From an uncultured delta proteobacterium (GTDB lineage Bacteria; Desulfobacterota; Zymogenia; Zymogenales; Zymogenaceae), in contig CAWBYW010000016.1 in NCBI GenBank assembly GCA_963792965.1, positions 128,001-192,000 on the forward strand: a DNA stretch of 64,000 bases. The letters are read 5' to 3'. Positions 1 to 64,000 of the stretch are shown piece after piece. The notes beneath the pieces are model-generated. The model saw only the letters and a list, made by a program, of their open reading frames with translations, ran no database searches and was not told the origin of the DNA. Within the stretch, counting starts at the first letter, position 1. The number at the start of each line of letters is the position of its first letter. Made by a program: the position numbers and the translations under genes.

Positions 1-1549
1 CCCCGAGCTCCGCACAGAGGCCCAGGAGCTTATTAAGGGCTCCCGCACGCTCCTCTGTTCCGAAGGAAAGGAGCGCTGCTTCCGGCACATCCGTCCTGAT
101 GTCCTCCGAGGTTCGGACGCAAGAGGCCAGCGCGTCGAAGGCCTTCTCTTTTTGACCGAGGGCGATCCTCACTTCGGCCTCGGCTAAAAGCGCCGCGGCG
201 CGCGTGAGCGGGACATCCTCGGAAAACGCGAGCGTATGGGCCGAAAGGGCGGCCGCCTCGGCCCCCTTGAGATCGCCCATGGCGATGAGAACCCGCGCCG
301 TCTCGCAGTAGACCGCCGTCTCGCCGAGGGTCCAGCCGAGATCCTTTGCCACCATAAGGGCGTCCTTCAGGAACAGCGAGGCCGCCTTTGAATCGCCGGC
401 CTTGCGGTAGGCCGTCGAGAGCCCTATGAGGGCGGTTTCTCTGACCACTTCGTCCTCGATTCTTTCCCCGAGGGTCTCGGCGACCTTGTAGGCCGCTATG
501 GCACCGGGGAAGTCCCCCTCGCCGGCGAGGATCCGGCCGAGCGTCAGATAAGCACGGCCCAGCCGCCCGGCATCGGCCAGTCTCTCAAAGATCGTGATCG
601 CCTCTCTGATCTTCGCCTCTCCCTGTTTGTTCTCTTGCTGGGCGGCGTCAATCTCGGCGCCCAGCATGAGGACATCGCCGACGTCAGGCGCCGGCCCCGA
701 TGCCCCCACCTCTTTGAGAGTCTCATCGGCCTGGCGCTTTGCGGCCTCTCGATCACCCGTGAGGAAGAGAAGCCGCGCCTGCGCAAGCCCGGCTTCGGCG
801 ACGTACTCGGGCCTGCCGAGGGTGCGTGATAGCTCTTGGGCCGCGGCCAGGTCGTCCCGCGCGCCTGCCGCGTCGCCAAGGGATATCCGTGCCCTCGCCA
901 GCCCCATCAGGCACTGATAGATCCCTTCATCGTTTTCCGCCGTCCGAAAGATATTCTCCGCGGAGAGGTACGACTCGATGCCCCGAACGCGATCCAGGAG
1001 GATGTCGGAGGCGACCTCCGCCTGGATGAAGATCGCCTGGGCCTTGGAGACGAGGATCTCCTTTTCCGGGGCGGAGAGCTTGGCCGGCGTGAGGGGTTTT
1101 GTCTTGAGGTCGGCGATATTATTGAGGTAGGCCGAAAGGGTGGCGGCATCTATCGTGACCCTGGCCGTCACCAATACCATATCGGAGGTAGGGAACGGGG
1201 TGGAAGAGACGACCTCGGTTTTCTTGATATATTTCTTGTAGTCGGGGATGACCAGGGCGTCCAGCGCGTCCTGGAGGCGGAAGAATTCATCTTCGCCGAG
1301 GGTCTGGAAGATAGACGTGACAAGCGCCCTTTTTTCGGCGTCATCGACGGCGGTCGGAAGCGGCGGCTCCGCATCCGAAGGTGTCTTCTGAGCGGGCGCG
1401 CCCAGGCCGAGGGAAAAAATGGTGACCCCGTCTTCGCCTCCGTTGCCGGCGCCGAAGAGCGGATGCGCGCCGAATGAGACGAATAGAAGGATAAGGAGCA
1501 CGACTATGCGGTACGTAGTATGGATAATAGCCCGAGAAAAAAAGGTCAT
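1..1549 (-). CDS. Secreted/membrane-anchored TPR-like helical repeat protein (partial, runs off left edge)
   Basis: Manually translated open frame from ATG 1549 (MTFFSRAIIHTTYRIVVLLILLFVSFGAHPLFGAG...) with TPR-like segments (LGRAYLTLGRILAGEGDFPGAIAAYKVA). Not in the ORF track because no stop occurs inside the window. Confidence 0.75.
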   Translation of the reverse strand, partial: MTFFSRAIIHTTYRIVVLLILLFVSFGAHPLFGAGNGGEDGVTIFSLGLGAPAQKTPSDAEPPLPTAVDDAEKRALVTSIFQTLGEDEFFRLQDALDALVIPDYKKYIKKTEVVSSTPFPTSDMVLVTARVTIDAATLSAYLNNIADLKTKPLTPAKLSAPEKEILVSKAQAIFIQAEVASDILLDRVRGIESYLSAENIFRTAENDEGIYQCLMGLARARISLGDAAGARDDLAAAQELSRTLGRPEYVAEAGLAQARLLFLTGDREAAKRQADETLKEVGASGPAPDVGDVLMLGAEIDAAQQENKQGEAKIREAITIFERLADAGRLGRAYLTLGRILAGEGDFPGAIAAYKVAETLGERIEDEVVRETALIGLSTAYRKAGDSKAASLFLKDALMVAKDLGWTLGETAVYCETARVLIAMGDLKGAEAAALSAHTLAFSEDVPLTRAAALLAEAEVRIALGQKEKAFDALASCVRTSEDIRTDVPEAALLSFGTEERAGALNKLLGLCAELG

Positions 1550-1629
1550 CGGATAGATCCTCGCCCCGGCCCGATACGGCCTCAGTTCATCGTCGAACAT
1601 CACCGATAGATGATCTCGTGTTCCCCGTG

Positions 1630-2199
1630 CTATAACCCGAGCTCCCCCGCAATCGTCCCCATCGCCTCGATGCTGAGGGTGACGAACTCCTCAAGCGGTA
1701 TCCCGATCTCCTCACAGAGCCTGATCCCCTCGCGGCTGACGGACCTGGCGAAACCCTTCTCTTTCATCCGCTTGACGACGGAGGAGGGTTTCACCTGGGC
1801 GATCTTCTTGTCCGGCTGCACGAGGGCCGTGGCCACAATCAGCCCGGTGATATTTTCCGCGGCGGTGAGGGCGAAATGGAACGTGTCGGTGCGGGAAATC
1901 CCAAGGGCCTCGGCGTTGTGGCTCTTGATCGCCTCGATGATCTCGGGGCTTACCCCCTTTTCGACGAGGATCTTTTCAGTCTCGAGTCCGTGGCGCTCGG
2001 GGGTATCCTTGGTCGTCGCGTAGTCAAGGTCGTGAAGCAGGCCCGCGACTCCCCATACCTCGGGGTCTTTTCCGAACCGCGCCGCAAGCCGCCTCATGAT
2101 CGCCTCGGTGGCCAGGCTGTGCTTGATCAGGGCCTGATCCGTGACTTTTTCTTTCACGAGCGCCCACGCCTCGTCTCTTGTTACCGTGCGGCCGCTCAT
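1630..2199 (-). CDS. HDIG-domain metal-dependent phosphohydrolase
   Basis: HSLATE...GLLHDLDY...HG...IKSHN HD-superfamily motifs. Confidence 0.85.
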   Translation of the reverse strand: MSGRTVTRDEAWALVKEKVTDQALIKHSLATEAIMRRLAARFGKDPEVWGVAGLLHDLDYATTKDTPERHGLETEKILVEKGVSPEIIEAIKSHNAEALGISRTDTFHFALTAAENITGLIVATALVQPDKKIAQVKPSSVVKRMKEKGFARSVSREGIRLCEEIGIPLEEFVTLSIEAMGTIAGELGL

Positions 2200-2657
2200 C
2201 GATATCGATTCTCCTTTTCCGTTCTTTTTTGTTTGTCTTCCAGCATCTTTGCCGTACAGTAGGTGTCGGCCAGCTCACAGGCCTTCGTAATGTCGGCATC
2301 GGCCTTATCGGCAAGCCCCATCATGTTGTAGCAGCCGCCCCGCTGGTAGAGGGCCTCGGCGTCGTTCGGGTAAAAGCCCAATACCATGGAGAAATCATCC
2401 GAGGCCTCTTTCCATTTGAAAAGCTTTTTATAAGAGAGCCCCCGGTTGAAATAGACGGTCGACAGATCGATCCCCTCTGTCGTTGTGCCGGAAGATGCCG
2501 CCTCGATTACGCTCGTCCACAGCTCGATCGCAGTCCCATAGTCGCCCCTTCTGAAGTGCCGCTGGGCATCGTCATTGACATCTTTAACGCTGGCGGCCGC
2601 GGCTATCGAGGCCGCCAGCGAGAGGATCAGAAGAGAAACACATACGCGCTTTTTCAT
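2196..2657 (-). CDS. Exported TPR protein
   Basis: Signal peptide MKKRVCVSLLILSLAASIAAA; TPR motifs YFNRGLSY and ALYQRGGCY; C-terminal KACEL...C. Confidence 0.8.
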   Translation of the reverse strand: MKKRVCVSLLILSLAASIAAAASVKDVNDDAQRHFRRGDYGTAIELWTSVIEAASSGTTTEGIDLSTVYFNRGLSYKKLFKWKEASDDFSMVLGFYPNDAEALYQRGGCYNMMGLADKADADITKACELADTYCTAKMLEDKQKRTEKENRYR

Positions 2658-2709
2658 GCTCTGCACCCGCATCGGTAAGATCGGCCTTCTCCCCGGCAAT
2701 ATCTGGTAG

Positions 2710-2883
2710 TTATCCACAATAATATACACAACATGTGGATAGAATAGCGAAAAACAGGGGAAAATTGTTACTTATCATGATGATACGCTGAAATTGTTTT
2801 ATGATACTGTATTGTGAGAGTATAGTCAAGCTTTTCCCTTGACGATGACTCCTGCTTATGATATTTAATTATATTTATACACA
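2710..2883. promoter_or_regulatory. Cluster of DnaA-box-like 9-mers in an AT-rich divergent intergenic region
   Basis: TTATCCACA 2710-2718, ATATACACA 2722-2730, TGTGGATAG 2734-2742, TTATACACA 2875-2883 versus consensus TTWTNCACA. Confidence 0.55.
2839..2867 (+). promoter_or_regulatory. sigma70-like promoter upstream of the response regulator
   Basis: TTGACG-N17-TATTTA with TG immediately upstream of the -10. Confidence 0.45.
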
Positions 2884-2950
2884 CGGCACTGTTCGGTCTG
2901 ACACACGGCGTGCGGTATCTTTTCGGGCCGACGGCTCGATGGGGTCAACG

Positions 2951-3382
2951 ATGAAACAGCTCCTGCTGGTGGATGACCGCAACAAATATTCGAAGATCAT
3001 CACGAGCTTCTTCACGAAGCGCGGCTACCTGGTCGACCGCGCCGTCTCCGCCAGAGAGGGGATCAGACTCCTGGGCGAAAGAGGGCTGGATTACTATTGT
3101 GTCGTGGTCACGGACATCACCATGGAGCATCAGCTGGCCGGCCTGACGGTGATCCTGTATCTACACCGAAAGAGGTTTTCGGGGACGGTTGTCATGGCGA
3201 GCACCGGCTTCGACGTATTTTTCGGGATGTTCTTCTCCAAGCTCTTCATGGGAATTTTCGGCGTGCACTATCTCGTTCCCAAGACCACGGTGTTGAAGCA
3301 CGATTTTGATTTTTACCCGGCCCGGCTCGGCTCGCAACCGCAAAAAGAGTTCACCGAGGTTACCGCCGCACTCGGGGCTTGA
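2951..3382 (+). CDS. Single-domain response regulator (receiver)
   Basis: LLLVDD...VVVTDITME...MAST...PK receiver motifs. Confidence 0.75.
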   Translation: MKQLLLVDDRNKYSKIITSFFTKRGYLVDRAVSAREGIRLLGERGLDYYCVVVTDITMEHQLAGLTVILYLHRKRFSGTVVMASTGFDVFFGMFFSKLFMGIFGVHYLVPKTTVLKHDFDFYPARLGSQPQKEFTEVTAALGA

Positions 3383-3499
3383 CCGTAGGATCGTAGCTGC
3401 GATTGAGCCCTCAGAATCATCACCACAGCAAACCTCCTCGTAAGGGGCGGTGAGTGTCGACAAAATAAAGTACATAATCTATTAAGAAAGGAGCATCCT

Positions 3500-4513
3500 A
3501 TGAAACGGTTTGTACTTCTTACGTTAGTGGCGGCCCTGATCGTCCCCCTGGCCTTCGGGATCACCGGCTGCGCGAAGGAAAAGAAACATTACCTCATCGG
3601 CATCTCCCAGTTCGTCGAGCACCCGGCGCTTGATGCCGTTCGCAACGGATTCATCGACTACCTCAAGGAGAACGGCTACGTGGAAGGGGAGAACGTGACG
3701 TATGATATTAATCTGGCCCAGGCCGATTTCGGAACGGCGGCGCAGATCGCGGAGAAGCTTGTCGGGATGAAGCCGGATCTGGTTCTTACCATCGCCACTC
3801 CCTCCTCCCAGGCCATGGTCAAGGCGACCGCGGAAATCCCCATCGTCTTTTCCGCCGTGACCGACCCGGTCGGAGCGGGGTTGGTGAGCTCGCTTTCCGG
3901 CGGCGGGAAGAACGTGACCGGGACCTCGGACCTCTCCCCCGTAGACAAGCAGCTTGAGCTCATCAAGAAGATCGTACCGAACATCAAGAAGCTCGGCTTT
4001 ATCTACAACGCCGGCGAGTCCAACTCCCTGACTTCTCTCAAGCAGGCCAAGGAAGCGGCCGCCAAGCTCAACATTGAGATCGTCGAGGCCACCGTCACCA
4101 ACTCAAGCGAGGTCTTGATGGCGGCTCAATCCCTGGTGGGCAAGGTGGACGCCATTCACGTCCCCACGGACAACACCGTCGTTTCCGCCTTTGAGGCGAT
4201 CACCAAGGTCTGCATCGACAATAAGATCCCCCTCTTCGCGGCGGACGTCGATTCGGTCCCGCGGGGCGCCGTCGCGGCCCTCGCGATTGACTACTATCGC
4301 CTCGGCCAGCAGACAGGCAGGATGGCCATCGAAATCCTCAAGGGAAAGAAACCGGGCGACATGCCGGTCGAAACCCTCGAAGATCTGCTGCTTTATGTCA
4401 ACCTCGATTCCGCCAAGAAGATGGGCGTGACGATCCCGGCCGACGTGCTTGATAAGGCCGACAAGAAGATCGAAGAAATCTCGGCGCCGACGCCCGCGGA
4501 AGAAAAGAAGTAG
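3500..4513 (+). CDS. ABC transporter substrate-binding lipoprotein (ABC_sub_bind, putative aromatic amino acid type)
   Basis: Lipobox ITGC; QFVEHPALD, IATPSSQA, VFSAVTDPV, NVTGTSD, PTDNTV motifs. Confidence 0.9.
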   Translation: MKRFVLLTLVAALIVPLAFGITGCAKEKKHYLIGISQFVEHPALDAVRNGFIDYLKENGYVEGENVTYDINLAQADFGTAAQIAEKLVGMKPDLVLTIATPSSQAMVKATAEIPIVFSAVTDPVGAGLVSSLSGGGKNVTGTSDLSPVDKQLELIKKIVPNIKKLGFIYNAGESNSLTSLKQAKEAAAKLNIEIVEATVTNSSEVLMAAQSLVGKVDAIHVPTDNTVVSAFEAITKVCIDNKIPLFAADVDSVPRGAVAALAIDYYRLGQQTGRMAIEILKGKKPGDMPVETLEDLLLYVNLDSAKKMGVTIPADVLDKADKKIEEISAPTPAEEKK

Positions 4514-4613
4514 GCGCACGTGCGCAGACGGATACCGCCGGAAGTCGCCGTCGGCGCTCCGACCGGTCGATACCGGTGCCGAGTCGGGAGTTTTCGAACA
4601 TCGAAGGTAAAAC

Positions 4614-4655
4614 GAGACGGGGTGGGATATCGATTCTCACCCCGTCTCTTTTTTT
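4614..4655 (+). terminator. Intrinsic terminator after the substrate-binding gene
   Basis: GAGACGGGGTG...CACCCCGTCTC stem followed by T7. Confidence 0.8.
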
Positions 4656-4683
4656 GTCACGACGGCGGCGCCGGGCTTTTCCC

Positions 4684-4712
4684 TTGACCATATAAAGTTA
4701 TTGTGATATTTA
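4684..4712 (+). promoter_or_regulatory. sigma70-like promoter for the permease/ATPase genes
   Basis: TTGACC-N17-TATTTA with TG extension; same layout as the 2839 promoter. Confidence 0.45.
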
Positions 4713-4767
4713 ACTACTTTTAATAATTGATTTTCGAGCCCGGCCTTTCAAGTACCGTGACCTGGAG

Positions 4768-5712
4768 GTGGCGCACGTGTCGTTGTATGCCCTCATGGGT
4801 GCGATCTCACAGGGCCTCGTCTATTCCCTGATGGCGCTCGGGGTTTACCTTACGTTTCGGGTCTTGGATTTCCCCGACCTCACGGTGGACGGCAGCTTCC
4901 CGCTCGGGGCTTCGGTGAGCGCCGTGTTGATCACACACGGGGTAAACCCGTTCCTGACGCTCCCCGCGGCCATAGCCGCCGGGATGCTGGCCGGCCTCGC
5001 CACGGGCTTTCTCTCCACGAAGCTGCACATCCTTAATCTCCTGGCCTCGATCCTAACGATGATCGCACTCTATTCCATCAACTTGAGGATCATGGGCAAG
5101 CCAAACATCTCCCTCCTCAACAGGAAGACCGTCTTTGACTACTTTTCGGCCCTCAGGGATTTCATGGTGGGTCTCGGCATCCCCGAGTCGGTGATGGTCC
5201 CCCTTCTCTTCCTTGCGATCATCATCCTCGTCAAGATCGCCCTTGATTTCTTCCTCCACACGGAGCTCGGATTGGCGCTGCGCGCCACCGGCGACAACCC
5301 CCATATGATCCGGGCGCAGGGCGTCAATACGAACTTCACCATCATGCTGGGCGTTGCGATCTCAAACGGCCTTGTCGCGTTGTCCGGGGCGCTCTTTTCC
5401 CAGAACCAGGGGAGCGCGGACGTCAACATGGGGGTAGGGACGATCGTGGCGGGGCTCGCTTCGGTGATCGTCGGGGAGGCCGTCATAGGAGAGATGACCG
5501 TATTTCGGGCGACGATCGGCGTTATCATCGGGTCGGTCATCTACCGACTCGCCATCGCCGTGGCCCTGCAGATCAAGATCGGAAGCCTCCAGATCACCCC
5601 GAGCGACCTGAAGCTCATCACGGCGATTCTCGTGATCATCGCACTGACCCTTCCCACGTTCAGGAATAAGATCAAGATCGGCATCTTCCGAAGGGGAGGG
5701 ACCCAACAATGA
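4768..5712 (+). CDS. ABC transporter permease (BPD_transp_2)
   Basis: FPDLTVDGSF, LRATGDN, GLASVIVGE; multiple transmembrane segments. Confidence 0.9.
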   Translation: MAHVSLYALMGAISQGLVYSLMALGVYLTFRVLDFPDLTVDGSFPLGASVSAVLITHGVNPFLTLPAAIAAGMLAGLATGFLSTKLHILNLLASILTMIALYSINLRIMGKPNISLLNRKTVFDYFSALRDFMVGLGIPESVMVPLLFLAIIILVKIALDFFLHTELGLALRATGDNPHMIRAQGVNTNFTIMLGVAISNGLVALSGALFSQNQGSADVNMGVGTIVAGLASVIVGEAVIGEMTVFRATIGVIIGSVIYRLAIAVALQIKIGSLQITPSDLKLITAILVIIALTLPTFRNKIKIGIFRRGGTQQ

Positions 5713-6515
5713 TCAGGGTACGCGATCTCACCAAGATCTTCAATCCGGGCAGCGTCAATGAGAACCTTGCCCTGGACGACGTAACCCTCGATATCAAGAA
5801 GGGCGACTTCATCACCGTCATCGGCTCCAACGGCGCCGGGAAATCGACGCTGCTCAACCTCATCGCGGGCGTCTATCCTCCGGAGCGGGGCCGAATCGTC
5901 ATCGACGGCGTTGACGTCACTTCCTTGAGGGAGTACGAGCGGGCCAAGTTTATCGGCCGCGTATTCCAGGATCCGATGATGGGGACTTCCGCCGCAATGA
6001 CCATCGAGGAGAACTTCTCCATCGCCCTGGCGCGTGGCAGGAGGCGGACCCTTCGGTTCGGCGTGAATCACCGGACGAGAGACCTCTTCAAGAGCCGCCT
6101 GGCCCTGTTGGGGCTGGGGCTTGAGAACCGCCTCAAGGATAAGGTGGGCCTCCTTTCCGGAGGGCAGCGCCAGTCGCTCACCCTCCTCATGGCGACCCTC
6201 AACTCCCCGAAGGTGCTCCTCCTTGACGAGCATACGGCGGCGCTTGACCCCAAGACGGCGAAGCTCGTCATGGACATCACCACAAAGATCATCGAAAAGT
6301 ACGAGCTGACAACCATCATGATCACCCACAACATGCAGCAGGCCCTGGCCAACGGAAACCGGCTCATCATGATGCACCTGGGCAAGATTATCCTCGACGT
6401 ACGGGGCCCGGAGAGGGACAACCTGACGGTGGAGGACCTCCTGGAGCAGTTCGGCAAGCTCAGGGGGAGCCTGACGGACAAGACCCTCCTTTCGATCAAG
6501 TCCGAGGCGCCGTAA
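5709..6515 (+). CDS. ABC transporter ATP-binding protein
   Basis: Walker A GSNGAGKST, LSGGQRQ, LLLDEHTAALDP. Confidence 0.92.
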   Translation: MIRVRDLTKIFNPGSVNENLALDDVTLDIKKGDFITVIGSNGAGKSTLLNLIAGVYPPERGRIVIDGVDVTSLREYERAKFIGRVFQDPMMGTSAAMTIEENFSIALARGRRRTLRFGVNHRTRDLFKSRLALLGLGLENRLKDKVGLLSGGQRQSLTLLMATLNSPKVLLLDEHTAALDPKTAKLVMDITTKIIEKYELTTIMITHNMQQALANGNRLIMMHLGKIILDVRGPERDNLTVEDLLEQFGKLRGSLTDKTLLSIKSEAP

Positions 6516-6520
6516 AGACA

Positions 6521-6548
6521 CCCCAAAAATGCTTCGCATTTTTCGGGG
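6521..6548. repeat. Palindromic hairpin (REP-like or terminator)
   Basis: CCCCAAAAATGC-TTC-GCATTTTTCGGGG directly after the ATPase stop. Confidence 0.5.
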
Positions 6549-6670
6549 CCCCGTCAGAGAGGGGATAAAAGTGACAACGGTCTAAGAATAATGTGCCCAG
6601 TCATTAAACTCTCAGTACCTAGTTGGACGATCGTAGTATTAGAAAGATAGACCTTTCTTATTCCAGGTGT

Positions 6671-8041
6671 ATGTCAAAAAAAACCAAGACCCATTTCATT
6701 TGCCAGTCATGTGGATTTACCGTGCCACGCTGGGTGGGCAGGTGCCCCCAGTGCAACGAGTGGAACACCATCGTCGAGGAGGCCGTGCCGGAGAAGACAC
6801 TGGCGACGTCGAGGGCCGCCCCCCGAAGCAGTGCGGTCTTCCTCTCGGCGGTAGACAGGACCGAGGTCTCCCGCATGGTCATCGGGATCGGAGAGCTTGA
6901 CCGCGTGCTCGGCGGCGGGCTCGTGCCCGGCTCCGTGGTGCTCGTGGGAGGAGACCCCGGCGTCGGCAAGACGACGCTCTTGATGGAGGCGCTCTCCCGT
7001 CTGGCATCACACGGGGTCAAGACCCTCTATGTCTCGGGAGAAGAATCGGGGGCGCAGCTTGCCGTCCGCGCGGAGCGCCTGGGCCTTGATCCCGCCAAGA
7101 TGCTCGTCCTTTTCACAACCGCGCTTTCCGACATCATGGATGCCATGGAGCGGCTCTCCCCGCGGGTCGTGGTCGTCGACTCGATCCAGACCACGGCCGA
7201 CGACGAGGTCGAGTCGGCTCCAGGGGGCATCGGGCAGATCCGTGAGGTCGCCCAGAAGCTGACGCAGGCGGCCAAGGAAAAAGGGACCGCGATTTTTCTC
7301 GTGGGACACATCACCAAAGAGGGCGCCATCGCCGGGCCCAAGGTGTTGGAGCATCTTGTCGATACCGTCCTCTATTTCGAGGGGGGGACCCATTACCCCT
7401 ATCGAATCCTCAAGGCCCACAAGAACCGTTTCGGTCCCACCCACGAGGTGGGGATTTTTGAGATGCGAGAGCGGGGGCTTGTGGAGGTGACAAACCCCTC
7501 GGAGCTCTTCCTCACCCGGCGCGACGAGCCGGTCTCCGGCGGCAGCGTTACCGCGGCGATCGAGGGAACCAGGACCATCATGGTCGAGGTGCAGGCCCTG
7601 ACCACCCCGAGCGCGCTGGCCGTGCCGCGCCGGACGTCTCTCGGCATCGACTATAACCGGACCAACATCATCGCCGCGGTGCTCGAGAAAAAGGGGGGCG
7701 TCAACCTGTCGGGGCACGATATCTTCGTCAACGTCGCCGGCGGCATCAGGCTTTCCGAGCCCTCCGTGGATGCGGCGCTGGCCGCAAGCCTCATATCGAG
7801 CTTTTCAGACATACCGGTCGCCTCCGACACCGTCTTGTTCGGGGAGATCGGGCTCTCGGGAGAGATCATGGGCGTCTCTCAGGGAGCGCAAAGGATCGCG
7901 GAGGCCAAACGGCTCGGCTTTTCGAGGGCCATCGTGCCGGCCAAGAACGCGGAGGAAAAGGGGATGCCCTCCCAGATCGAGGCCGTCGGCGTGAGAACGG
8001 TCCGGGAATTGATCGACATCCTCTTTAAGGGCAAGAAGTAA
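6671..8041 (+). CDS. radA: DNA repair protein RadA/Sms
   Basis: Zn finger CQSC...CPQC, GDPGVGKTT, KNRFG motif, Lon-like C-terminus. Confidence 0.95.
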   Translation: MSKKTKTHFICQSCGFTVPRWVGRCPQCNEWNTIVEEAVPEKTLATSRAAPRSSAVFLSAVDRTEVSRMVIGIGELDRVLGGGLVPGSVVLVGGDPGVGKTTLLMEALSRLASHGVKTLYVSGEESGAQLAVRAERLGLDPAKMLVLFTTALSDIMDAMERLSPRVVVVDSIQTTADDEVESAPGGIGQIREVAQKLTQAAKEKGTAIFLVGHITKEGAIAGPKVLEHLVDTVLYFEGGTHYPYRILKAHKNRFGPTHEVGIFEMRERGLVEVTNPSELFLTRRDEPVSGGSVTAAIEGTRTIMVEVQALTTPSALAVPRRTSLGIDYNRTNIIAAVLEKKGGVNLSGHDIFVNVAGGIRLSEPSVDAALAASLISSFSDIPVASDTVLFGEIGLSGEIMGVSQGAQRIAEAKRLGFSRAIVPAKNAEEKGMPSQIEAVGVRTVRELIDILFKGKK

Positions 8042-8093
8042 GGCGTCGTTGGGTAGGGCGATGCCCCGGCGGTTTCGGAGCCTCATCAAAGGC

Positions 8094-11000
8094 TTACTTG
8101 GCGATGAGCTCGTCCAGCCGCTCGATGAGTAATTCGACGCTGAAACGGCTTTTCGACGAACGGGCTTCCCGTAATCTTCAGGAAGGCCTGGGTGTCTTTT
8201 CCGAGGACGTCACCGGTGATAAAGAGAACCCTGTTGGAAAGGCCGGGGTGATATTTCTGAATAAAGGTATAGAGCTCTTTTCCGCCGATACCGGGCATCT
8301 TCATGTCCGAGATCACCACGTCATATCGCTTGCCGTTGATAGCCTCGATGGCCTCCTCGCCGCCCGTGCATAGATCCACCCGATGCCCCTCGTCGGCCAA
8401 CGCTTCAAACAGGAGGTCCCTCACGGATTTCTCATCTTCGACCACAAGCACCGACTTTCCGTTTCGCGGTCCGGCCGCCTTTTTCTGCATGGGCCGCTCC
8501 GTGCGTTCTTCCTCACTCGTGACGGGGAGCTCGATGCTAAAGCGTGTCGCCTTCCTTGGGGAGCTTGTCACGTCGATTTTCCCGCCATGCTCACCTATGA
8601 TGCCGTAGACGATGGCAAGGCCCAAGCCCGTCCCCTTTCCGACCTCTTTGGTCGTGAAAAACGGATCAAAGATGTAGTTGATGATATCCTTGGGTATGCC
8701 CGGCCCGTCGTCCTCAAATTCGATCGAGATGGCGCCGTTTTTCAGTACCGAGCGGATCACGAGCGTGCCCCCGCCGGCCGTGACCAGGGCGTCGTGGGCA
8801 TTGTTGATGAGGTTGATGAAAACCTGCTGCAGCTGGTAGGGGTCGGCCGAGGTCTTGGGTATATCCTCGGAAAGATCCGTCTGAATCACGACGTTGTCCA
8901 CCCGCAGCTCATATTCCCTGAGCCGGTACGATTCCATGATCACGTCGTTGATGGATATCATTTTTCGCTCGGGCTTGTGCTCGCGCGCAAAGGCCAATAG
9001 TCCCTGGATGATCTTCGACGAGCGGAAGGACTCTTTACGGATGATTTCGAGCTTTTCCCGTATGTGGGCCGGTATCTCCTTTCGCATCATCAGATCGGCG
9101 TGGCCGATGATGGAGGTCAGGGGGTTGTTCAGCTCGTGGGCCACCCCGGACAGGATCCCCCCGAGGCTCGAGAGCTTCTCGGCCTGGGCGAGCTGTCGCT
9201 CCATTTTCTTTCTCTCGGTGATGTCCTTGAGGAAGCCCTGGTAGCCGATGATCGCGCCCGACTTGTCCTTCCTGACGACCGCCGTCATCAGGCAGTCGAG
9301 CAACTGGCCGTCTTTTCGCGTGAACGATATCTCGTGGTCCTTAACGAAACCCCTTTCCGCAAGAAGACGAATAATCCGGTCTCTTTCGTCCGACGGTGAA
9401 TAGACCTCGGTGAGGTCCAGGCTCAAGAGCTCTTCCCTCGTGTATCCGGTGAGTTGTTCCGCCGCCCGATTGATGTCGATGATCCGGGCCTCTCTATTCG
9501 TCACGACGATGATATCCCGGGAAGTCTCGAAGATACCGCGGTACCTTTCTTCAGACTCTTTGATTGCCTCTTCGGCCTCTTTTCGCTCGGTGATGTCTCT
9601 GATGGTCCCCTGGTAGCCGACGATAGCTCCTTTCCTGTCCCTCCTGGCCGCCGCGGTCATGAGGCAGTCCGCATACGTCCCGTCTTTTTTCCGCATAGTC
9701 AATTCAAAATCCTTGATAAACCGTGTCTTTCTATGGTCTCCTTGAATCGATTGCGCTCCGTGAGGATCCTTATAGAAGTAGCTGACGTTTCTGGAGAGGG
9801 TCTCCTCCCTCGTGTAGCCGAGGATCGTTTCAAACGCCGGATTGACGTCAAAGATAGCTCCTTCTGGCGAGGTAATGAAGACGATATCCTGGGACGTCTC
9901 GAAAAAGCCGCGGTATTTCTCCTCGGACTCTTTGAGGGCCTCCTCGGCCCTTTTGCGCTCCTGTTCGCTCTCAATAGACCGACAGGGCAAATGCGATATC
10001 TCCGGCTACTTCCACGAGCAGGGATGCTTCCTCATTATCGAAGACGTCGGCCTGGTCCCCATAAACCCCCAGCGCGCCGAAGACCTGTGTACCGACCACA
10101 ATGGGCAGCGCCATGCATGAGCGGTAACCCCTTTTCAGCGCCTCCTTCCGCCAGGGCAGGAAGTCCGGATCATGGGCGGTATCATTGGTTATCCACGGGC
10201 GCTTCGTTTTGATCGCCGTCCCCATCGGGCCCCTTGCCGGTTTTCGTGCTCATCCCAGGTTACGGTGATGTTCTTGAGATATCCGTCCTCAAATCCCCAG
10301 TAGGCCGCCGGGATGACTCGTTTGTGCCCCTCTTCGACCAGGCCGATCCAGACGAAGTGGTAGCCGCTCACCTCGCACAGGATCTCGCATGCTCCCTCAA
10401 GGATCGTATCTTTATCCTTTCACCTTCGCGATCAACTGGTCGATGTTCCTCAGCGACCGGAGGAGCCGGTTGAGGTGGGCGATCCGCTCCTGCGCCCGCT
10501 TCCATTCGGTGATGTCCCTCCCGAGGCCGTGCGCCTCGACGACTTTCCCGTCCTTCCAGATCAGGGTTTCCCTCATCTCCACCGTCCTGATTTCTCCGCC
10601 CTTATCAACAATGGAAAGATCGAAGGGGCCGATATCCTCGCCCTTTCGCTGTCTCTCGAAGAGCTCGGGAATCTTTTTCACTGATTCCGGGGCCAAGAGC
10701 TCAATGTAGTTTTTCCTGATCAGCTCATCCCGGGTATACCCGGAGACCCGCGCGAGGGCCCGGTTGAGATAGAGTATCTTTCCGGTTCCGTCCGTCACGT
10801 AGACGATGTCGTCGATGTTCTCCACCAGCTCCCGATAGCGCCGTTCCGACTCCCTGAGCGCATCCTCCGCCCTCTTACGCTCGGTGATGTCGCGCCCGAT
10901 CCCCTGAAATTCCACGATGCGATTTCCGCTCCAAACCAGTTTTTCCCGGGTCTCGATGGTCTTCAGCGTAACCGTCGGCATCAAAGACATCAAGGCGGAA

Positions 11001-12419
11001 GATCCCGACATCCTCACCGGCGCGCTGGCGCGCTGAAGACGTCGGCGGCGGTCTCCAATGAGCCGGGCGCAAGGAAATCGGCGAAGCTCCGTCCAATCAC
11101 CTCCTCCCGTCGACGTCCGATAAACTCCTCCGCCGCGCTGTTCAGAAAAGTGATTTTCCCCTGCTCGTTGGTAACGTAGACGATATCCGCGATATTCTCG
11201 ACCAGCTCCCGGTAGCGTTGTTCCGACTCCCTGAGAGCCAGCTCGGCCTCCTTGCGCCTGCTGATATCCGTTACGATAACCTGAACAGCCGGCTTTCCCC
11301 GATACGTGAGAGGTGTCGCAAGGACATCGACGGGAACGGCGGTGCCATCCAGCCTGACGTAGACATTCTCCGCCGGGTAGAGCCCTTCCTCTCCGGACAA
11401 CATCCGCTTAATCCGGTCCTCGGCATCTTTCAGATAGTCGGGGTGGATGATCTGCTTAATATCACGGCCGGTTATCTCGTCGGGGGATCCCGCGCCGAGG
11501 ATCTTTGCCCCCTCCATATTCGTGAAAACGATCTTCCCCTCGGACTGGACGGCTATACCCACGGGGGCGATCTCAAGGAGTTTACGGTAACGCTCCTCGC
11601 TCTCGCGGAGGGCTTCCTCGGCCTCCCTGCGCTCCGTAGTGTTTCTTCCCACGCCCAGAAAGCCGGAGGGCCGCCCGTCGGCGTCCCTGAGGAGCGTCAC
11701 GTTGATCTCGCCCCAGAAGGTGGAACCGTCCTTCCGACAAAACTCGAGCTCCATCGTTCGGGATATCTTCACGTTCGGGTCGTAAAGCCGCTCAGGCGTC
11801 AGGTCTTCCGCCATCGCCCCGGCGGCGATCCGATACGAATCGGGGGCCATGCTTTTTTCAAGAGGAAGGTCACGGAGCTCCTCGAGGCTGTACCCCCGGT
11901 TGAATGCGACCGAAGGATTCGAGTACGTCGTGCGAAAGTCCATGTCCATCATCCAGACGGTGTCGTTCATATTCTCGGTGATGATGCGGTAGCGCTCGTC
12001 TTTTTCGCGCAGGGCCGCCTCGGCGCGCTCTTTTTCGATCCGGAGCCTTTTTTGTTCGAGGGCGACGGCGACGGCGGGCCCCAGCCCTTCATATGCTCCT
12101 TGATGACGTAGTCGGCCGCGCCCGCCTTCATGCACTCGACGGCGGTGTCCTCGTTTTGCGATCCGGTCAGGATGATCACGGGCGTTATCGGCGCGCGCTC
12201 AAGGGTAAGTTTGAGCGCCGTCAGCCCGTCAAAGGAGGGGAGCTTGAAGTCCGAGACGATGAGGTCGGGACGGAACGCCTCGAGGGCCGCGAGGAACTCC
12301 TCGCGCGTCTCGACCGTCCGGAAGACACACTTCTTGCAGCTCTTGCCGATCTCCCGCTCGGCCAATTCCGCGTCCGTCGGGAGGTCTTCGACGATCAGGA
12401 TGCGCGTGGGCTCATCCAT
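8094..12419 (-). CDS. Hybrid histidine kinase REC-(PAS)x4-GAF-(PAS)x2-HisKA-HATPase-REC, split by several frameshifts
   Basis: Contiguous pieces 11967..12419 (REC), 11014..12135 and 10412..11017 (PAS), 9971..10371 (GAF), 8086..9990 (PAS, GVAHELNNPL, FFTTKEVGKGTGLGL, REC). Confidence 0.8.
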
Positions 12420-12467
12420 TGGGTTTCACCTTCGCTTCATTGATAAGAAGGGATGCCGTCGGCCCGC

Positions 12468-12912
12468 CTAAGAAGGGGGCTGATTCACCAGCAGCCAGTA
12501 GAGCCCGAGGTTGCTCATCGCCTGAAAGAACTGGTCGAAATCGACCGGTTTGACCACGTAGCTGTTGGCGCCGAGGGCGTAGGCCTCCTTGATGTCCGGG
12601 TCTTCCCGCGAGGAGCTCACGACGACGACGGGGATGCTTTTCGTCCGCTCGATGCCCTTGATCACCCGCAGAACCTCAAGACCGTTCATCTTGGGGAGCT
12701 TCAGGTCAAGGAGCACCACCTTGGGAAGCTTCATCGTCTTTCTTTCCGCGTATTCCCCCTGGGCCAGGAGGATATCCAGCGCCTGCGCCCCGTCCTGCGC
12801 AACATAGATCTGGTTTGCCAGATGGTTTTTCTTGAGTGCCCTGACCGTCAGCTCGGCATCATTGGGATTATCCTCCACCAGGAGGATGTCTAATCGGTTC
12901 GATGTTGCTCAT
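12468..12912 (-). CDS. Rcp1-like single-domain response regulator (5' frameshift)
   Basis: [28 protein letters not shown]-terminal LGLYW; ATG overlaps the upstream stop. Confidence 0.85.
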
Positions 12913-15432
12913 GAAGTCCCCCCTTCATTGAGTAGGGCAAAGTAAAACGCGGCGCCTTTTTCCACTTCTCCTTCGGCCCAGACCCGCCCGCCGTGGCGGT
13001 GGATCACCCGCTGGACGATAGCGAGGCCGACGCCGGTGCCCGGAAATTCCCGCTCGCCGTGGAGCCGCTGAAAAACCCCGAAGAGCTTGTCCGAATAGCG
13101 CATGTCAAAGCCGGCGCCGTTGTCCCTGACGGAGTAGATCGCCTCGCCGTTCTGTATTTCTCCGTTTACCTCGATTACCGCCCGCTCTTTCTTGGACGAA
13201 AACTTAACCGCGTTCGATATGAGGTTCACCCACACCTGCCGAATCATCGTCGGGTCTCCCTCGAAGCGCGGCAATTTCCCCACCCGAAAGTCGATGCGTC
13301 CGCGGCCTTCCTCGTTCGTCAGCTCGAAAAAGACGGAGCGCGCCAGAATCCCCATATCGATCGGGGCGGCCTGCATCTCGACGCGCCCGATGCGCGAGAA
13401 CGCCAGCAGATCGTCGATGAGCCTGCCCATTTTGTTCGTGTTATCGCGGATGATCGCGCTCAGGCGCCTTCCCTCCTCGTCCAGAGACGCCTCGTGCTCC
13501 TCGAGAAGGACCTTGGTGAACCCGTCGATGGCGCGCAGCGGGGCGCGCAGGTCGTGCGACACCGAGTAGCTGAAGGCCTCGAGCTCCTTGTTGGAGGCCT
13601 CCAGCTGCGCCGTGCGGTCGCGCACGCGCTGTTCCAGCTCCTTGTTGAGCGTCTGAATTTCTTCCTCCGCCCGCCTGCGGTCGGTGATATCGAGCGCCGA
13701 AGACAGCGCACCCGTCACCTTTCCGCTTTCGTCTTTGAGCACACGGCACCACCAACCGAGCAGTCGACTTTGGCCGTCACTGCGCCGCTGCCAGCTCTCG
13801 ACGTAGAAAACGTTTTCAACACCGTCAAAGAGTGGCTGCACCACGGTCATAGGTTTCCTGCTCACCGACGAAGTAACCGGCCGCTTCTTTCCCGATTACG
13901 TCCTCCCCGAAGAACTCGAGGCCCGCCTGATTGGCCCAGGTATAGACCTTGTTGTTGTCCACCTCCATGATGATGTCGCTAACGGCGTCCAGGATGGCCT
14001 CCTGGCGATTAGACAACGCCCGCAAATTCTCCTCGGCGCGTTTTTTTTCGGTGATGTCTCGTAGGACGGACCGGCTATAGAGGATTTTGCCCTTCGCGTC
14101 TCTCACCGCGCTGGTGCTGAGCATGACGTCGATCGTCGTCCCGTCCTTTCGCAGTATCTTGAGCTCTTCGCCGTGCACCTCTCCCGTCTTCAGAAAGGTC
14201 GGGAACACCACCTTGCCGGGAACGTTCGGCGCTGTCCGGATGATATATTTCAAAGACGGGGCGGCCGATGATCTCGTCCTTCGTGTACCCCGCTTGCCCT
14301 GGCAAACGTCTCGTTGCAGCTTGATGATTTTCGCCGTTTTTGCGTCCACCGATACGAACATGTCGGGGGCGTTTTCGTAGAGGTCCTCGTATCGTGCCTC
14401 CGACTCCCTGAGCGCCTCTTCTGCCCGCTTGCGCTCCGTTACGTCCCTCCCGATTCCGTGGACTTCCTTGGCTCTCCCTTGTTCCCAAATGAGCCGCTCT
14501 CTTGTTTCGACCGTGTGGATAGCGCCGCCCTTACCGTGTAGTTTGACTTCAAACGGGCCGACATTTTCCCCGGCGAGTTGTCGTTTATATACACGCGTAA
14601 TATCCTTATACGAGTCGGTTGTGAGGAGGCTCTTCGTATTGAGCCTGAGGAACTCTTCCCTCGAATATCCCAGTTTTGACGCGGCGGCGCTGTTGACGAA
14701 CGTTATGTTTCCCTTATCGTCAAAGACATAGATAATGTCCTCGATATTTTCTACGATATTGCGGTAGCGCTCTTCGCTTTCCTCGATCCGGCGCAGCATC
14801 GGAGACGAGACCCGCAGGAAGAGAAAGGCGCCGACAAGCGCCAACAGGAGCGCAATGGAACCCGCGGTCAGGCCCGCCCGGACGAAGGGGGCTTTGACCT
14901 CCGCAAGGTCGATCTTGGCCACGACGCCGAGGCCCAGCGCCTGCACCGGCTCGTAGGCCGCCAGCACCTTCTCCCCCCGGTAGTCGATGCCGACCATCGT
15001 CCCGGAAAGCCCCGAGAGGGCGCGTCGCATTGGCTCGGCCACGGGGGAATCGAGTGGGAGGATCGTCGGCGCCTGGGCCTTCTCGGCGAATCTTCCTGCG
15101 AACAGGAAGACCATCGAGTCTCCCTCGCGACGGGCGACGACGACCTCCCCGCTCACTGTTTCGGGATGATAATGGATGTGAGACTCAAGGAGCTCCCGGA
15201 GCTTTGCGTCGTCTATTTTTTTGACTCGACTCCCGGCCACTATTCCATTTGCGCGGGTGATCTCCTCAAAGTGCAACGCCTGGCTCCGCGCGATCTCTGA
15301 CAGGCGCTGCTTCTGCTCCTCGATAGCCGCCCGGTAGAGCATGCTGATCGTGACGCCGAGGACGACGAGAATAATCGCGGTCATGATGAGGATGAGGATG
15401 GCGATTCTTCTTCCGCTCTCTTCACGGTCCAA
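12909..15432 (-). CDS. Membrane sensor histidine kinase (TM-Cache-like-TM, 3 PAS, phytochrome-type HisKA/HATPase), frameshifted
   Basis: GIDYRGEKVLAAYEPV Cache-like motif; PAS repeats; FSYSVSHDLRAPL, NLISNAVKF, LFGVFQRLH, GTGVGLA. Confidence 0.85.
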
Positions 15433-15893
15433 GACCTCGCTGTTTATCTTTTAGAATGCAGAGTGAACACGAATCCGCCGCCCACGTCTTGTCGGGATCT
15501 TTGAGAACAAACCAATACGTTAGTTAGTGCCGTGAATTGAGACTACCCTCCGAGAGCATGCCGTGCCGTCTCCGAGCACGGATTTCACCGCGTAAAGTCA
15601 GTTCGACCGATGGCCCGCCGCGAGAGGTCGCTGTGGAAGTTGAATAGTAAGACGGTACTGATAGTCGCCACGAATGTGAGCTGATGGAGGGAGCGGTAAC
15701 ATACAACGTGCCCCGGTCTCTCTTGATTAACCAATAACGATTCTTATGATATTATCCGCCGTTTTATTTGATTATGCAAACAGTATTTTGGATATCCTTT
15801 CACTATCATATCAGATTAGTATACGCATGCCCGTTTTTGCGCTTCATGCTCGGATAAGAAACGGCCATTCATGCGCCTTCCTTCTCTCCCCAA

Positions 15894-16538
15894 TCACAGC
15901 CGGATCACGATGGTGTCGCATATCATGTCGTGCCACCCCTGCCGCTCCTCGTCCCAGATGATCCACAGGAATCCGACGAAGAGCAAGAGCCCCGATGGAA
16001 TATAGCACACAAGCCTTAGGGCGGAGATCGGAAAGGATACCGCCCTTCCATCACTCATGACCACCCTGATGCCCATGATCATCTTCCCCACGGTCTGCCC
16101 GAACAGGGTAGTCATCACGATGAAGTAGAGGGGCGGAACGGCAATCCCGACAAGGAGTCCCGCTTTCAGGAGGGGAGAAAGGAATCCAAGGAACTCCAGG
16201 CCCTGGCTCGTGAGTATCATGTCTACAATCCCCGTGGTCTTATCTATGAGAAGCGCCGCTCCCAATAGGAGCGCCAGGTCGAACATGAAGACAAAGAGGA
16301 TATCGAAGGCCATCGCAAACGACCGGATGAAGAAACCGGCTCGCCTGAAATCGGCGATATTCTTCTTTGGAACAGGGGCATCATGCCGCGCCGGAACAGT
16401 CGCCTTCCTCCGACGGACGAGCGGCTCTCTTTTCGGGCTTTTCACGGCAACCGCCTGTCGGCCGGGCAACAGGGCGCCGCATGAGCGGCAGCGCAGCGCG
16501 TCGGCCCTGTTATAGTAGTCGCACTCGGGGCATTTCAT
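15894..16538 (-). CDS. Zinc-ribbon RDD family membrane protein
   Basis: MKCPEC...CRSC; RAGFFIRSFAMAFD; GQTVGKMIMGIRVV; QGWHDMICDT. Confidence 0.85.
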   Translation of the reverse strand: MKCPECDYYNRADALRCRSCGALLPGRQAVAVKSPKREPLVRRRKATVPARHDAPVPKKNIADFRRAGFFIRSFAMAFDILFVFMFDLALLLGAALLIDKTTGIVDMILTSQGLEFLGFLSPLLKAGLLVGIAVPPLYFIVMTTLFGQTVGKMIMGIRVVMSDGRAVSFPISALRLVCYIPSGLLLFVGFLWIIWDEERQGWHDMICDTIVIRL

Positions 16539-16542
16539 CGTC

Positions 16543-17265
16543 TCAGCGCCACCCCCACTCGTATTGAACGATCGCGGCCGCCACCAGCGGCGCGGTCTCC
16601 GCCCGAAAAATGAGCCCGCCGAGGCCCGCCACAATAAGGCCGGCCTCCCGTGCGCCGGCGATCTCGGCACCCGAGAAACCGCCCTCCGGGCCGGTGAAAA
16701 GGGAGATCGTGCCGGGGGGGTCCGTCACCTCTCCGATGATCTCCTTTATTCCCCTGGTCTCCTCCTCCGAGAGGATGAGGGAAAGGCCCCCGCGAAGCTC
16801 GACGGCCTCCGAAAAAGCGAGGGGGGAATGCACCTCCAGCGCGCGGTTTCGCCGCGCCAGCCGGGACTCCTCCTCGGCGATCTTCTTCATTCGCGCAAGC
16901 TTCATGTCGCCGATATCACGCACGATCGTCCGTGATGAAACAAAGGGAGTCACCGACGAAACGCCAAGCTCGGCCGCGTCCCGAACGAGGCGCTCCATCT
17001 TTTTCCCCTTCAGAAGCCCGATAAAGAGGTGAACGGCAAGCGAGGCCTCGGGGTGCGGCGGCATCTCTTCAATAACGACGAGCGACACCATCTTCCGTGA
17101 GACGGCCGCCGTCCGCGCCGCGAACTCGTGCCCCCTCTCGTCCACAAGGCAGATCGTATCGCCGACCGAAAGCCTCAACACATCCCTGATATAGTGGGCC
17201 TGCTCGGACGAAGGCATGATCGCCGCCCCCGAGGAGAGCGTCCCCTTAACGAAGAGCCGCTTCAT
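16543..17265 (-). CDS. rsmE: 16S rRNA m3U1498 methyltransferase
   Basis: HYIRDVLRL, ELGV, GPEGGFS, LIFRAETA. Confidence 0.9.
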   Translation of the reverse strand: MKRLFVKGTLSSGAAIMPSSEQAHYIRDVLRLSVGDTICLVDERGHEFAARTAAVSRKMVSLVVIEEMPPHPEASLAVHLFIGLLKGKKMERLVRDAAELGVSSVTPFVSSRTIVRDIGDMKLARMKKIAEEESRLARRNRALEVHSPLAFSEAVELRGGLSLILSEEETRGIKEIIGEVTDPPGTISLFTGPEGGFSGAEIAGAREAGLIVAGLGGLIFRAETAPLVAAAIVQYEWGWR

Positions 17266-19240
17266 CTTCTGCCCCGCCTGTTCCCAGCAGCTCGTAAATC
17301 CCCACGGCCTGTTCCTTCCCCTTGACGTTGACCTGGCCCAGATCACGGGTCACGAAATCTCCCGCCTTCTTTAGCGTAAACTCGCTGATGATGATCGTCG
17401 TGCCGAACTCCTTGTTCAGCCCCTCCAGTCGCGAAGCCAGATTGACGCTGTCGCCAATGACGGTATAATCCATCCGTCGCTCCGAGCCGATATTACCGAC
17501 GACCACTTCGCCGCTGTTGATGCCGATGCCGATCTGCATGGGCGGTATCCCCTCCGTCATGAGGCGCTCGTTGACTTTTTTGAGCTCTTGCTTCATGGAC
17601 AGGGCGCAGAGACACGCCTTGCGCGCGTGGTCGGGGGCTTGTTTCGGCGCCCCGAAAAACGCCATGATGGCGTCGCCGACGTATTTGTCGAGGGTTCCGT
17701 CGAATCGGAAGACCACCTCGACCATGGCCTTGAAATAGATATTCAGGCGCCGCACCACTTCCTCGGGGGGGAGCTTCTCGCTCATGGAAGTAAAGCCCCG
17801 GATGTCCGAAAAGAGGATCGAGATATCCCTGCGCTCGCCGCTATCGAGCTTCAGGTCCTCGATGTTCTTGCTGATCTCTTCGGCCACCTGGTGGGAGACA
17901 TACTTCGCGAAGGCTTCCTTGAACTTCTTTTTTGTCCTCCCTTCGGTAACATAGTTGAAGACGAGCGTCGAGACAAAGGAGAGAAATATCGCCGACGTCG
18001 GCGCGATATAGTCCATCATGACCCTCTCCCAGCGAAAGAGGTAGCCGACGATAAGCGTAAAGACGATGAGGATTACGAAAAGCGAGAGGATGCCGTACGC
18101 GGCGGACGAGGCCCTGAGCGAGACCGCCGCCACCAACAGGGAGAGGATGACAATGACCGCCACGCCCTCCGCCCGCGGGAGGCTTTTCACATGGTCGTTA
18201 TTGAGGATATTGTCAAGTGCCGTGGCGTTGAGCTCCACCCCCGGGTAGACCGGCGAAAAGGGGGTCGCCCGCAGGTCGAAGAGCGATACGGCGGTCGTCC
18301 CCACCAGGACGATCCTGCCGGCGAAGGTCTCGGCGGGGATGCGTGGGGGCTGCCCCCTCCGGAGTGCCGCCATCGATTCGATAATGTCGCCGATCGAGTA
18401 GTATTCATAGGTACGGTACGGGCCGTGCCAATTGACGGCCATCCTCCCGTCGGGAGACAGCGGAATGGTAATCGGCCCAGCGAGGAGCGTTCGATTCTTC
18501 GTGATGACGATTGACTCCTTTTTCGGGTCGACTCCAAGGTACTTCAGGGCGGATATGAGACAGAGAGACGGATAATAGCGGCCCTGGTACAGAAAGAGGG
18601 GATAGACGGCGCGCGAGGGCCCGTCGGGGTCGGCCACGAAATTGATGCATCCCGTCCCCGATGAGGCGGCCAACAGCCCGAGGTAAGGCAGCGTGGCCGA
18701 CCGGTATTGTGAAAGGGTGATATCGCTTCTGTTCTCCACCGGGACACTGAAGTGCTCCGCCAGATAGAGGTGCTCCATGAGCGCCTCATAGGTCTCGGTC
18801 CCGGTTTCCGGGCCCGGCAGAAAGACCGTCGAGGTGATGGCCTTCCCGAAACCGGAGGCGGCCCGAGCGAATGCGGCATCGGATGTCGGGTTTTTTATGT
18901 CGGGCTCAGCGAAGATGAGGTCGAAGGCCACCAGCCGCGCCCCGCCGGCTTTCAGGTAGTCCAGCAGTGCCCCAAAGACCTCCCGGGGCCAGGGCCACGT
19001 ACCCAGGTCGTTCCGATAGAAGTTGAGGCTCTCCTCATCGAGCGTGATGATGACGATGCGGTCGTCATGGCGCTTCGGGTCGGAAAAGATCCTGAAGCGG
19101 ACGTCGCCGGTCTTGTTCTCAAGTGAGGTCAACAATCCCCCGAGATGGGCGGACAGGACCACCGCGCTTACCACAGCGCCGATCACTGCACCCATCAGGA
19201 ATCGATAGAGAGCGGGATATGTTTTCCTAATATTCTTCAT
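17246..19240 (-). CDS. CHASE2-domain class III adenylate/guanylate cyclase
   Basis: WPWPR, FDLIF, DPDG, PGVE CHASE2 motifs; 3 TM; FSDIRGFT, DKYVGDAIM, YTVIGDSVNLASRLE. Confidence 0.92.
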   Translation of the reverse strand: MKNIRKTYPALYRFLMGAVIGAVVSAVVLSAHLGGLLTSLENKTGDVRFRIFSDPKRHDDRIVIITLDEESLNFYRNDLGTWPWPREVFGALLDYLKAGGARLVAFDLIFAEPDIKNPTSDAAFARAASGFGKAITSTVFLPGPETGTETYEALMEHLYLAEHFSVPVENRSDITLSQYRSATLPYLGLLAASSGTGCINFVADPDGPSRAVYPLFLYQGRYYPSLCLISALKYLGVDPKKESIVITKNRTLLAGPITIPLSPDGRMAVNWHGPYRTYEYYSIGDIIESMAALRRGQPPRIPAETFAGRIVLVGTTAVSLFDLRATPFSPVYPGVELNATALDNILNNDHVKSLPRAEGVAVIVILSLLVAAVSLRASSAAYGILSLFVILIVFTLIVGYLFRWERVMMDYIAPTSAIFLSFVSTLVFNYVTEGRTKKKFKEAFAKYVSHQVAEEISKNIEDLKLDSGERRDISILFSDIRGFTSMSEKLPPEEVVRRLNIYFKAMVEVVFRFDGTLDKYVGDAIMAFFGAPKQAPDHARKACLCALSMKQELKKVNERLMTEGIPPMQIGIGINSGEVVVGNIGSERRMDYTVIGDSVNLASRLEGLNKEFGTTIIISEFTLKKAGDFVTRDLGQVNVKGKEQAVGIYELLGTGGAEDEAALR

Positions 19241-19317
19241 ATGTTATACATACCAATAAAAGCAGTCGGAGGCAATAATTTTTATACAACGGGGACGCCT
19301 TTCCTCGCTCGTGACGA

Positions 19318-19346
19318 TTGACATGATATAAAGAACGGGGTACTAT
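19318..19346 (+). promoter_or_regulatory. sigma70 promoter
   Basis: TTGACA-N17-TACTAT. Confidence 0.65.
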
Positions 19347-19407
19347 TTACGGCATTACATAATCTTCATGTATTCTTGATGGTAAGCGACAGAGGGAGGC
19401 CGCGCTC

Positions 19408-20996
19408 GTGTACGGAACGGATGAAGGATACGACGGGTGGGAGGGATATCTTGCCTTATTCATGATTTTCGCGGTCGGCACCGCCCTCAGGGCGGTCATG
19501 CTTTTTCACCAGACCGTTATCTCGCCCGATAGTCCCGGGTATATTTATAATGCCCTCGCAATCGGTAAGGAAGGGCTGAAAAGTCTCTTCGCAGGCGGTT
19601 TCGCCGGGAATTTCTCCATCTACCCCATCTTCATCTACCTTACCAATCTCGTGATCGGCGATCCGGTATTGTCCGGTCAGCTGGTCTCGCTCGTATTCGG
19701 TTCGCTCGCTATTTTGCTCGTTTATCCCATCACGAAAGAGATAATGGGTGCGCGGGCCGGGCTCATCGTCGCCTTTCTCGTGGCCGTTCATCCGCACCTG
19801 ATCAGGTATTCGGGGATGGTCCTGAAAGACTCGACCCTGATCTTCTTCGCCCTCGGGGCTGTGGCCCTGGGTCTGTTTGGGTGCACGAGAAGGAACAGGC
19901 TCCTCATCGTCCTTGCCGGGATCTTGGCATGGACCACGGCGGTCGTGCGTCTGTATGGCATCATCGTCGTCCCCTCGCTCGCTCTCGCCATCGTTGTCTA
20001 TACCCTTTTTCAGAGGGAAGGGATAAAGGAGACGCTCCTTCGTCTGGCCCTCTTTCTCTTTCCCCTGCCCGTCGTGGGGTACATCGCGTTCCTCATCTTT
20101 ATCGGGCCCCACAATGAATTCTTCATCGAGAGTTTCCTGAAGGTCCTCACCATTGTCGTATCCTTTGTTCATCAGACCGGGACCTACCGGGACCTGCTTT
20201 TGCGTGGCAATCCCGAAATCAGTCGTGGTTATCTGGACGTGATAACCCGCTATCCCCGGGTTTCGGCCGCCGTTCATTTCGTTGCTGTTTTTGGAACCGC
20301 GTTCTTTTTTTTCTTTTTCGTCCTTTTTCTGTTGGGCATCTACATTGACAGGAAAAATCTCCTCAACAAGGGCCCGCGCCTCTTCATTCTTTCGTTTGCC
20401 TCGGTATACATCTTTTTCGATCTTGCCATTCTCATGGTCTTCTTCTTCCTCACGAAAAGGCAGCTCATGCCGCTCGTTATCGTTCTTCTCCCCTGGTCGG
20501 CGCTCACGTTCGAAAGGGGCATCACGTGGCTCACGGACTATTCGCGTGCCCGCGCAGAAGAAGAACGCGGCAGATCCTTCGGGCGACAGTTCCGCTCCTC
20601 GCCGTTATCTGGATCGTCGGCGCCTTCTCTTACACAAGTTCTCCGACCGCGGAAGGTGCGCTGCTCGGGTACAAAAGGGCGGCGGGCGAGTATATCAAGG
20701 AGACGGCAGGCGGCCATCCCCTGATTCTTCTTCCCCACGCCGATGCCGAAGGACTGGTCGTCTTCTATGCGGGCGCCGAGGGCATATCCTTCGATGACCC
20801 GGCCACAATCGAGAAGATGATCGATACCGATGACCCCAATATCATCTTGTGGGATACGGTCCTCGGCCCCCTGCCGAAGGAGTTTCCTCTGCTGGTTGAG
20901 CACGGCAAAATCGAGCATATCACGACGATACCGGGCTCAGGCACCAATGTTATCTATATCTATCGGAATACCCGAAACGAAACCGGCAGGCGGTAG
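19408..20996 (+). CDS. GT-C fold (ArnT/PMT, GT39/83-like) membrane glycosyltransferase, frameshift near 20550
   Basis: ISPDSPGY after TM1, multi-TM, LLVYPITKE; continues in the 20526..20996 frame. Confidence 0.65.
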
Positions 20997-21100
20997 GCGC
21001 CACGGAAGGCCCGCAAAAAAGGGGCTGGAGAAAACTATCCCCAACCCCTCTTGTTTCCCACGACTCGCCCCGCCGAGCGGCGGCGTCCCAAAATCTCAGA

Positions 21101-21724
21101 TCAGTTGGTCGCCGGGACCACGTTGAAGGCCACGGAGGTGTAGTATTCATTGTCAAAATAGATGTCCCAGCGCCACTGACCCGTGGGGTCACCCGAGGGA
21201 TTAAACCCCCAGTAGCTGGTAAAGATGTCGCTGTCCGGCGTCAGCGTGGTGCTATAGACGGCGCGGTTCTCCGCCGGGTAGGTTTTATAGCTTCCCTCGC
21301 TCCCCTCCCAGAGGGTCCAGTTCTGGGGCGCATAGGGGAAAAACTCCTCTTCACGGTAGGAAACCGGATGTCCGCTGTTGCTTTTGTATTTGAATGAGAT
21401 GCCGAAATAGGTGCTCGGGATGTACGGTATGGTAGTCGCGTCCTCATACACGTAGAGATTTCCCGAGCCGTCGTCCTTCATCTTGCCCATCCTGAATTCA
21501 GTGATGACACACGTCGTGAGGGCTTGCGGGGGCGACATCCCGGGCCCGACCACGCTCGGCACTCCGGGCTGGGACGGCGCGCCATACGGCTGCGGGCCCG
21601 CGGGCCCCGCCTGTCCGGGTCCCCCGGCTCCTATCCCGAGCATCTGTTTGATCCTGTCGCATCCCGTCCCCGCGAAGGCCAGCGCAAGCACAAGGAGGGA
21701 CAAAATAATCAGGTTCTTTCTCAT
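21101..21724 (-). CDS. Hypothetical lipoprotein with Pro/Gly-rich linker
   Basis: Lipobox AGTGC; GPGQAGPAGPQP linker; beta-rich C-terminal domain. Confidence 0.7.
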   Translation of the reverse strand: MRKNLIILSLLVLALAFAGTGCDRIKQMLGIGAGGPGQAGPAGPQPYGAPSQPGVPSVVGPGMSPPQALTTCVITEFRMGKMKDDGSGNLYVYEDATTIPYIPSTYFGISFKYKSNSGHPVSYREEEFFPYAPQNWTLWEGSEGSYKTYPAENRAVYSTTLTPDSDIFTSYWGFNPSGDPTGQWRWDIYFDNEYYTSVAFNVVPATN

Positions 21725-21778
21725 ATCGTGCTCCTTTATCTATAGTCTATCATAGGCCGAAAAGTAGATGTTTTTCGT

Positions 21779-21807
21779 ATAGTAATGAAATCGGGGTCCC
21801 CTGTCAA
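21779..21807 (-). promoter_or_regulatory. sigma70 promoter for the lipoprotein gene
   Basis: Minus strand TTGACA-N17-TACTAT. Confidence 0.65.
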
Positions 21808-21856
21808 GGGGGGAAAGACCCGACCCACCGTTTTGACGGACGACACCGGACCCGAT

Positions 21857-22504
21857 TCAGGGCAACCGTTCCCCCCGCGTGGACGCCCGGCCCTGCCCCC
21901 CGATAACCTTTACCGCCTCCTCATAGGCCAGCACATACCCCCACCGATTTTTCTCCCTGTCCGTCCGCTCCGAAAGGAGCGCGTCGATCTCGCCGGTGTT
22001 CCGGGTGACGGGCTTGGGTCCCGAAAGGCCCTTTTTCAACGCGTCGATCTCGCCGGCATAGTAGACCGCGAGTCCCTCCGAAAACCAGAGCGGCACGTGG
22101 GTGCCGAAACGAAGCCGGAGAAGCGCGAGACACACCTCATGGGCGACGGTCGACTTCAACACCCCGCGCTCTTTCAGGACGTTCACCGGCTGCAGGTAGA
22201 TCGATCCGTCGATCATCGCCGAGGCCGACCAGAACGGCAGCCTCGTCTGGGCCGTGAAATCTCCGGTCTCCTTGAAGATCACCACGTCGATGGGACGGCC
22301 CGCGCCGCTCCCAACCCTCGTTTCCATCGCGGTGTATGCCGATTCGAGGGCGTCCTTTACCTCCGAGAGCTCGCCGGCCCGAAGGGTCTCGGCGAAATAG
22401 ATATTGAAATGCCGTGTCTGGGTCTGGGCAAAGTCAAGGGCGCCTGCCTCTCGGCTGATGACGAGAAGAAGGCACGAGATCAGAAATAGGAACGGTCTTC
22501 TCAA
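21857..22504 (-). CDS. Secreted peptidase MA/gluzincin-like protein with degenerate Zn motif
   Basis: Signal peptide; VAHEVCL...PLWFSEGLAVY (family pattern HExxH...PxWxxEG). Confidence 0.65.
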   Translation of the reverse strand: MRRPFLFLISCLLLVISREAGALDFAQTQTRHFNIYFAETLRAGELSEVKDALESAYTAMETRVGSGAGRPIDVVIFKETGDFTAQTRLPFWSASAMIDGSIYLQPVNVLKERGVLKSTVAHEVCLALLRLRFGTHVPLWFSEGLAVYYAGEIDALKKGLSGPKPVTRNTGEIDALLSERTDREKNRWGYVLAYEEAVKVIGGQGRASTRGERLP

Positions 22505-23529
22505 TCCGTATGCACGCCTCCGAAATAGACGCGGAAAACCTCCCGGGCCACCGGCGCGGCATCCTCACCCCCCCGGCCGTGGTAGAGGAAGACGACCACG
22601 GCGATCTCGGGGTTCTCGGCGGGGGCAAAACCCAAGAACCAGGCGTGAGTCGCCCAGCTGGAGCCGAGGAACTCGCCGGTGCCGGTTTTGCCCATAATCT
22701 CGTGCCCGTCCGGCGTCCCCTTGACGGCGGTTCCGTACGCCGCCGCATCGCGCATTCCCTCGGCGAGGATCGGCGCCGCGCGGGAAACCTCTACCTTCCT
22801 GTTGAGTCTCGGCGAAAATGAACCGATATCGTCTGCGGTGGGGGTCACGCGGGGAACCCAGATACTGCCCCCGTTCACGAGGGCCGAAAGATTCACGATC
22901 ACCTGAAGGGGCGTCGCCGTGACGTTGTCGGTGTCTCCGATGACATACTCACGGGCAAACGCCGGCTCGGGGGGGATGAGCCTTCCCGCCTCCTCCTGTG
23001 GAAGGTTGACCCCGGTCTTTTCTCCAAACCCGAGCTCGGAAAGCCCCCGGTAGGTGGTGTCGGCGCCCAGCGTCTCGGCAAGGGAAAGGAAATAGAGATT
23101 ACACGAGTAGGCGATCCCGCGGACAAGGTTGAGATCACCGTGTCCGGGGGGGTACCAGCAATCGTATTTCGTTCCCGATATAACGGCACTCCCGGTACAC
23201 CTGAAGCGAGCGTCGGGAGAGATACGCTTCTCTTCGATCCCTTTCCAGACGCTCACAAGCTTGACGAGCGAGCCGGGGGGAAAGGCCCAGCGTGTCGCCA
23301 TGTCGGGCCCCACCATCGCTCTGATGCGTCCCGTCTTCACGTCCATGACGACGACCGCCCCGGTCCGGCCCGCCAGGGCGTCGGATGCCGCGCTTTCGAG
23401 GAGGGCGTCGCCTTTCAACACCTGTTCCGGGCCCGGCCTGCAACCCGAGGCGAAGAGAAATAAAAGGGCGACCCCCCCGATGAGGGGTCGCCGAAAGAGT
23501 AAACGAATCCGCCGCCGGATCCCCGTCAT
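22501..23529 (-). CDS. Penicillin-binding transpeptidase-domain lipoprotein
   Basis: SxxK (GSLVK), SxN (SCN), KTG (GKTGT); lipobox ASGC; no transglycosylase domain. Confidence 0.88.
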   Translation of the reverse strand: MTGIRRRIRLLFRRPLIGGVALLFLFASGCRPGPEQVLKGDALLESAASDALAGRTGAVVVMDVKTGRIRAMVGPDMATRWAFPPGSLVKLVSVWKGIEEKRISPDARFRCTGSAVISGTKYDCWYPPGHGDLNLVRGIAYSCNLYFLSLAETLGADTTYRGLSELGFGEKTGVNLPQEEAGRLIPPEPAFAREYVIGDTDNVTATPLQVIVNLSALVNGGSIWVPRVTPTADDIGSFSPRLNRKVEVSRAAPILAEGMRDAAAYGTAVKGTPDGHEIMGKTGTGEFLGSSWATHAWFLGFAPAENPEIAVVVFLYHGRGGEDAAPVAREVFRVYFGGVHTD

Positions 23530-26500
23530 TTCCCCTCGGTGATGACAAGGCTTGAGCTTCCCGTCCTTCCGAAGCGGTCCGGGAAGTACATCAGGTACGC
23601 CTCGGCCGGCATGACACCGTAGGTCCCCGGGTTTTGGGCGCGGAGGATATACTTGAAGACATAGGTCCCCACGTCGACGTAGTCCATCGATAGAGCGATC
23701 CGCTCATCCCGGAATTCCCTTCCGGCAAACCACCAGTCCGCATCGCCGGTATAGAGATCGTCCCCGGAGATGACATAGTTTTTATCGTCGCTGATGGCCT
23801 CATAGCCCGCCGGGTAGTAGTCCTCCAGCAGGAAGTATTGGGCCTTCTTGTCGGTCGTGACCGAAAGCTCCACGAGGATCTCGTCCCCGCTACTGACCGG
23901 GCCGCTGAGCGGCACCTTCGCGTAGATGAGCTCTCCCTTCTTGGGCACCTTCTTGAGGAGGTAGTACTTTCTGCTCACGGCAAATCCGGCGTTCAGCGGG
24001 GCTATCGAGGGGGCCGCGCTGTAGTGCGTGAAGGTCGAGGAATAGTAGAGGCTACCCGGCCCGTCCTTCTTGATGACGATCGTATTGGGGCCGGTCTTGA
24101 GATCCCCTTCCTTGACGGTAATCGTTCCCCCCTCGGTGAGCATCGTCTCCTTGGTGATGTGGCTCTTCTTGAGCTGTTTGCCGTTGAGGGTAAGCGTCAT
24201 GGTGTAGTTCGGCTTGATCTCCCCGGTCCGGGTGATGTAGTCCGTCAGGGCATAGATGATCTTCCCCGTGGCCTTGGTGGAGCGCCAGTAGCTTCCGGTC
24301 CGGTTGATGATAAGCCAGCGGATCGTCTTGGGGATGAGGGGATTATTGACGTCGCGCATGGCCATCACCCGCAAAACGTACGCGGTGGTCTCCAGGGGAT
24401 CGGCCTCCCAGTCCCACCAATAGAAGTCCTCTCCGACGTAACCCCAGTGAACATAGCCGTTCTCCTGGATCTTTTCCTTCATGAGCAGGTCATACAGGAC
24501 GTTGGCCTTCTCCCGGATCCCCTCGTTCTCGTAGGCCAACAGCAGCATCGCCTGAGAAATGGGGGTGAGCTTGTCGCGCTTCTCGAACATCTCGTCGAGC
24601 CACGCGGTCTTGAGCTTGTCCGTGTAGGACAAGACGTAGAGGGCGTAGACCTTGACGGAGTCCTGATCGATCTTGCTCAGCTGAGAGATGAGGGACGCGG
24701 TGCCGCGCTTGATGACGCCCTCGTCCACGGTGATGGGAATGCCTGCCTCGGGAAGGAGGCGTTTCGCTTCGAGGAGCCCGTACAACACGTAGGCGGTCAT
24801 GTAGGGATCGGTCTCGTCGAACTCGTACCACCCCCAGCCGTTATCGTCGTGCTGCCGTTTGTAGAGCACCATGAGCCCGCTCTTGATGTAGGCGGGGAGG
24901 TCCTTCTCTACGCTCTTATCGGAAAGGTCAAGCTTCTTTAATACCGACGCGACCATGACTGATGGCAAGAACCTTGCCATTACCTGCTCGTTTCACCCAT
25001 AGGGGTAGCCGACGAGGAATGGTATAGCGGCAAGCATTGTGTTGACGAGCGATGGACTGGTGGTAATGGTGAGCTCAGCAGCGTTCTTTATCGTGTTGGC
25101 GGGCTTGTTGACCGTCACCGTGAGCGTCCCGGAGTCCTTGATGATCTCTCCCATATCGTTCTTTGTCTCTTTGATGCCGAGCGGGAGGATCGGCACCTTT
25201 ATCTCCATTCCGTCGGAGACCTCGTTGGTCATCGCCTTTGCCGTGAGAACGGCACTTCCCACGAGGTCCGCCCTGACGTGCCAGTCGACGCGCTTCTCTC
25301 CGTTTTTCGGGACGATTGCATCGACCGGAACGCCGGAAGCGAGCGTCAATCCCTTTGCGTCGAACGTGAAGTGCACCTTCTTGTCGGTCGACAGGTAATT
25401 ATGGGCGATGGTGGAGATTACGAGGTCGTCCCCCTGGCGCAGAAATCGCGGCGCCTCTATGCGGACGAGTAAGTCCTTGCGCTCGATGACCCGGTAGGTA
25501 GTCTCCCCCATGCTGTCGCCCGTGGTCACCCCCCGGACCGTCGCACGCCAACGCGTCAGGTTGTCCGGGAAGGTGACGGTGACCGTGGCCATACCCTTTG
25601 CGTTGGTCGTGATCGTGGGCGACCAGTACATCGTGTCCTTGAAGTCCTTTCGGATCAGCGGTTGAACGAGCGTGTCTCCCTTGAAGTCGGCAAGCTTCGT
25701 CTCTTTTTCCGGAAGTCCCGCCAGGAGTCCTTTCCGGTGAGAGTATCCGTAAAAGCGGAAGTAGAGGGATGACGACGTGTCCACGGAATGATAGCGCAGC
25801 GAGTAGAAATACTTCTGGATTTCGTCGACAAGCTCCGGTGAGATGGCGTAGATGGCGTCGTCCACGACGCCGAGCGACACCTCTGCCGACACGGGTTTGC
25901 CTGTGCTGTCCGTCGTCTTTATCGTAAAGGTGCCCTTTTCTTGCGGCTCGTACGTCGCCTTATTGGAGGTCACCTCGACGTTGATGAACTTTTCGGTCGG
26001 TGGGATGATGATGTTCTTGCTGTCCGAATAGAGCTCATCGTTGAAGATCGCGGCAACCGAGAGGTAGATGTTGGGGGTGTATCTCTCCTTTATGGGGAGA
26101 TCCAGCATCGCCGTGCCACCCGTGGCTTTGATGACTCGGCTATCAAGGATCGAGTCTCCCTCGGTGGTAATCAACAGATAGGTATCCTTCACCGGCGCGG
26201 CGATCAGGATGTGGGCGGTATCGCCCACCGCGTAGGTATCCTTGTCGGGGATAATCGTGACGCCGCCCTCCGACGTCCCGCCGTAGGCATACCCCTCCGT
26301 AAAGGAATACGATGAGTCCTTGGCCGTGGTGGAGTTGCCCGCGTTATCGAAGACCGTGGCGATGAAATTGACGTCGCCCACGTTTTTCACCGTATATTCG
26401 ATGACGGCGTCCCCACCGGAGTTCGTCCTTCCCGAAAGGGTGGCCGAGCTCGTGACCTTGCCCCCCTGCCAGTCGGTCTCCGTGACGATGAGCGTCACCG

Positions 26501-28166
26501 GCACATTCGCCACACCCTTGTTGTCAAAGTCGGAGACGTTGACCGTGATCCGCGCCTTATCCCCCGGCGCGTAGACCCAGCGGTCGGGACGTAGCGAAAC
26601 GGTGTAGTTTGACCGAACGACCTTGACGACGCTGCTGGTGGTAACCACCCGGCGCGAGAGATCGGTAACGTTGGCCTCGATGGTGAAGGTATAGTCGTTG
26701 TCGGGCGACTCAAGGTATTGCGACGTGTCTACCGTGAGCCTGAGCTTCCCGGCGTTGTCGAGCATAGCCGTGCCACTGTCCACCATGACCTTCTCGGTGG
26801 CGGTCCAGTAGTCTTCGTCCATGAAGTACCAGCCCCAGTCGTACCCCCACCACCAGGGGCGCTCGTAGACCGACCGGTAGACCGTATAGTCCACCTTGGC
26901 CTCCGTTACGGGGCTGCCGAAGTAGTAGCCCGCCTCGATATCGGCCGTGATCGTGTCGCCCCGGATGTAGACGTTCTTATCCGTCCTGATCTTGACCTCG
27001 TATTCGGGCTTCTTGTACTCCTCCACCTTGAAGCTGTTGTAGTAGTTCTGTCCATTCAGTCCCACGACGATCTGATATTCGCCGAGCGAGGGCTCCTCTC
27101 CGAGGGTGAAGTCCCCCGAGAGGCTCCCGTACTTATTAATCTTATAGTTGTTCCGGAAGACCTCGTCGCCCTTGGCGTCGTCGATGATGACCAGGTAGTC
27201 GTCGCCGGTGTCGGGAACCTTCAGCCCCGAGTCGGTGGCGTTTCTCAGGATCGAGCGAAAATGCACCGTGTCGCCGGGACGGTAGACGGGTCGGTCGGTG
27301 TAGGTGTAGACCTTGTCGCTTGCTTCCCCTTCCCCGTAGGCATAGGGGTCGGCCAGGGTGAAGTTCTCGCCGTCCTGGGCGAAGACATAGATGACGTCAC
27401 TCTCGGTCGCTTTCACCTTGGAGTAGTAGATCCCGTCGGAGTCCGTCTTCCCCTTGAAGAGGAGTTTTTTCTGGTTGTCGTAGACCGATACCTTAACGCC
27501 TTTCATCGGTTTGCCGGTTACCCGGTCGGCCACGTAGATAAGGCTGTCGGTGCTCGAGTTCTTCACGACAAACGACATGGGGGTAACGACGACCATCGTA
27601 TAGGCCACCGAATCCTCAAAGACCGCCTCGACGAGGTAGCACCCCGGTTTCGGGACTTTGACGTCTATGTTGTGGTACTCCCACTGTCCACTGCCCGAGA
27701 TGACCAACTTCTCCTGCCAGCGGTTGAGGAGCTTGAACTGGGTCAGGATCGGGAAGAGCTCGTAGGTCTGTGGCGCGGGTGAGACGGGCTCCTGGGCGTG
27801 CGGCAGGCCGAGTGCCGAGACGACATCGTCTCGGATGTTGTCGGAGAGTTTTGAGCGATAGTCGTCCCGGAAGAGTTCTACCCCCTTCCGTTTGATCGCC
27901 CCAACCATCTCGGCGGGGGCCGATGTCCCCCGTTTCGTCGTCACCACCGGCGAGTGGACGTCATCGAGCCCGAGGAAGTACGATTTCGGATCGTCTACCC
28001 GGTAGAGCCGGATATCGAGGGACGGGACATCCATGGAGGAAACGGTGACGGTGACGGGCTCCCCCGGAGCGAAGATCTTGTCCGTGGAGAGCTCAAAGGA
28101 GCCTGCGAGCGTCACGGCCGGCAGTGTTAAGAGCAATACGATCGAAAGAATAAGGGACTTTTTCAT
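23526..28166 (-). CDS. Bacterial alpha-2-macroglobulin (about 1546 aa) with in-frame UGA at the thioester Cys position (putative Sec1058)
   Basis: YTDRPVYRPGD, FKVEEYKKPEY, IRKDFKDTMYW, PDNLTRW, YPYG-UGA-NEQVMARFLP, QHDDNGWGW, PAEAYLMY. The two ORF-track pieces are in the same frame, 12 nt apart. Confidence 0.9.
24962..24980 (-). promoter_or_regulatory. Putative bacterial SECIS hairpin
   Basis: ATGGCAAG-GTT-CTTGCCAT perfect 8-bp stem starting 12 nt after the UGA (24993-24995); G-first apical loop. Confidence 0.7.
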
Positions 28167-28203
28167 AGTTTCCCTCAAAGAATGGAGTATATCGTTGTTT
28201 GGT

Positions 28204-28361
28204 CTGTCACCGTGAGAGTGCGCGGCGACCGCGGCAATCCCCGGCTGTCGTTACCGATACGGAGGTAATAAGGATCCTTCCTCGAGAATCAGGGCTCGCC
28301 TCGTTGTGCCACATCGCCTGGCCTCCCACGATTCGGGCAGGAACGTTCCCCTGCAATGACC
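28204..28361. repeat. Degenerate GTCATTGCGAG-type palindromic intergenic element
   Basis: CTGTCACCGTGAG...GCGGCAATCCC at left; TGCCACATCG...GCAATGAC at right. Confidence 0.35.
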
Positions 28362-28409
28362 GAGAAGAGCTCCCACGATACTTTGGACCTCAAAAGCACC
28401 TATAAAGCT

Positions 28410-29543
28410 TTAGTTCAGTATCTTGAACCGATAATAACCCAAAAAATGGTCGTTCTCTCTTACCGGCCGCCAGCGCTCGTCCGGATGCACTTTGAGCGTG
28501 GCGAGCCTGACCTTCCTCACGTCCCCGTTATCGTGGGAGCGCGGGCCGGTGTGATAGACGAGCCAATCTTCGTTTACGTCCGAATCGCTCTCCTTTCCCC
28601 ACTCGCCGAGGTAGATCATCATATGGGAGGGCATCCGGGGGTTTTCCGGGTTGAAGAAAAAGAGGAGATCACCGGGAAGAATACCCTTCTCGGTTCGCCC
28701 GAGGAACACGACGTTGTACTGAAGCAGCGCCTCGGCCGATGCCGCCGCAGAAAAGTTGACGCCGATATCGGAAGGGACAAACGGCCCCGGCGCCGTCCGA
28801 AAGACATCGACTCCCAGCAGCGGCACGTGGGGATAGGTGTACTTCTTCACGTCGGGATTTGCGGGGCTGACCAGCGTCGCGTAGGAGGAAAAGAAAGCGT
28901 CGTCGTGGCGCTTGAGCGCCTCGACATAGGCAAAACGCACAAGCCCCGCACAGTCCCGGTTGATCTGGTCCCAGTGGCGGTTCTTCTCGTAGACTTGAGA
29001 TTCCGCGATGGCGCAGAGCCACCGCCGGAAGTTGAGGCGGTCTGTGTCGCCGAAGAGCTCCACCACATCGGGAAACCCGTCCCCGTCCCGGTCACGCATG
29101 TCGGGGATAACATTCACCTGTGCCCGGGCAGGCGCCACCCCCGGAGACTCGGCCCGGATCGTGAGGTCACCCGTCTCGAAGGTCGAGATGAGCGTGAGGG
29201 AGGCCGTTCCGCGGACAAACGCGAGCGGTCCTGTTTCCACCCTTGTCGTCGCCGGGCCGACAAGCGTCACCGTAAGGGGTGCGCCGCAGCCGCGCGCAAC
29301 ATTCCCCCTGTCGGTCTTTGCAAGGATCGTGATCTCCACGGTATCTTCCTTGTTGGCCCAGAGCGTCTGCTTTGACACGGCGATCTCGATGCTTTTGGCC
29401 TTTGCGCACGACGTGATCAAACAGGCCAACAGGAGCGTCGAAAGGATCGCCGCTCCGCCTTTAATCCAGGTCCTTGACCCTGATCTTAAACCCGCCTTGA
29501 ATTGCATCACCGCTGAAGTTGACCCCCCCGTAGCATGAGACAA
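28410..29543 (-). CDS. DUF1175 (YfaT-like) lipoprotein with N-terminal Ig-like domain; start uncertain
   Basis: RDCAGLVRFAY, PGDLLFF, SHMMIYLG, VYHTG, RWRP motifs; lipobox ITSC; adjacent to alpha-2-macroglobulin. Confidence 0.8.
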   Translation of the reverse strand: MSHATGGSTSAVMQFKAGLRSGSRTWIKGGAAILSTLLLACLITSCAKAKSIEIAVSKQTLWANKEDTVEITILAKTDRGNVARGCGAPLTVTLVGPATTRVETGPLAFVRGTASLTLISTFETGDLTIRAESPGVAPARAQVNVIPDMRDRDGDGFPDVVELFGDTDRLNFRRWLCAIAESQVYEKNRHWDQINRDCAGLVRFAYVEALKRHDDAFFSSYATLVSPANPDVKKYTYPHVPLLGVDVFRTAPGPFVPSDIGVNFSAAASAEALLQYNVVFLGRTEKGILPGDLLFFFNPENPRMPSHMMIYLGEWGKESDSDVNEDWLVYHTGPRSHDNGDVRKVRLATLKVHPDERWRPVRENDHFLGYYRFKILN

Positions 29544-31204
29544 AAGATCTTCTGGTCAGTTCCACGAGCGGCACGAGCCGCTTTTCCGAATCCTGGTAGA
29601 GAAAGTATTTATAGTTTGCCGAGATGTTGACGAGATAACCCTCGATCAACGACATGGCGTTGTTCCCGTCTACGTAGAGATAGAGGTCGTAGGCGTCTTT
29701 CGGCATGTCTTTTTGCGCCGAGATGAACGCGGGCGACTTCACGAGAAAATCGCGGTCAAAAAGGCCGCCCGCCCCCGTCATCGAGGAAATAACAGAGAGG
29801 TCGTTGAGCTGCTCCATCGTCGAAAGGTCCCAGAAGAGGAAGAGCCTGTCATCCTTGAGCGCAAAACCAGGATTAGGCTTGACGGAGGCGACGTACGACG
29901 TCCCGTTCCAATCGAGGCTCTTTTCCCTGAACTGGCCCATATAGGAGATGTGAGCGGCGTCAAGCTCGAGGGGAGACGGGCCCGCATCTGAAGAATGAAT
30001 AGCTGTAGAGCTTGCCGATATTGGTGGAAAGGGCCTCTTCTTTGCCCGGTGCCACCCCAACGGAGGCGATCGTCCTGAGGTACGGTTTTTCTCCCTCATA
30101 CCCGATCCCGACGAGGGCCGCCAGCGCCCCCCTGCCGAGGTTGTTGATGATTCCACCCTCCAGGTCGAATCCGCCCTTGTCCTTCCATTTTTTCAGGATC
30201 GAGATGTAGTTTACCTTTTGGGCGATGTCGGTAAACCAGACCTTCCCGAAATGGGTATAAAGGATGCCGGGGTCGAAGGCCCGAAACGCCACGAGCGCCG
30301 CCGTCTCGCCGGGCATCGCCGATAGGTCTATTGTCGCCTTATCGGAGAGCGACCCCAGCCCCGCCAGGAGGCTTTTCCCCTCGCCCCCGGTGTAGGGGGC
30401 AAAGAGCGTGATATCCGCGCCGGCCTCGGAAAAGGTGACCGAGAAAAGGAGCGCGTCCGTCCCCTTGAGAAGCCGTCTGGCATGGGCGACGATGCCCATC
30501 TCGGAGTCATCGGGGCTCATCGCCTTCGTTGAATAGAAAAGGATATGGTAGTCCTTTGGCAGGTGGGAGAGCCGATCCATGACGGCGGGGTTTCCGGAGA
30601 GGTTCTTTGGGTTTTGCCCCGTAACGATGTCCCACTCGGATTTGAAGAGATCGGGGGAGTCGGAGACGATCGTATAGCCTTTGACGTTCTTGTAATAGAT
30701 CTTCTTGTCTGTGCTCGCGACAACCCAGACGGAATAGGAGCCCCAGTTTTCCTTCGTCACGTGGCTCGAAAAGATCGAAAAGAGGTTGATGAGAAAACCC
30801 TTAAACCAGCCCGTCTCAAGCAGCGCCGCCGAGGCCTCCTTTCCCTCGAGGGTCGTCCGATAGAAGACGGCCCGCGCACCTATGACCCACAGGAAGCGTT
30901 TCAGGGTCGGGCGAATCCCGGTCATCTTCTCGATAGTCCCGAGCCTGGAGAGCATCGGGGCCGAGAGGTCGCTCTTGATCGGGCCCTCAAAGAGCGAAAG
31001 ATCGCCGACTTCATCAAAATAATCGCTTGAGAGCAACGGCCTCAATCCTGCCCTGAGGTCCCTGAGGTAGACGAAGGAGTCTACGTTCTCCGGGATGATC
31101 TGATAGAGCTCGTAGGCGTCTCCGGCCACGGCACTAAGGGCCCCAAGCGAAAGGGCCGCGATAACGACCGCGCCGATCAGACATGCCCTGATCTTAGATC
31201 TCAT
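29461..31204 (-). CDS. Exported hypothetical protein (position of YfaA/MagB-like), frameshift near 29990
   Basis: Signal peptide MRSKIRACLIGAVVIAALSLGALSAVA; pieces 29960..31246 and 29461..30156; family assignment from context only. Confidence 0.55.
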
Positions 31205-31223
31205 GAATCCCTCCTTTTCTCCG

Positions 31224-31830
31224 CTATCGGCCGATGGGGCCCGCAAATGACTCGGGATCGGCCCCCGCCCGGAGGATCGTATTGTAGTACCTCAGCGTGA
31301 CGATGTGAATCACCCGCTCGCGCATAGTATCGGGGGTCGCCTTCATGAGAGCGGGGAGGTCCTTGTAGAAATCCTTCAGCGACTCGTTCACGTCGCTCTT
31401 CATCTCGGGCGTCGGCGCGCCGGCACGACCGAGGCCCGGAGGTTCTTGTATTCGTCCCACTCGGCGTCAAGGATGACGTCCAGCGCGTCTCCCACGGCAC
31501 CTGTGTCCGTCCCGCCGGGCTGGCTGTAGTCCGTACCCGACGGCGTCTCGGAGACCGTGGGAGGCACAAGCATCCTGGTCCCGGGCGGCGGCGATCATCT
31601 CCCACTCGTGGCGAGGGACGTCCGGATCTCGCTTTTGCGGCTTGGGATAGCCCGCCTTGATCTGATCGATCGCAAGGGTAACGTCGGCAAAGACCCCCCC
31701 GACCTTCGGACCCTTCTCTCCGGGCGCGGGCGCCTTTTTTTCGCAGGCCCACGAGAAGATCAAGAGAAACGAGAGGAGCCCAAGAATCGGCCAGAGCAGT
31801 CCCGGTCGGGCGCTCAGTCCGTCCCGCCGT
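31224..31830 (-). CDS. Hypothetical lipoprotein, frameshifted; start uncertain
   Basis: LLWPILGLLSFLLIFSWAC lipobox-like; pieces 31467..31763 and 31224..31460. Confidence 0.45.
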
Positions 31831-31835
31831 TTCCG

Positions 31836-32703
31836 TCAGGATCGGCCGAGCGCCGAGAGGATCTCGGCCAGCGCCCGATCCGAGCGATACGTATTGGTCT
31901 TGATGTTCCATCCCTTCTCCTTCAAACCGATTAAGAGCTGGGTAACCTCGGGCAGAAACGGCCTCACGCCGTCGAGCGCCGCCCGGTCGGAAAAGAGTTC
32001 TTCCGGGGTGCTGTCTAGTTTGATCTTCCCCTTCTCGATAACGACGATCCGGTCGGCCACCCGGATGATTTCTTCCATGTCATGGGAGATGATGATGACG
32101 GTCTTGTTCTTGGCGTTGAGGGCCTTGATGTGCCGGATGGTCTCGGTCCTCGACTGGGGATCAAGTCCCTGGGTGGGCTCGTCGAATATGAGTATGGGAG
32201 GATCCATAGCGAGGATCGAGGCGATGGCGACCTTGCGCTGCTCACCGCCGGAAAGGGTGAACGGCGAGCGCGTCCTGAGCCGGTCGATGTCAAGGTTGAC
32301 GAGGCCTGCCGCATCACGACACTCGCCTTTCGACCTCCTCTTTCGAAAAACCCCCTCGGTTGACGAGGGAAAACGCGATCTCTTTCTCGACCGTCTCCTC
32401 AAAGAGCTGGTGCTCGGGATACTGAAAGACGAGCCCTACCATTTCCCGCAGCCTGCCGGTCTTCTTGGTGGCGGGCGTCAGGTCAAAATCACCGACGCGG
32501 ACGCTCCCCTTCGCGGGCGTCAGCAGTCCGTTGAGGTGCAGCGCCAGCGTCGTCTTCCCCGAGCCGGTGCGCCCGATCAGCGCGACGAACTGGCCCTCCT
32601 CGATCGAGAGGTTCACCCCCGAGAGCGCCTCCTTTTCCAGCGGCGTATTGGGGAAAAAGACATGCGAGAGGTCTTTTATCTCGATGAGCGGTGCGGTCGT
32701 CAT
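31836..32703 (-). CDS. ecfA: ECF transporter ATPase (EcfA2/CbiO-like), frameshift near 32320
   Basis: GRTGSGKTT, VFQYPEHQLFEETV, SPFTLSGGEQRKVAIA, FDEPTQGLDP. Confidence 0.85.
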
Positions 32704-32954
32704 GAGACTTTGTAGACCATGTCGCCCGGCCGAACCCTGTCTTTGATCTTGATCCCCACGAGTGCGCCTGACGCGACCTCGGTTACCGGGGCGTTGTCGA
32801 TCTGCATCGACTCCACCACTTCCGTGAAATCGGTCGTCGCACCCTTGAAGCGGAGCTCGTCCCCAACCTTGAGGGAGCCCTCGACCTTTATGGCGGCAAC
32901 CGACGGCTTGGCAAAGAACTTGATGACCTCTCCGATTTTTACCTCACTTGACAT
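32700..32954 (-). CDS. Small translation elongation factor-like (EF-Tu domain II-like beta-barrel) protein
   Basis: IGEVIKFF...GSLKVGD...VESMQID...G..VGIK...VRPGD pattern. Confidence 0.75.
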   Translation of the reverse strand: MSSEVKIGEVIKFFAKPSVAAIKVEGSLKVGDELRFKGATTDFTEVVESMQIDNAPVTEVASGALVGIKIKDRVRPGDMVYKVS

Positions 32955-32976
32955 CACACTCCTCCTCCCGTGGTAG

Positions 32977-34424
32977 TCAGCATGATCTATCCTTATTCAT
33001 TCCCTTCTCATGGCCGACAGGATTCCGTTTGCGAGGTCCGTGACCTCCCTCTCCAGGACGGTTCGAGGATCGATGACGAGGCTCTCGTCCGAGATTCGTG
33101 CGATAATGGTCGGATGCTTGCGTCCTCAAGCGTCTCTCGAGCGCCTCGGGGCTCTCGGCCAGCGGAGCAATCGTTACCACCCTTGTCGGGATCTGTGCGG
33201 TGGGAAATGCCCCGCCGCCCACTCCCGAGAAGTCATCGGCGGTCGTGACGTGGAACTTCGGATGGGGCGTGGCCGCCAGCAGCTTCACGATCCTTTTGGC
33301 CCTTTTCTTCGTCTCGTCATAGGACATCGTAATCATCGCCAGGACCGGGATCTTTTTTCGCGCATCAAACGGGTCCCGATAAATCATCAGGGTCGATTCG
33401 ACGGCGGCAAGCGACAGCTTATCGATCCTCACGGCCCGCGCCAGTGGGTTCTTTTTAATGCGGTCCGATCGGGTCCGCCTCCCCTACGATGAACCCCGCC
33501 TGGGCACCGCCCAACAGCTTATCGCCCGAAAAACGTAATGACATCGACGCCCGATTTAATCACTTCCGAGACGGTCGGCTCATGGGGGAGGCCCCAGGGC
33601 CCGAGATCCATGAGCGAGCCGCTGCCGAGGTCCTCCATGACCGGGATGTCATATTTTTTCCCGAGCCCGACGAGCTCGGCGGTCGACACTTCCTCGGTGA
33701 ACCCGACGATCCGGTAATTGGAGGTGTGGACCTTGAGGAGGAGCGCGTCTGGCCGACCCGATGGCGCTCTCGTAGTCCGAAAGCCCTCGTCCGGTTCGTC
33801 GTGCCGACCTCTCTGAGGCGCGCGCCGCTCTTTTCCATGACATCCGGGATACTAAAAGCGCCGCCGATCTCCACCAGCTCTCCCCGTGAGACGATGACGT
33901 CCCTGCCGTCGGCAAGAGTATTGAGCGCAAGCAACACGGCCGCGGCGTTGTTGTTGACCGCAAGGCCCGCCTCCGCGGAGGTGATATGGGCGATCAGGTC
34001 GGAAACGTGGTCGTGGCGGGATCCCCGCTCTCCGCGCTCGACGTTGAATTCGAGATTGGAATAGCCCGAGGCGATGCGTACGATATGCTCGAGGGCCTCC
34101 GCGGCGAGGGGCGCGCGGCCGAGGTTTGTATGCAAGATAATCCCCGTGGCGTTGATGACGGGCGCAAGCTGACGGCGTGACCGATTTGATCAGCCACTGC
34201 TCGATGAGCGACAAGAGCTCCGGCTCCGAGACTTCGGCGGGATGCTCTTTGGACATGAGCTCTTTTCGCGCGGACAAAATGGCGCCTCTCACCGCCTCCT
34301 TTACCACCATCCTCGGAAAGCGCCTCGATAGTTCCGTGACCATGGGGTGAGCCAGCAGCTTATCCACCGCGGGGAGTTTGGCGAGAGGGGATTTTTGTGC
34401 CGGGTTTTCCGACTTTCTTGGCAT
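32977..34424 (-). CDS. selA: L-seryl-tRNA(Sec) selenium transferase, split by frameshifts
   Basis: LPAVDKLL; HTNLGRAPL; [16 protein letters not shown]; [10 protein letters not shown]; [10 protein letters not shown]; EVGTTNRT; FSGDKLLGG; RIDKLSLAA. Confidence 0.92.
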
Positions 34425-34447
34425 GGCGCCGCTCGAGATTTTTTCCA

Positions 34448-34476
34448 TCTATACCATACTTTGACGGATTTCTCAA
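34448..34476 (-). promoter_or_regulatory. sigma70-like promoter directly upstream of selA
   Basis: Minus strand TTGAGA-N17-TATAGA with TG extension. Confidence 0.5.
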
Positions 34477-34711
34477 GGAAAATAAGGCTCTATGGGCGAC
34501 GAACCTGACCCTCCCGCGCGGTTCTCAGTTCGGAAATGGAGATTTTGACCCTCAGGCGAGCGAAGGGCTCGGGGGGCCGAGCCCCGCCAAGACAAACGAT
34601 TCCGCCGCTCATTATCTGACGGTAAAGGTAACTGAAGTCAGCTCCGCTCCACCCGAATCGGAGCCGTTCATGCGCAGGTCGTAGCTTCCGGGGGTCGTCG
34701 GGCCACAAGGC

Positions 34712-35716
34712 TTATAAATCCTCAATTTCTTTAACCAGACTTCGGTCCAGCCGCGCCCCGTGGCTTGCCACCACCTGGGCGGAGATGTAGGCCGCGATCC
34801 TGCCGGCCCTCTCCATGTCTATTCCGTGCGTGACCCCGTAGAGGATTCCCGCCGCGTAGGCGTCCCCCGCCCCGTTGGTGTTGACGACCCGGACGGGGTA
34901 AATCGGCACCCTGATGACACGGTCGTCGGCCTTGATGAGGCTTCCCCGCTGCCCGAGCTTGACGACGGCCAGATCGCACAGCTCGTATATCAGAGACAGC
35001 GCCTGTTCCTCGTCATCCTTTCCGGTGAACGCCCTGGCTTCAAGCTCATTGACGAAAATGATATCGGCGTATTCCTTGACAAGGTCGCGGATCGGCTCAA
35101 GGTTCCTTCCGATGAGGGCGGGGTCGGCAAGATCGATGGAGACCCGTCCCCCCGACTCATGCGCGATTTTCATCGCGTGGACGCAGGTCTCCCTCAACAG
35201 GGGGTCCTCCAGCTGGTACCCCTCAATATGAAGGGTCTTGCTCTCCCTGATGTCCTCATCAAGGATATCTTCCTTCCTGAAATGGATTGCCGCGCCCAGA
35301 TGCGTGGCAAACGTCCGCTCGGAATCCGGGGTAATGAAGGTGATAGCGTGGCCGGTGCCTGCGGACTTGTGCCTGGAGAGCTTGGATGCGACCCCGTCTA
35401 CGATCGTCCTCTGCTCATAGACCGTCCCGTGGTAGTCGTCGCCGATCTTGCCGAGGAAGACGGCGCTCCCCCCGAGGGCGCTGACGCCGGCCAGGGTGTT
35501 GGCCGATGAGCCCCCCGGGGCGGTCTTTACCGTGTAGCTCTCCAGCATCTTGAGGATCTTGGTGCTCTGGGCTTCGTCTATCAGGTGCATCTCGCCCTTC
35601 TTCATATCGATCTCGGCCAGCACTCCCTCGTCCACCTCGACGATGAAATCCAACAGCGGGCTCCCGATTCCGCAGACATCGTATCGCTTCACCGAATGTT
35701 CCTCAGGCTTCATCAT
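34712..35716 (-). CDS. PfkB family (adenosine kinase-like) carbohydrate kinase
   Basis: PGGSSANT, ERTFATHLGAA, FVNELEA, NTNGAGDAYAAG. Confidence 0.9.
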   Translation of the reverse strand: MMKPEEHSVKRYDVCGIGSPLLDFIVEVDEGVLAEIDMKKGEMHLIDEAQSTKILKMLESYTVKTAPGGSSANTLAGVSALGGSAVFLGKIGDDYHGTVYEQRTIVDGVASKLSRHKSAGTGHAITFITPDSERTFATHLGAAIHFRKEDILDEDIRESKTLHIEGYQLEDPLLRETCVHAMKIAHESGGRVSIDLADPALIGRNLEPIRDLVKEYADIIFVNELEARAFTGKDDEEQALSLIYELCDLAVVKLGQRGSLIKADDRVIRVPIYPVRVVNTNGAGDAYAAGILYGVTHGIDMERAGRIAAYISAQVVASHGARLDRSLVKEIEDL

Positions 35717-35756
35717 CGCCCCACCGATACTCTATTACTGTGCATTCCGTCACACT

Positions 35757-37333
35757 CTACCGTCCGAGCAGGAGGCGACCGATAATCGACCGGATCGTCT
35801 CGTCATCACGCCCGGTCGAGTCGACGCCGAGGGAATCGGGCCTCTCCGATGCGTCGAGTGGCTCGCGGAGCAGCTTTTGCTTCAGGTAGACCTCAAAGGT
35901 CGCGTCCGACGCGTTTTTCTCCTTCATCCGCTTGGCAATCCTTCTCTTGACCACGTCGTCCGGGCACGTGACGGCAACTATAAGGAAACGCGCCCCGGTC
36001 TTTTCGGCGACGCTCTTTGCCTCCTGCCTCTCTTTGTGCTTGAGGAAGCATGCGTCCAGGATCACGGATCGGTTGGCCCCGAGCGCTTTTTCGGCGCGCG
36101 CATACAGGGTAGCGTAGGTTTTCCTGGTCATCGTGGTCGAGTAGATCCCGGATCCGAAACGGTCGTAGTGGTGAGCCAGAGGGCTTTGCCCCGCCAGCTC
36201 CTTTCTCACCTCGTCGGAGCGATAGACAATGCTGTCCATTTCGTCGGCAAGATCGTCGGCGATTCGGCTCTTGCCCGTCCCGGCAAGGCCGAACATGATG
36301 ATCAAGAACGGGCGCGTCTCCCTCACCGCATAGTGATGGGCAAGGTGAAAATAGCCCCGGGCCCGCCCGGCCGCCTCTTCTTTTTCTTCTGAGTCGATCT
36401 CCGCCTCTCCCAGCTCGAAGCTCAGCACCTTTCCCCGGGTAAAGGCGTGGTAGCAGGCGTAAAAGTCTATCAGCTCGCCGAGCCGTGTGTCCCCCGAGAG
36501 CCGCACATATTCTTCGACGAAGAAGCGCGGCAAGTCCCGGATACCTGAAGGAGTCCAGATCCATCTTGAGAAAGGCGATATCCTGGGCCACGTCCCCCAT
36601 CCGGAATCGCTCGTTGAACTCGATGCAGTCATAGATATAGATATCCTTTGTGGTGATGCAGATGTTTCTCGAGTGGAGGTCTCCGTGCCCCTCCCTGATA
36701 AACCCGCCCGCGACCCTCTCCTCCAAGAGGTCGGCCTTCTCCCTGAAGAAGCGCTCGGTATAGTCCTTGATCGTCTCAAAGTCGAGGGGCGGTATCGTCT
36801 TTGAGATATACTTTTTCGTCTGGTTGAAGTTCTCGTCGCAGTTGAGCCCGATCACAGGGATCGTCCCGTATCGGTTGACGTGCTGGCCCGTGCGCGCGGC
36901 GCGGTAAAACGGGACGAGGACCCCGACTATCCGCGCGATGTCGCCTCTCCCGACCTTCCCCGCGGCAAGCCCCACGTCCATCATCCCCCGCGCCGGGAGC
37001 CGCCTCATCACGACGGCGAAGTCTATGACGGTGCCCGCGCCCTCTGACCGCGATGCGTGTCCCGTCATCCGTAATCGGCACCACGCCGAGATAGACATCG
37101 GGGCAGAGCCGCGCGTTGAGCGCGACTTCCTGCTCGCAGTAGAACTTACGCTTTTCCAGCGTGGTGAAATCGAGGAATCCGAAGTCCACCGGCTTCTTGA
37201 TCTTGTAGACGAGGTCGCCGGCGATAAATACGACCGAGATATGGGTCTGGATGACCTCGGCCCGCTTGGGCCAGTGGGGAAAGCTCCCGGGCTTGCTGAG
37301 CGACTCGATGAGCGCCGTCAGGGGCATGGACAA
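35757..37333 (-). CDS. Aminoglycoside-phosphotransferase-like / AAA_33 P-loop kinase fusion, frameshifted
   Basis: [40 protein letters not shown]; C-terminal [15 protein letters not shown]. Confidence 0.85.
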
Positions 37334-37417
37334 CTCCGATAGGGGAAAATAGCAAGGGGGAAAGACGGCTTCCCCCCACGTAACTCAGTCACAGGAATGA
37401 TTCGCGCGCGCCTCTCA

Positions 37418-38596
37418 TTACGAGAAGAGGTCGTCGAAAAATCTTTTCTTCGTCTTGATTTTCAACAGACTGAAAATGTCCCGCTGAATGTCCCGGATGC
37501 TCTTTCCGGCCTCAACCATGACGTCCTGTTTGCGCCACTCGTCGAGCCGAAACGGGTGGTCCGACAGGCCCGACAGGTCAAAGCCCTCATCGTGGGCCTT
37601 CTGTACGAATCCCTGCGGCAGCTCGTTGGGAAGCGTCACGTCGTTCATGATCGCCCACACCATCGTCCAGAGCCGCGCCGTGTTGAAATGGTTGTAGCCG
37701 CCGCCCCCGAGCGCGATCCATCGCTTTGCGTTCTGGCGCATCTTCGTTACGGCGTGGACGTAGCCCTGGGTGGTGAGGTTGAGGTTTGCCAGGGGGTCGG
37801 TCAGCATCATGTCGCAGCCCACCTGGCTGACCAGGACGTCCGGGGAGAACTTCTCGATGACCGGGACAAAAATATCGTCAAAGGCCCACATAAAGGTCCG
37901 GTCGTCGGTCCCGTAGCGGAGCGGAACGTTGAGGGAATACCCTTTCCCCTTGCCGGCGCCGATCTCCTCGGTAAAGCCCGTCCCGGGGAAGAGGGACTTG
38001 CCGCTCTCGTGAAACGAGAGGGTAAGGACCCTGTCGGTATCGTAGAAGGCGGCCTGCACGCCGTCGCCGTGGTGCGCGTCGATGTCGACGTACATCACCT
38101 TGAGCCGCTTCTTGACCAGGTACTGGATCGCGATGACGATATCGTTGACGAAACAGAATCCCGCGGCCCGATCCTTCATGGCGTGGTGCATACCGCCGGC
38201 CATGTTGAAGGCGGCCCAGGCCTTGCCTTCGGCCACCGTCCGCGCCGCCGTCATCGTGTTCCCGAGGACCATCAGGGAAAAATCGAGGATGCCGGGGAAG
38301 ACCGGGTTATCTCCCGGGCCGATGTTATATTTCGCGTGCTCGGGCAGGTAGGTGCCGTCGTTTGCGCTCTTCAACGCCTCCATATAGCCCGCGTCATGGT
38401 AGGAGAGGGCCTCCTCGATCGGCGCCGCCGACGAAGAGAGATAGAGGGAATTTTCGAGCTTATCCAGCCCATATGCGCGGATCAGCTCCATCGCGTAGGT
38501 AACCCGCTCCCATTTGAGCGGATGTCCCGGCCCGTAGTTGAACTTCTCAAACCCCTCGGGGATGATCAGGGCGGTCTTTTTTGAGCGCTTGAAAAT
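37418..38596 (-). CDS. acuC: Histone-deacetylase family / AcuC-like acetoin utilization protein
   Basis: GPGHPLKWER, GGMHHA, GFCFVND, DIDAHHGDGVQ, SFHESG, LFPGTG, LGGGGY. The frame extends upstream of the first ATG. Confidence 0.88.
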   Translation of the reverse strand: MFKRSKKTALIIPEGFEKFNYGPGHPLKWERVTYAMELIRAYGLDKLENSLYLSSSAAPIEEALSYHDAGYMEALKSANDGTYLPEHAKYNIGPGDNPVFPGILDFSLMVLGNTMTAARTVAEGKAWAAFNMAGGMHHAMKDRAAGFCFVNDIVIAIQYLVKKRLKVMYVDIDAHHGDGVQAAFYDTDRVLTLSFHESGKSLFPGTGFTEEIGAGKGKGYSLNVPLRYGTDDRTFMWAFDDIFVPVIEKFSPDVLVSQVGCDMMLTDPLANLNLTTQGYVHAVTKMRQNAKRWIALGGGGYNHFNTARLWTMVWAIMNDVTLPNELPQGFVQKAHDEGFDLSGLSDHPFRLDEWRKQDVMVEAGKSIRDIQRDIFSLLKIKTKKRFFDDLFS

Positions 38597-38680
38597 AGCT
38601 AACCTCCTGAAATCCTGCCTCCCAATCAGCTGTATTGAGACCCACCGATATCGACGCGGCGACCTTAGCTTCGCTCAGTC

Positions 38681-39932
38681 CTACGGGGCGCCGAACGCCA
38701 TGCTGGCGAAGGTGACGGTGGAATCCGCGCTGTCCATCACCGTGCTGTCGTAGGAGAGGAGCCTCCCCTTCTTGTTTTCCAGCACCCTGAGCATCGTATA
38801 GATCGCCGGAAAGCCGCAGATCCTGCGTTTGTCGTCGTCCGACGCGATATGCTCGAGGAATCGATCCGCGTCTCCCGACGCGATCACCTCGATCATCTCA
38901 TGGTCCCTTTCCCCGACGGTGGCCAGGTGCTCCCGCGTGGGGGGATGCTCGTCCCCGTATTTCACCCCGACGTGGGCAAAATCGACCGAGGCAATCAGCA
39001 CGACCCTTCCCCGAAACGACGCCACGGCCCCCTTGAGGGCGGCGATGAAATCCTCCACGACCGTCTTGACCGGCGCCAGCCGCTCCGAATAGAAGATCGA
39101 GTGGGGAAAGGAGGTGAGGATCGGCGCGATGGTAAACGGCGCATCGCCCAGCACGTACTTGAGAAAGACGGTCTGAAACTCGACGGTGTGCTCCGTGCGG
39201 TGGATCATCTCGCCGGTAAAGAGCCGGTCCCCGAAGCGCGCGCCCAGATCGTCCATGAACTCACGGTTCGTCCGGGCAACTCCGAACGGCGTCATGAAGT
39301 CCTTTTTCGTCCCGGCATAAAGCTGTTCGATCCCGGCGTGGCCGACGCCGAGCACCACGTAGAGGTCCGCCCTCGGCGCGCGCGCCAGCGCCGAGTAGGC
39401 GTGGGCGAAGCAGGTCCCCCGGAGGCGATGCTGATGTGGGGGGCAAGGAGCGCCGAAAGCCCGTCCCGGTCGGCGCCTGTACCATTGATCGGGTCCCCAC
39501 GGCCGCCCCACCGTCGACCCCCGCGAAGTAGGAGGAGAACTCCTCTTTGAGCTTCTCAGGATCGGTCTGGTACCCGGCGCCCATATGGACCGCGGGACGG
39601 ATCTGTGCGCGGAAAAAATCCCCCTCTATACGCCGCTTCTCTTTCAGGAACGATTCGCTCACCAGGAAATAGCTCTTGTCCAGCTCTTCGGCCACCTTCC
39701 TGATGTCTTCCAGGTCAAGGGTCGCGCCTGAATGCTTTTCTACTTCGGCCTGGATCTCCCGGAAGGTCTTGGTGCCGTCAAAAAATTGCATAACGGCCAC
39801 GACCTCCCGGGGGACAAAGAGAACCCGGTCCGTGTAAAGTAAGGGGTCCCTGAGCACGAGCCCCTCCTTGCCGCCGACGCTCATCGGGACGAACTCGACG
39901 TTTCTGAGCTTGGGATAGTCGTTATCGGCCAA
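38681..39932 (-). CDS. AmmeMemoRadiSam protein B (MEMO1) with N-terminal extension, frameshifted
   Basis: RPAVHMGAGY, LGVGHAG, HRTEHTVEFQ, IASVDFAHVG, RICGFPAI. Confidence 0.82.
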
Positions 39933-40167
39933 ATCTGCACCTTTCTCGAATCGCGTGAGACCGCAAACTCGGAAAGTCCGGTTAAAGGGACTCTTTCTAT
40001 TACGTATCACACCACAAGGCTTTGGTCAAGCCCAAAACAGGCGCGTGCCCCGACACACCGCGAGCGCAGTGGCGCGCGATAGAGCGCCGGACCCGTGTCA
40101 ACTCAATGTTATTGAAACCACGCCCATCATCTGATATGATGGCTCAGGTTTTTTTACAGGGTGTCTC

Positions 40168-41763
40168 ATGAAAATCACCTTCATCGGCGGGGCGCGGACC
40201 GTCACCGGCTCTTCGTTCCTGCTGTCCACAGACGGCGCCAATATCCTGGTCGACTGCGGGATGTTTCAGGGCGGGCGCGAGCTCATCGCCCGAAACTACC
40301 TCGAGCCGATCTACGACCCCAAAGACATCGACGCGGTCGTGCTGACGCACGCCCACATCGACCACAGCGGGCTGATCCCGAAGCTCGTGCGCGGCGGATT
40401 TTCCGGAAAAATCTATACGACCAAGGCGACGGCCGACCTCTGCGAGCTGATGCTGCTGGACTCCGCGCACATCCAGGAGATGGACGCACGCTGGAAAACC
40501 AGAAAGAACCTCAGGCGCGGGCTGGCCGAGATGCCCCCTCTCTATACCGTCGACGACGCGCAGAAGTCGCTGCCTCACTTTTCGCGCGTAACGTACGACC
40601 AGACCTTCTCTCCCGCGCCGGGCATCGAGGTCGTCTTCCGCGACGCCGGCCACATCCTCGGCTCGGGAATGATCGAGATGACCTGTCCCGTTGACGGCGG
40701 CACAAAAAGGAAGCTCGTTTTCTCAGGAGACATCGGGACGAGCGACCAGCCCATCATCCGGGACCCGAGCACGATTTCCGAGGCCGATTTTCTCTTCATC
40801 GAATCGACCTACGGAAACCGCACCCACCGGACCATCGAAGAGAGCAAGGAAGAGTTCACCGAGGCGCTGCTGTCGACCACGCGGCTGGGCGGCAAGGTCA
40901 TCATCCCGTCGTTTGCCGTGGGCCGTACCCAGGAGATCATCTATTATCTGGCGGAGCTCACGCGAGCGGGCAGGCTCCCGGCCCTCCCCATTATCGTCGA
41001 CAGCCCCATGGCCACCTCGGCCACGAAGATCATGGAGAACAACCCCGACTGTTTCGATCAAGAAACGAAAGACCTCATCGCCGGCGGGAAGGACCCGCTG
41101 GAAATCCCGACCCTGAAATTCACGCGGTCCACCGAGGAGTCGATGGCGATCAACACGATGAAGGGAAGTGCGATCATCATCTCGTCCTCCGGCATGTGCG
41201 ACGGGGGGCGCATCAGGCACCACCTGCGCCACAACCTCTGGCGGCCGGAGACCACGGTGATCTTCGTCGGCTACCAGGCCGAGGGGACCCTCGGCCGCCA
41301 GATCGTCAACGGAGACCAGGAGGTCAGGATCTTCGGCGAAGAGGTACAGGTCAAGGCGAAGATCTACACGATCAACGGCCTGTCGGCCCACGCCGACCGG
41401 GACGGGCTGCTGGACTGGGCGTCTCATTTTCGGGGCGCGGCCCCGACGACGTTCGTGATCCACGGCGAGGAGCGCTCCGCGCTCGATTTCTCCGAGACCC
41501 TCAAGGCGGAGCTGTCGCTGACGACCTACGTGCCCTCCTGGAGGGAGACGGTGGAGCTTTCCCCGGATAAGAGCTTCCGGTCGCTACCGGCGGCCGAGGC
41601 GGGCAAAGAGATCCCGATATTCGCAAAGAAATATGAGGGTGACCTTGCCTCCATCAAGGAGAAGCTGGCGAGCCTCGAAAAGAAGGGGATCACGGGGAAG
41701 AAAGAAGTCGCAGACCGCTTGGGGGCGATCAAGAATATTTTGAGTGAGATCGAGGACGAGTAG
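40168..41763 (+). CDS. MBL-fold beta-CASP metallo-hydrolase/ribonuclease
   Basis: DCGMFQG, THAHIDHSG, AGHILGS, ESTYG, FAVGRTQE, SAHAD, IHGE. Confidence 0.92.
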   Translation: MKITFIGGARTVTGSSFLLSTDGANILVDCGMFQGGRELIARNYLEPIYDPKDIDAVVLTHAHIDHSGLIPKLVRGGFSGKIYTTKATADLCELMLLDSAHIQEMDARWKTRKNLRRGLAEMPPLYTVDDAQKSLPHFSRVTYDQTFSPAPGIEVVFRDAGHILGSGMIEMTCPVDGGTKRKLVFSGDIGTSDQPIIRDPSTISEADFLFIESTYGNRTHRTIEESKEEFTEALLSTTRLGGKVIIPSFAVGRTQEIIYYLAELTRAGRLPALPIIVDSPMATSATKIMENNPDCFDQETKDLIAGGKDPLEIPTLKFTRSTEESMAINTMKGSAIIISSSGMCDGGRIRHHLRHNLWRPETTVIFVGYQAEGTLGRQIVNGDQEVRIFGEEVQVKAKIYTINGLSAHADRDGLLDWASHFRGAAPTTFVIHGEERSALDFSETLKAELSLTTYVPSWRETVELSPDKSFRSLPAAEAGKEIPIFAKKYEGDLASIKEKLASLEKKGITGKKEVADRLGAIKNILSEIEDE

Positions 41764-41790
41764 CCGCCCGGCAGACGTGGACGAAGACCC

Positions 41791-41814
41791 GTAGGGGCGG
41801 CATATATGCCGCCC
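41791..41814 (+). repeat. GTAG-type REP-like palindrome
   Basis: GTAG followed by the perfect palindrome GGGCGGCATATATGCCGCCC. Confidence 0.6.
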
Positions 41815-41860
41815 GTCTCCAGCCCGCGATGACGAATAGACAAATGCTGAGGAACCATCC

Positions 41861-42613
41861 ATGGACCTGAAAGAAGAAATAAGGGAAAAGGCGCGCGAGC
41901 AGGGCTTTGCCCTCTTCGGCGTGGTGGACTCCAAAGACATGGAAGAGGTGGAGACGCCCCCCGGCCGGGGGATCGCCAGGCCCTCCGAGGTGGCGCCGTG
42001 GGCGCGATCGGTCATGGTGCTGGGGATCCGCGTGGCCGATGAGGCGATGAACGTCTCGATCTCAATACCTGTCCCCGGCGGCAAAGACACCTACTATAAT
42101 TTCTATTACGAGATCACGGAGAGCCGCGCCTGGCGCCTGATCCGGTGGATGCGGGAGGAGAAGGGGATCAGGGCCGTGCCCTCCCACCGGATCGCCATGA
42201 AGCCCGCGGCGATGCTTGCCGGAATCGGTTTCATCGGCCACAACACGCAGGTCATCACGCCCGACTTTGGCCCGCGCGTCCGGTTCGTGGCCGTCCTTAC
42301 CGACAAAGAGCTTGAGCCCGACCGTCCCTTTGCCCGCGACCTCTGCGAGGAGGAGCCCGCCTGCCGGGACAAATCGCTCTGCGTGCAGGCCTGCCCCTAC
42401 CGCGCCATCATCCCCGGCCCGTCACAGGGCGTCCCGGCGGGGGAGAAGGTGCTGCTCGAAAAATGCGTCGTCTATCACGTGCAGGATAGGGAGATAGGTA
42501 AACGCTGGGAGAAGTATATCCGCCGCCTGACGAACCGCGGCTTCCTCGAATGCACCCTCTGCAACCTCGCCTGCCCGTACGGGGAGAGGGGGAGAGAAGA
42601 GCGGTTGACGTAA
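41861..42613 (+). CDS. QueG/reductive-dehalogenase-like 4Fe-4S protein
   Basis: AAMLAGIGFIGHN..ITPDFGPRVRF; C...C...CVQACP; CTLCNLACP. Confidence 0.75.
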   Translation: MDLKEEIREKAREQGFALFGVVDSKDMEEVETPPGRGIARPSEVAPWARSVMVLGIRVADEAMNVSISIPVPGGKDTYYNFYYEITESRAWRLIRWMREEKGIRAVPSHRIAMKPAAMLAGIGFIGHNTQVITPDFGPRVRFVAVLTDKELEPDRPFARDLCEEEPACRDKSLCVQACPYRAIIPGPSQGVPAGEKVLLEKCVVYHVQDREIGKRWEKYIRRLTNRGFLECTLCNLACPYGERGREERLT

Positions 42614-42654
42614 GGACTTACCGAAACCCCTACGAACCGATAACGAACCTTGAC

Positions 42655-43245
42655 TTATAGCTTCCTGCAGACAAGCTCTCCGTTGCCCACGGGCACCACC
42701 ATGGCGTCGACCCGGACGTCGGACAGCACATAGTCGAGCATTTCCTTTAGCGCCACCTTATGGTTGATCGCGTTGTCGGCCACCAGAATCCCGCCCTCTA
42801 CCATCCTTGGAATGAGCAGTTTATAACAATCGAGATACACGTCCTTTTCGGCATCGAGGAAGCAGAACGATATCTTTTCGTAATCGGCCAGCTTCAGCCG
42901 TGCGTCACCATGAATGAGCCCAACGGTGTCATCCATACCCGTGAGCCGAAACGTCTCTTCGGCTATCTTCACTTTCTCCTCAAGCACCTCGAAGGTGGTA
43001 AGCTTTCGCCCGATCTCACGACACGCAAGCCCAATCCAAAGGGCCGAATATCCGCCGCTCGTGCCTATTTCGACGTAGTCGCCGGCCGGCGCACACCGCG
43101 CCAAAAGAGAAATGAATTTGCCCGTTTCAGCCGGAATCTGCCGGAGGCGTGAAAGCATCGGGGTGCCGTCCGCCCTGTCATGGGCGTCAATATTTTCGAG
43201 ATAACGCATTCTCTCAAGGACGATGGGAGGGATCGTATGAAACAT
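42655..43245 (-). CDS. Class I SAM-dependent O-methyltransferase
   Basis: [27 protein letters not shown]. Confidence 0.88.
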
Positions 43246-43643
43246 TGATTTCCTCCGTCAGTTTTGTTTCTCTCGGCGGATTCACATGCCTTAGCAATCA
43301 TAGAAGCAGCCGATATCCGCTCATGCAATGGTATATCGTGAAATTGTGGGAGTCAATCTCTATTAAGAGGCGCCTGCGAACCCAAGACGCTCCGAGAGAC
43401 CCAGCAGCTTACCAAAAGGGCGCCGCAGCATTCTATAATGTCTTATATATAATGTGACAGCCTGAAAGTCGGCTTCCATGGCGTTTTCGTTTGATTTCAT
43501 CCGGTGACGAGGATAGAATCTACTACCGAAATGGTGACGTGACCATCGTTGAGCGAGCAGCACCGGGCCTTTCGAGGGCATTGAGCTGAATGACCCCATG
43601 TCAGTGGTTCATAGGGGGAATCTCGGATAAAAGGAGATCCGAT

Positions 43644-44996
43644 ATGAAAACCGTAATGAAAAGGGACAGGCTGAGTCTTTCCACGAAGATATTCTACCTC
43701 TTCGGCGACATCGGAGTATCGATGTGCCTGGCTACCGTGGGGTTCTTCATCCTCTTCTATTATGCCGACGTTGCCAAGATCAATCCTGCCCTCGTCGGCA
43801 CGGCGCTGCTCCTGGGGAGGCTCTGGAACGCCGTAAACGATCCCCTGTTCGGTTGGTTTTCCGATCGGACGAGATCGCGCTGGGGAAGGCGAAAAGTATA
43901 TCTCTATTTCGCCTCGATCCCCCTCGGGATCTCCTTTGCCGTCCTCTGGATGGTCCCAAAAGGACTCACCAACGTCACGGCCACCCTCTGGATCCTCGGG
44001 ACCTTCTTTTTCTACTATACCCTCATCAACGTCGTGGCGGTATCCTACTACGCCATGACGCCCGAGCTGACGCGCGACTATGACGAGCGCACCAATCTCA
44101 CCACCTTCCGCATGATCGGCGGGACGATCGGGTACATGTCCGGCGCGGCGTTTCCTCCCTTTATCGCGGGGCTTTTCATTACCGAGCAGATCGGTTGGAG
44201 CATGGTCGGTATCATGTTCGGTGCCTTTGCGGTCGTCTGCATATTTATAACCGCCTTCGGAGTCAAGCAGCGCAAGGAATTAGAGGGCGCTCCTTCGACG
44301 ATCCCGGCGCTGAAATCCATCATGTTCTGTTTCAAGAACAGGCCCTTCGTCTATCTTCTGATCCAGGCCGTCGCGGCCGGGGTCTGTTTCACGCTGGTAA
44401 TGTCGTATATGGCATTCTTCCTTACGTACCAAATGGAAATGAAGGCCAAGATTCCTCTTATCATGACGCTTCTTCTGGTGACGATCGGCGCGTTTCTCTT
44501 TTTCTGGAAATGGTTGACGGACAAATGGGCAAAGGGGCCCACCTACGCCCTCGGCCTCTTCATCGCCTTCGGTGCGATCGCCTGCTCGTTCCTGCTCCCC
44601 CAGGGGGAGAGCATCTGGATATACGTCATCGTCTTTATCGCGGGCTTCGGGTTTTCCGCCCAGTGGGTTTTGCCCTGGTCAATCCTCCCGGATGTCGTGG
44701 AACACGACGAGCTTTTGACCGGCCAGCGGCGGGAGGGGATCTATTACGGGGTAAAAGGGTTTGTCGACAACACCTCCAGCGCCTTCGGCCTCTTCATCGG
44801 GGGATGGGTATTGTCACTGTTCGGGTACGTCCCCGAGGCGGTACAGACCAAGACGGCGCTGTTGGGTATTCGGCTCTTCTTCGGCCCCCTCCCTGCGCTC
44901 CTGGCGTTCATAAGCCTCCCGCTCCTCATCTGGTTTCCGATAACACGGAAGACCCATACCGAGACCCTCGAAAAGCTCAAGGAGAAACGGGATTAG
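43644..44996 (+). CDS. MFS glycoside-pentoside-hexuronide (GPH) symporter
   Basis: NAVNDPLFG..SDRTRSRWGRR, ELTRDYDERT, PDVVE..E..TGQRREG. Confidence 0.9.
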   Translation: MKTVMKRDRLSLSTKIFYLFGDIGVSMCLATVGFFILFYYADVAKINPALVGTALLLGRLWNAVNDPLFGWFSDRTRSRWGRRKVYLYFASIPLGISFAVLWMVPKGLTNVTATLWILGTFFFYYTLINVVAVSYYAMTPELTRDYDERTNLTTFRMIGGTIGYMSGAAFPPFIAGLFITEQIGWSMVGIMFGAFAVVCIFITAFGVKQRKELEGAPSTIPALKSIMFCFKNRPFVYLLIQAVAAGVCFTLVMSYMAFFLTYQMEMKAKIPLIMTLLLVTIGAFLFFWKWLTDKWAKGPTYALGLFIAFGAIACSFLLPQGESIWIYVIVFIAGFGFSAQWVLPWSILPDVVEHDELLTGQRREGIYYGVKGFVDNTSSAFGLFIGGWVLSLFGYVPEAVQTKTALLGIRLFFGPLPALLAFISLPLLIWFPITRKTHTETLEKLKEKRD

Positions 44997-45059
44997 TGTA
45001 GTACGAGCGAGGACTTCTGTACGTGATTCCTCAATAGACCTTTAAGCGTAGAGCAAAGA

Positions 45060-45457
45060 ATGATAGTCTTAAGAGCCATTGCTATTTGGGTCGTTGTGAT
45101 CTTCGCCGAGGTCCTTCACGGCGTCTGCGCGAACGCTATTTCTTGTGCCGTACGTGGGTGATTTCAGGGCGCGCCAGATCGGCGTATTCACGGGGTCCGT
45201 CATAATTTTTGCTATTGCTCTTATATCCGTGCGATGGATCAGCGCGTCCCGTGCCGCAGAATTGCTGGCGGTCGGATTTCTATGGCTTGGCCTGATGCTT
45301 GCCTTTGAGTTTCTCTTCGGACATTTCGTCTTAGGCTATTAGCTGGCAGCGGCTCGCCGCAGACTACAACCTGACGAAGGGCGGCCTCATGTCGATCGGT
45401 ATGCTGGTGCTGACGCTATCGCCCTTGATAGCCGGAAAGGTGCGGGGTCTGGTTTGA
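45060..45457 (+). CDS. Small membrane protein with two apparent 1-nt insertions
   Basis: MIVLRAIAIWVVVIFAEVLHG / YVGDFRARQIG...LAFEFLFG / WQRLAADYNLTKGG pieces join into one protein. Confidence 0.55.
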
Positions 45458-45554
45458 TTGACCCCCTTACAGCGTGTCGCAGAATGAGTCAAATCTACCC
45501 TTGGCGCTCTTTGCTCAAACTTTCGCTGAAGACATGCATCTGACGGAGAGAGAG

Positions 45555-46175
45555 ATGGGAAGAAATAGGATTGTCATAATGATGCTTCTTCTATCGCTCC
45601 TTGTTGTGTCAGCCGCTGGATACGCCCAAACCGTCAAGGATTGGTGCAATATTGGAGACTGTGCTGCTGCATCGGGGGATTATGCCAAGGCAATGAAGTG
45701 TTATAGCAAGGCCATCGAGCTCGATCCGAAGTATGCCCCAGTCTACAGTGACCGGGGTAACATGTATCGACTTCAGGGCAAATACGATATGGCTTTTGCC
45801 GACTTCACCAGGGCCATCGAGGTCGACCCGAAGTATGCCCCCGCCTACGTTGACCGGGGGACAACGTATCGACTTCTGGGCAAATACGACCTGGCAATCG
45901 CCGATTTTAGCAGGGCCATCGAGGTCGATCCGAAGCTTGCCCCAGCCTACAATAGCCGGGGTATCGCCTATGGGTGTCTGGCCAAGTACGACCTGGGGAT
46001 CACCGACTTCACAAGGGCCATCGAGCTCGACCCGAAAGACGCCCAGGGCTACTATAACCGGGGAAATGCCTATTACAATTCAGGAAGGATGAATGAAGCC
46101 TTCTCGGATTATAAAAAAGGCTGTGAATTAGGGTCTAAAGATTCTTGTAAAAGCTACGGTCTATTAAAGAGATAA
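45555..46175 (+). CDS. Exported TPR repeat protein
   Basis: Signal peptide; 34-aa repeats AIELDPKYAPxYxxRG. Confidence 0.88.
   Translation: MGRNRIVIMMLLLSLLVVSAAGYAQTVKDWCNIGDCAAASGDYAKAMKCYSKAIELDPKYAPVYSDRGNMYRLQGKYDMAFADFTRAIEVDPKYAPAYVDRGTTYRLLGKYDLAIADFSRAIEVDPKLAPAYNSRGIAYGCLAKYDLGITDFTRAIELDPKDAQGYYNRGNAYYNSGRMNEAFSDYKKGCELGSKDSCKSYGLLKR
45711..46043 (+). repeat. 102-bp intragenic tandem repeats encoding TPRs
   Basis: GCCATCGAG(C/G)TCGA(T/C)CCGAA at 45711, 45813, 45915 and 46017. Confidence 0.8.
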
Positions 46176-46274
46176 TATCTTATAGGAATACTATGAAGAG
46201 CGAGTATTCCGAAACGAGCGTGACGTAAAAGGGGGTAAATCTACCCCGCAAAACTTTAGCCTCCGCCCCCCCTC

Positions 46275-46907
46275 TCACCCGTTCTCCTCTCCCTCTTTCT
46301 TAGCGTCAAAGGAGATCACGATCTTGCACACGTCGTCCCCTTTGGCCCGGCACAGCACCTCCTTCACGTCGTGCTCGTCCCCCGTGGCCCACTTGGCCAC
46401 CTCGGCGTTCAGCCCGACGTCGCCGAAGCAGATCGGTCCTTCGCTCTTGAGCCCCTTGCACCAGTAGCAGTCAAACAGCTCCAGGATAAACCCCTCCTCG
46501 CCCACGTAGAATCTCTGGTTTTCCCCAAAGACCTTGTTGGTCGATTCCGCGCCGATCTCCATCACCTTTTCGAGCCGTTTCCTTTTTGACAGGAGCTTGA
46601 GCCCAAGCCCCATGAACCCGATCATCGCGGGGTTCTTTTCCATGACGAGCTGAAATCCCCTCCGCCCCGCTTTGTAGAGCAGGGGGCGGGCACCCTTCTC
46701 GCCGAAGACGTCTATGATGCTCCCCACGATCGCGCCGAAATCGCTCCCCGGCACTTCGAGCTTTTCGTCGTTGGGCGGGAAGTTATCCCGGTATTTGGTG
46801 AGCCCGGAATAGTTCAGTATCGAGTTGAGCCCGTTTTCACCTATGATGTCCTCCACGGTAAGCAGAGTAACATACATCATCGAATTCGGAATATACTCCT
46901 TGAGCAT
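46275..46907 (-). CDS. V4R (4-vinyl reductase) domain protein
   Basis: DCYWC...PIC...EVLCRAKGDDVC. Confidence 0.85.
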   Translation of the reverse strand: MLKEYIPNSMMYVTLLTVEDIIGENGLNSILNYSGLTKYRDNFPPNDEKLEVPGSDFGAIVGSIIDVFGEKGARPLLYKAGRRGFQLVMEKNPAMIGFMGLGLKLLSKRKRLEKVMEIGAESTNKVFGENQRFYVGEEGFILELFDCYWCKGLKSEGPICFGDVGLNAEVAKWATGDEHDVKEVLCRAKGDDVCKIVISFDAKKEGEENG

Positions 46908-47002
46908 GTCTTTTCCCCCTGGACAGGTCCCAGTTCTATTATCCCCCCCGGCAGGCGGGAAGTCAACGGGCACGGGTTGGAGGGGTCGAGTCTACACTTG
47001 TC

Positions 47003-47090
47003 TTGGTGATACGCGACGGCTGGCTCTACCTATCCACCAGCGACCGGGACGGCCGGGGGACGGTGCGACGCGGTGACGATCGCTCATCAG
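47003..47090 (+). pseudogene. C-terminal remnant of a PQQ-dependent glucose/sorbosone dehydrogenase
   Basis: DGWLYLSTSDRDGRG...GDDR resembles the GSDH C-terminal motif; no upstream gene body. Confidence 0.45.
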
Positions 47091-47177
47091 GATACGCCCG
47101 GTCGACATCAAAGGATTGCCGTGAAATCCGACGCATTGGCCGGACGGCCCTCTCGTGGCCGTCTCTACGCTCTGCCC

Positions 47178-47867
47178 TCACGTTCGGTCGCGTGTCAATC
47201 CCGCGTGATGTGGACAGACCGTTCGGCAGGTGTTACACGCGATCACCCATCCGCCTCCTTCCGTGGAGGAGATGGAGCGTGCCCTGCAGAGGTTCTGGTT
47301 AATCGTTGTCCCGTCCAGCGCCTGCTGCGGGCACGCGTCCAGGCAGATACTGCATCCGTCGTTACATCCGTTGTAAGAGGTGGCGGGGTCTCCCTCGAGC
47401 TCGGCGGAGACCAGCACGGCCCCCAGCCAGATCATGTTTCCGAACGTCTTATTAATCAGAAGCGTGTTCTTCCCCAGCGTCCCCATGCCTGCGAGCCACG
47501 CCGCGTGTTTCAGCGACAGGATGCCCCTCCCGTGGCTCCGATCCGGGTCCCAATAGTCGTACGGCTCGGCGGAGGGAATGGGGACCGAGCCGATACCCTC
47601 GGCCTCCAGCTCTTCAGACAGGCGAAAGGAGATCGCGTCGAGCTTTTCAACCATCTTGTTTCTGACAAAGGTATAGGGGGTGAGGCTCGGCAAGACGAGG
47701 GTGCTTGCCGGAAAGCGCGACGCATAGACGATCACCGATCGGCATCCCTCGTGGATATCGCGCGGGTGAAACCCCTGCGGGGCATCGCTGAACCGGTCGA
47801 CCGGGGCGATCCCGCAGATATCCGCCCCCAGGCCCAGCACCTTCTCCTTCACTTCTTTACAGTCCAT
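47178..47867 (-). CDS. QueG-like 4Fe-4S protein (second paralog)
   Basis: LGADICGIA, SLKHAAWLAGMGTLGKN, CSICLDACP, CNTCRTVCP. Confidence 0.8.
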   Translation of the reverse strand: MDCKEVKEKVLGLGADICGIAPVDRFSDAPQGFHPRDIHEGCRSVIVYASRFPASTLVLPSLTPYTFVRNKMVEKLDAISFRLSEELEAEGIGSVPIPSAEPYDYWDPDRSHGRGILSLKHAAWLAGMGTLGKNTLLINKTFGNMIWLGAVLVSAELEGDPATSYNGCNDGCSICLDACPQQALDGTTINQNLCRARSISSTEGGGWVIACNTCRTVCPHHAGLTRDRT

Positions 47868-47935
47868 CACAAGGCCTTTTCTTCCGTTCAGTTTTATCGT
47901 GTGATACCGACCGCAGAGGACCGTTCCCTTTGCCG

Positions 47936-48367
47936 TTATCCTCGGGCGAGTGCCGTCTTGACGCACGCGGCTCCCAACAGCACCACGATCACGGTCCCGA
48001 CAATCTGGGGCGCGATGAAGAAATAGACCCAGCCCAGCACGGCCACCGCGACGAAGCTCGCGAAGAGCGCCCAGGAGACGGGGAGCAGGGCCGCCCGTGC
48101 CTTTTCATCCAGCCCCCCGAGGTGCCACGTCAGCACCGCCGAGAAGAGCAGAAAAACCGAAAAGAGGAGCCCAAACCCAAGGTACATCCCGCCCCACGTA
48201 ACGGTCGAGCCCATGATCTCAAAATCGACTGACTTCATCAAGGAAAGCACGCCGTCGGCCGCCACCCCGTGGTCGGCGTGCGACAGCATCCCCCCGAACG
48301 TGTGGGAGAGGAAAAAGATGACCAACAGATACGAACAGATCCGATAGAGATTGAAATACCTGGCCAT
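47936..48367 (-). CDS. Small four-TM hypothetical membrane protein
   Basis: MARYFNLYRICSYLLVIFFLSHTFG...YLGFGLLFS...YFFIAP. Confidence 0.65.
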   Translation of the reverse strand: MARYFNLYRICSYLLVIFFLSHTFGGMLSHADHGVAADGVLSLMKSVDFEIMGSTVTWGGMYLGFGLLFSVFLLFSAVLTWHLGGLDEKARAALLPVSWALFASFVAVAVLGWVYFFIAPQIVGTVIVVLLGAACVKTALARG

Positions 48368-48525
48368 GCCATTCCTCCTTATACAGCGGTGACGGAAATA
48401 CGTTTTGATTATATCACGATCTATCGGGGCCACGACGCGGCCGGCGCGGAGAGAAATCTCCTTTCCGGCGCGACGATCCATAGGCGGAGTGGGGGACCCA
48501 GCAGAATCTCTGGACATGTGTCTGG

Positions 48526-49137
48526 TCACAGGAAGTCCGGCAGGACCCCACATAACGCCTCGACTGCGCGCCTGCGGTGGCTGATTTCGTTCTTCTCGGC
48601 CTCCGTCATCTCCGCGTAGGTCTTGCCGAGCGGCGGATAAAAGAAGATCGGGTCGTAGCCGAACCCTTTGCTCCCACGTGGCGCACGGATAATCTGCCCT
48701 GCGCACTCCCCCCTGACGACCATCTCCCTTCCATCGGGCGATACCAGCGCGATCACCGCCACGAAGCGCGCCCCTCTCTCCCCTTCCGGGACCCCGGAAA
48801 GCTCGCGCAACAGCTTCTCGTTGTTTTGCTCGTCGGAGGAGCCTTCCCCGGCGTATCGTGCCGACATCACCCCCGGTGCGCCGCCCAGGGCATCCACCTC
48901 TATGCCGGAGTCGTCGGCCAAGGCTACGTGCGCGGTGCGACGCGCCGCTTCCCGGGCCTTGATGAGGGCGTTTTCCTCAAACGTCTTGCCGGACTCGACC
49001 ACGTCGGGATAATCGGGAAAGTCGGAAAGAGAACGCAGAGTGACGAGCCTCAGGAGCCCCAGTCCGTCCATGATCCGGCCGAGTTCGTTGAGCTTTCCCC
49101 GGTTCTTGGTGGCGACGACGATCTCAGGAGCGCTCAA
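48526..49137 (-). CDS. rdgB: Non-canonical purine NTP pyrophosphatase (XTP/dITP)
   Basis: [34 protein letters not shown]; follows rph. Confidence 0.93.
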
Positions 49138-49855
49138 TGATCTCTCCGAGGAGCTCCTTCTGTTTTGCGATGAGCCGCGCGATCCCGTCCCGGGCAAGCT
49201 CCATCATCATATCGAGGGTCTTCTGATCAAACGGGTGGTTTTCCGCGGTGCCCTGGACCTCCACGAAGAGGCCGGATCCCGTGATGACGAAGTTCATATC
49301 GACCTCGGCGGCGGAATCCTCCTTGTAGTCGAGGTCCAGGAGTATCTTTCCGTCCACCACCCCCGCGCTGATTGCCGCGATATAGTCCCTGATCGGGAAC
49401 CGGGAGATCTGCCCCGACTTCTTCAGCTTCAACAGCGCGTATGCCAGCGCCACGAAACCGCCCGTGATGGAGGCCGTCCTTGTGCCGCCGTCGGCGCAGA
49501 TGACGTCGCAGTCGATCCAGATCGTCTTTTCGCTCAGGGCCGACAGATCGACCACCGCCCTGAGCGCCCTGCCGATGAGCCGCTGGATCTCAAGGGTGCG
49601 GCCCCCCGCCCGCCCCTGGGTGACCTCGCGGGTCATCCGGGTTTCGGTCGAGCGGGGCAGCATCCCGTACTCCGCCGTCACCCACCCGTCCCCGGTGCCC
49701 TTGAGAAAGTTCGGCACCCGATCCTCCACGGAGGCGGTGACGACCACCCGGGTGAGCCCCATCTCGATGAGGACGCTCCCTTCCGCGTAGGGGATATAGT
49801 TGGGCGTAATGACAACGGGACGTATGGCGTTAAGCTGCCTCCCGTTTCTCCTCAT
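49124..49855 (-). CDS. rph: Ribonuclease PH
   Basis: [41 protein letters not shown]. Confidence 0.95.
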
Positions 49856-49919
49856 CCAGTCTACCTGCTTCGCATTCTTGTATGGTTTCAAGGCCCACCC
49901 TGTATACGTGAGGGTACGA

Positions 49920-49948
49920 ATCATACTGGTTTCGCCTCTGCCTGTCAA
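49920..49948 (-). promoter_or_regulatory. sigma70 promoter for rph-rdgB
   Basis: Minus strand TTGACA-N17-TATGAT. Confidence 0.7.
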
Positions 49949-50396
49949 GGGATAACGACCCTCCCGCCCAACGCTCGCGACGTGCCGCCGGAATACAGGA
50001 ATATGAAGGAAAACAGGAATGGCGGGGAAAGCCGCTGCCGCACACAACCGACCGCATGCAACGGTACGGAAGATGACCTGCATCAGTGGAACAAAAGTGC
50101 AAGTTATTTTGCATCCTGGCAACATCTCGTTATCATTAGAAATATCGGTATCTGTTCCTGACAGGATAAACTCGATGAAACACCGTTGAAACATGCATGC
50201 AACGCCTCAGAAACCGCGTTAAGATGCTGTGCGATAACCTGCTGTAATCATTATAGTATTTGGCCACGGACATCGGGTGGATCGTGCCCGCATATAGGCA
50301 TGGATATTGCTTAATATATGGCCAGACACATACGGTTTGGTATATGAGATCTCCGGCAACCGTGTGTATTCATGCAACGAGAGAAAGGAGGAGAGA

Positions 50397-51092
50397 ATGA
50401 ATAAGAAAAGACTGATGGTGCTTGATAACGATTCCCAATTCGTCGGCTCTCTCAACACCGCGTTGGGCAAGACCTATGACGTGCTGTGGGTCAAGGAAGT
50501 CGCCGCCGCCGTCCAGACCATTCATTCATGCGAGGCGGACGTCATCCTCGTCAACTTCGCCGTCGGCGTCGAGGGGGGGTTCTCCGTAATCCGGGAGGCA
50601 AAGAAGTGGGCGATCCCATCGGTCGTCGTCACCCATCTCTCGACGGAGGAGATGGCCATCGAGGCCCTCAACTCCGGCGTCTCGTATTATATCAAGAAGC
50701 CGGTCCTTCTGGAGGACCTGGCAAAAGCCGTCAACCGGGTCGCGGGCATCCCGAGCGCCGATATGGATACCATCGAGCGCGTGAGATTCTTCATCGTAGA
50801 AAATTACATGAAAGACATCTCGGTCAACGACCTTTCGGACTCGGTCGGCATCAGGCGGCAGAAGATCTTCTACCACTTCAAGAAGCGGTACGGCAAGGGG
50901 ATCAAGTCATATCTGCGCGACATCAGGATGCAGAAGGCGCAGGAGTTGCTGGAGACCACCGACCTTGCGATCTACCGTATCGCCAAGGCCGTCGGATATA
51001 ATCACTTCGGCTATTTTTGTCGGGAATTCAAGCGCCTCTACCACCTGACCCCCAAAGAGATCAGGAGGGGCCGCTACCAGCAGGCCAGCTGA
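50397..51092 (+). CDS. Receiver + AraC HTH transcriptional regulator
   Basis: REC-like N-terminus (YYIKKP); RMQKAQELL...IAKAVGY..YFCREFKR AraC signature. Confidence 0.85.
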   Translation: MNKKRLMVLDNDSQFVGSLNTALGKTYDVLWVKEVAAAVQTIHSCEADVILVNFAVGVEGGFSVIREAKKWAIPSVVVTHLSTEEMAIEALNSGVSYYIKKPVLLEDLAKAVNRVAGIPSADMDTIERVRFFIVENYMKDISVNDLSDSVGIRRQKIFYHFKKRYGKGIKSYLRDIRMQKAQELLETTDLAIYRIAKAVGYNHFGYFCREFKRLYHLTPKEIRRGRYQQAS

Positions 51093-51219
51093 TTCTTACT
51101 TGCTCAAGGCGCATGCCGGCTCCAGGGAGGGAAGGGGCCGTTGCCGGTGATCCGGGGAGAGGAGGATGACGCCGATCTTTCCGGCGCCGGGGACGTGAAT
51201 AGAGGGGAGGACCGAGCCG

Positions 51220-52239
51220 TTATCCGTCCTGCTTCTGCCATTCATCGAGGCGGCAGCAGGAAACGCGGTGCCCTTTCTCCACTTCGACCATGGGCGGGAC
51301 GAACTCGCAGCACGACGGGTCGTCCACCGGGCAGCGGGTATGAAACCGGCATCCCGGCGGCGGTGATATGGCCGACGGGATCTCTCCCCTCGGGATGGCG
51401 TGGGCCCTGCGCATCTTCGGGTCCGGCACCGGAACCGCAGACAGGAGGGCCCGTGTATAGGGATGCATCGGGTTGTGAAAAACCTGGTCCACCGTGCCGA
51501 TCTCCACGATGATTCCGAGATACATGATCGCGATCCGGTCGCAGATATATTTCGCGGTCGCAAGGTCGTGGGTCACAAAGAGGTAGGTGAGCGATAGATC
51601 TTCTTTCAGCTCTCGCATCATCTCGAGGATCAGCGCCCGCACCGAAACGTCCGCCATGGCGATCGGCTCGTCGGCCACCACCAGCTTGGGGGAAAGGACG
51701 AGTGCCCGCGCAAGGACCACCCTCTGCTTTTGCCCCCCCGAGAGGAGATGGGGATAGCGCTTGTAGATGTCGTTCACGGGGGTGAGCGCCACCCGCCTCA
51801 TGACTTCCTTGACCCGCTCTTCCCGTTCTTTCTTATTTCCGATTTTCTGAATCACGAGAGAATAGCCGATATTATCGCCGACCGTCATGCGGGGGTTCAG
51901 CGACGCATGCGGGTCCTGAAACACCATTTGCATGTTGGGGCGAAAACGTCTGAGATCTTCCCCTTTCAGGTTCGTGATATCCCTGCCCTCGAACCGGATC
52001 TCCCCCTCGGTCGGATCAATGAGCCGCATGATGAGGCGTCCCGTAGTGGTCTTGCCGCAGCCGCTCTCGCCGGCAAGCCCCATGACCTCACCCTTATTGA
52101 TCTGGAAGGTGACGTCGTCCACCGCGCGCACGAAGCTTTTCTTTGCCGTGAGGAGATTTGTGATCAATCCGGTCTGTACGGGAAAATACTTTTTGAGATT
52201 CTTGACGGCAACGACTACTTCGCGCTCACTCATCGTCAT
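51220..52239 (-). CDS. Oligo/dipeptide ABC transporter ATPase (DppF/OppF-like)
   Basis: GESGCGKTT, LSGGQKQR, HPYT, GCRFHTRCP. Confidence 0.9.
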   Translation of the reverse strand: MTMSEREVVVAVKNLKKYFPVQTGLITNLLTAKKSFVRAVDDVTFQINKGEVMGLAGESGCGKTTTGRLIMRLIDPTEGEIRFEGRDITNLKGEDLRRFRPNMQMVFQDPHASLNPRMTVGDNIGYSLVIQKIGNKKEREERVKEVMRRVALTPVNDIYKRYPHLLSGGQKQRVVLARALVLSPKLVVADEPIAMADVSVRALILEMMRELKEDLSLTYLFVTHDLATAKYICDRIAIMYLGIIVEIGTVDQVFHNPMHPYTRALLSAVPVPDPKMRRAHAIPRGEIPSAISPPPGCRFHTRCPVDDPSCCEFVPPMVEVEKGHRVSCCRLDEWQKQDG

Positions 52240-53206
52240 CCTTCCCTCCGTACAGGAAACACTCCACCATCCTGCCGTGCACCTTTAGGTCAAGGGGCCG
52301 TTTTTTCACACAGATGTCCATCCGATAGGGGCACCGCGGATGAAACGGGCACCCCGGCGGCGGATCGGTCAGGTCGGGCGGTGAGCCGGGCATCGTGTAG
52401 AGATGCATCTGGTCCATCTGGATGTTCGGGATCGAGGAAAGGAGTCCCTGGGTGTAGGGGTGCAGCGGTTTCCCGAAAACATCCGTCACCTCTCCCTCCT
52501 CGATGATCCGCCCGGCGTACATGACCGCCACCCGATCCGCGAGCTGGGCCACGATCCCCATATTATGGGTGATGAGAAGGATCGTCAGCTTGTACTTCTC
52601 CTTGAGGGACTTGAGGAGGTCCAGGAAGTGGGCCTCAACGATTACGTCCAATGAGTTGGTCGGCTCATCGGCGATGATCAGCTTCGGGTGGAGAATGAGG
52701 CCGAGTCCTATCATGATCCGCTGCCGCATCCCGCCCGAGAGCTCGTGGGGATATTCGTGCAGGCGCGATGCCGAGATGCCGAGCTGTTCGACCAGCTTCT
52801 CGATCCTTGCCCGCGCCCGCTTTTCCGTGATGTGTCTTTCGTGAGCCCGGATCGTCTCCAGGAAATGCTGATCCAGCCTGATGAGGGGGTTGAGCGAGGT
52901 CATGGGGTCCTGAAAGACCATGGATATCTTCGGTCCCCGGACCTTTCGCATCTCGTGGTCGGATTTCTTGATCAGGTCTTCGCCGTCCAGCATGATGCTG
53001 CCCGACGCGATCTCGCCCGGCGGGCGCATCAGCTTCAGGATCGCGAGCCCGAGGGTGGATTTGCCGCAGCCGCTCTCTCCCACCAGCCCTACGACCTTGC
53101 CCCGCGGCATGGCGAAATCGACGTTGTCGACCGCCTTGACGATGCCGCTTGAGGTCGGGTAGTGGATGGATAGATTCGTGATGGACAGGATCGTATCGTC
53201 GTCCAC
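52226..53206 (-). CDS. Oligo/dipeptide ABC transporter ATPase (DppD/OppD-like)
   Basis: GESGCGKST, YPHELSGGMRQR, GCPFHPRC. Confidence 0.9.
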   Translation of the reverse strand: MDDDTILSITNLSIHYPTSSGIVKAVDNVDFAMPRGKVVGLVGESGCGKSTLGLAILKLMRPPGEIASGSIMLDGEDLIKKSDHEMRKVRGPKISMVFQDPMTSLNPLIRLDQHFLETIRAHERHITEKRARARIEKLVEQLGISASRLHEYPHELSGGMRQRIMIGLGLILHPKLIIADEPTNSLDVIVEAHFLDLLKSLKEKYKLTILLITHNMGIVAQLADRVAVMYAGRIIEEGEVTDVFGKPLHPYTQGLLSSIPNIQMDQMHLYTMPGSPPDLTDPPPGCPFHPRCPYRMDICVKKRPLDLKVHGRMVECFLYGGKDDDE

Positions 53207-54118
53207 TTACTTTTCCTTAAGTCTCGGGTTGAGTATCTCGTTGAGCCCCTCCCCGATCATCGTGAACGAGAGGGCGACCAGCGTGATCATCAGGCCGGGG
53301 AACGTGACGATCCACCACATGCCGGCAGGAACGAAGACTTTGCCCTTGGAGAGGTCGATTCCCCAGTCGGGGATGTCCGGGGGGAGCCCGAGCCCAAGAT
53401 AGGAGAGGCCGGCCTCCGTGAGGATCGCATCGGCGACGTTAAGCGAGAAGATGACGACCACCGAGGCGATGACGTTGGGGAAGATATACTTCGTCATGAT
53501 GGTGTACGCATCGGCCCCGATGGAGCGGGCCGCCTCAACGTAAAGCTCCTGCTTGACTGAGAGGACCTGTCCACGCACGATCCTGAAATAGGTGGGAACG
53601 TAGATGACGGCGATCGCGATCGAGATATTGGTGACGCCGGGGCCGAGCATCGCGGCCATGGCGATGGCCAGTATCAGCCCCGGGAATGAATAGATCGAGT
53701 CCATGATCAGCGAGAGGACCCGGTCAATGGATCGGCCGTAATAGCCGGAGAGAAGCCCGATGGGGATACCGACGACCGCCGAGAATATCGAGGCGGCAAT
53801 CGAGATCAACAGAACTGTGCGCGAGCCGAAAAGGATCCGGGAAAAGACGTCAAACCCCAGGTTGTTGGTTCCCATGATGAAGGTCTCGTTCGGCGGGAGA
53901 GGATTGAGCGGTATAACCTCGAGGTTGCGCTGTTTCAGATAGGGTGTCGCCACATCGGCGACGGGACTATAAGGGGCGATATATGACGCAAAAATCGACG
54001 ACAGCACGATGACGGTGAGGAGCACCGCCCCGAAGACGATGATATACCATTCGGCTTTGTGCTCCCGGGCCATGGAGATGAAAAAACGAACGGGCCGCGA
54101 AAGGAAACCGGAAACCAT
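53207..54118 (-). CDS. Peptide ABC permease (DppC/OppC-like)
   Basis: GTNNLGFDVFSRI, YVEAARSIG, EAGLSYLGLG. Confidence 0.9.
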   Translation of the reverse strand: MVSGFLSRPVRFFISMAREHKAEWYIIVFGAVLLTVIVLSSIFASYIAPYSPVADVATPYLKQRNLEVIPLNPLPPNETFIMGTNNLGFDVFSRILFGSRTVLLISIAASIFSAVVGIPIGLLSGYYGRSIDRVLSLIMDSIYSFPGLILAIAMAAMLGPGVTNISIAIAVIYVPTYFRIVRGQVLSVKQELYVEAARSIGADAYTIMTKYIFPNVIASVVVIFSLNVADAILTEAGLSYLGLGLPPDIPDWGIDLSKGKVFVPAGMWWIVTFPGLMITLVALSFTMIGEGLNEILNPRLKEK

Positions 54119-54120
54119 CG

Positions 54121-55146
54121 TCAGTACCTCACCCGTGGATCGACGATCGCATACAGGACGTCCACCAGAAGTGATATCCCCATCACCAACAGCGCAATGA
54201 AGATGATCGTCCCCTGAAGCGCCGGAAAGTCCCGGTAGTTGACTGCTTCCACGAGGAAGCTGCCCATCCCCGGCCAGGAGAAGGTCGTCTCGGTCAGGAC
54301 CGCGCCCGACATGAGGTAGGCAAACTCGAGCCCCATCATCGTGAGTATCGGGACAAAGGCGTTCTTAAGGGCATGCACATACACGACCTTCCGCTTTGGT
54401 ATCCCGCGGGCGTTGGCCGCCAGGACATAATCCTGCTTGAGGACGTCCAGCATATTGGCGCGCGTGAGCCGAACGAAGATGCCGCAGAGGATCAGCCCCA
54501 GCGCCATTGAGGGGAGGACGAGGTGCCACAGGGCGCTTGCTACCTGCTCGAAGTTGAGCGTCATGATCCCGTCCAGGACGTAGAGCCCCGTGATTACGTC
54601 GGGGGAGACGCGGGCGCTGATCCTTCCCGCGATGGGGAACCAGTTGAACGCGACGCCGAAGACCATCTGGAACATCAGGCCCAGCCAGAAGACCGGGATG
54701 GAATAACTCGTGATCCCGAAGAGCCTGATCGAATAGTCGGCCGCGCTCTTTCGCTTATGGGCGGCAAATGCGCCCGACGCGACGCCGATCACCACGGCAA
54801 ATAAGAGGGCGAAGATCGAGAGCTCCAGCGTGGCCGGAAAGTATTCAGCGATTTTCTCCGTGACCGGTACCCTATAGTAAAGAGACTGCCCTAAATCGCC
54901 GCGGAGGAAAGCGGATAGATAATCGACGAACTGGTTGTTAGTGGAAAAGTTGATGATCGGCTTATCGAGCCCGAGCTGGTGTCGGACCTCTTCCATCGTT
55001 TTTTTCGGCGCGTGGGCGCCCAGCATCGACTTGACCGGGTCACCGGGCATGACCCGGATGATGAAGAAGACCAGCGTCAACAGGATGAAGATCATCGGGA
55101 TCGTCAGCAAAAGCCGCGTCAGTATATAGGAAAAGAGCGATTTCAT
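54121..55146 (-). CDS. Peptide ABC permease (DppB/OppB-like)
   Basis: PGDP, GDLGQS, PATLEL, ARGI, ETTFSWPGMG, DPRVRY. Confidence 0.9.
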   Translation of the reverse strand: MKSLFSYILTRLLLTIPMIFILLTLVFFIIRVMPGDPVKSMLGAHAPKKTMEEVRHQLGLDKPIINFSTNNQFVDYLSAFLRGDLGQSLYYRVPVTEKIAEYFPATLELSIFALLFAVVIGVASGAFAAHKRKSAADYSIRLFGITSYSIPVFWLGLMFQMVFGVAFNWFPIAGRISARVSPDVITGLYVLDGIMTLNFEQVASALWHLVLPSMALGLILCGIFVRLTRANMLDVLKQDYVLAANARGIPKRKVVYVHALKNAFVPILTMMGLEFAYLMSGAVLTETTFSWPGMGSFLVEAVNYRDFPALQGTIIFIALLVMGISLLVDVLYAIVDPRVRY

Positions 55147-55169
55147 AAATGATGAGCCGTCCCGGTGGT

Positions 55170-55202
55170 AAAAAAGAGGGGGAAGGCGCGTGGCCTTCCC
55201 CC
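55170..55202 (-). terminator. Hairpin plus U-rich tail between the substrate-binding and permease genes
   Basis: Minus strand GGGGGAAGGC...GCCTTCCCCC followed by TCTTTTT. Confidence 0.65.
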
Positions 55203-55221
55203 GGAGATCTCTATGCGCACG

Positions 55222-56796
55222 TCATTTTCGATACACGACGTCGTAGTTGAAAATCATCGTCGCGCCGATGTTGATCCCCTCGATGTTTGGCTGCGTTACG
55301 AGGGTGAGCTTGCCCTGGAAGATCGGGCAGGTCGGGACTTCCTTTGCCCAGTAGTCCTGGGCGTCTTCGTAGATCTTGGTCCGGTCCTTCTTATCCGTGG
55401 TGACCTGGGCCTTCAGGAGAAGCTCGTCCATCTTGGGGTCTTTATAGAAGATCCCCATGCTGTTGGACGCGGTGGAGAGCGCAAAGACCGAGGTGTAGTC
55501 GTCCGGGTCGATGTAGTCCGGGTACCAGCCGAGGAGGAACGCGCTCATATTGCCCTTATCGAAGTTGTCATTATAGGTGCCCCATTCGGCGCTCTTGAGC
55601 TCGACCTTCATGACGCCGGTGGCCTCAAGGCCCTGCTTGAGGAGCAGCGCCACGTCGGCCTCGGTGTCACCGTAGTGGGACGGCGTATACCAGAGCTCGA
55701 ACGTAAAGGGTTTCTTCTCGTCATAGCCGAGTCCCTTGAGGAGCTCCTTGGCCTTTGCGATATTGTACTCGCCGTACTCATCCTTGAAGGAATCCTTGTG
55801 GCTCCACATCCCGATGGGGACCATCGTGTAGAGCGGCTCCACCGTGCCGAGGAAGACCTTGTCAACAACGGACTTCCGGTCCATGGCGGCGGCGACCGCC
55901 TCCCTCAGGATCTTTTCCTTGAACGGATCGCCGTTGCAGACAAAGCAGAGGTAGCGGATCTGGGCACCGGAGGCCTCGATGACCTTCAATTTCGGGTTGT
56001 TCCTGAGGTCCTTGATGTCGGACGGGTTGAGGGCCTTCCAGGCGATGTCGATCTCGCCCTTCTCAACGGCAAGGCGCAGCGTGGTCGCGTCTTTGTAGAA
56101 CTTGATGATGATCTTGTCGTTGAGTGCCGCGTTTCCGTAGTAGTTCGGATTCTTCACGAGCACCAGCTCCACGTCGCGGACGAATTTCTCGACCATATAC
56201 GCGCCGGTGCAGTTAAATGCGGACGGGTCGGCAACGACCTTGTCGGCCGGATATACCGCCGGATCGATCGGCATGTACGGCGGAGTCGCGACGAGTGACG
56301 GGAAGTAGGCGACCGGCTGCTTCAATACGAACTTGATGGTCGTCGGGTCTACGACCTCCACATGGTCGACGAAGTCATTGACGAGCCATGAGGGATCGGA
56401 CTTGGTCTTCATGACCCGGTCGATCTCGTACTTCACGGTCTCGGCGGTGATGGGCGCGCCGCTGGAAAACTTCAGGTCACTTCTGAGCTTGAAGGTCCAT
56501 TCCTTGTTGTCGGCCGAAGCGGTCGGCATATCGGAGGCCAATCCAGGGACGAGGTCCGTGGTCCCAGGGGTATAGACGAGGAGCGTCTGGTAGATATTCT
56601 GGAATATCTCCCACGTGTAAAAGTCATACGCCTGGGCGGGATCGAGCTGAGTAAGCTTTTCCGTCGTGCCGATGATGATTACCCCTCCTGCCGTGGGCGG
56701 CGGGGTCTTCTTCCCGCAGCCGACAATCGAAAAGGCGATCAGTCCCGCGGCTAACACGAGGGTAAAAATCATGAACAGAGATTTTTTCCCTTTCAT
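55222..56796 (-). CDS. Peptide ABC substrate-binding lipoprotein (SBP family 5)
   Basis: Lipobox IVGC; LDPA, PGLA, WTFKLR, TGAY, WYPDYIDPD. Confidence 0.9.
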   Translation of the reverse strand: MKGKKSLFMIFTLVLAAGLIAFSIVGCGKKTPPPTAGGVIIIGTTEKLTQLDPAQAYDFYTWEIFQNIYQTLLVYTPGTTDLVPGLASDMPTASADNKEWTFKLRSDLKFSSGAPITAETVKYEIDRVMKTKSDPSWLVNDFVDHVEVVDPTTIKFVLKQPVAYFPSLVATPPYMPIDPAVYPADKVVADPSAFNCTGAYMVEKFVRDVELVLVKNPNYYGNAALNDKIIIKFYKDATTLRLAVEKGEIDIAWKALNPSDIKDLRNNPKLKVIEASGAQIRYLCFVCNGDPFKEKILREAVAAAMDRKSVVDKVFLGTVEPLYTMVPIGMWSHKDSFKDEYGEYNIAKAKELLKGLGYDEKKPFTFELWYTPSHYGDTEADVALLLKQGLEATGVMKVELKSAEWGTYNDNFDKGNMSAFLLGWYPDYIDPDDYTSVFALSTASNSMGIFYKDPKMDELLLKAQVTTDKKDRTKIYEDAQDYWAKEVPTCPIFQGKLTLVTQPNIEGINIGATMIFNYDVVYRK

Positions 56797-57092
56797 AAAT
56801 CCTCCCTTAAAGGTATTCGGTTATCGCAAAAAACATGATTGGTTAAGAAACGGTGATATTTTTGGCGTGTCATTCTCTCTCGTTCAAGAAAAATCGGTTC
56901 TACCCACCCAAACGACGGCTCGGTAGCCGATAGCCACTATGACTTATATATCTTTAATAACTGAGTTTGTCAATTTTATTGTTGAAATATACCATTCTAT
57001 TCGGAAAAAAACAAATAAATTCAATAACGACCCAAAAAACTTGACAAGGAAAAGACCTTGGCGGTACCCTACTCCTTCACGAGAGGGATACG

Positions 57093-58670
57093 ATGAAGAC
57101 CAAAGCAGAACAGACCTTACCCCGTCACGATATCGATCTATTTCGCTCCATTTTCGCGCCCCGGTCGGTTGTTGTCGTCGGAAAAACCACCCCTCCCAAG
57201 GGTGCCTCCATGTTCCTCAGCGCGCTGACCAACCAGGGATACCGGGGCCGGGTTTACGCCGTCTCCACGGACTCCGGCGGGGGGATGGGATACGAGCATT
57301 TTGCCTCGATCGAAGAGATACCGGACGGAATCGAATATGCGATCCTCTGCGTCCCCGCGCGGGAAGTGCCCGAGGCGGTAGAGCGGCTCGCGCGAAGAGG
57401 CGTCAGGGCGGCCCACGTCTTCTCCTCCGGCTTCGGCGACCTCGAGACGGACGGCGGGAGGCACCTTGAGCAGGAGCTCAAGCGGGTATCGGCCCGGACC
57501 GGCGTGCGCGTCATCGGCCCCAACTGCCTGGGCGTCTTCTCTCCCGAGGTCGGCCTCTCTTTCCCGCCCGGGATCTTCCCGAAGGAGAGGGGGAATATCG
57601 GGTTTATCTCCCAGAGCGGCGGCACCGCCCAGTCGCTGGTCTGGTGCTCGAAACAATACGGATTTCGCATCAACAAGGCGGTGAGCCTCGGCAATTCCGT
57701 CGATCTCTCCGTCGAGGATTTCCTCGACTATATGATCGACGATCCCGAAGTCCAGGTGCTCGCTCTCTACCTCGAGGGGGTCGGCGATACGGTCCGGTTC
57801 ATGGAGTCGGTAAGGCGGGGTCTCGGGAAAAAACCGATCGTCATCCTCAAGGCGGGCCTGTCGGAGGCGGGGGTGTCGGCGGCCGCGTCCCACACCGGCA
57901 TTATGGCCGGGAGCGCCCCCATCTGGGACGCGGCGATCCGCCAGACGGGTGCCCTTCGCGTCCGAACGTTCGAGGAGCTCGTCCAGACCATCTCGGCCTT
58001 CGCGAAGAAAAAAGGAATCGTCGGCCGCCGGATTGCGCTGGTGAACCGCGGCGGAGGCGAGGGCGTGGTGGCGGCCGATATCCTGCCGGAGATAGGGCTC
58101 TCGGTACCTGCCTTTACCCAAGAAACACGGCGCTCGCTTGCCGCGATCATCCCCTCGGCCGGCACCGGTTTTGCGAACCCCGTTGACTTCTCGGCGATCG
58201 GCGGATATCCCGGCGTTTTCGAGAAGATGCTCGACATCGTTGATGCGGACCCCAACACCGACATGATCATCTATCAGCACCACATCGAGTTTGCCCACCT
58301 CTTCCGGGAAGGCTATAACCAGTACCTCCTCGACGCCCTGGTCGCTTTTCGCGAGCGATCGAAAAAGATGCTTTTCGTGGTACCCCCCCTCTACTATTCA
58401 GGGGAGGAGTGGTTGCGCTCCTTCGTCTACCTCAACGAGCGCGGCGTGTCCACCCACCCCTCGATCGACGGCGCGGCGATGGCGGCCCTCCATGTCGCCG
58501 AGTTCGAGGAAAGGCGGTCGGACCGATTAGTCTCTCGCGCCGGCCTCGGACGATTAAGACCCTGGCGTATCCTCCCAAGAAACGGCCGGCTCCGATCGGT
58601 AACGGCGCCCGTGCCGAATGTCCGGCACGCCTTAAAGAGAAGAGAAGAAAGCCGAAGACCGAAATTCTAA
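57093..58670 (+). CDS. NDP-forming acyl-CoA synthetase alpha-type (CoA-binding) subunit
   Basis: SSGF, IGPNCLG, ISQSG, SLGN, LYLEG, AASHTG (phospho-His), NPVD. Confidence 0.85.
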   Translation: MKTKAEQTLPRHDIDLFRSIFAPRSVVVVGKTTPPKGASMFLSALTNQGYRGRVYAVSTDSGGGMGYEHFASIEEIPDGIEYAILCVPAREVPEAVERLARRGVRAAHVFSSGFGDLETDGGRHLEQELKRVSARTGVRVIGPNCLGVFSPEVGLSFPPGIFPKERGNIGFISQSGGTAQSLVWCSKQYGFRINKAVSLGNSVDLSVEDFLDYMIDDPEVQVLALYLEGVGDTVRFMESVRRGLGKKPIVILKAGLSEAGVSAAASHTGIMAGSAPIWDAAIRQTGALRVRTFEELVQTISAFAKKKGIVGRRIALVNRGGGEGVVAADILPEIGLSVPAFTQETRRSLAAIIPSAGTGFANPVDFSAIGGYPGVFEKMLDIVDADPNTDMIIYQHHIEFAHLFREGYNQYLLDALVAFRERSKKMLFVVPPLYYSGEEWLRSFVYLNERGVSTHPSIDGAAMAALHVAEFEERRSDRLVSRAGLGRLRPWRILPRNGRLRSVTAPVPNVRHALKRREESRRPKF

Positions 58671-58681
58671 CAAGAAAAAGC

Positions 58682-58732
58682 TTGACAGGGGGTGACTTTC
58701 CCCGCTAATATAGTTAACCGAACGATCGGTTA
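58682..58732 (+). promoter_or_regulatory. tetR promoter with palindromic operator
   Basis: TTGACA-N18-TAATAT followed by TAACCGAACGATCGGTTA (58715-58732). Confidence 0.7.
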
Positions 58733-58752
58733 GCTATATTAGCGAGGGAAAC

Positions 58753-59373
58753 GTGAGGACGGGAGGAGAAAAGACAAAGAAGCGGATACTGGAAGTCGCC
58801 GAAGAGCTCTTCTCGGAAAAGGGTTTTGACGCAACCAGCGTCGGCATGATAGCCGACACCGTCGGCATCAACAAGGGCCTCATCTACTACCATTTCAAGG
58901 ATAAGAACGACATCATCGTCTCGCTGTTGATGAGTATCATCGAGGAGCTCAGGCAACACGTCCGGCCCGATTCACCCGCCCGCGACGGGGAAAGCGGTGT
59001 TACGGCCGTAAGAGAGAAAATCAAGGAGGAAATCACCTTCCTTGAAAGTCGAAGAAACATCCTGTCGATCATGCTGATGGAGGCCTTCAAGGAAAGCGAT
59101 AAGAACGACTTTCTCTTCCAATGCGCCGAGATCATCAGCGCCCAGGAAGCGCAAGGCGCCGTGGATGCAGCGCACGCGGACGATCCCCCGGCCGCTCAAT
59201 CCCAGGGAGACCTTGTGCACGAGTTCTTTACGGGCTTTATCCCCATGGTCGTCTTCATCGCCATGAAGGACAAATGGTCCCGCTATTATCGATGTGACCC
59301 CGATGCGCTCCTCGATCTCTTCGTGGATTCATTTGAGGCGACCCACCTCGCATCGCATATAAAGAAAGAATAG
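58753..59373 (+). CDS. TetR/AcrR family regulator
   Basis: ILEVAEELFSEKGFDATSVGMIA...GLIYYHFKDK. Confidence 0.92.
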   Translation: MRTGGEKTKKRILEVAEELFSEKGFDATSVGMIADTVGINKGLIYYHFKDKNDIIVSLLMSIIEELRQHVRPDSPARDGESGVTAVREKIKEEITFLESRRNILSIMLMEAFKESDKNDFLFQCAEIISAQEAQGAVDAAHADDPPAAQSQGDLVHEFFTGFIPMVVFIAMKDKWSRYYRCDPDALLDLFVDSFEATHLASHIKKE

Positions 59374-59424
59374 TCCGTTAAACGTGTGGCAACGGGAAAT
59401 ATGCCGTCACTGTTCTAACATAAC

Positions 59425-59442
59425 TGACCGAACGTTAGGTTA
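59425..59442 (+). promoter_or_regulatory. Second copy of the putative TetR operator
   Basis: TGACCGAACGTTAGGTTA, 15/18 identical to the 58715 copy. Confidence 0.65.
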
Positions 59443-59501
59443 ATATATAGCGGGTAATGAAGCATGTTTCTGTAATTCTATTCAAAAAAGAGGAGATAAG
59501 C

Positions 59502-60491
59502 ATGAAACAACTGCATCTCGTCATCGGGGGGGCCGGCCATCTCGGCAACAACCTGACCCGCTCGCTCATTCAGAGAGGGGAGCGGGTACGGGCCGGCGTA
59601 AGAAACGTCGACTACAGAGAGCCATTTGAGGGGCTGGACTGCGAGATCGTCTACGCGGATATCATGAAGAAAGACACCCTCCTGAGAGCGATGGACGGTG
59701 TGGATATCCTGTACATTGCCGCGGCAGTGTACAAGTCGTGGGCGATTGATATTCAAAAGGAGATCATAGACGTCAACGTGGAGGGAACGAGAAACATCAT
59801 GGAGGCGGCCGCAGCAAAGAAGGTAAAGAAAATCGCCTACGTGAGCACGACCTTTGCCCTGGATAAGAATAAGACACCTATGGATGAGACCGGATGGAGC
59901 GATGACCGCACCGATCCCTACGTCTATTCCAAGACGGAGGCCGAACGGTTGGCAACGGTTCTGGCAAAGGAGCACAATCAGTGGATGGTATCCATCGTGC
60001 CCTCGGGGATGATCGGCCCCAACTGCTGGGGTCACCTGACTCCGACCATGGAGCTGCTCTCCGAAATCCTGAAAAACCGGATACCTTTCGATCCGGGCTT
60101 CAGTTTCAATTTCGTGGATATACGCGACGTCTGCCGTATGATGATCGAGGCCGCCCAAAAAGGAAAAGACGGAAGTAGATACATCGTCGCCCAGGAGAAC
60201 CCGATCGGCTCGGGGGAACTCTTTGCGCTGGCTCACTCGCTCTATTTGTCCGTTAAGGTACCGCCGAAGGCGCCGTACCTTCTCATGTACCTCTCCGCGT
60301 CGGTGATGGAGCTCGCAAGTCGGTTCACGAAGAAAAAACCCCTCATGCAGAGAAACCAGGTGAAGAGCTTCCGTGGAGCCGATTTGAGGTACACGATCTC
60401 AAAGGCACGAGAGGAATTAGGATTTAACCCGCGCCCAACGGTCGAAGTCCTGACGGACGCATTCGAATATCTGAAGCGGGCGGACCGCTGA
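59502..60491 (+). CDS. NAD-dependent epimerase/dehydratase (dihydroflavonol reductase/HpnA-like extended SDR)
   Basis: GGAGHLG, NVEGT, YVYSK, FVDIRDV. Confidence 0.88.
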   Translation: MKQLHLVIGGAGHLGNNLTRSLIQRGERVRAGVRNVDYREPFEGLDCEIVYADIMKKDTLLRAMDGVDILYIAAAVYKSWAIDIQKEIIDVNVEGTRNIMEAAAAKKVKKIAYVSTTFALDKNKTPMDETGWSDDRTDPYVYSKTEAERLATVLAKEHNQWMVSIVPSGMIGPNCWGHLTPTMELLSEILKNRIPFDPGFSFNFVDIRDVCRMMIEAAQKGKDGSRYIVAQENPIGSGELFALAHSLYLSVKVPPKAPYLLMYLSASVMELASRFTKKKPLMQRNQVKSFRGADLRYTISKAREELGFNPRPTVEVLTDAFEYLKRADR

Positions 60492-60555
60492 CGCTGTCCA
60501 CGGATCGAAGTACCACCCGCGCGGTTTATCGCGCGATTTCTAAAGGAGAAAGCCA

Positions 60556-61701
60556 ATGTCGACTGGGAATACGGGAATACAAAAGAGAGGAACGTTTTGG
60601 GCGCTGGCCGCGTTCTATATGCTCATCGCCTTCGAGTTCTTCTATATGGCAAGCCCGTTTGCGATCTATTTCTATTCGGTCTACAAGCCGGCGCTGGACC
60701 TTTTGAACAAGGTCCCGGGTCTTGCGTGGCTCGTCGGATTTTTTTTGCCGCACATCGTGCTCGGCACCTCGTCTGCCCTGATAAACCTGCACAGCGAACT
60801 CGGCGCCGTCCTTGCCGTCGGCGGACTGTTGGCGTTCTCTATCGGGGCCTCGCAGGTCTACTGGCACAAGCTGACGAAAAAGGGCGCGGTGACCGGCGGC
60901 ATCTATAAGGTCGTGCGGCATCCGCAGTATGCCTCACTGATCATCAGCGGAGTTGGGCTCTTGCTCTTGTGGCCCCGATATATCGTGCTGGTCATGTTCG
61001 TGACCATGCTCTTTGCCTACCGGGCGCTGGCGCGGATTGAGGAGCGCGAGTGCGAGACGCGCTACGGGCAGCCCTACCGGGACTACAAGGAGAAGACCGC
61101 TATGTTTCTCCCCTTCAGGATACCACTTATGGACAGGTTATTCAGGCTTCCCGCGTCGAGGCCGGCCCGGTATCTCGCGTTGTCGGCTCTCTATATCGTG
61201 TCGCTGGTGGTGGCCGTCGGCCTGGCCTGGGGGACCGAGCGCCTCGCCGTGGGGAGTCTCTACGCGTTCTATTCGAAAGACGCCGCGTATATCTCGGTTG
61301 CCGCCATCGAGCCGCGTGCGCTGGAGACTATTGTCAAGACGGCCCTTGCAGACCCCGGCGTTCAGACGAGACTGGGCCGTGCGGGAGACGGCACCGGCGC
61401 GAAGTTCCTTAACTACGTTCTGCCCACCGACTGGTACGTCCCGGAGATCCCGATGTATATCCCCGAGGGCGAGGGGCATTCGTTCCCGTCGGACTACGAC
61501 AAAAATCTCTATAAGATCGTCTTCACAAGGGCCGAGATGAGGGCGGGTCGGGACGCGGAGGGCCGAACGATCATCACGGATACCGCTCGAAGGACGCCGG
61601 TCATGGAGGTATGGGTCGATCTGGCAGGGGCAAGGGTTATCAAAATAGAGGACCCGCCCAAAAGCGTCATGTACGAGAGCATCCCCGTGGCGGTCTATTA
61701 G
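60556..61701 (+). CDS. ICMT/PEMT family membrane methyltransferase with soluble C-terminal extension
   Basis: VTGGIYKVVRHPQY...EE...YGQPYRDYK..T.MFLP. Confidence 0.8.
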   Translation: MSTGNTGIQKRGTFWALAAFYMLIAFEFFYMASPFAIYFYSVYKPALDLLNKVPGLAWLVGFFLPHIVLGTSSALINLHSELGAVLAVGGLLAFSIGASQVYWHKLTKKGAVTGGIYKVVRHPQYASLIISGVGLLLLWPRYIVLVMFVTMLFAYRALARIEERECETRYGQPYRDYKEKTAMFLPFRIPLMDRLFRLPASRPARYLALSALYIVSLVVAVGLAWGTERLAVGSLYAFYSKDAAYISVAAIEPRALETIVKTALADPGVQTRLGRAGDGTGAKFLNYVLPTDWYVPEIPMYIPEGEGHSFPSDYDKNLYKIVFTRAEMRAGRDAEGRTIITDTARRTPVMEVWVDLAGARVIKIEDPPKSVMYESIPVAVY

Positions 61702-61765
61702 AGGCGGCGGCCTTGCGGGCGGTCGGTTGCTCCGGCTGCACTCCAATGGCGGGCTCAAACCACGG

Positions 61766-62605
61766 CTACAGCGCTATCCGTCCGTGTCGCGCGCTGTGGC
61801 ACTGGAGGTTGACGGCAAGCGGGAGGCTCGCGATGTGGCAGGGGGCGATCTCGACGTGTACGGCAAGGGCCGTCACGCGGCCCCCCAGCCCCATCGGCCC
61901 AATGCCGAGCGCGTTGATCTCGCCCAGCGCCGCTCGCTCCATGTCGGCGATCCGCGCGTCCGCGTTCGGCTTCCCCACCTCACGAAGCAGCGCGCGGCGG
62001 GCCAGGATCGGCGCGGTGTCAAACGTCCCCCCGATCCCCACCCCCACGATAAGCGGCGGGCAGGCCCGCGCCCCCGCGTCGCTCACCACCGAGACGACCC
62101 ACCCCACGATATCCTCCTCCCGGGCAGACGGGGTCAGCATGAGGAGACGCGACGCGTTCTCGGCCCCGCCTCCCTTGGCGAGAAACGCGATGGTGAGTGC
62201 GCTCCCCGCCACCGGCCTGACGTGTATCACTGGGGGGGTGTTGTCGCCGGTGTTTTCGCGCGTCAGGGGGTCGGCCATCGAGGTCCGGAAATGTCCCTCC
62301 CGGTAACCCTGTCTCATCCCCTCGGTGACGGCCGCGCCCAGGTCTTGCCCCTCGATCAGGACCTCGTTTCCGATATCCACGAAGAAGATCGCCGTGCCGG
62401 TGTCCTGGCAGAGCGGCATGCGCGCATCGAGAGCGACGCGGCGGTTCTCCAGGATCTCCTCGATGACGAGCCTCCCCGCCCGGGACTCCTCGTCCGCCAG
62501 CGCCCGTGAAAGCGCCGCCGTTACGTCGGGCGGAAGCTCGATGTTCGCCCCGACGACGAGGTCCCTGACCGCACGTGCGATATCCTCGGCCGCGATCTTT
62601 CTCAC
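61766..62605 (-). CDS. Fe-S fumarate hydratase/tartrate dehydratase alpha subunit
   Basis: PLCQDTG, NTGDNTP, KGGGAEN, ACPP, GIGPMGLGG, CHIASLP, QCH. Confidence 0.9.
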   Translation of the reverse strand: MRKIAAEDIARAVRDLVVGANIELPPDVTAALSRALADEESRAGRLVIEEILENRRVALDARMPLCQDTGTAIFFVDIGNEVLIEGQDLGAAVTEGMRQGYREGHFRTSMADPLTRENTGDNTPPVIHVRPVAGSALTIAFLAKGGGAENASRLLMLTPSAREEDIVGWVVSVVSDAGARACPPLIVGVGIGGTFDTAPILARRALLREVGKPNADARIADMERAALGEINALGIGPMGLGGRVTALAVHVEIAPCHIASLPLAVNLQCHSARHGRIAL

Positions 62606-63543
62606 GAGAGCTCCTTTTTGACCCCGTCGATCTCCGCCTTCACCACGGCGGCGGACTTTTCCAGCATCGCGCGCTCCTCAATGGAAAGCTCGATCTGGAT
62701 GATCCTGTCCATCCCCGCCCCTGATATCCTCACCGGCACGCCGAGGTATATACCCGAAAGACCATACTCCCCCTCGAGGAAAGCCGACGCACCCATGACC
62801 CTCTTCTGGTCCCTGAGGTAGGACTCGGCCATCATGACCGCGGACATGGCGGGGGAAATGTACGCGCTGCCCGTGGAGAGGAGCTTGACGATCTCGCCCC
62901 CGGCGAGACGTGTGCGAGAGACCAGTTCGTCGATCTTTTCCTTCGGGAGAAGCTTTTCGACCGGGATGCCGCAAACCGAGGCGCACCGGACGAGCGGCAC
63001 CATCGCGTCCCCGTGCCCTCCCAGCACCATCGCCTGTACGTCCCTGACCGAGACCTTCAGCTCTTCGGCGATGAAATAGGCAAAACGCGCCCCGTCCAGC
63101 GCCCCCGCCATCCCGACCACCCGCTCGCGGCCGAATCCCGTGACCTCCCTGGTCACCCACGCCATCACGTCCAGCGGGTTGGTCACGACAATGACAAACG
63201 AGTCCGGCGCGTGCTTTTTGATCTGTTCGGCAGTCCCCTTGACGATACCGGTGTTGACTCTGGCAAGATCCTCGCGGCTCATCCCCGGCTTTCGGGCAAA
63301 GCCCGCCGTGACGATGACGAGGTCGGCCCCGGAGAGCCCCGCCATATCGCTTGTGCCCTCGATGCGCCCGTCAAACGATCCGATGGGCGACCCCTCGGCG
63401 ATGTCGAGCGCCTTGCCGCTCGGCATGTCGGGCACGACATCGACCAGCGTGATATCCCCCAATTCCCTCTGGGCGGCAAAAAGGGCGCAGGAGCTTCCCA
63501 CGTTTCCCGCCCCGACGACGGCGATCTTACTTCGTTGTGACAT
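62602..63543 (-). CDS. mdh: Malate dehydrogenase (LDH-like)
   Basis: GAGNVG, TAGFARKPGMSREDL, VTNPLD, LGGHGD, GSAY. Confidence 0.92.
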   Translation of the reverse strand: MSQRSKIAVVGAGNVGSSCALFAAQRELGDITLVDVVPDMPSGKALDIAEGSPIGSFDGRIEGTSDMAGLSGADLVIVTAGFARKPGMSREDLARVNTGIVKGTAEQIKKHAPDSFVIVVTNPLDVMAWVTREVTGFGRERVVGMAGALDGARFAYFIAEELKVSVRDVQAMVLGGHGDAMVPLVRCASVCGIPVEKLLPKEKIDELVSRTRLAGGEIVKLLSTGSAYISPAMSAVMMAESYLRDQKRVMGASAFLEGEYGLSGIYLGVPVRISGAGMDRIIQIELSIEERAMLEKSAAVVKAEIDGVKKELS

Positions 63544-63718
63544 ATGATCTAGTCCTTGATTCGTGAGAGTCGGTATACGGCGCCGGTATCAGCGCCAAGA
63601 GGCCGTTCATCTACATCTCATTGACGGGAGCTCCCCACCCGATAAAGAGAACGGCTCATGCCGCTACGATACTAACGCCCCCGCCCATCACAGCGTAAAC
63701 CCCGAGGGCAACGGTAGG

Positions 63719-63734
63719 GGTTCCACGTGAAACC
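63719..63734. promoter_or_regulatory. parS-like site
   Basis: GGTTCCACGTGAAACC versus consensus TGTTNCACGTGAAACA (only the two terminal bases differ), intergenic. Confidence 0.55.
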
Positions 63735-63794
63735 AGGCATCGCGGCCTCAGTACGTGGGACGAGCCGTTTACGCGTGGCCCCGCGATAGCCGGC

Positions 63795-64000
63795 TTACTC
63801 CATCGCTTTAACCATCGCGCGTGCAAATCCCGAGCAGGAGACCTCGGTTGCCCCCTCCATCTGCCGCGCAAGGTCGTAGGTGACGGTTTTCTTGGCGACC
63901 GCGGCTGCAATTGCCCGCCGTACGAGCCCTGCCGCCTCGTGCCACCCCATATGATCGAGCATCAACGCCCCCGAGAGGATGAGCGAGCCGGGGTTGACCT
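63795..64000 (-). CDS. icd: Isocitrate dehydrogenase C-terminus (partial)
   Basis: Manual translation VNPGSLILSGALMLDHMGW.EAA...KTVTYDLARQMEGA; upstream of mdh. Confidence 0.88.
   Translation of the reverse strand, partial: VNPGSLILSGALMLDHMGWHEAAGLVRRAIAAAVAKKTVTYDLARQMEGATEVSCSGFARAMVKAME

What the first reader, a model, noticed from the sequence alone, without database searches (positions are those of the whole stretch)
23526..28166. Putative seleno-alpha-2-macroglobulin: UGA at the thioester cysteine (UxEQ)
Seen: the minus strand reads GGC TAC CCC TAT GGG TGA AAC GAG CAG GTA ATG GCA AGG TTC TTG CCA = G-Y-P-Y-G-*-N-E-Q-V-M-A-R-F-L-P. The two ORF-track pieces are in frame, so this is not one of the window's frameshifts, and the rest of the 4.6-kb gene is intact. 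Known: thioester proteins (A2M, C3/C4, E. coli YfhM) use PxGCxEQ, where Cys and Gln form a reactive thioester that covalently traps proteases. Prokaryotic selenoproteins are recognised by a UGA aligned with a conserved catalytic Cys. Inference: residue ~1058 is selenocysteine, and the protein would carry an internal Sec-Gln selenoester, a more reactive acyl donor. Characterised bacterial selenoproteins are mostly redox enzymes, and I know of no described Sec-containing A2M.
Basis: partly seen in the sequence, partly recalled or inferred. Interest (0 to 1): 0.95.

Follow-up and report, generated by a model that had tools for sequence, protein, structure and literature searches.

The report
Selenocysteine at alpha-2-macroglobulin's thioester site
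A bacterial protease-trapping protein (alpha-2-macroglobulin) carries a selenocysteine codon where all characterised relatives have the cysteine that forms their reactive thioester, so these bacteria may build a selenium-based version of that chemical trap.

Summary
On the minus strand, TGA at 24993-24995 sits in GYPYG-TGA-NEQ, inside an otherwise intact 4.6-kb alpha-2-macroglobulin (A2M) gene.

It is not an error or a pseudogene:
- The same TGA is present in 8 of 10 species of the window's family. The other 2 have TGT or TGC.
- The 484 codons downstream are under the same purifying selection as those upstream.
- The 33 nt after the TGA are identical in every TGA form. They contain an 8-bp hairpin with a GUU loop, 12 nt after the TGA. 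This is the longest synonymous-invariant stretch in the gene.
- The two Cys forms lack the hairpin.

The genome has tRNA-Sec, selB and a Sec-containing selD. Its selA lies in the window but is frameshifted, most likely by assembly indels.

A pattern scan of about 186,000 species genomes found 22 more TGA-for-Cys A2Ms. Their record titles name Poribacteria, Myxococcota, Planctomycetota, Verrucomicrobiota and Armatimonadota. Of 26 distinct TGA contexts (22 from that scan), 23 have a lineage-specific hairpin in the same place, against 0 of 18 Cys contexts.

Selenocysteine insertion is strongly supported. A Sec-Gln selenoester is inferred, not shown. Seven full-text searches found no published description.

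The parts
23526..28166 (-). Alpha-2-macroglobulin gene. It runs from ATG 28166 to the terminal TGA at 23526-23528: 1546 codons including one in-frame TGA.
   Evidence: Pfam matches are bMG3, MG2, bMG5, A2M_BRD, A2M, TED_complement and bMG10. PDB sequence hits are CD109, human A2M and E. coli YfhM.
28104..28166 (-). Predicted N-terminal signal peptide, about 21 residues ending ..TLA|GS. There is no lipobox cysteine.
   Evidence: Read by eye from the translation. No signal-peptide tool was run, so this is an inference.
25845..26258 (-). Bait-region domain (A2M_BRD)
   Evidence: residues 641-778 of P0001, E = 7.1e-23.
24696..25031 (-). N-terminal part of the thioester domain (the TED_complement match), which contains the U-N-E-Q motif.
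   Evidence: residues 1050-1161, E = 3.4e-13. One search aligns it to the CD109 thioester motif.
24993..24995 (-). In-frame TGA, read as selenocysteine, at the position of the thioester cysteine.
   Evidence: The same codon is TGA in 8 of 10 family species and TGT/TGC in 2. All other homologues listed are Cys.
24962..24980 (-). Candidate SECIS hairpin: an 8-bp stem with a GUU loop, starting 12 nt after the TGA.
   Evidence: It is identical in all TGA orthologues and in 8 metagenome contigs. It is absent from the two Cys orthologues.
24961..24998 (-). Block with no synonymous variation, from the GGG codon before the TGA to the codon after the hairpin.
   Evidence: It contains the only 36-nt windows identical in all four intact TGA genes, and the longest synonymous-invariant run (10 informative codons; the next longest is 5). 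One search gives a background of 569 of 756 degenerate codons varying.
23577..23987 (-). Bacterial MG10 domain, downstream of the TGA.
   Evidence: E = 7.1e-29. It is found in 20 of 20 aligned TGA/Cys homologues.
22501..23529 (-). Downstream gene whose start overlaps the A2M stop. It is a penicillin-binding-protein transpeptidase domain only, with no glycosyltransferase domain found.
   Evidence: PF00905, E = 3e-46.
28410..29543 (-). Upstream gene, a DUF1175 protein.
   Evidence: PF06672, E = 5.4e-61.
33118..34382 (-). selA (selenocysteine synthase), broken by about six single-base insertions.
   Evidence: It lies in a 29.4-40 kb stretch where 5 unrelated genes are also frameshifted.

Best explanation
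The gene encodes a secreted or periplasmic bacterial alpha-2-macroglobulin. Its UGA is recoded as selenocysteine by SelB and Sec-tRNA(Sec), directed by a SECIS hairpin that lies inside the coding sequence 12 nt downstream. Selenocysteine occupies exactly the position of the cysteine that, in A2M, C3 and YfhM, attacks the glutamine three residues later to form the buried thioester.

Supported by comparative evidence: the TGA is real, conserved and followed by translated sequence. The hairpin is under selection only where TGA is present. The Sec machinery is in the genome. Independent A2M lineages in other phyla show the same arrangement.

Inferred: after folding, the selenol attacks the Gln side-chain amide to give an internal Sec-Gln selenoester. 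When a protease cleaves the bait region, this bond is exposed and acylates a nucleophile on the protease, trapping it covalently. Because a selenoester is a more reactive acyl donor than a thioester, capture should be faster or less dependent on the nucleophile.
For: (1) TGA at the Cys codon is present in 8 of 10 species (4 of 5 genera) of the window's family, which is also its whole class. The other 2 have TGT or TGC.
(2) Three of the TGA genomes are many-contig assemblies in which the gene is intact apart from this one TGA (G001, G004, G006).
(3) Conservation downstream of the TGA equals or exceeds that upstream. In TGA-TGA pairs, amino-acid identity is 0.67-0.90 downstream against 0.58-0.85 upstream, and dN/dS is 0.10-0.19 against 0.13-0.21.
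(4) The 33 nt after the TGA are identical in all TGA forms, although 569 of 756 degenerate codons vary elsewhere in the gene. This is the longest invariant run in the gene.
(5) The Cys orthologues differ at 6 of those 10 codons and have no hairpin.
(6) In the tree, each Cys form is nested among TGA forms, with support 100/100 and 96/95. This is the usual Sec-to-Cys replacement pattern.
(7) The genome has tRNA-Sec at 72.9 bits with anticodon TCA, selB at 363.8 bits and selD with its own in-frame TGA.
(8) The same gene ends in TGA in four TGA-form species, so TGA is still a stop codon.
(9) A pattern scan of genome contigs gave 109 stretches, of which 80 were shown. Of those, 25 are A2M homologues with TGA at the Cys and no other stop within 300 codons either side in 23. 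Their titles name five further phyla.
(10) A hairpin of at least 6 bp with a GU-containing loop, starting 10-14 nt after the TGA, is present in 23 of 26 distinct TGA contexts and 0 of 18 Cys contexts. The background rate is 395 of 14,197 (2.8%) other codon positions in the same genes. Stem sequences differ between lineages.
(11) tRNA-Sec and selB score above cut-off in 5 of 5 other-phylum genomes tested.
(12) Pro, Tyr, Gly, the Sec/Cys position, Glu and Gln of the motif are invariant in a 20-sequence alignment. For the 12 rows that came from the pattern scans this is imposed by the search patterns.
(13) On the chemistry, a review states that Sec peptides undergo acyl transfer from amide nitrogen to selenium to give selenoesters, and that selenoester ligations are fast (PMC10096412, passages read).
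Against: There is no protein-level evidence.

The hairpin is invariant within the window's clade, so that clade offers no compensatory changes. Its folding energy is not exceptional. Rfam gave no match at E up to 10.

The window's own selA is frameshifted in about six places. If that is real rather than an assembly artefact, this particular organism could not make Sec.

tRNA-Sec was not found in 2 of 10 family genomes (G001 and G008, both TGA forms, 94% and 88% complete). selB was not found in 1 of 10 (G002, 89% complete).

Three of 26 TGA contexts lack a hairpin by my criterion (L102, L109, L127).

Both Cys-form genomes carry parts of the Sec machinery: G003 has all three parts searched, and G002 has tRNA-Sec and selA. 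Sec is therefore dispensable for the protein.

Nothing tested here shows that a selenoester forms or would survive in the periplasm. Its greater lability could argue against it.
Confidence: 0.85

Rival explanations
1. Selenocysteine is inserted but does not form a selenoester. The free selenol would serve another role, for example a redox-sensitive switch, a selenenylsulfide link to a target, or metal binding, with the A2M cage trapping proteases non-covalently as Type II A2Ms do.
For: Characterised selenoproteins are mostly redox enzymes (recalled knowledge). MagD traps a protease without any thioester (PMC5764988, passages read). A DUF1175 gene lies directly upstream; I recall DUF1175 as typical of Type II operons.
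Against: Glu and Gln of the motif are kept in all 8 TGA orthologues that were found by homology rather than by pattern. The Cys forms nested within the clade keep the full CxEQ motif. This suggests the same chemistry is served by either residue.
Confidence: 0.2
2. The UGA works mainly as a stop, or as a selenium-dependent switch. The main product would be a 1057-residue protein lacking TED and MG10, with full-length protein made only when selenium is available.
For: SelB-dependent recoding competes with termination (general knowledge). Public gene calls end at the TGA: P0002, P0003 and P0115 end in P-[YF]-G.
Against: Strong purifying selection acts on the 484 downstream codons in frame. bMG10 is retained in 20 of 20 aligned homologues. 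The downstream piece has no independent start signal that is conserved. This rival is compatible with the main explanation as a regulatory layer and does not replace it.
Confidence: 0.07
3. UGA is read as Cys or Trp, either by near-cognate suppression or by an altered genetic code, and not as Sec.
For: The position tolerates Cys (G002 and G003).
Against: The same genes end in TGA. A hairpin specific to the TGA forms sits at SECIS distance. tRNA-Sec and selB are present.
Confidence: 0.03
4. It is a sequencing error or a decaying pseudogene.
For: The window does contain frameshift-rich stretches.
Against: The A2M gene lies in a clean stretch. The TGA is seen in short contigs, in 7 other species, in 8 metagenome contigs and in five other phyla. 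There is no other stop in the gene.
Confidence: 0.02

Closest known systems
Type I (thioester) bacterial alpha-2-macroglobulins: E. coli YfhM/ECAM and Salmonella SaA2M
   Same: The multi-MG architecture with bait region, TED and MG10 is the same. There are sequence hits to YfhM (5a42, 4ziq, 4rtd; E about 1e-19) and SaA2M (4u48). The motif P-Y-G-x-x-E-Q is in the same place. A penicillin-binding-protein gene lies directly downstream, echoing the a2m-pbpC pairing described in PMC5764988.
   Different: Sec replaces the thioester Cys. The signal peptide has no lipobox Cys (read). The neighbouring PBP has only the transpeptidase domain. A DUF1175 gene lies upstream. Identity to the solved proteins is low.
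Bacterial selenoprotein genes with Sec/Cys homologue pairs (FdhF, SelD, GrdA/B and others), decoded by SelB and a SECIS hairpin just 3' of the UGA
   Same: The in-frame UGA aligns with Cys in homologues. A hairpin with G/U in the loop follows shortly after the UGA inside the ORF. Sec-to-Cys replacements occur within the clade. The gene co-occurs with tRNA-Sec, selA, selB and selD.
   Different: The host protein is not an oxidoreductase. The residue replaced is an acyl-carrying Cys of an intramolecular thioester. No Rfam family matched.
Eukaryotic thioester proteins (A2M, C3/C4, CD109, insect TEPs)
   Same: CD109 and human A2M are the best PDB sequence matches (E = 7e-27 to 3e-24). The GCGEQ/PYGCxEQ motif aligns to the TGA position.
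   Different: These are bacterial proteins with bacterial MG3, MG5 and MG10 domains. No eukaryotic form with Sec turned up in my searches.
Type II bacterial A2Ms (P. aeruginosa MagD, E. coli YfaS)
   Same: They are large periplasmic A2M-like proteins in multi-gene clusters. I recall DUF1175 as part of those clusters, and a DUF1175 gene is next door here.
   Different: Type II proteins lack the CxEQ motif (PMC5764988). This protein keeps x-E-Q with Sec in front.

Membership tests
Bacterial selenoprotein gene (SelB/SECIS-dependent UGA recoding) | An in-frame UGA aligned with a conserved Cys in homologues | tested here: met
   (TGA against TGT/TGC at the same codon). (119 of the 150 best representative clusters have CxEQ)..
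Bacterial selenoprotein gene (SelB/SECIS-dependent UGA recoding) | The UGA is conserved across species and the downstream sequence stays in frame under purifying selection | tested here: met
   (8 of 10 species). (downstream dN/dS 0.10-0.19 in TGA-TGA pairs).
Bacterial selenoprotein gene (SelB/SECIS-dependent UGA recoding) | A SECIS hairpin shortly 3' of the UGA with G/U in the apical loop, under selection. The distance and loop rule is recalled from the bSECIS literature. | tested here: met
   23 of 26 TGA contexts, 0 of 18 Cys contexts and a 2.8% background. Within the window's clade there is no covariation because the hairpin is invariant. Stems differ between phyla.
Bacterial selenoprotein gene (SelB/SECIS-dependent UGA recoding) | The genome encodes tRNA-Sec, SelA, SelB and SelD | tested here: inconclusive
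   tRNA-Sec, selB and selD are present and above cut-off. selA is present but frameshifted in about six places, in a stretch where neighbouring genes are also frameshifted. selA is intact in the 7 many-contig or otherwise clean relatives.
Bacterial selenoprotein gene (SelB/SECIS-dependent UGA recoding) | Selenium shown in the protein | not testable with these tools
   This needs 75Se labelling or mass spectrometry.
Type I thioester-containing bacterial A2M | MG domains, bait-region domain, TED and MG10 | tested here: met
   (bMG10 in 20 of 20 and TED in 17 of 20 aligned homologues).
Type I thioester-containing bacterial A2M | Cys of the CxEQ motif | tested here: not met
   The codon is TGA. 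Glu and Gln are kept. For this reason I file it as a Sec variant and not as an ordinary member.
Type I thioester-containing bacterial A2M | Gene adjacent to pbpC (PBP1c) | tested here: inconclusive
   The downstream gene has a transpeptidase domain only, with no glycosyltransferase domain found.
Type I thioester-containing bacterial A2M | An internal (thio)ester forms and proteases are trapped covalently | not testable with these tools
   A biochemical assay is needed.
Type II bacterial A2M (MagD/YfaS) | Absence of the CxEQ motif | tested here: not met
   U-N-E-Q is present. The Cys orthologues have C-N-E-Q.

The most novel reading that the evidence does not exclude
Bacteria from at least six phyla make alpha-2-macroglobulins whose warhead is an internal selenocysteine-glutamine selenoester. 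This would be the first natural protein selenoester, and a selenoprotein that uses Sec as an acyl carrier and leaving group in a covalent protease trap, not in redox catalysis. The Sec and Cys forms, which interconvert within single genera, would be a natural experiment in tuning warhead reactivity.
Probability: 0.55. Interest if true: 0.92.

Novelty: new variant of a known kind. Interest (0 to 1): 0.86.

Why it matters
Thioester proteins (A2M, complement C3/C4, TEPs, bacterial A2Ms) are a textbook case of a protein-encoded reactive bond. Selenocysteine is a textbook case of a residue used for redox catalysis. Finding Sec at the thioester cysteine, conserved with its own SECIS in several phyla, joins the two.

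It predicts a new post-translational bond, a selenoester, and gives a directly testable system: natural Sec/Cys orthologue pairs of about 80% identity. It also extends the functional range of selenoproteins.

It has a practical side. Public gene calls split these genes at the TGA, so the family is currently invisible in protein databases.

Tried and rejected
**Negative or unhelpful results**
- Rfam scan of 24800-25100 at E up to 10 gave no match.
- MFE z-scores of the region are unremarkable.
- MFE of positions +9 to +50 in TGA against Cys contexts: median -11.65 against -8.6 kcal/mol, Mann-Whitney p = 0.003. The rows are not independent, so I rely on the hairpin criterion and its background instead.
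- NCBIfam has no model for this protein. The only hit was an irrelevant one at 18 bits.
- As an internal control I looked at the hairpin downstream of selD's TGA. Two 5-bp candidates, at +10 and +27, were not clean enough to use.

**Sequencing runs**
- No RNA holder was listed.
- Only small shares of the stretch were held. The selA stretch was not covered by contigs of this organism, so the selA frameshifts could not be checked against reads.

**The pseudogene reading of selA**
- I considered it. The indels are all single-base insertions in otherwise well-conserved frames.
- Five neighbouring genes between 29.4 and 40 kb, and one at 8.1-12.4 kb, are also frameshifted, while the stretches in between are clean.
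- I therefore judge them assembly errors, but this is not proven.

**Loss of the Sec trait as the reason for the Cys forms**
- Rejected. G003 has tRNA-Sec, selA and selB. G002 has tRNA-Sec and selA.

**Literature**
- Seven full-text searches found nothing on a Sec-containing A2M or thioester protein. I saw only listings and abstract starts for these.
- My memory that the classic prokaryotic selenoproteome surveys do not list A2M is recall, not a check.
Full report
**Observation.** On the minus strand the window reads GGC TAC CCC TAT GGG TGA AAC GAG CAG, with TGA at 24995-24993. The two mechanical ORFs, 24993..28178 and 23526..24980, share one frame. Reading TGA as U gives a single 1551-codon translation, and its only other TGA is the terminal stop. 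Pfam finds a complete bacterial alpha-2-macroglobulin: bMG3, MG2, bMG5, bait-region domain, A2M, TED and bMG10. Against PDB sequences the best hits are CD109, human A2M, insect TEP1 and E. coli YfhM. The printed alignment puts PYG-[U]-NEQ on the PYGCGEQ thioester motif of CD109.

**Is the TGA real?** Two 151-base contigs of a public freshwater-sediment run cover the codon with no differences. Depth is about 2 and the run may be the source sample, so this is weak support. The stronger evidence is comparative. The window's family, which is also its whole class among the species held, has 10 species. The codon is TGA in 8 of them (G000, G001, G004-G009; 4 of 5 genera). It is TGT in G002 and TGC in G003. 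In three many-contig assemblies (G001, G004, G006) the 1550-codon match has this TGA as its only stop. Eight metagenome contigs carry it too. Seven of them have no other stop within 300 codons either side; one has six stops.

**Is the downstream part translated?** In pairs of TGA-bearing genes, amino-acid identity after the TGA is 0.67-0.90, against 0.58-0.85 before it. dN/dS is 0.10-0.19 after it, against 0.13-0.21 before it. The bMG10 domain lies wholly downstream of the TGA and is found in 20 of 20 aligned homologues. The same gene ends in TGA in G000, G001, G004 and G006, so TGA has not been reassigned genome-wide.

**The hairpin.** Twelve nucleotides after the TGA lies an 8-bp stem with a GUU loop, at 24980-24962. 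Its energy of -9.8 kcal/mol is not unusual: z = -1.54, with 16 of 200 shuffles folding as well. Over 80 nt, z = 0.22. Rfam matched nothing.

The comparison with other sequences is what matters:
- The 33 nt after the TGA are letter-for-letter identical in every TGA orthologue and in all 8 metagenome contigs.
- In the four intact TGA genes, 569 of 756 degenerate conserved-residue codons show synonymous variation.
- The run from codon -1 to +10 is the longest synonymous-invariant run in the gene (10 informative codons; the next longest is 5).
- That run contains the only 36-nt windows identical in all four genes.
- The two Cys orthologues differ at 6 of these 10 codons, including an Ala-to-Ser change, and have no hairpin.

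This is the signature of an RNA element that is needed only when the codon is UGA.

**Direction of change.** A tree of 22 TED-region sequences puts Cys-form G003 as sister to a TGA-form metagenome sequence, with 100/100 support. Cys-form G002 sits inside a group of TGA forms, with 96/95 support. All TGA forms share one hairpin, so two separate Sec-to-Cys replacements is the simplest reading. The long outgroup branches make the deeper nodes unreliable, as the tool warned.

**Sec machinery.** The genome has:
- tRNA-Sec at 72.9 bits (cut-off 47) with anticodon TCA;
- selB at 363.8 bits (cut-off 242);
- selD at 355 bits, containing its own in-frame TGA.

selA is in this same window (33118-34382, minus strand), but it is broken into several frames. 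Alignment to two relatives shows about six single-base insertions, while identity stays around 70% in the correct frames. I compared 80 kb of the syntenic G002 contig with the window. Frame breaks are confined to 8.1-12.4 kb and 29.4-40 kb, where six unrelated genes are hit. The stretches at 12.9-29.4 kb, which includes the A2M gene, and 40-63 kb have none. I read these as patches of unpolished assembly, but reads did not cover the stretch, so a real selA pseudogene in this one organism is not excluded.

Across the family:
- selA is found in 10 of 10 genomes, above cut-off in 9;
- selB is found in 9 of 10, missing in G002 (89% complete);
- tRNA-Sec is found in 8 of 10, missing in G001 and G008.

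The Cys-form genomes keep parts of the machinery: G003 has all three of these, and G002 has tRNA-Sec and selA.

**Beyond the clade.** In an even sample of 401 genomes of the phylum, 52 had a match to the TED region. Only the window's family showed a stop inside the match.

I then scanned genome contigs for [YF]-P-Y-G-TGA-x-E-Q written as DNA. This gave 109 stretches, of which 80 were shown. Of these 80, 25 lie in frame in A2M homologues (blastp against the window's protein, E from 8e-11 to 0). In 23 of the 25 the TGA is the only stop within 300 codons either side; the exceptions are L097 with 2 stops and L148 with 8. The other 55 are chance matches, roughly as expected for such a pattern.

By record title, the 25 are:
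- 10 Candidatus Poribacteria;
- 4 Myxococcota;
- 3 Planctomycetota;
- 2 Verrucomicrobiota;
- 2 Armatimonadota/Abditibacteriales;
- 1 unnamed;
- 3 Thermodesulfobacteriota or delta proteobacterium. These three share the window clade's context.

Five genomes from the other phyla were tested, and all five have tRNA-Sec and selB above cut-off.

I defined a hairpin criterion: at least 6 uninterrupted pairs, a 3-6 nt loop containing GU, and a stem starting 8-20 nt after the codon. Results:
- It is met by 23 of 26 distinct TGA contexts.
- It is met by 0 of 18 distinct Cys contexts. Four of the 18 have a hairpin without GU.
- All 18 Cys contexts come from the window's own phylum, and I defined the criterion after seeing the folds.
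- At other codon positions of the same genes it is met at 395 of 14,197 (2.8%).

The stems differ in sequence between lineages and sit in slightly different registers. Loops are GUU, GUC, GUCU or GGUC. Between two myxobacterial sequences, two stem positions change on both sides and keep pairing (read).

Three contexts fail the criterion: L102, L109 and L127. L102 has a 7-bp GUU hairpin further downstream, at +25 (read).

In the library of 1.84 billion representatives the N-terminal piece has 22,817 relatives. Among the best 150, 119 show CxEQ and 3 end exactly at P-[YF]-G. TGA forms are therefore a minority, and public gene calls truncate them.

**Mechanism.** The recoding step is supported by everything above. 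The chemistry is inferred. In Type I bacterial A2Ms the buried CxEQ thioester is exposed after bait cleavage and cross-links the protease (PMC5764988, passages read). Here Glu and Gln are kept in all 8 TGA orthologues that were found by homology, and Cys forms arise within the clade. Both facts point to the same role for either residue. A review notes that Sec peptides undergo amide-to-selenium acyl shift to give selenoesters, and that selenoester ligations are fast (PMC10096412, passages read). That makes a Sec-Gln selenoester chemically plausible and predicts a more reactive warhead. Whether such a bond is stable enough in a folded periplasmic protein is unknown.

**Context.** The N-terminus looks like a signal peptide without a lipobox Cys (read; no tool was run). 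Directly downstream, overlapping the stop, is a gene with a PBP transpeptidase domain only. Directly upstream is a DUF1175 gene. The first recalls the Type I a2m-pbpC pairing. The second recalls, from my memory, the Type II mag/yfa clusters.

**Novelty.** Seven full-text searches found no paper linking selenocysteine with A2M or thioester proteins. NCBIfam has no model for it. Supplements of selenoproteome surveys could not be opened and about 1.7 million PMC articles are not searched, so 'not found in print' is limited to that library. I rate it a new variant of a known kind: a known protein family and a known recoding mechanism, combined at a residue where it implies new chemistry.

Noticed in passing
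window 8140-12425 and 29460-39930: Frameshifts cluster in two stretches. They break a gene of about 1570 codons into 7 pieces, and break five genes between 29.4 and 40 kb, including selA. Elsewhere the window matches G002 genes in single frames. In selA the indels are all single-base insertions. This looks like unpolished patches of the assembly.
   Followed up: partly
window 33118-34382 relative to 23526-28166: selA lies 5-6 kb from the A2M gene on the same contig in 7 of 10 family genomes: G000, G001, G002, G003, G005, G007 and G009 (coordinates). This includes the two Cys-form genomes. It may be plain synteny.
   Followed up: no
window 28410-29543 (-) and 22501-23613 (-): The A2M gene is flanked by a DUF1175 gene upstream and a transpeptidase-only PBP downstream. 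No glycosyltransferase domain was found nearby. This is a mix of what I recall as Type II and Type I gene contexts.
   Followed up: partly
G000:C7:544063-544998 (L022): selD of this genome has its own in-frame TGA in the N-terminal ..AAG-U-AAK.. loop. So at least one more selenoprotein gene is present.
   Followed up: partly
G008:C543 and G008:C232: One family genome has two overlapping partial A2M matches of different identity. One of them ends at a contig edge exactly before the Sec codon. This could be two copies, a strain mixture or an assembly break at the hairpin.
   Followed up: no
window 21857-22504 (-) and 21101-21724 (-): Two small genes follow the PBP-like gene on the same strand and are conserved in G002. 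They have no Pfam family apart from a weak Peptidase_MA_2 hint at E = 0.008.
   Followed up: no
L100, L114, L116, L125, L129, L134, L138, L145, L147, L161: Ten Poribacteria genomes carry a TGA-for-Cys A2M only about 21-24% identical to the window's. Nine share nearly the same GUCU-loop hairpin, with G-U wobble variants in the stem. L138 has a shorter stem and a different loop.
   Followed up: partly
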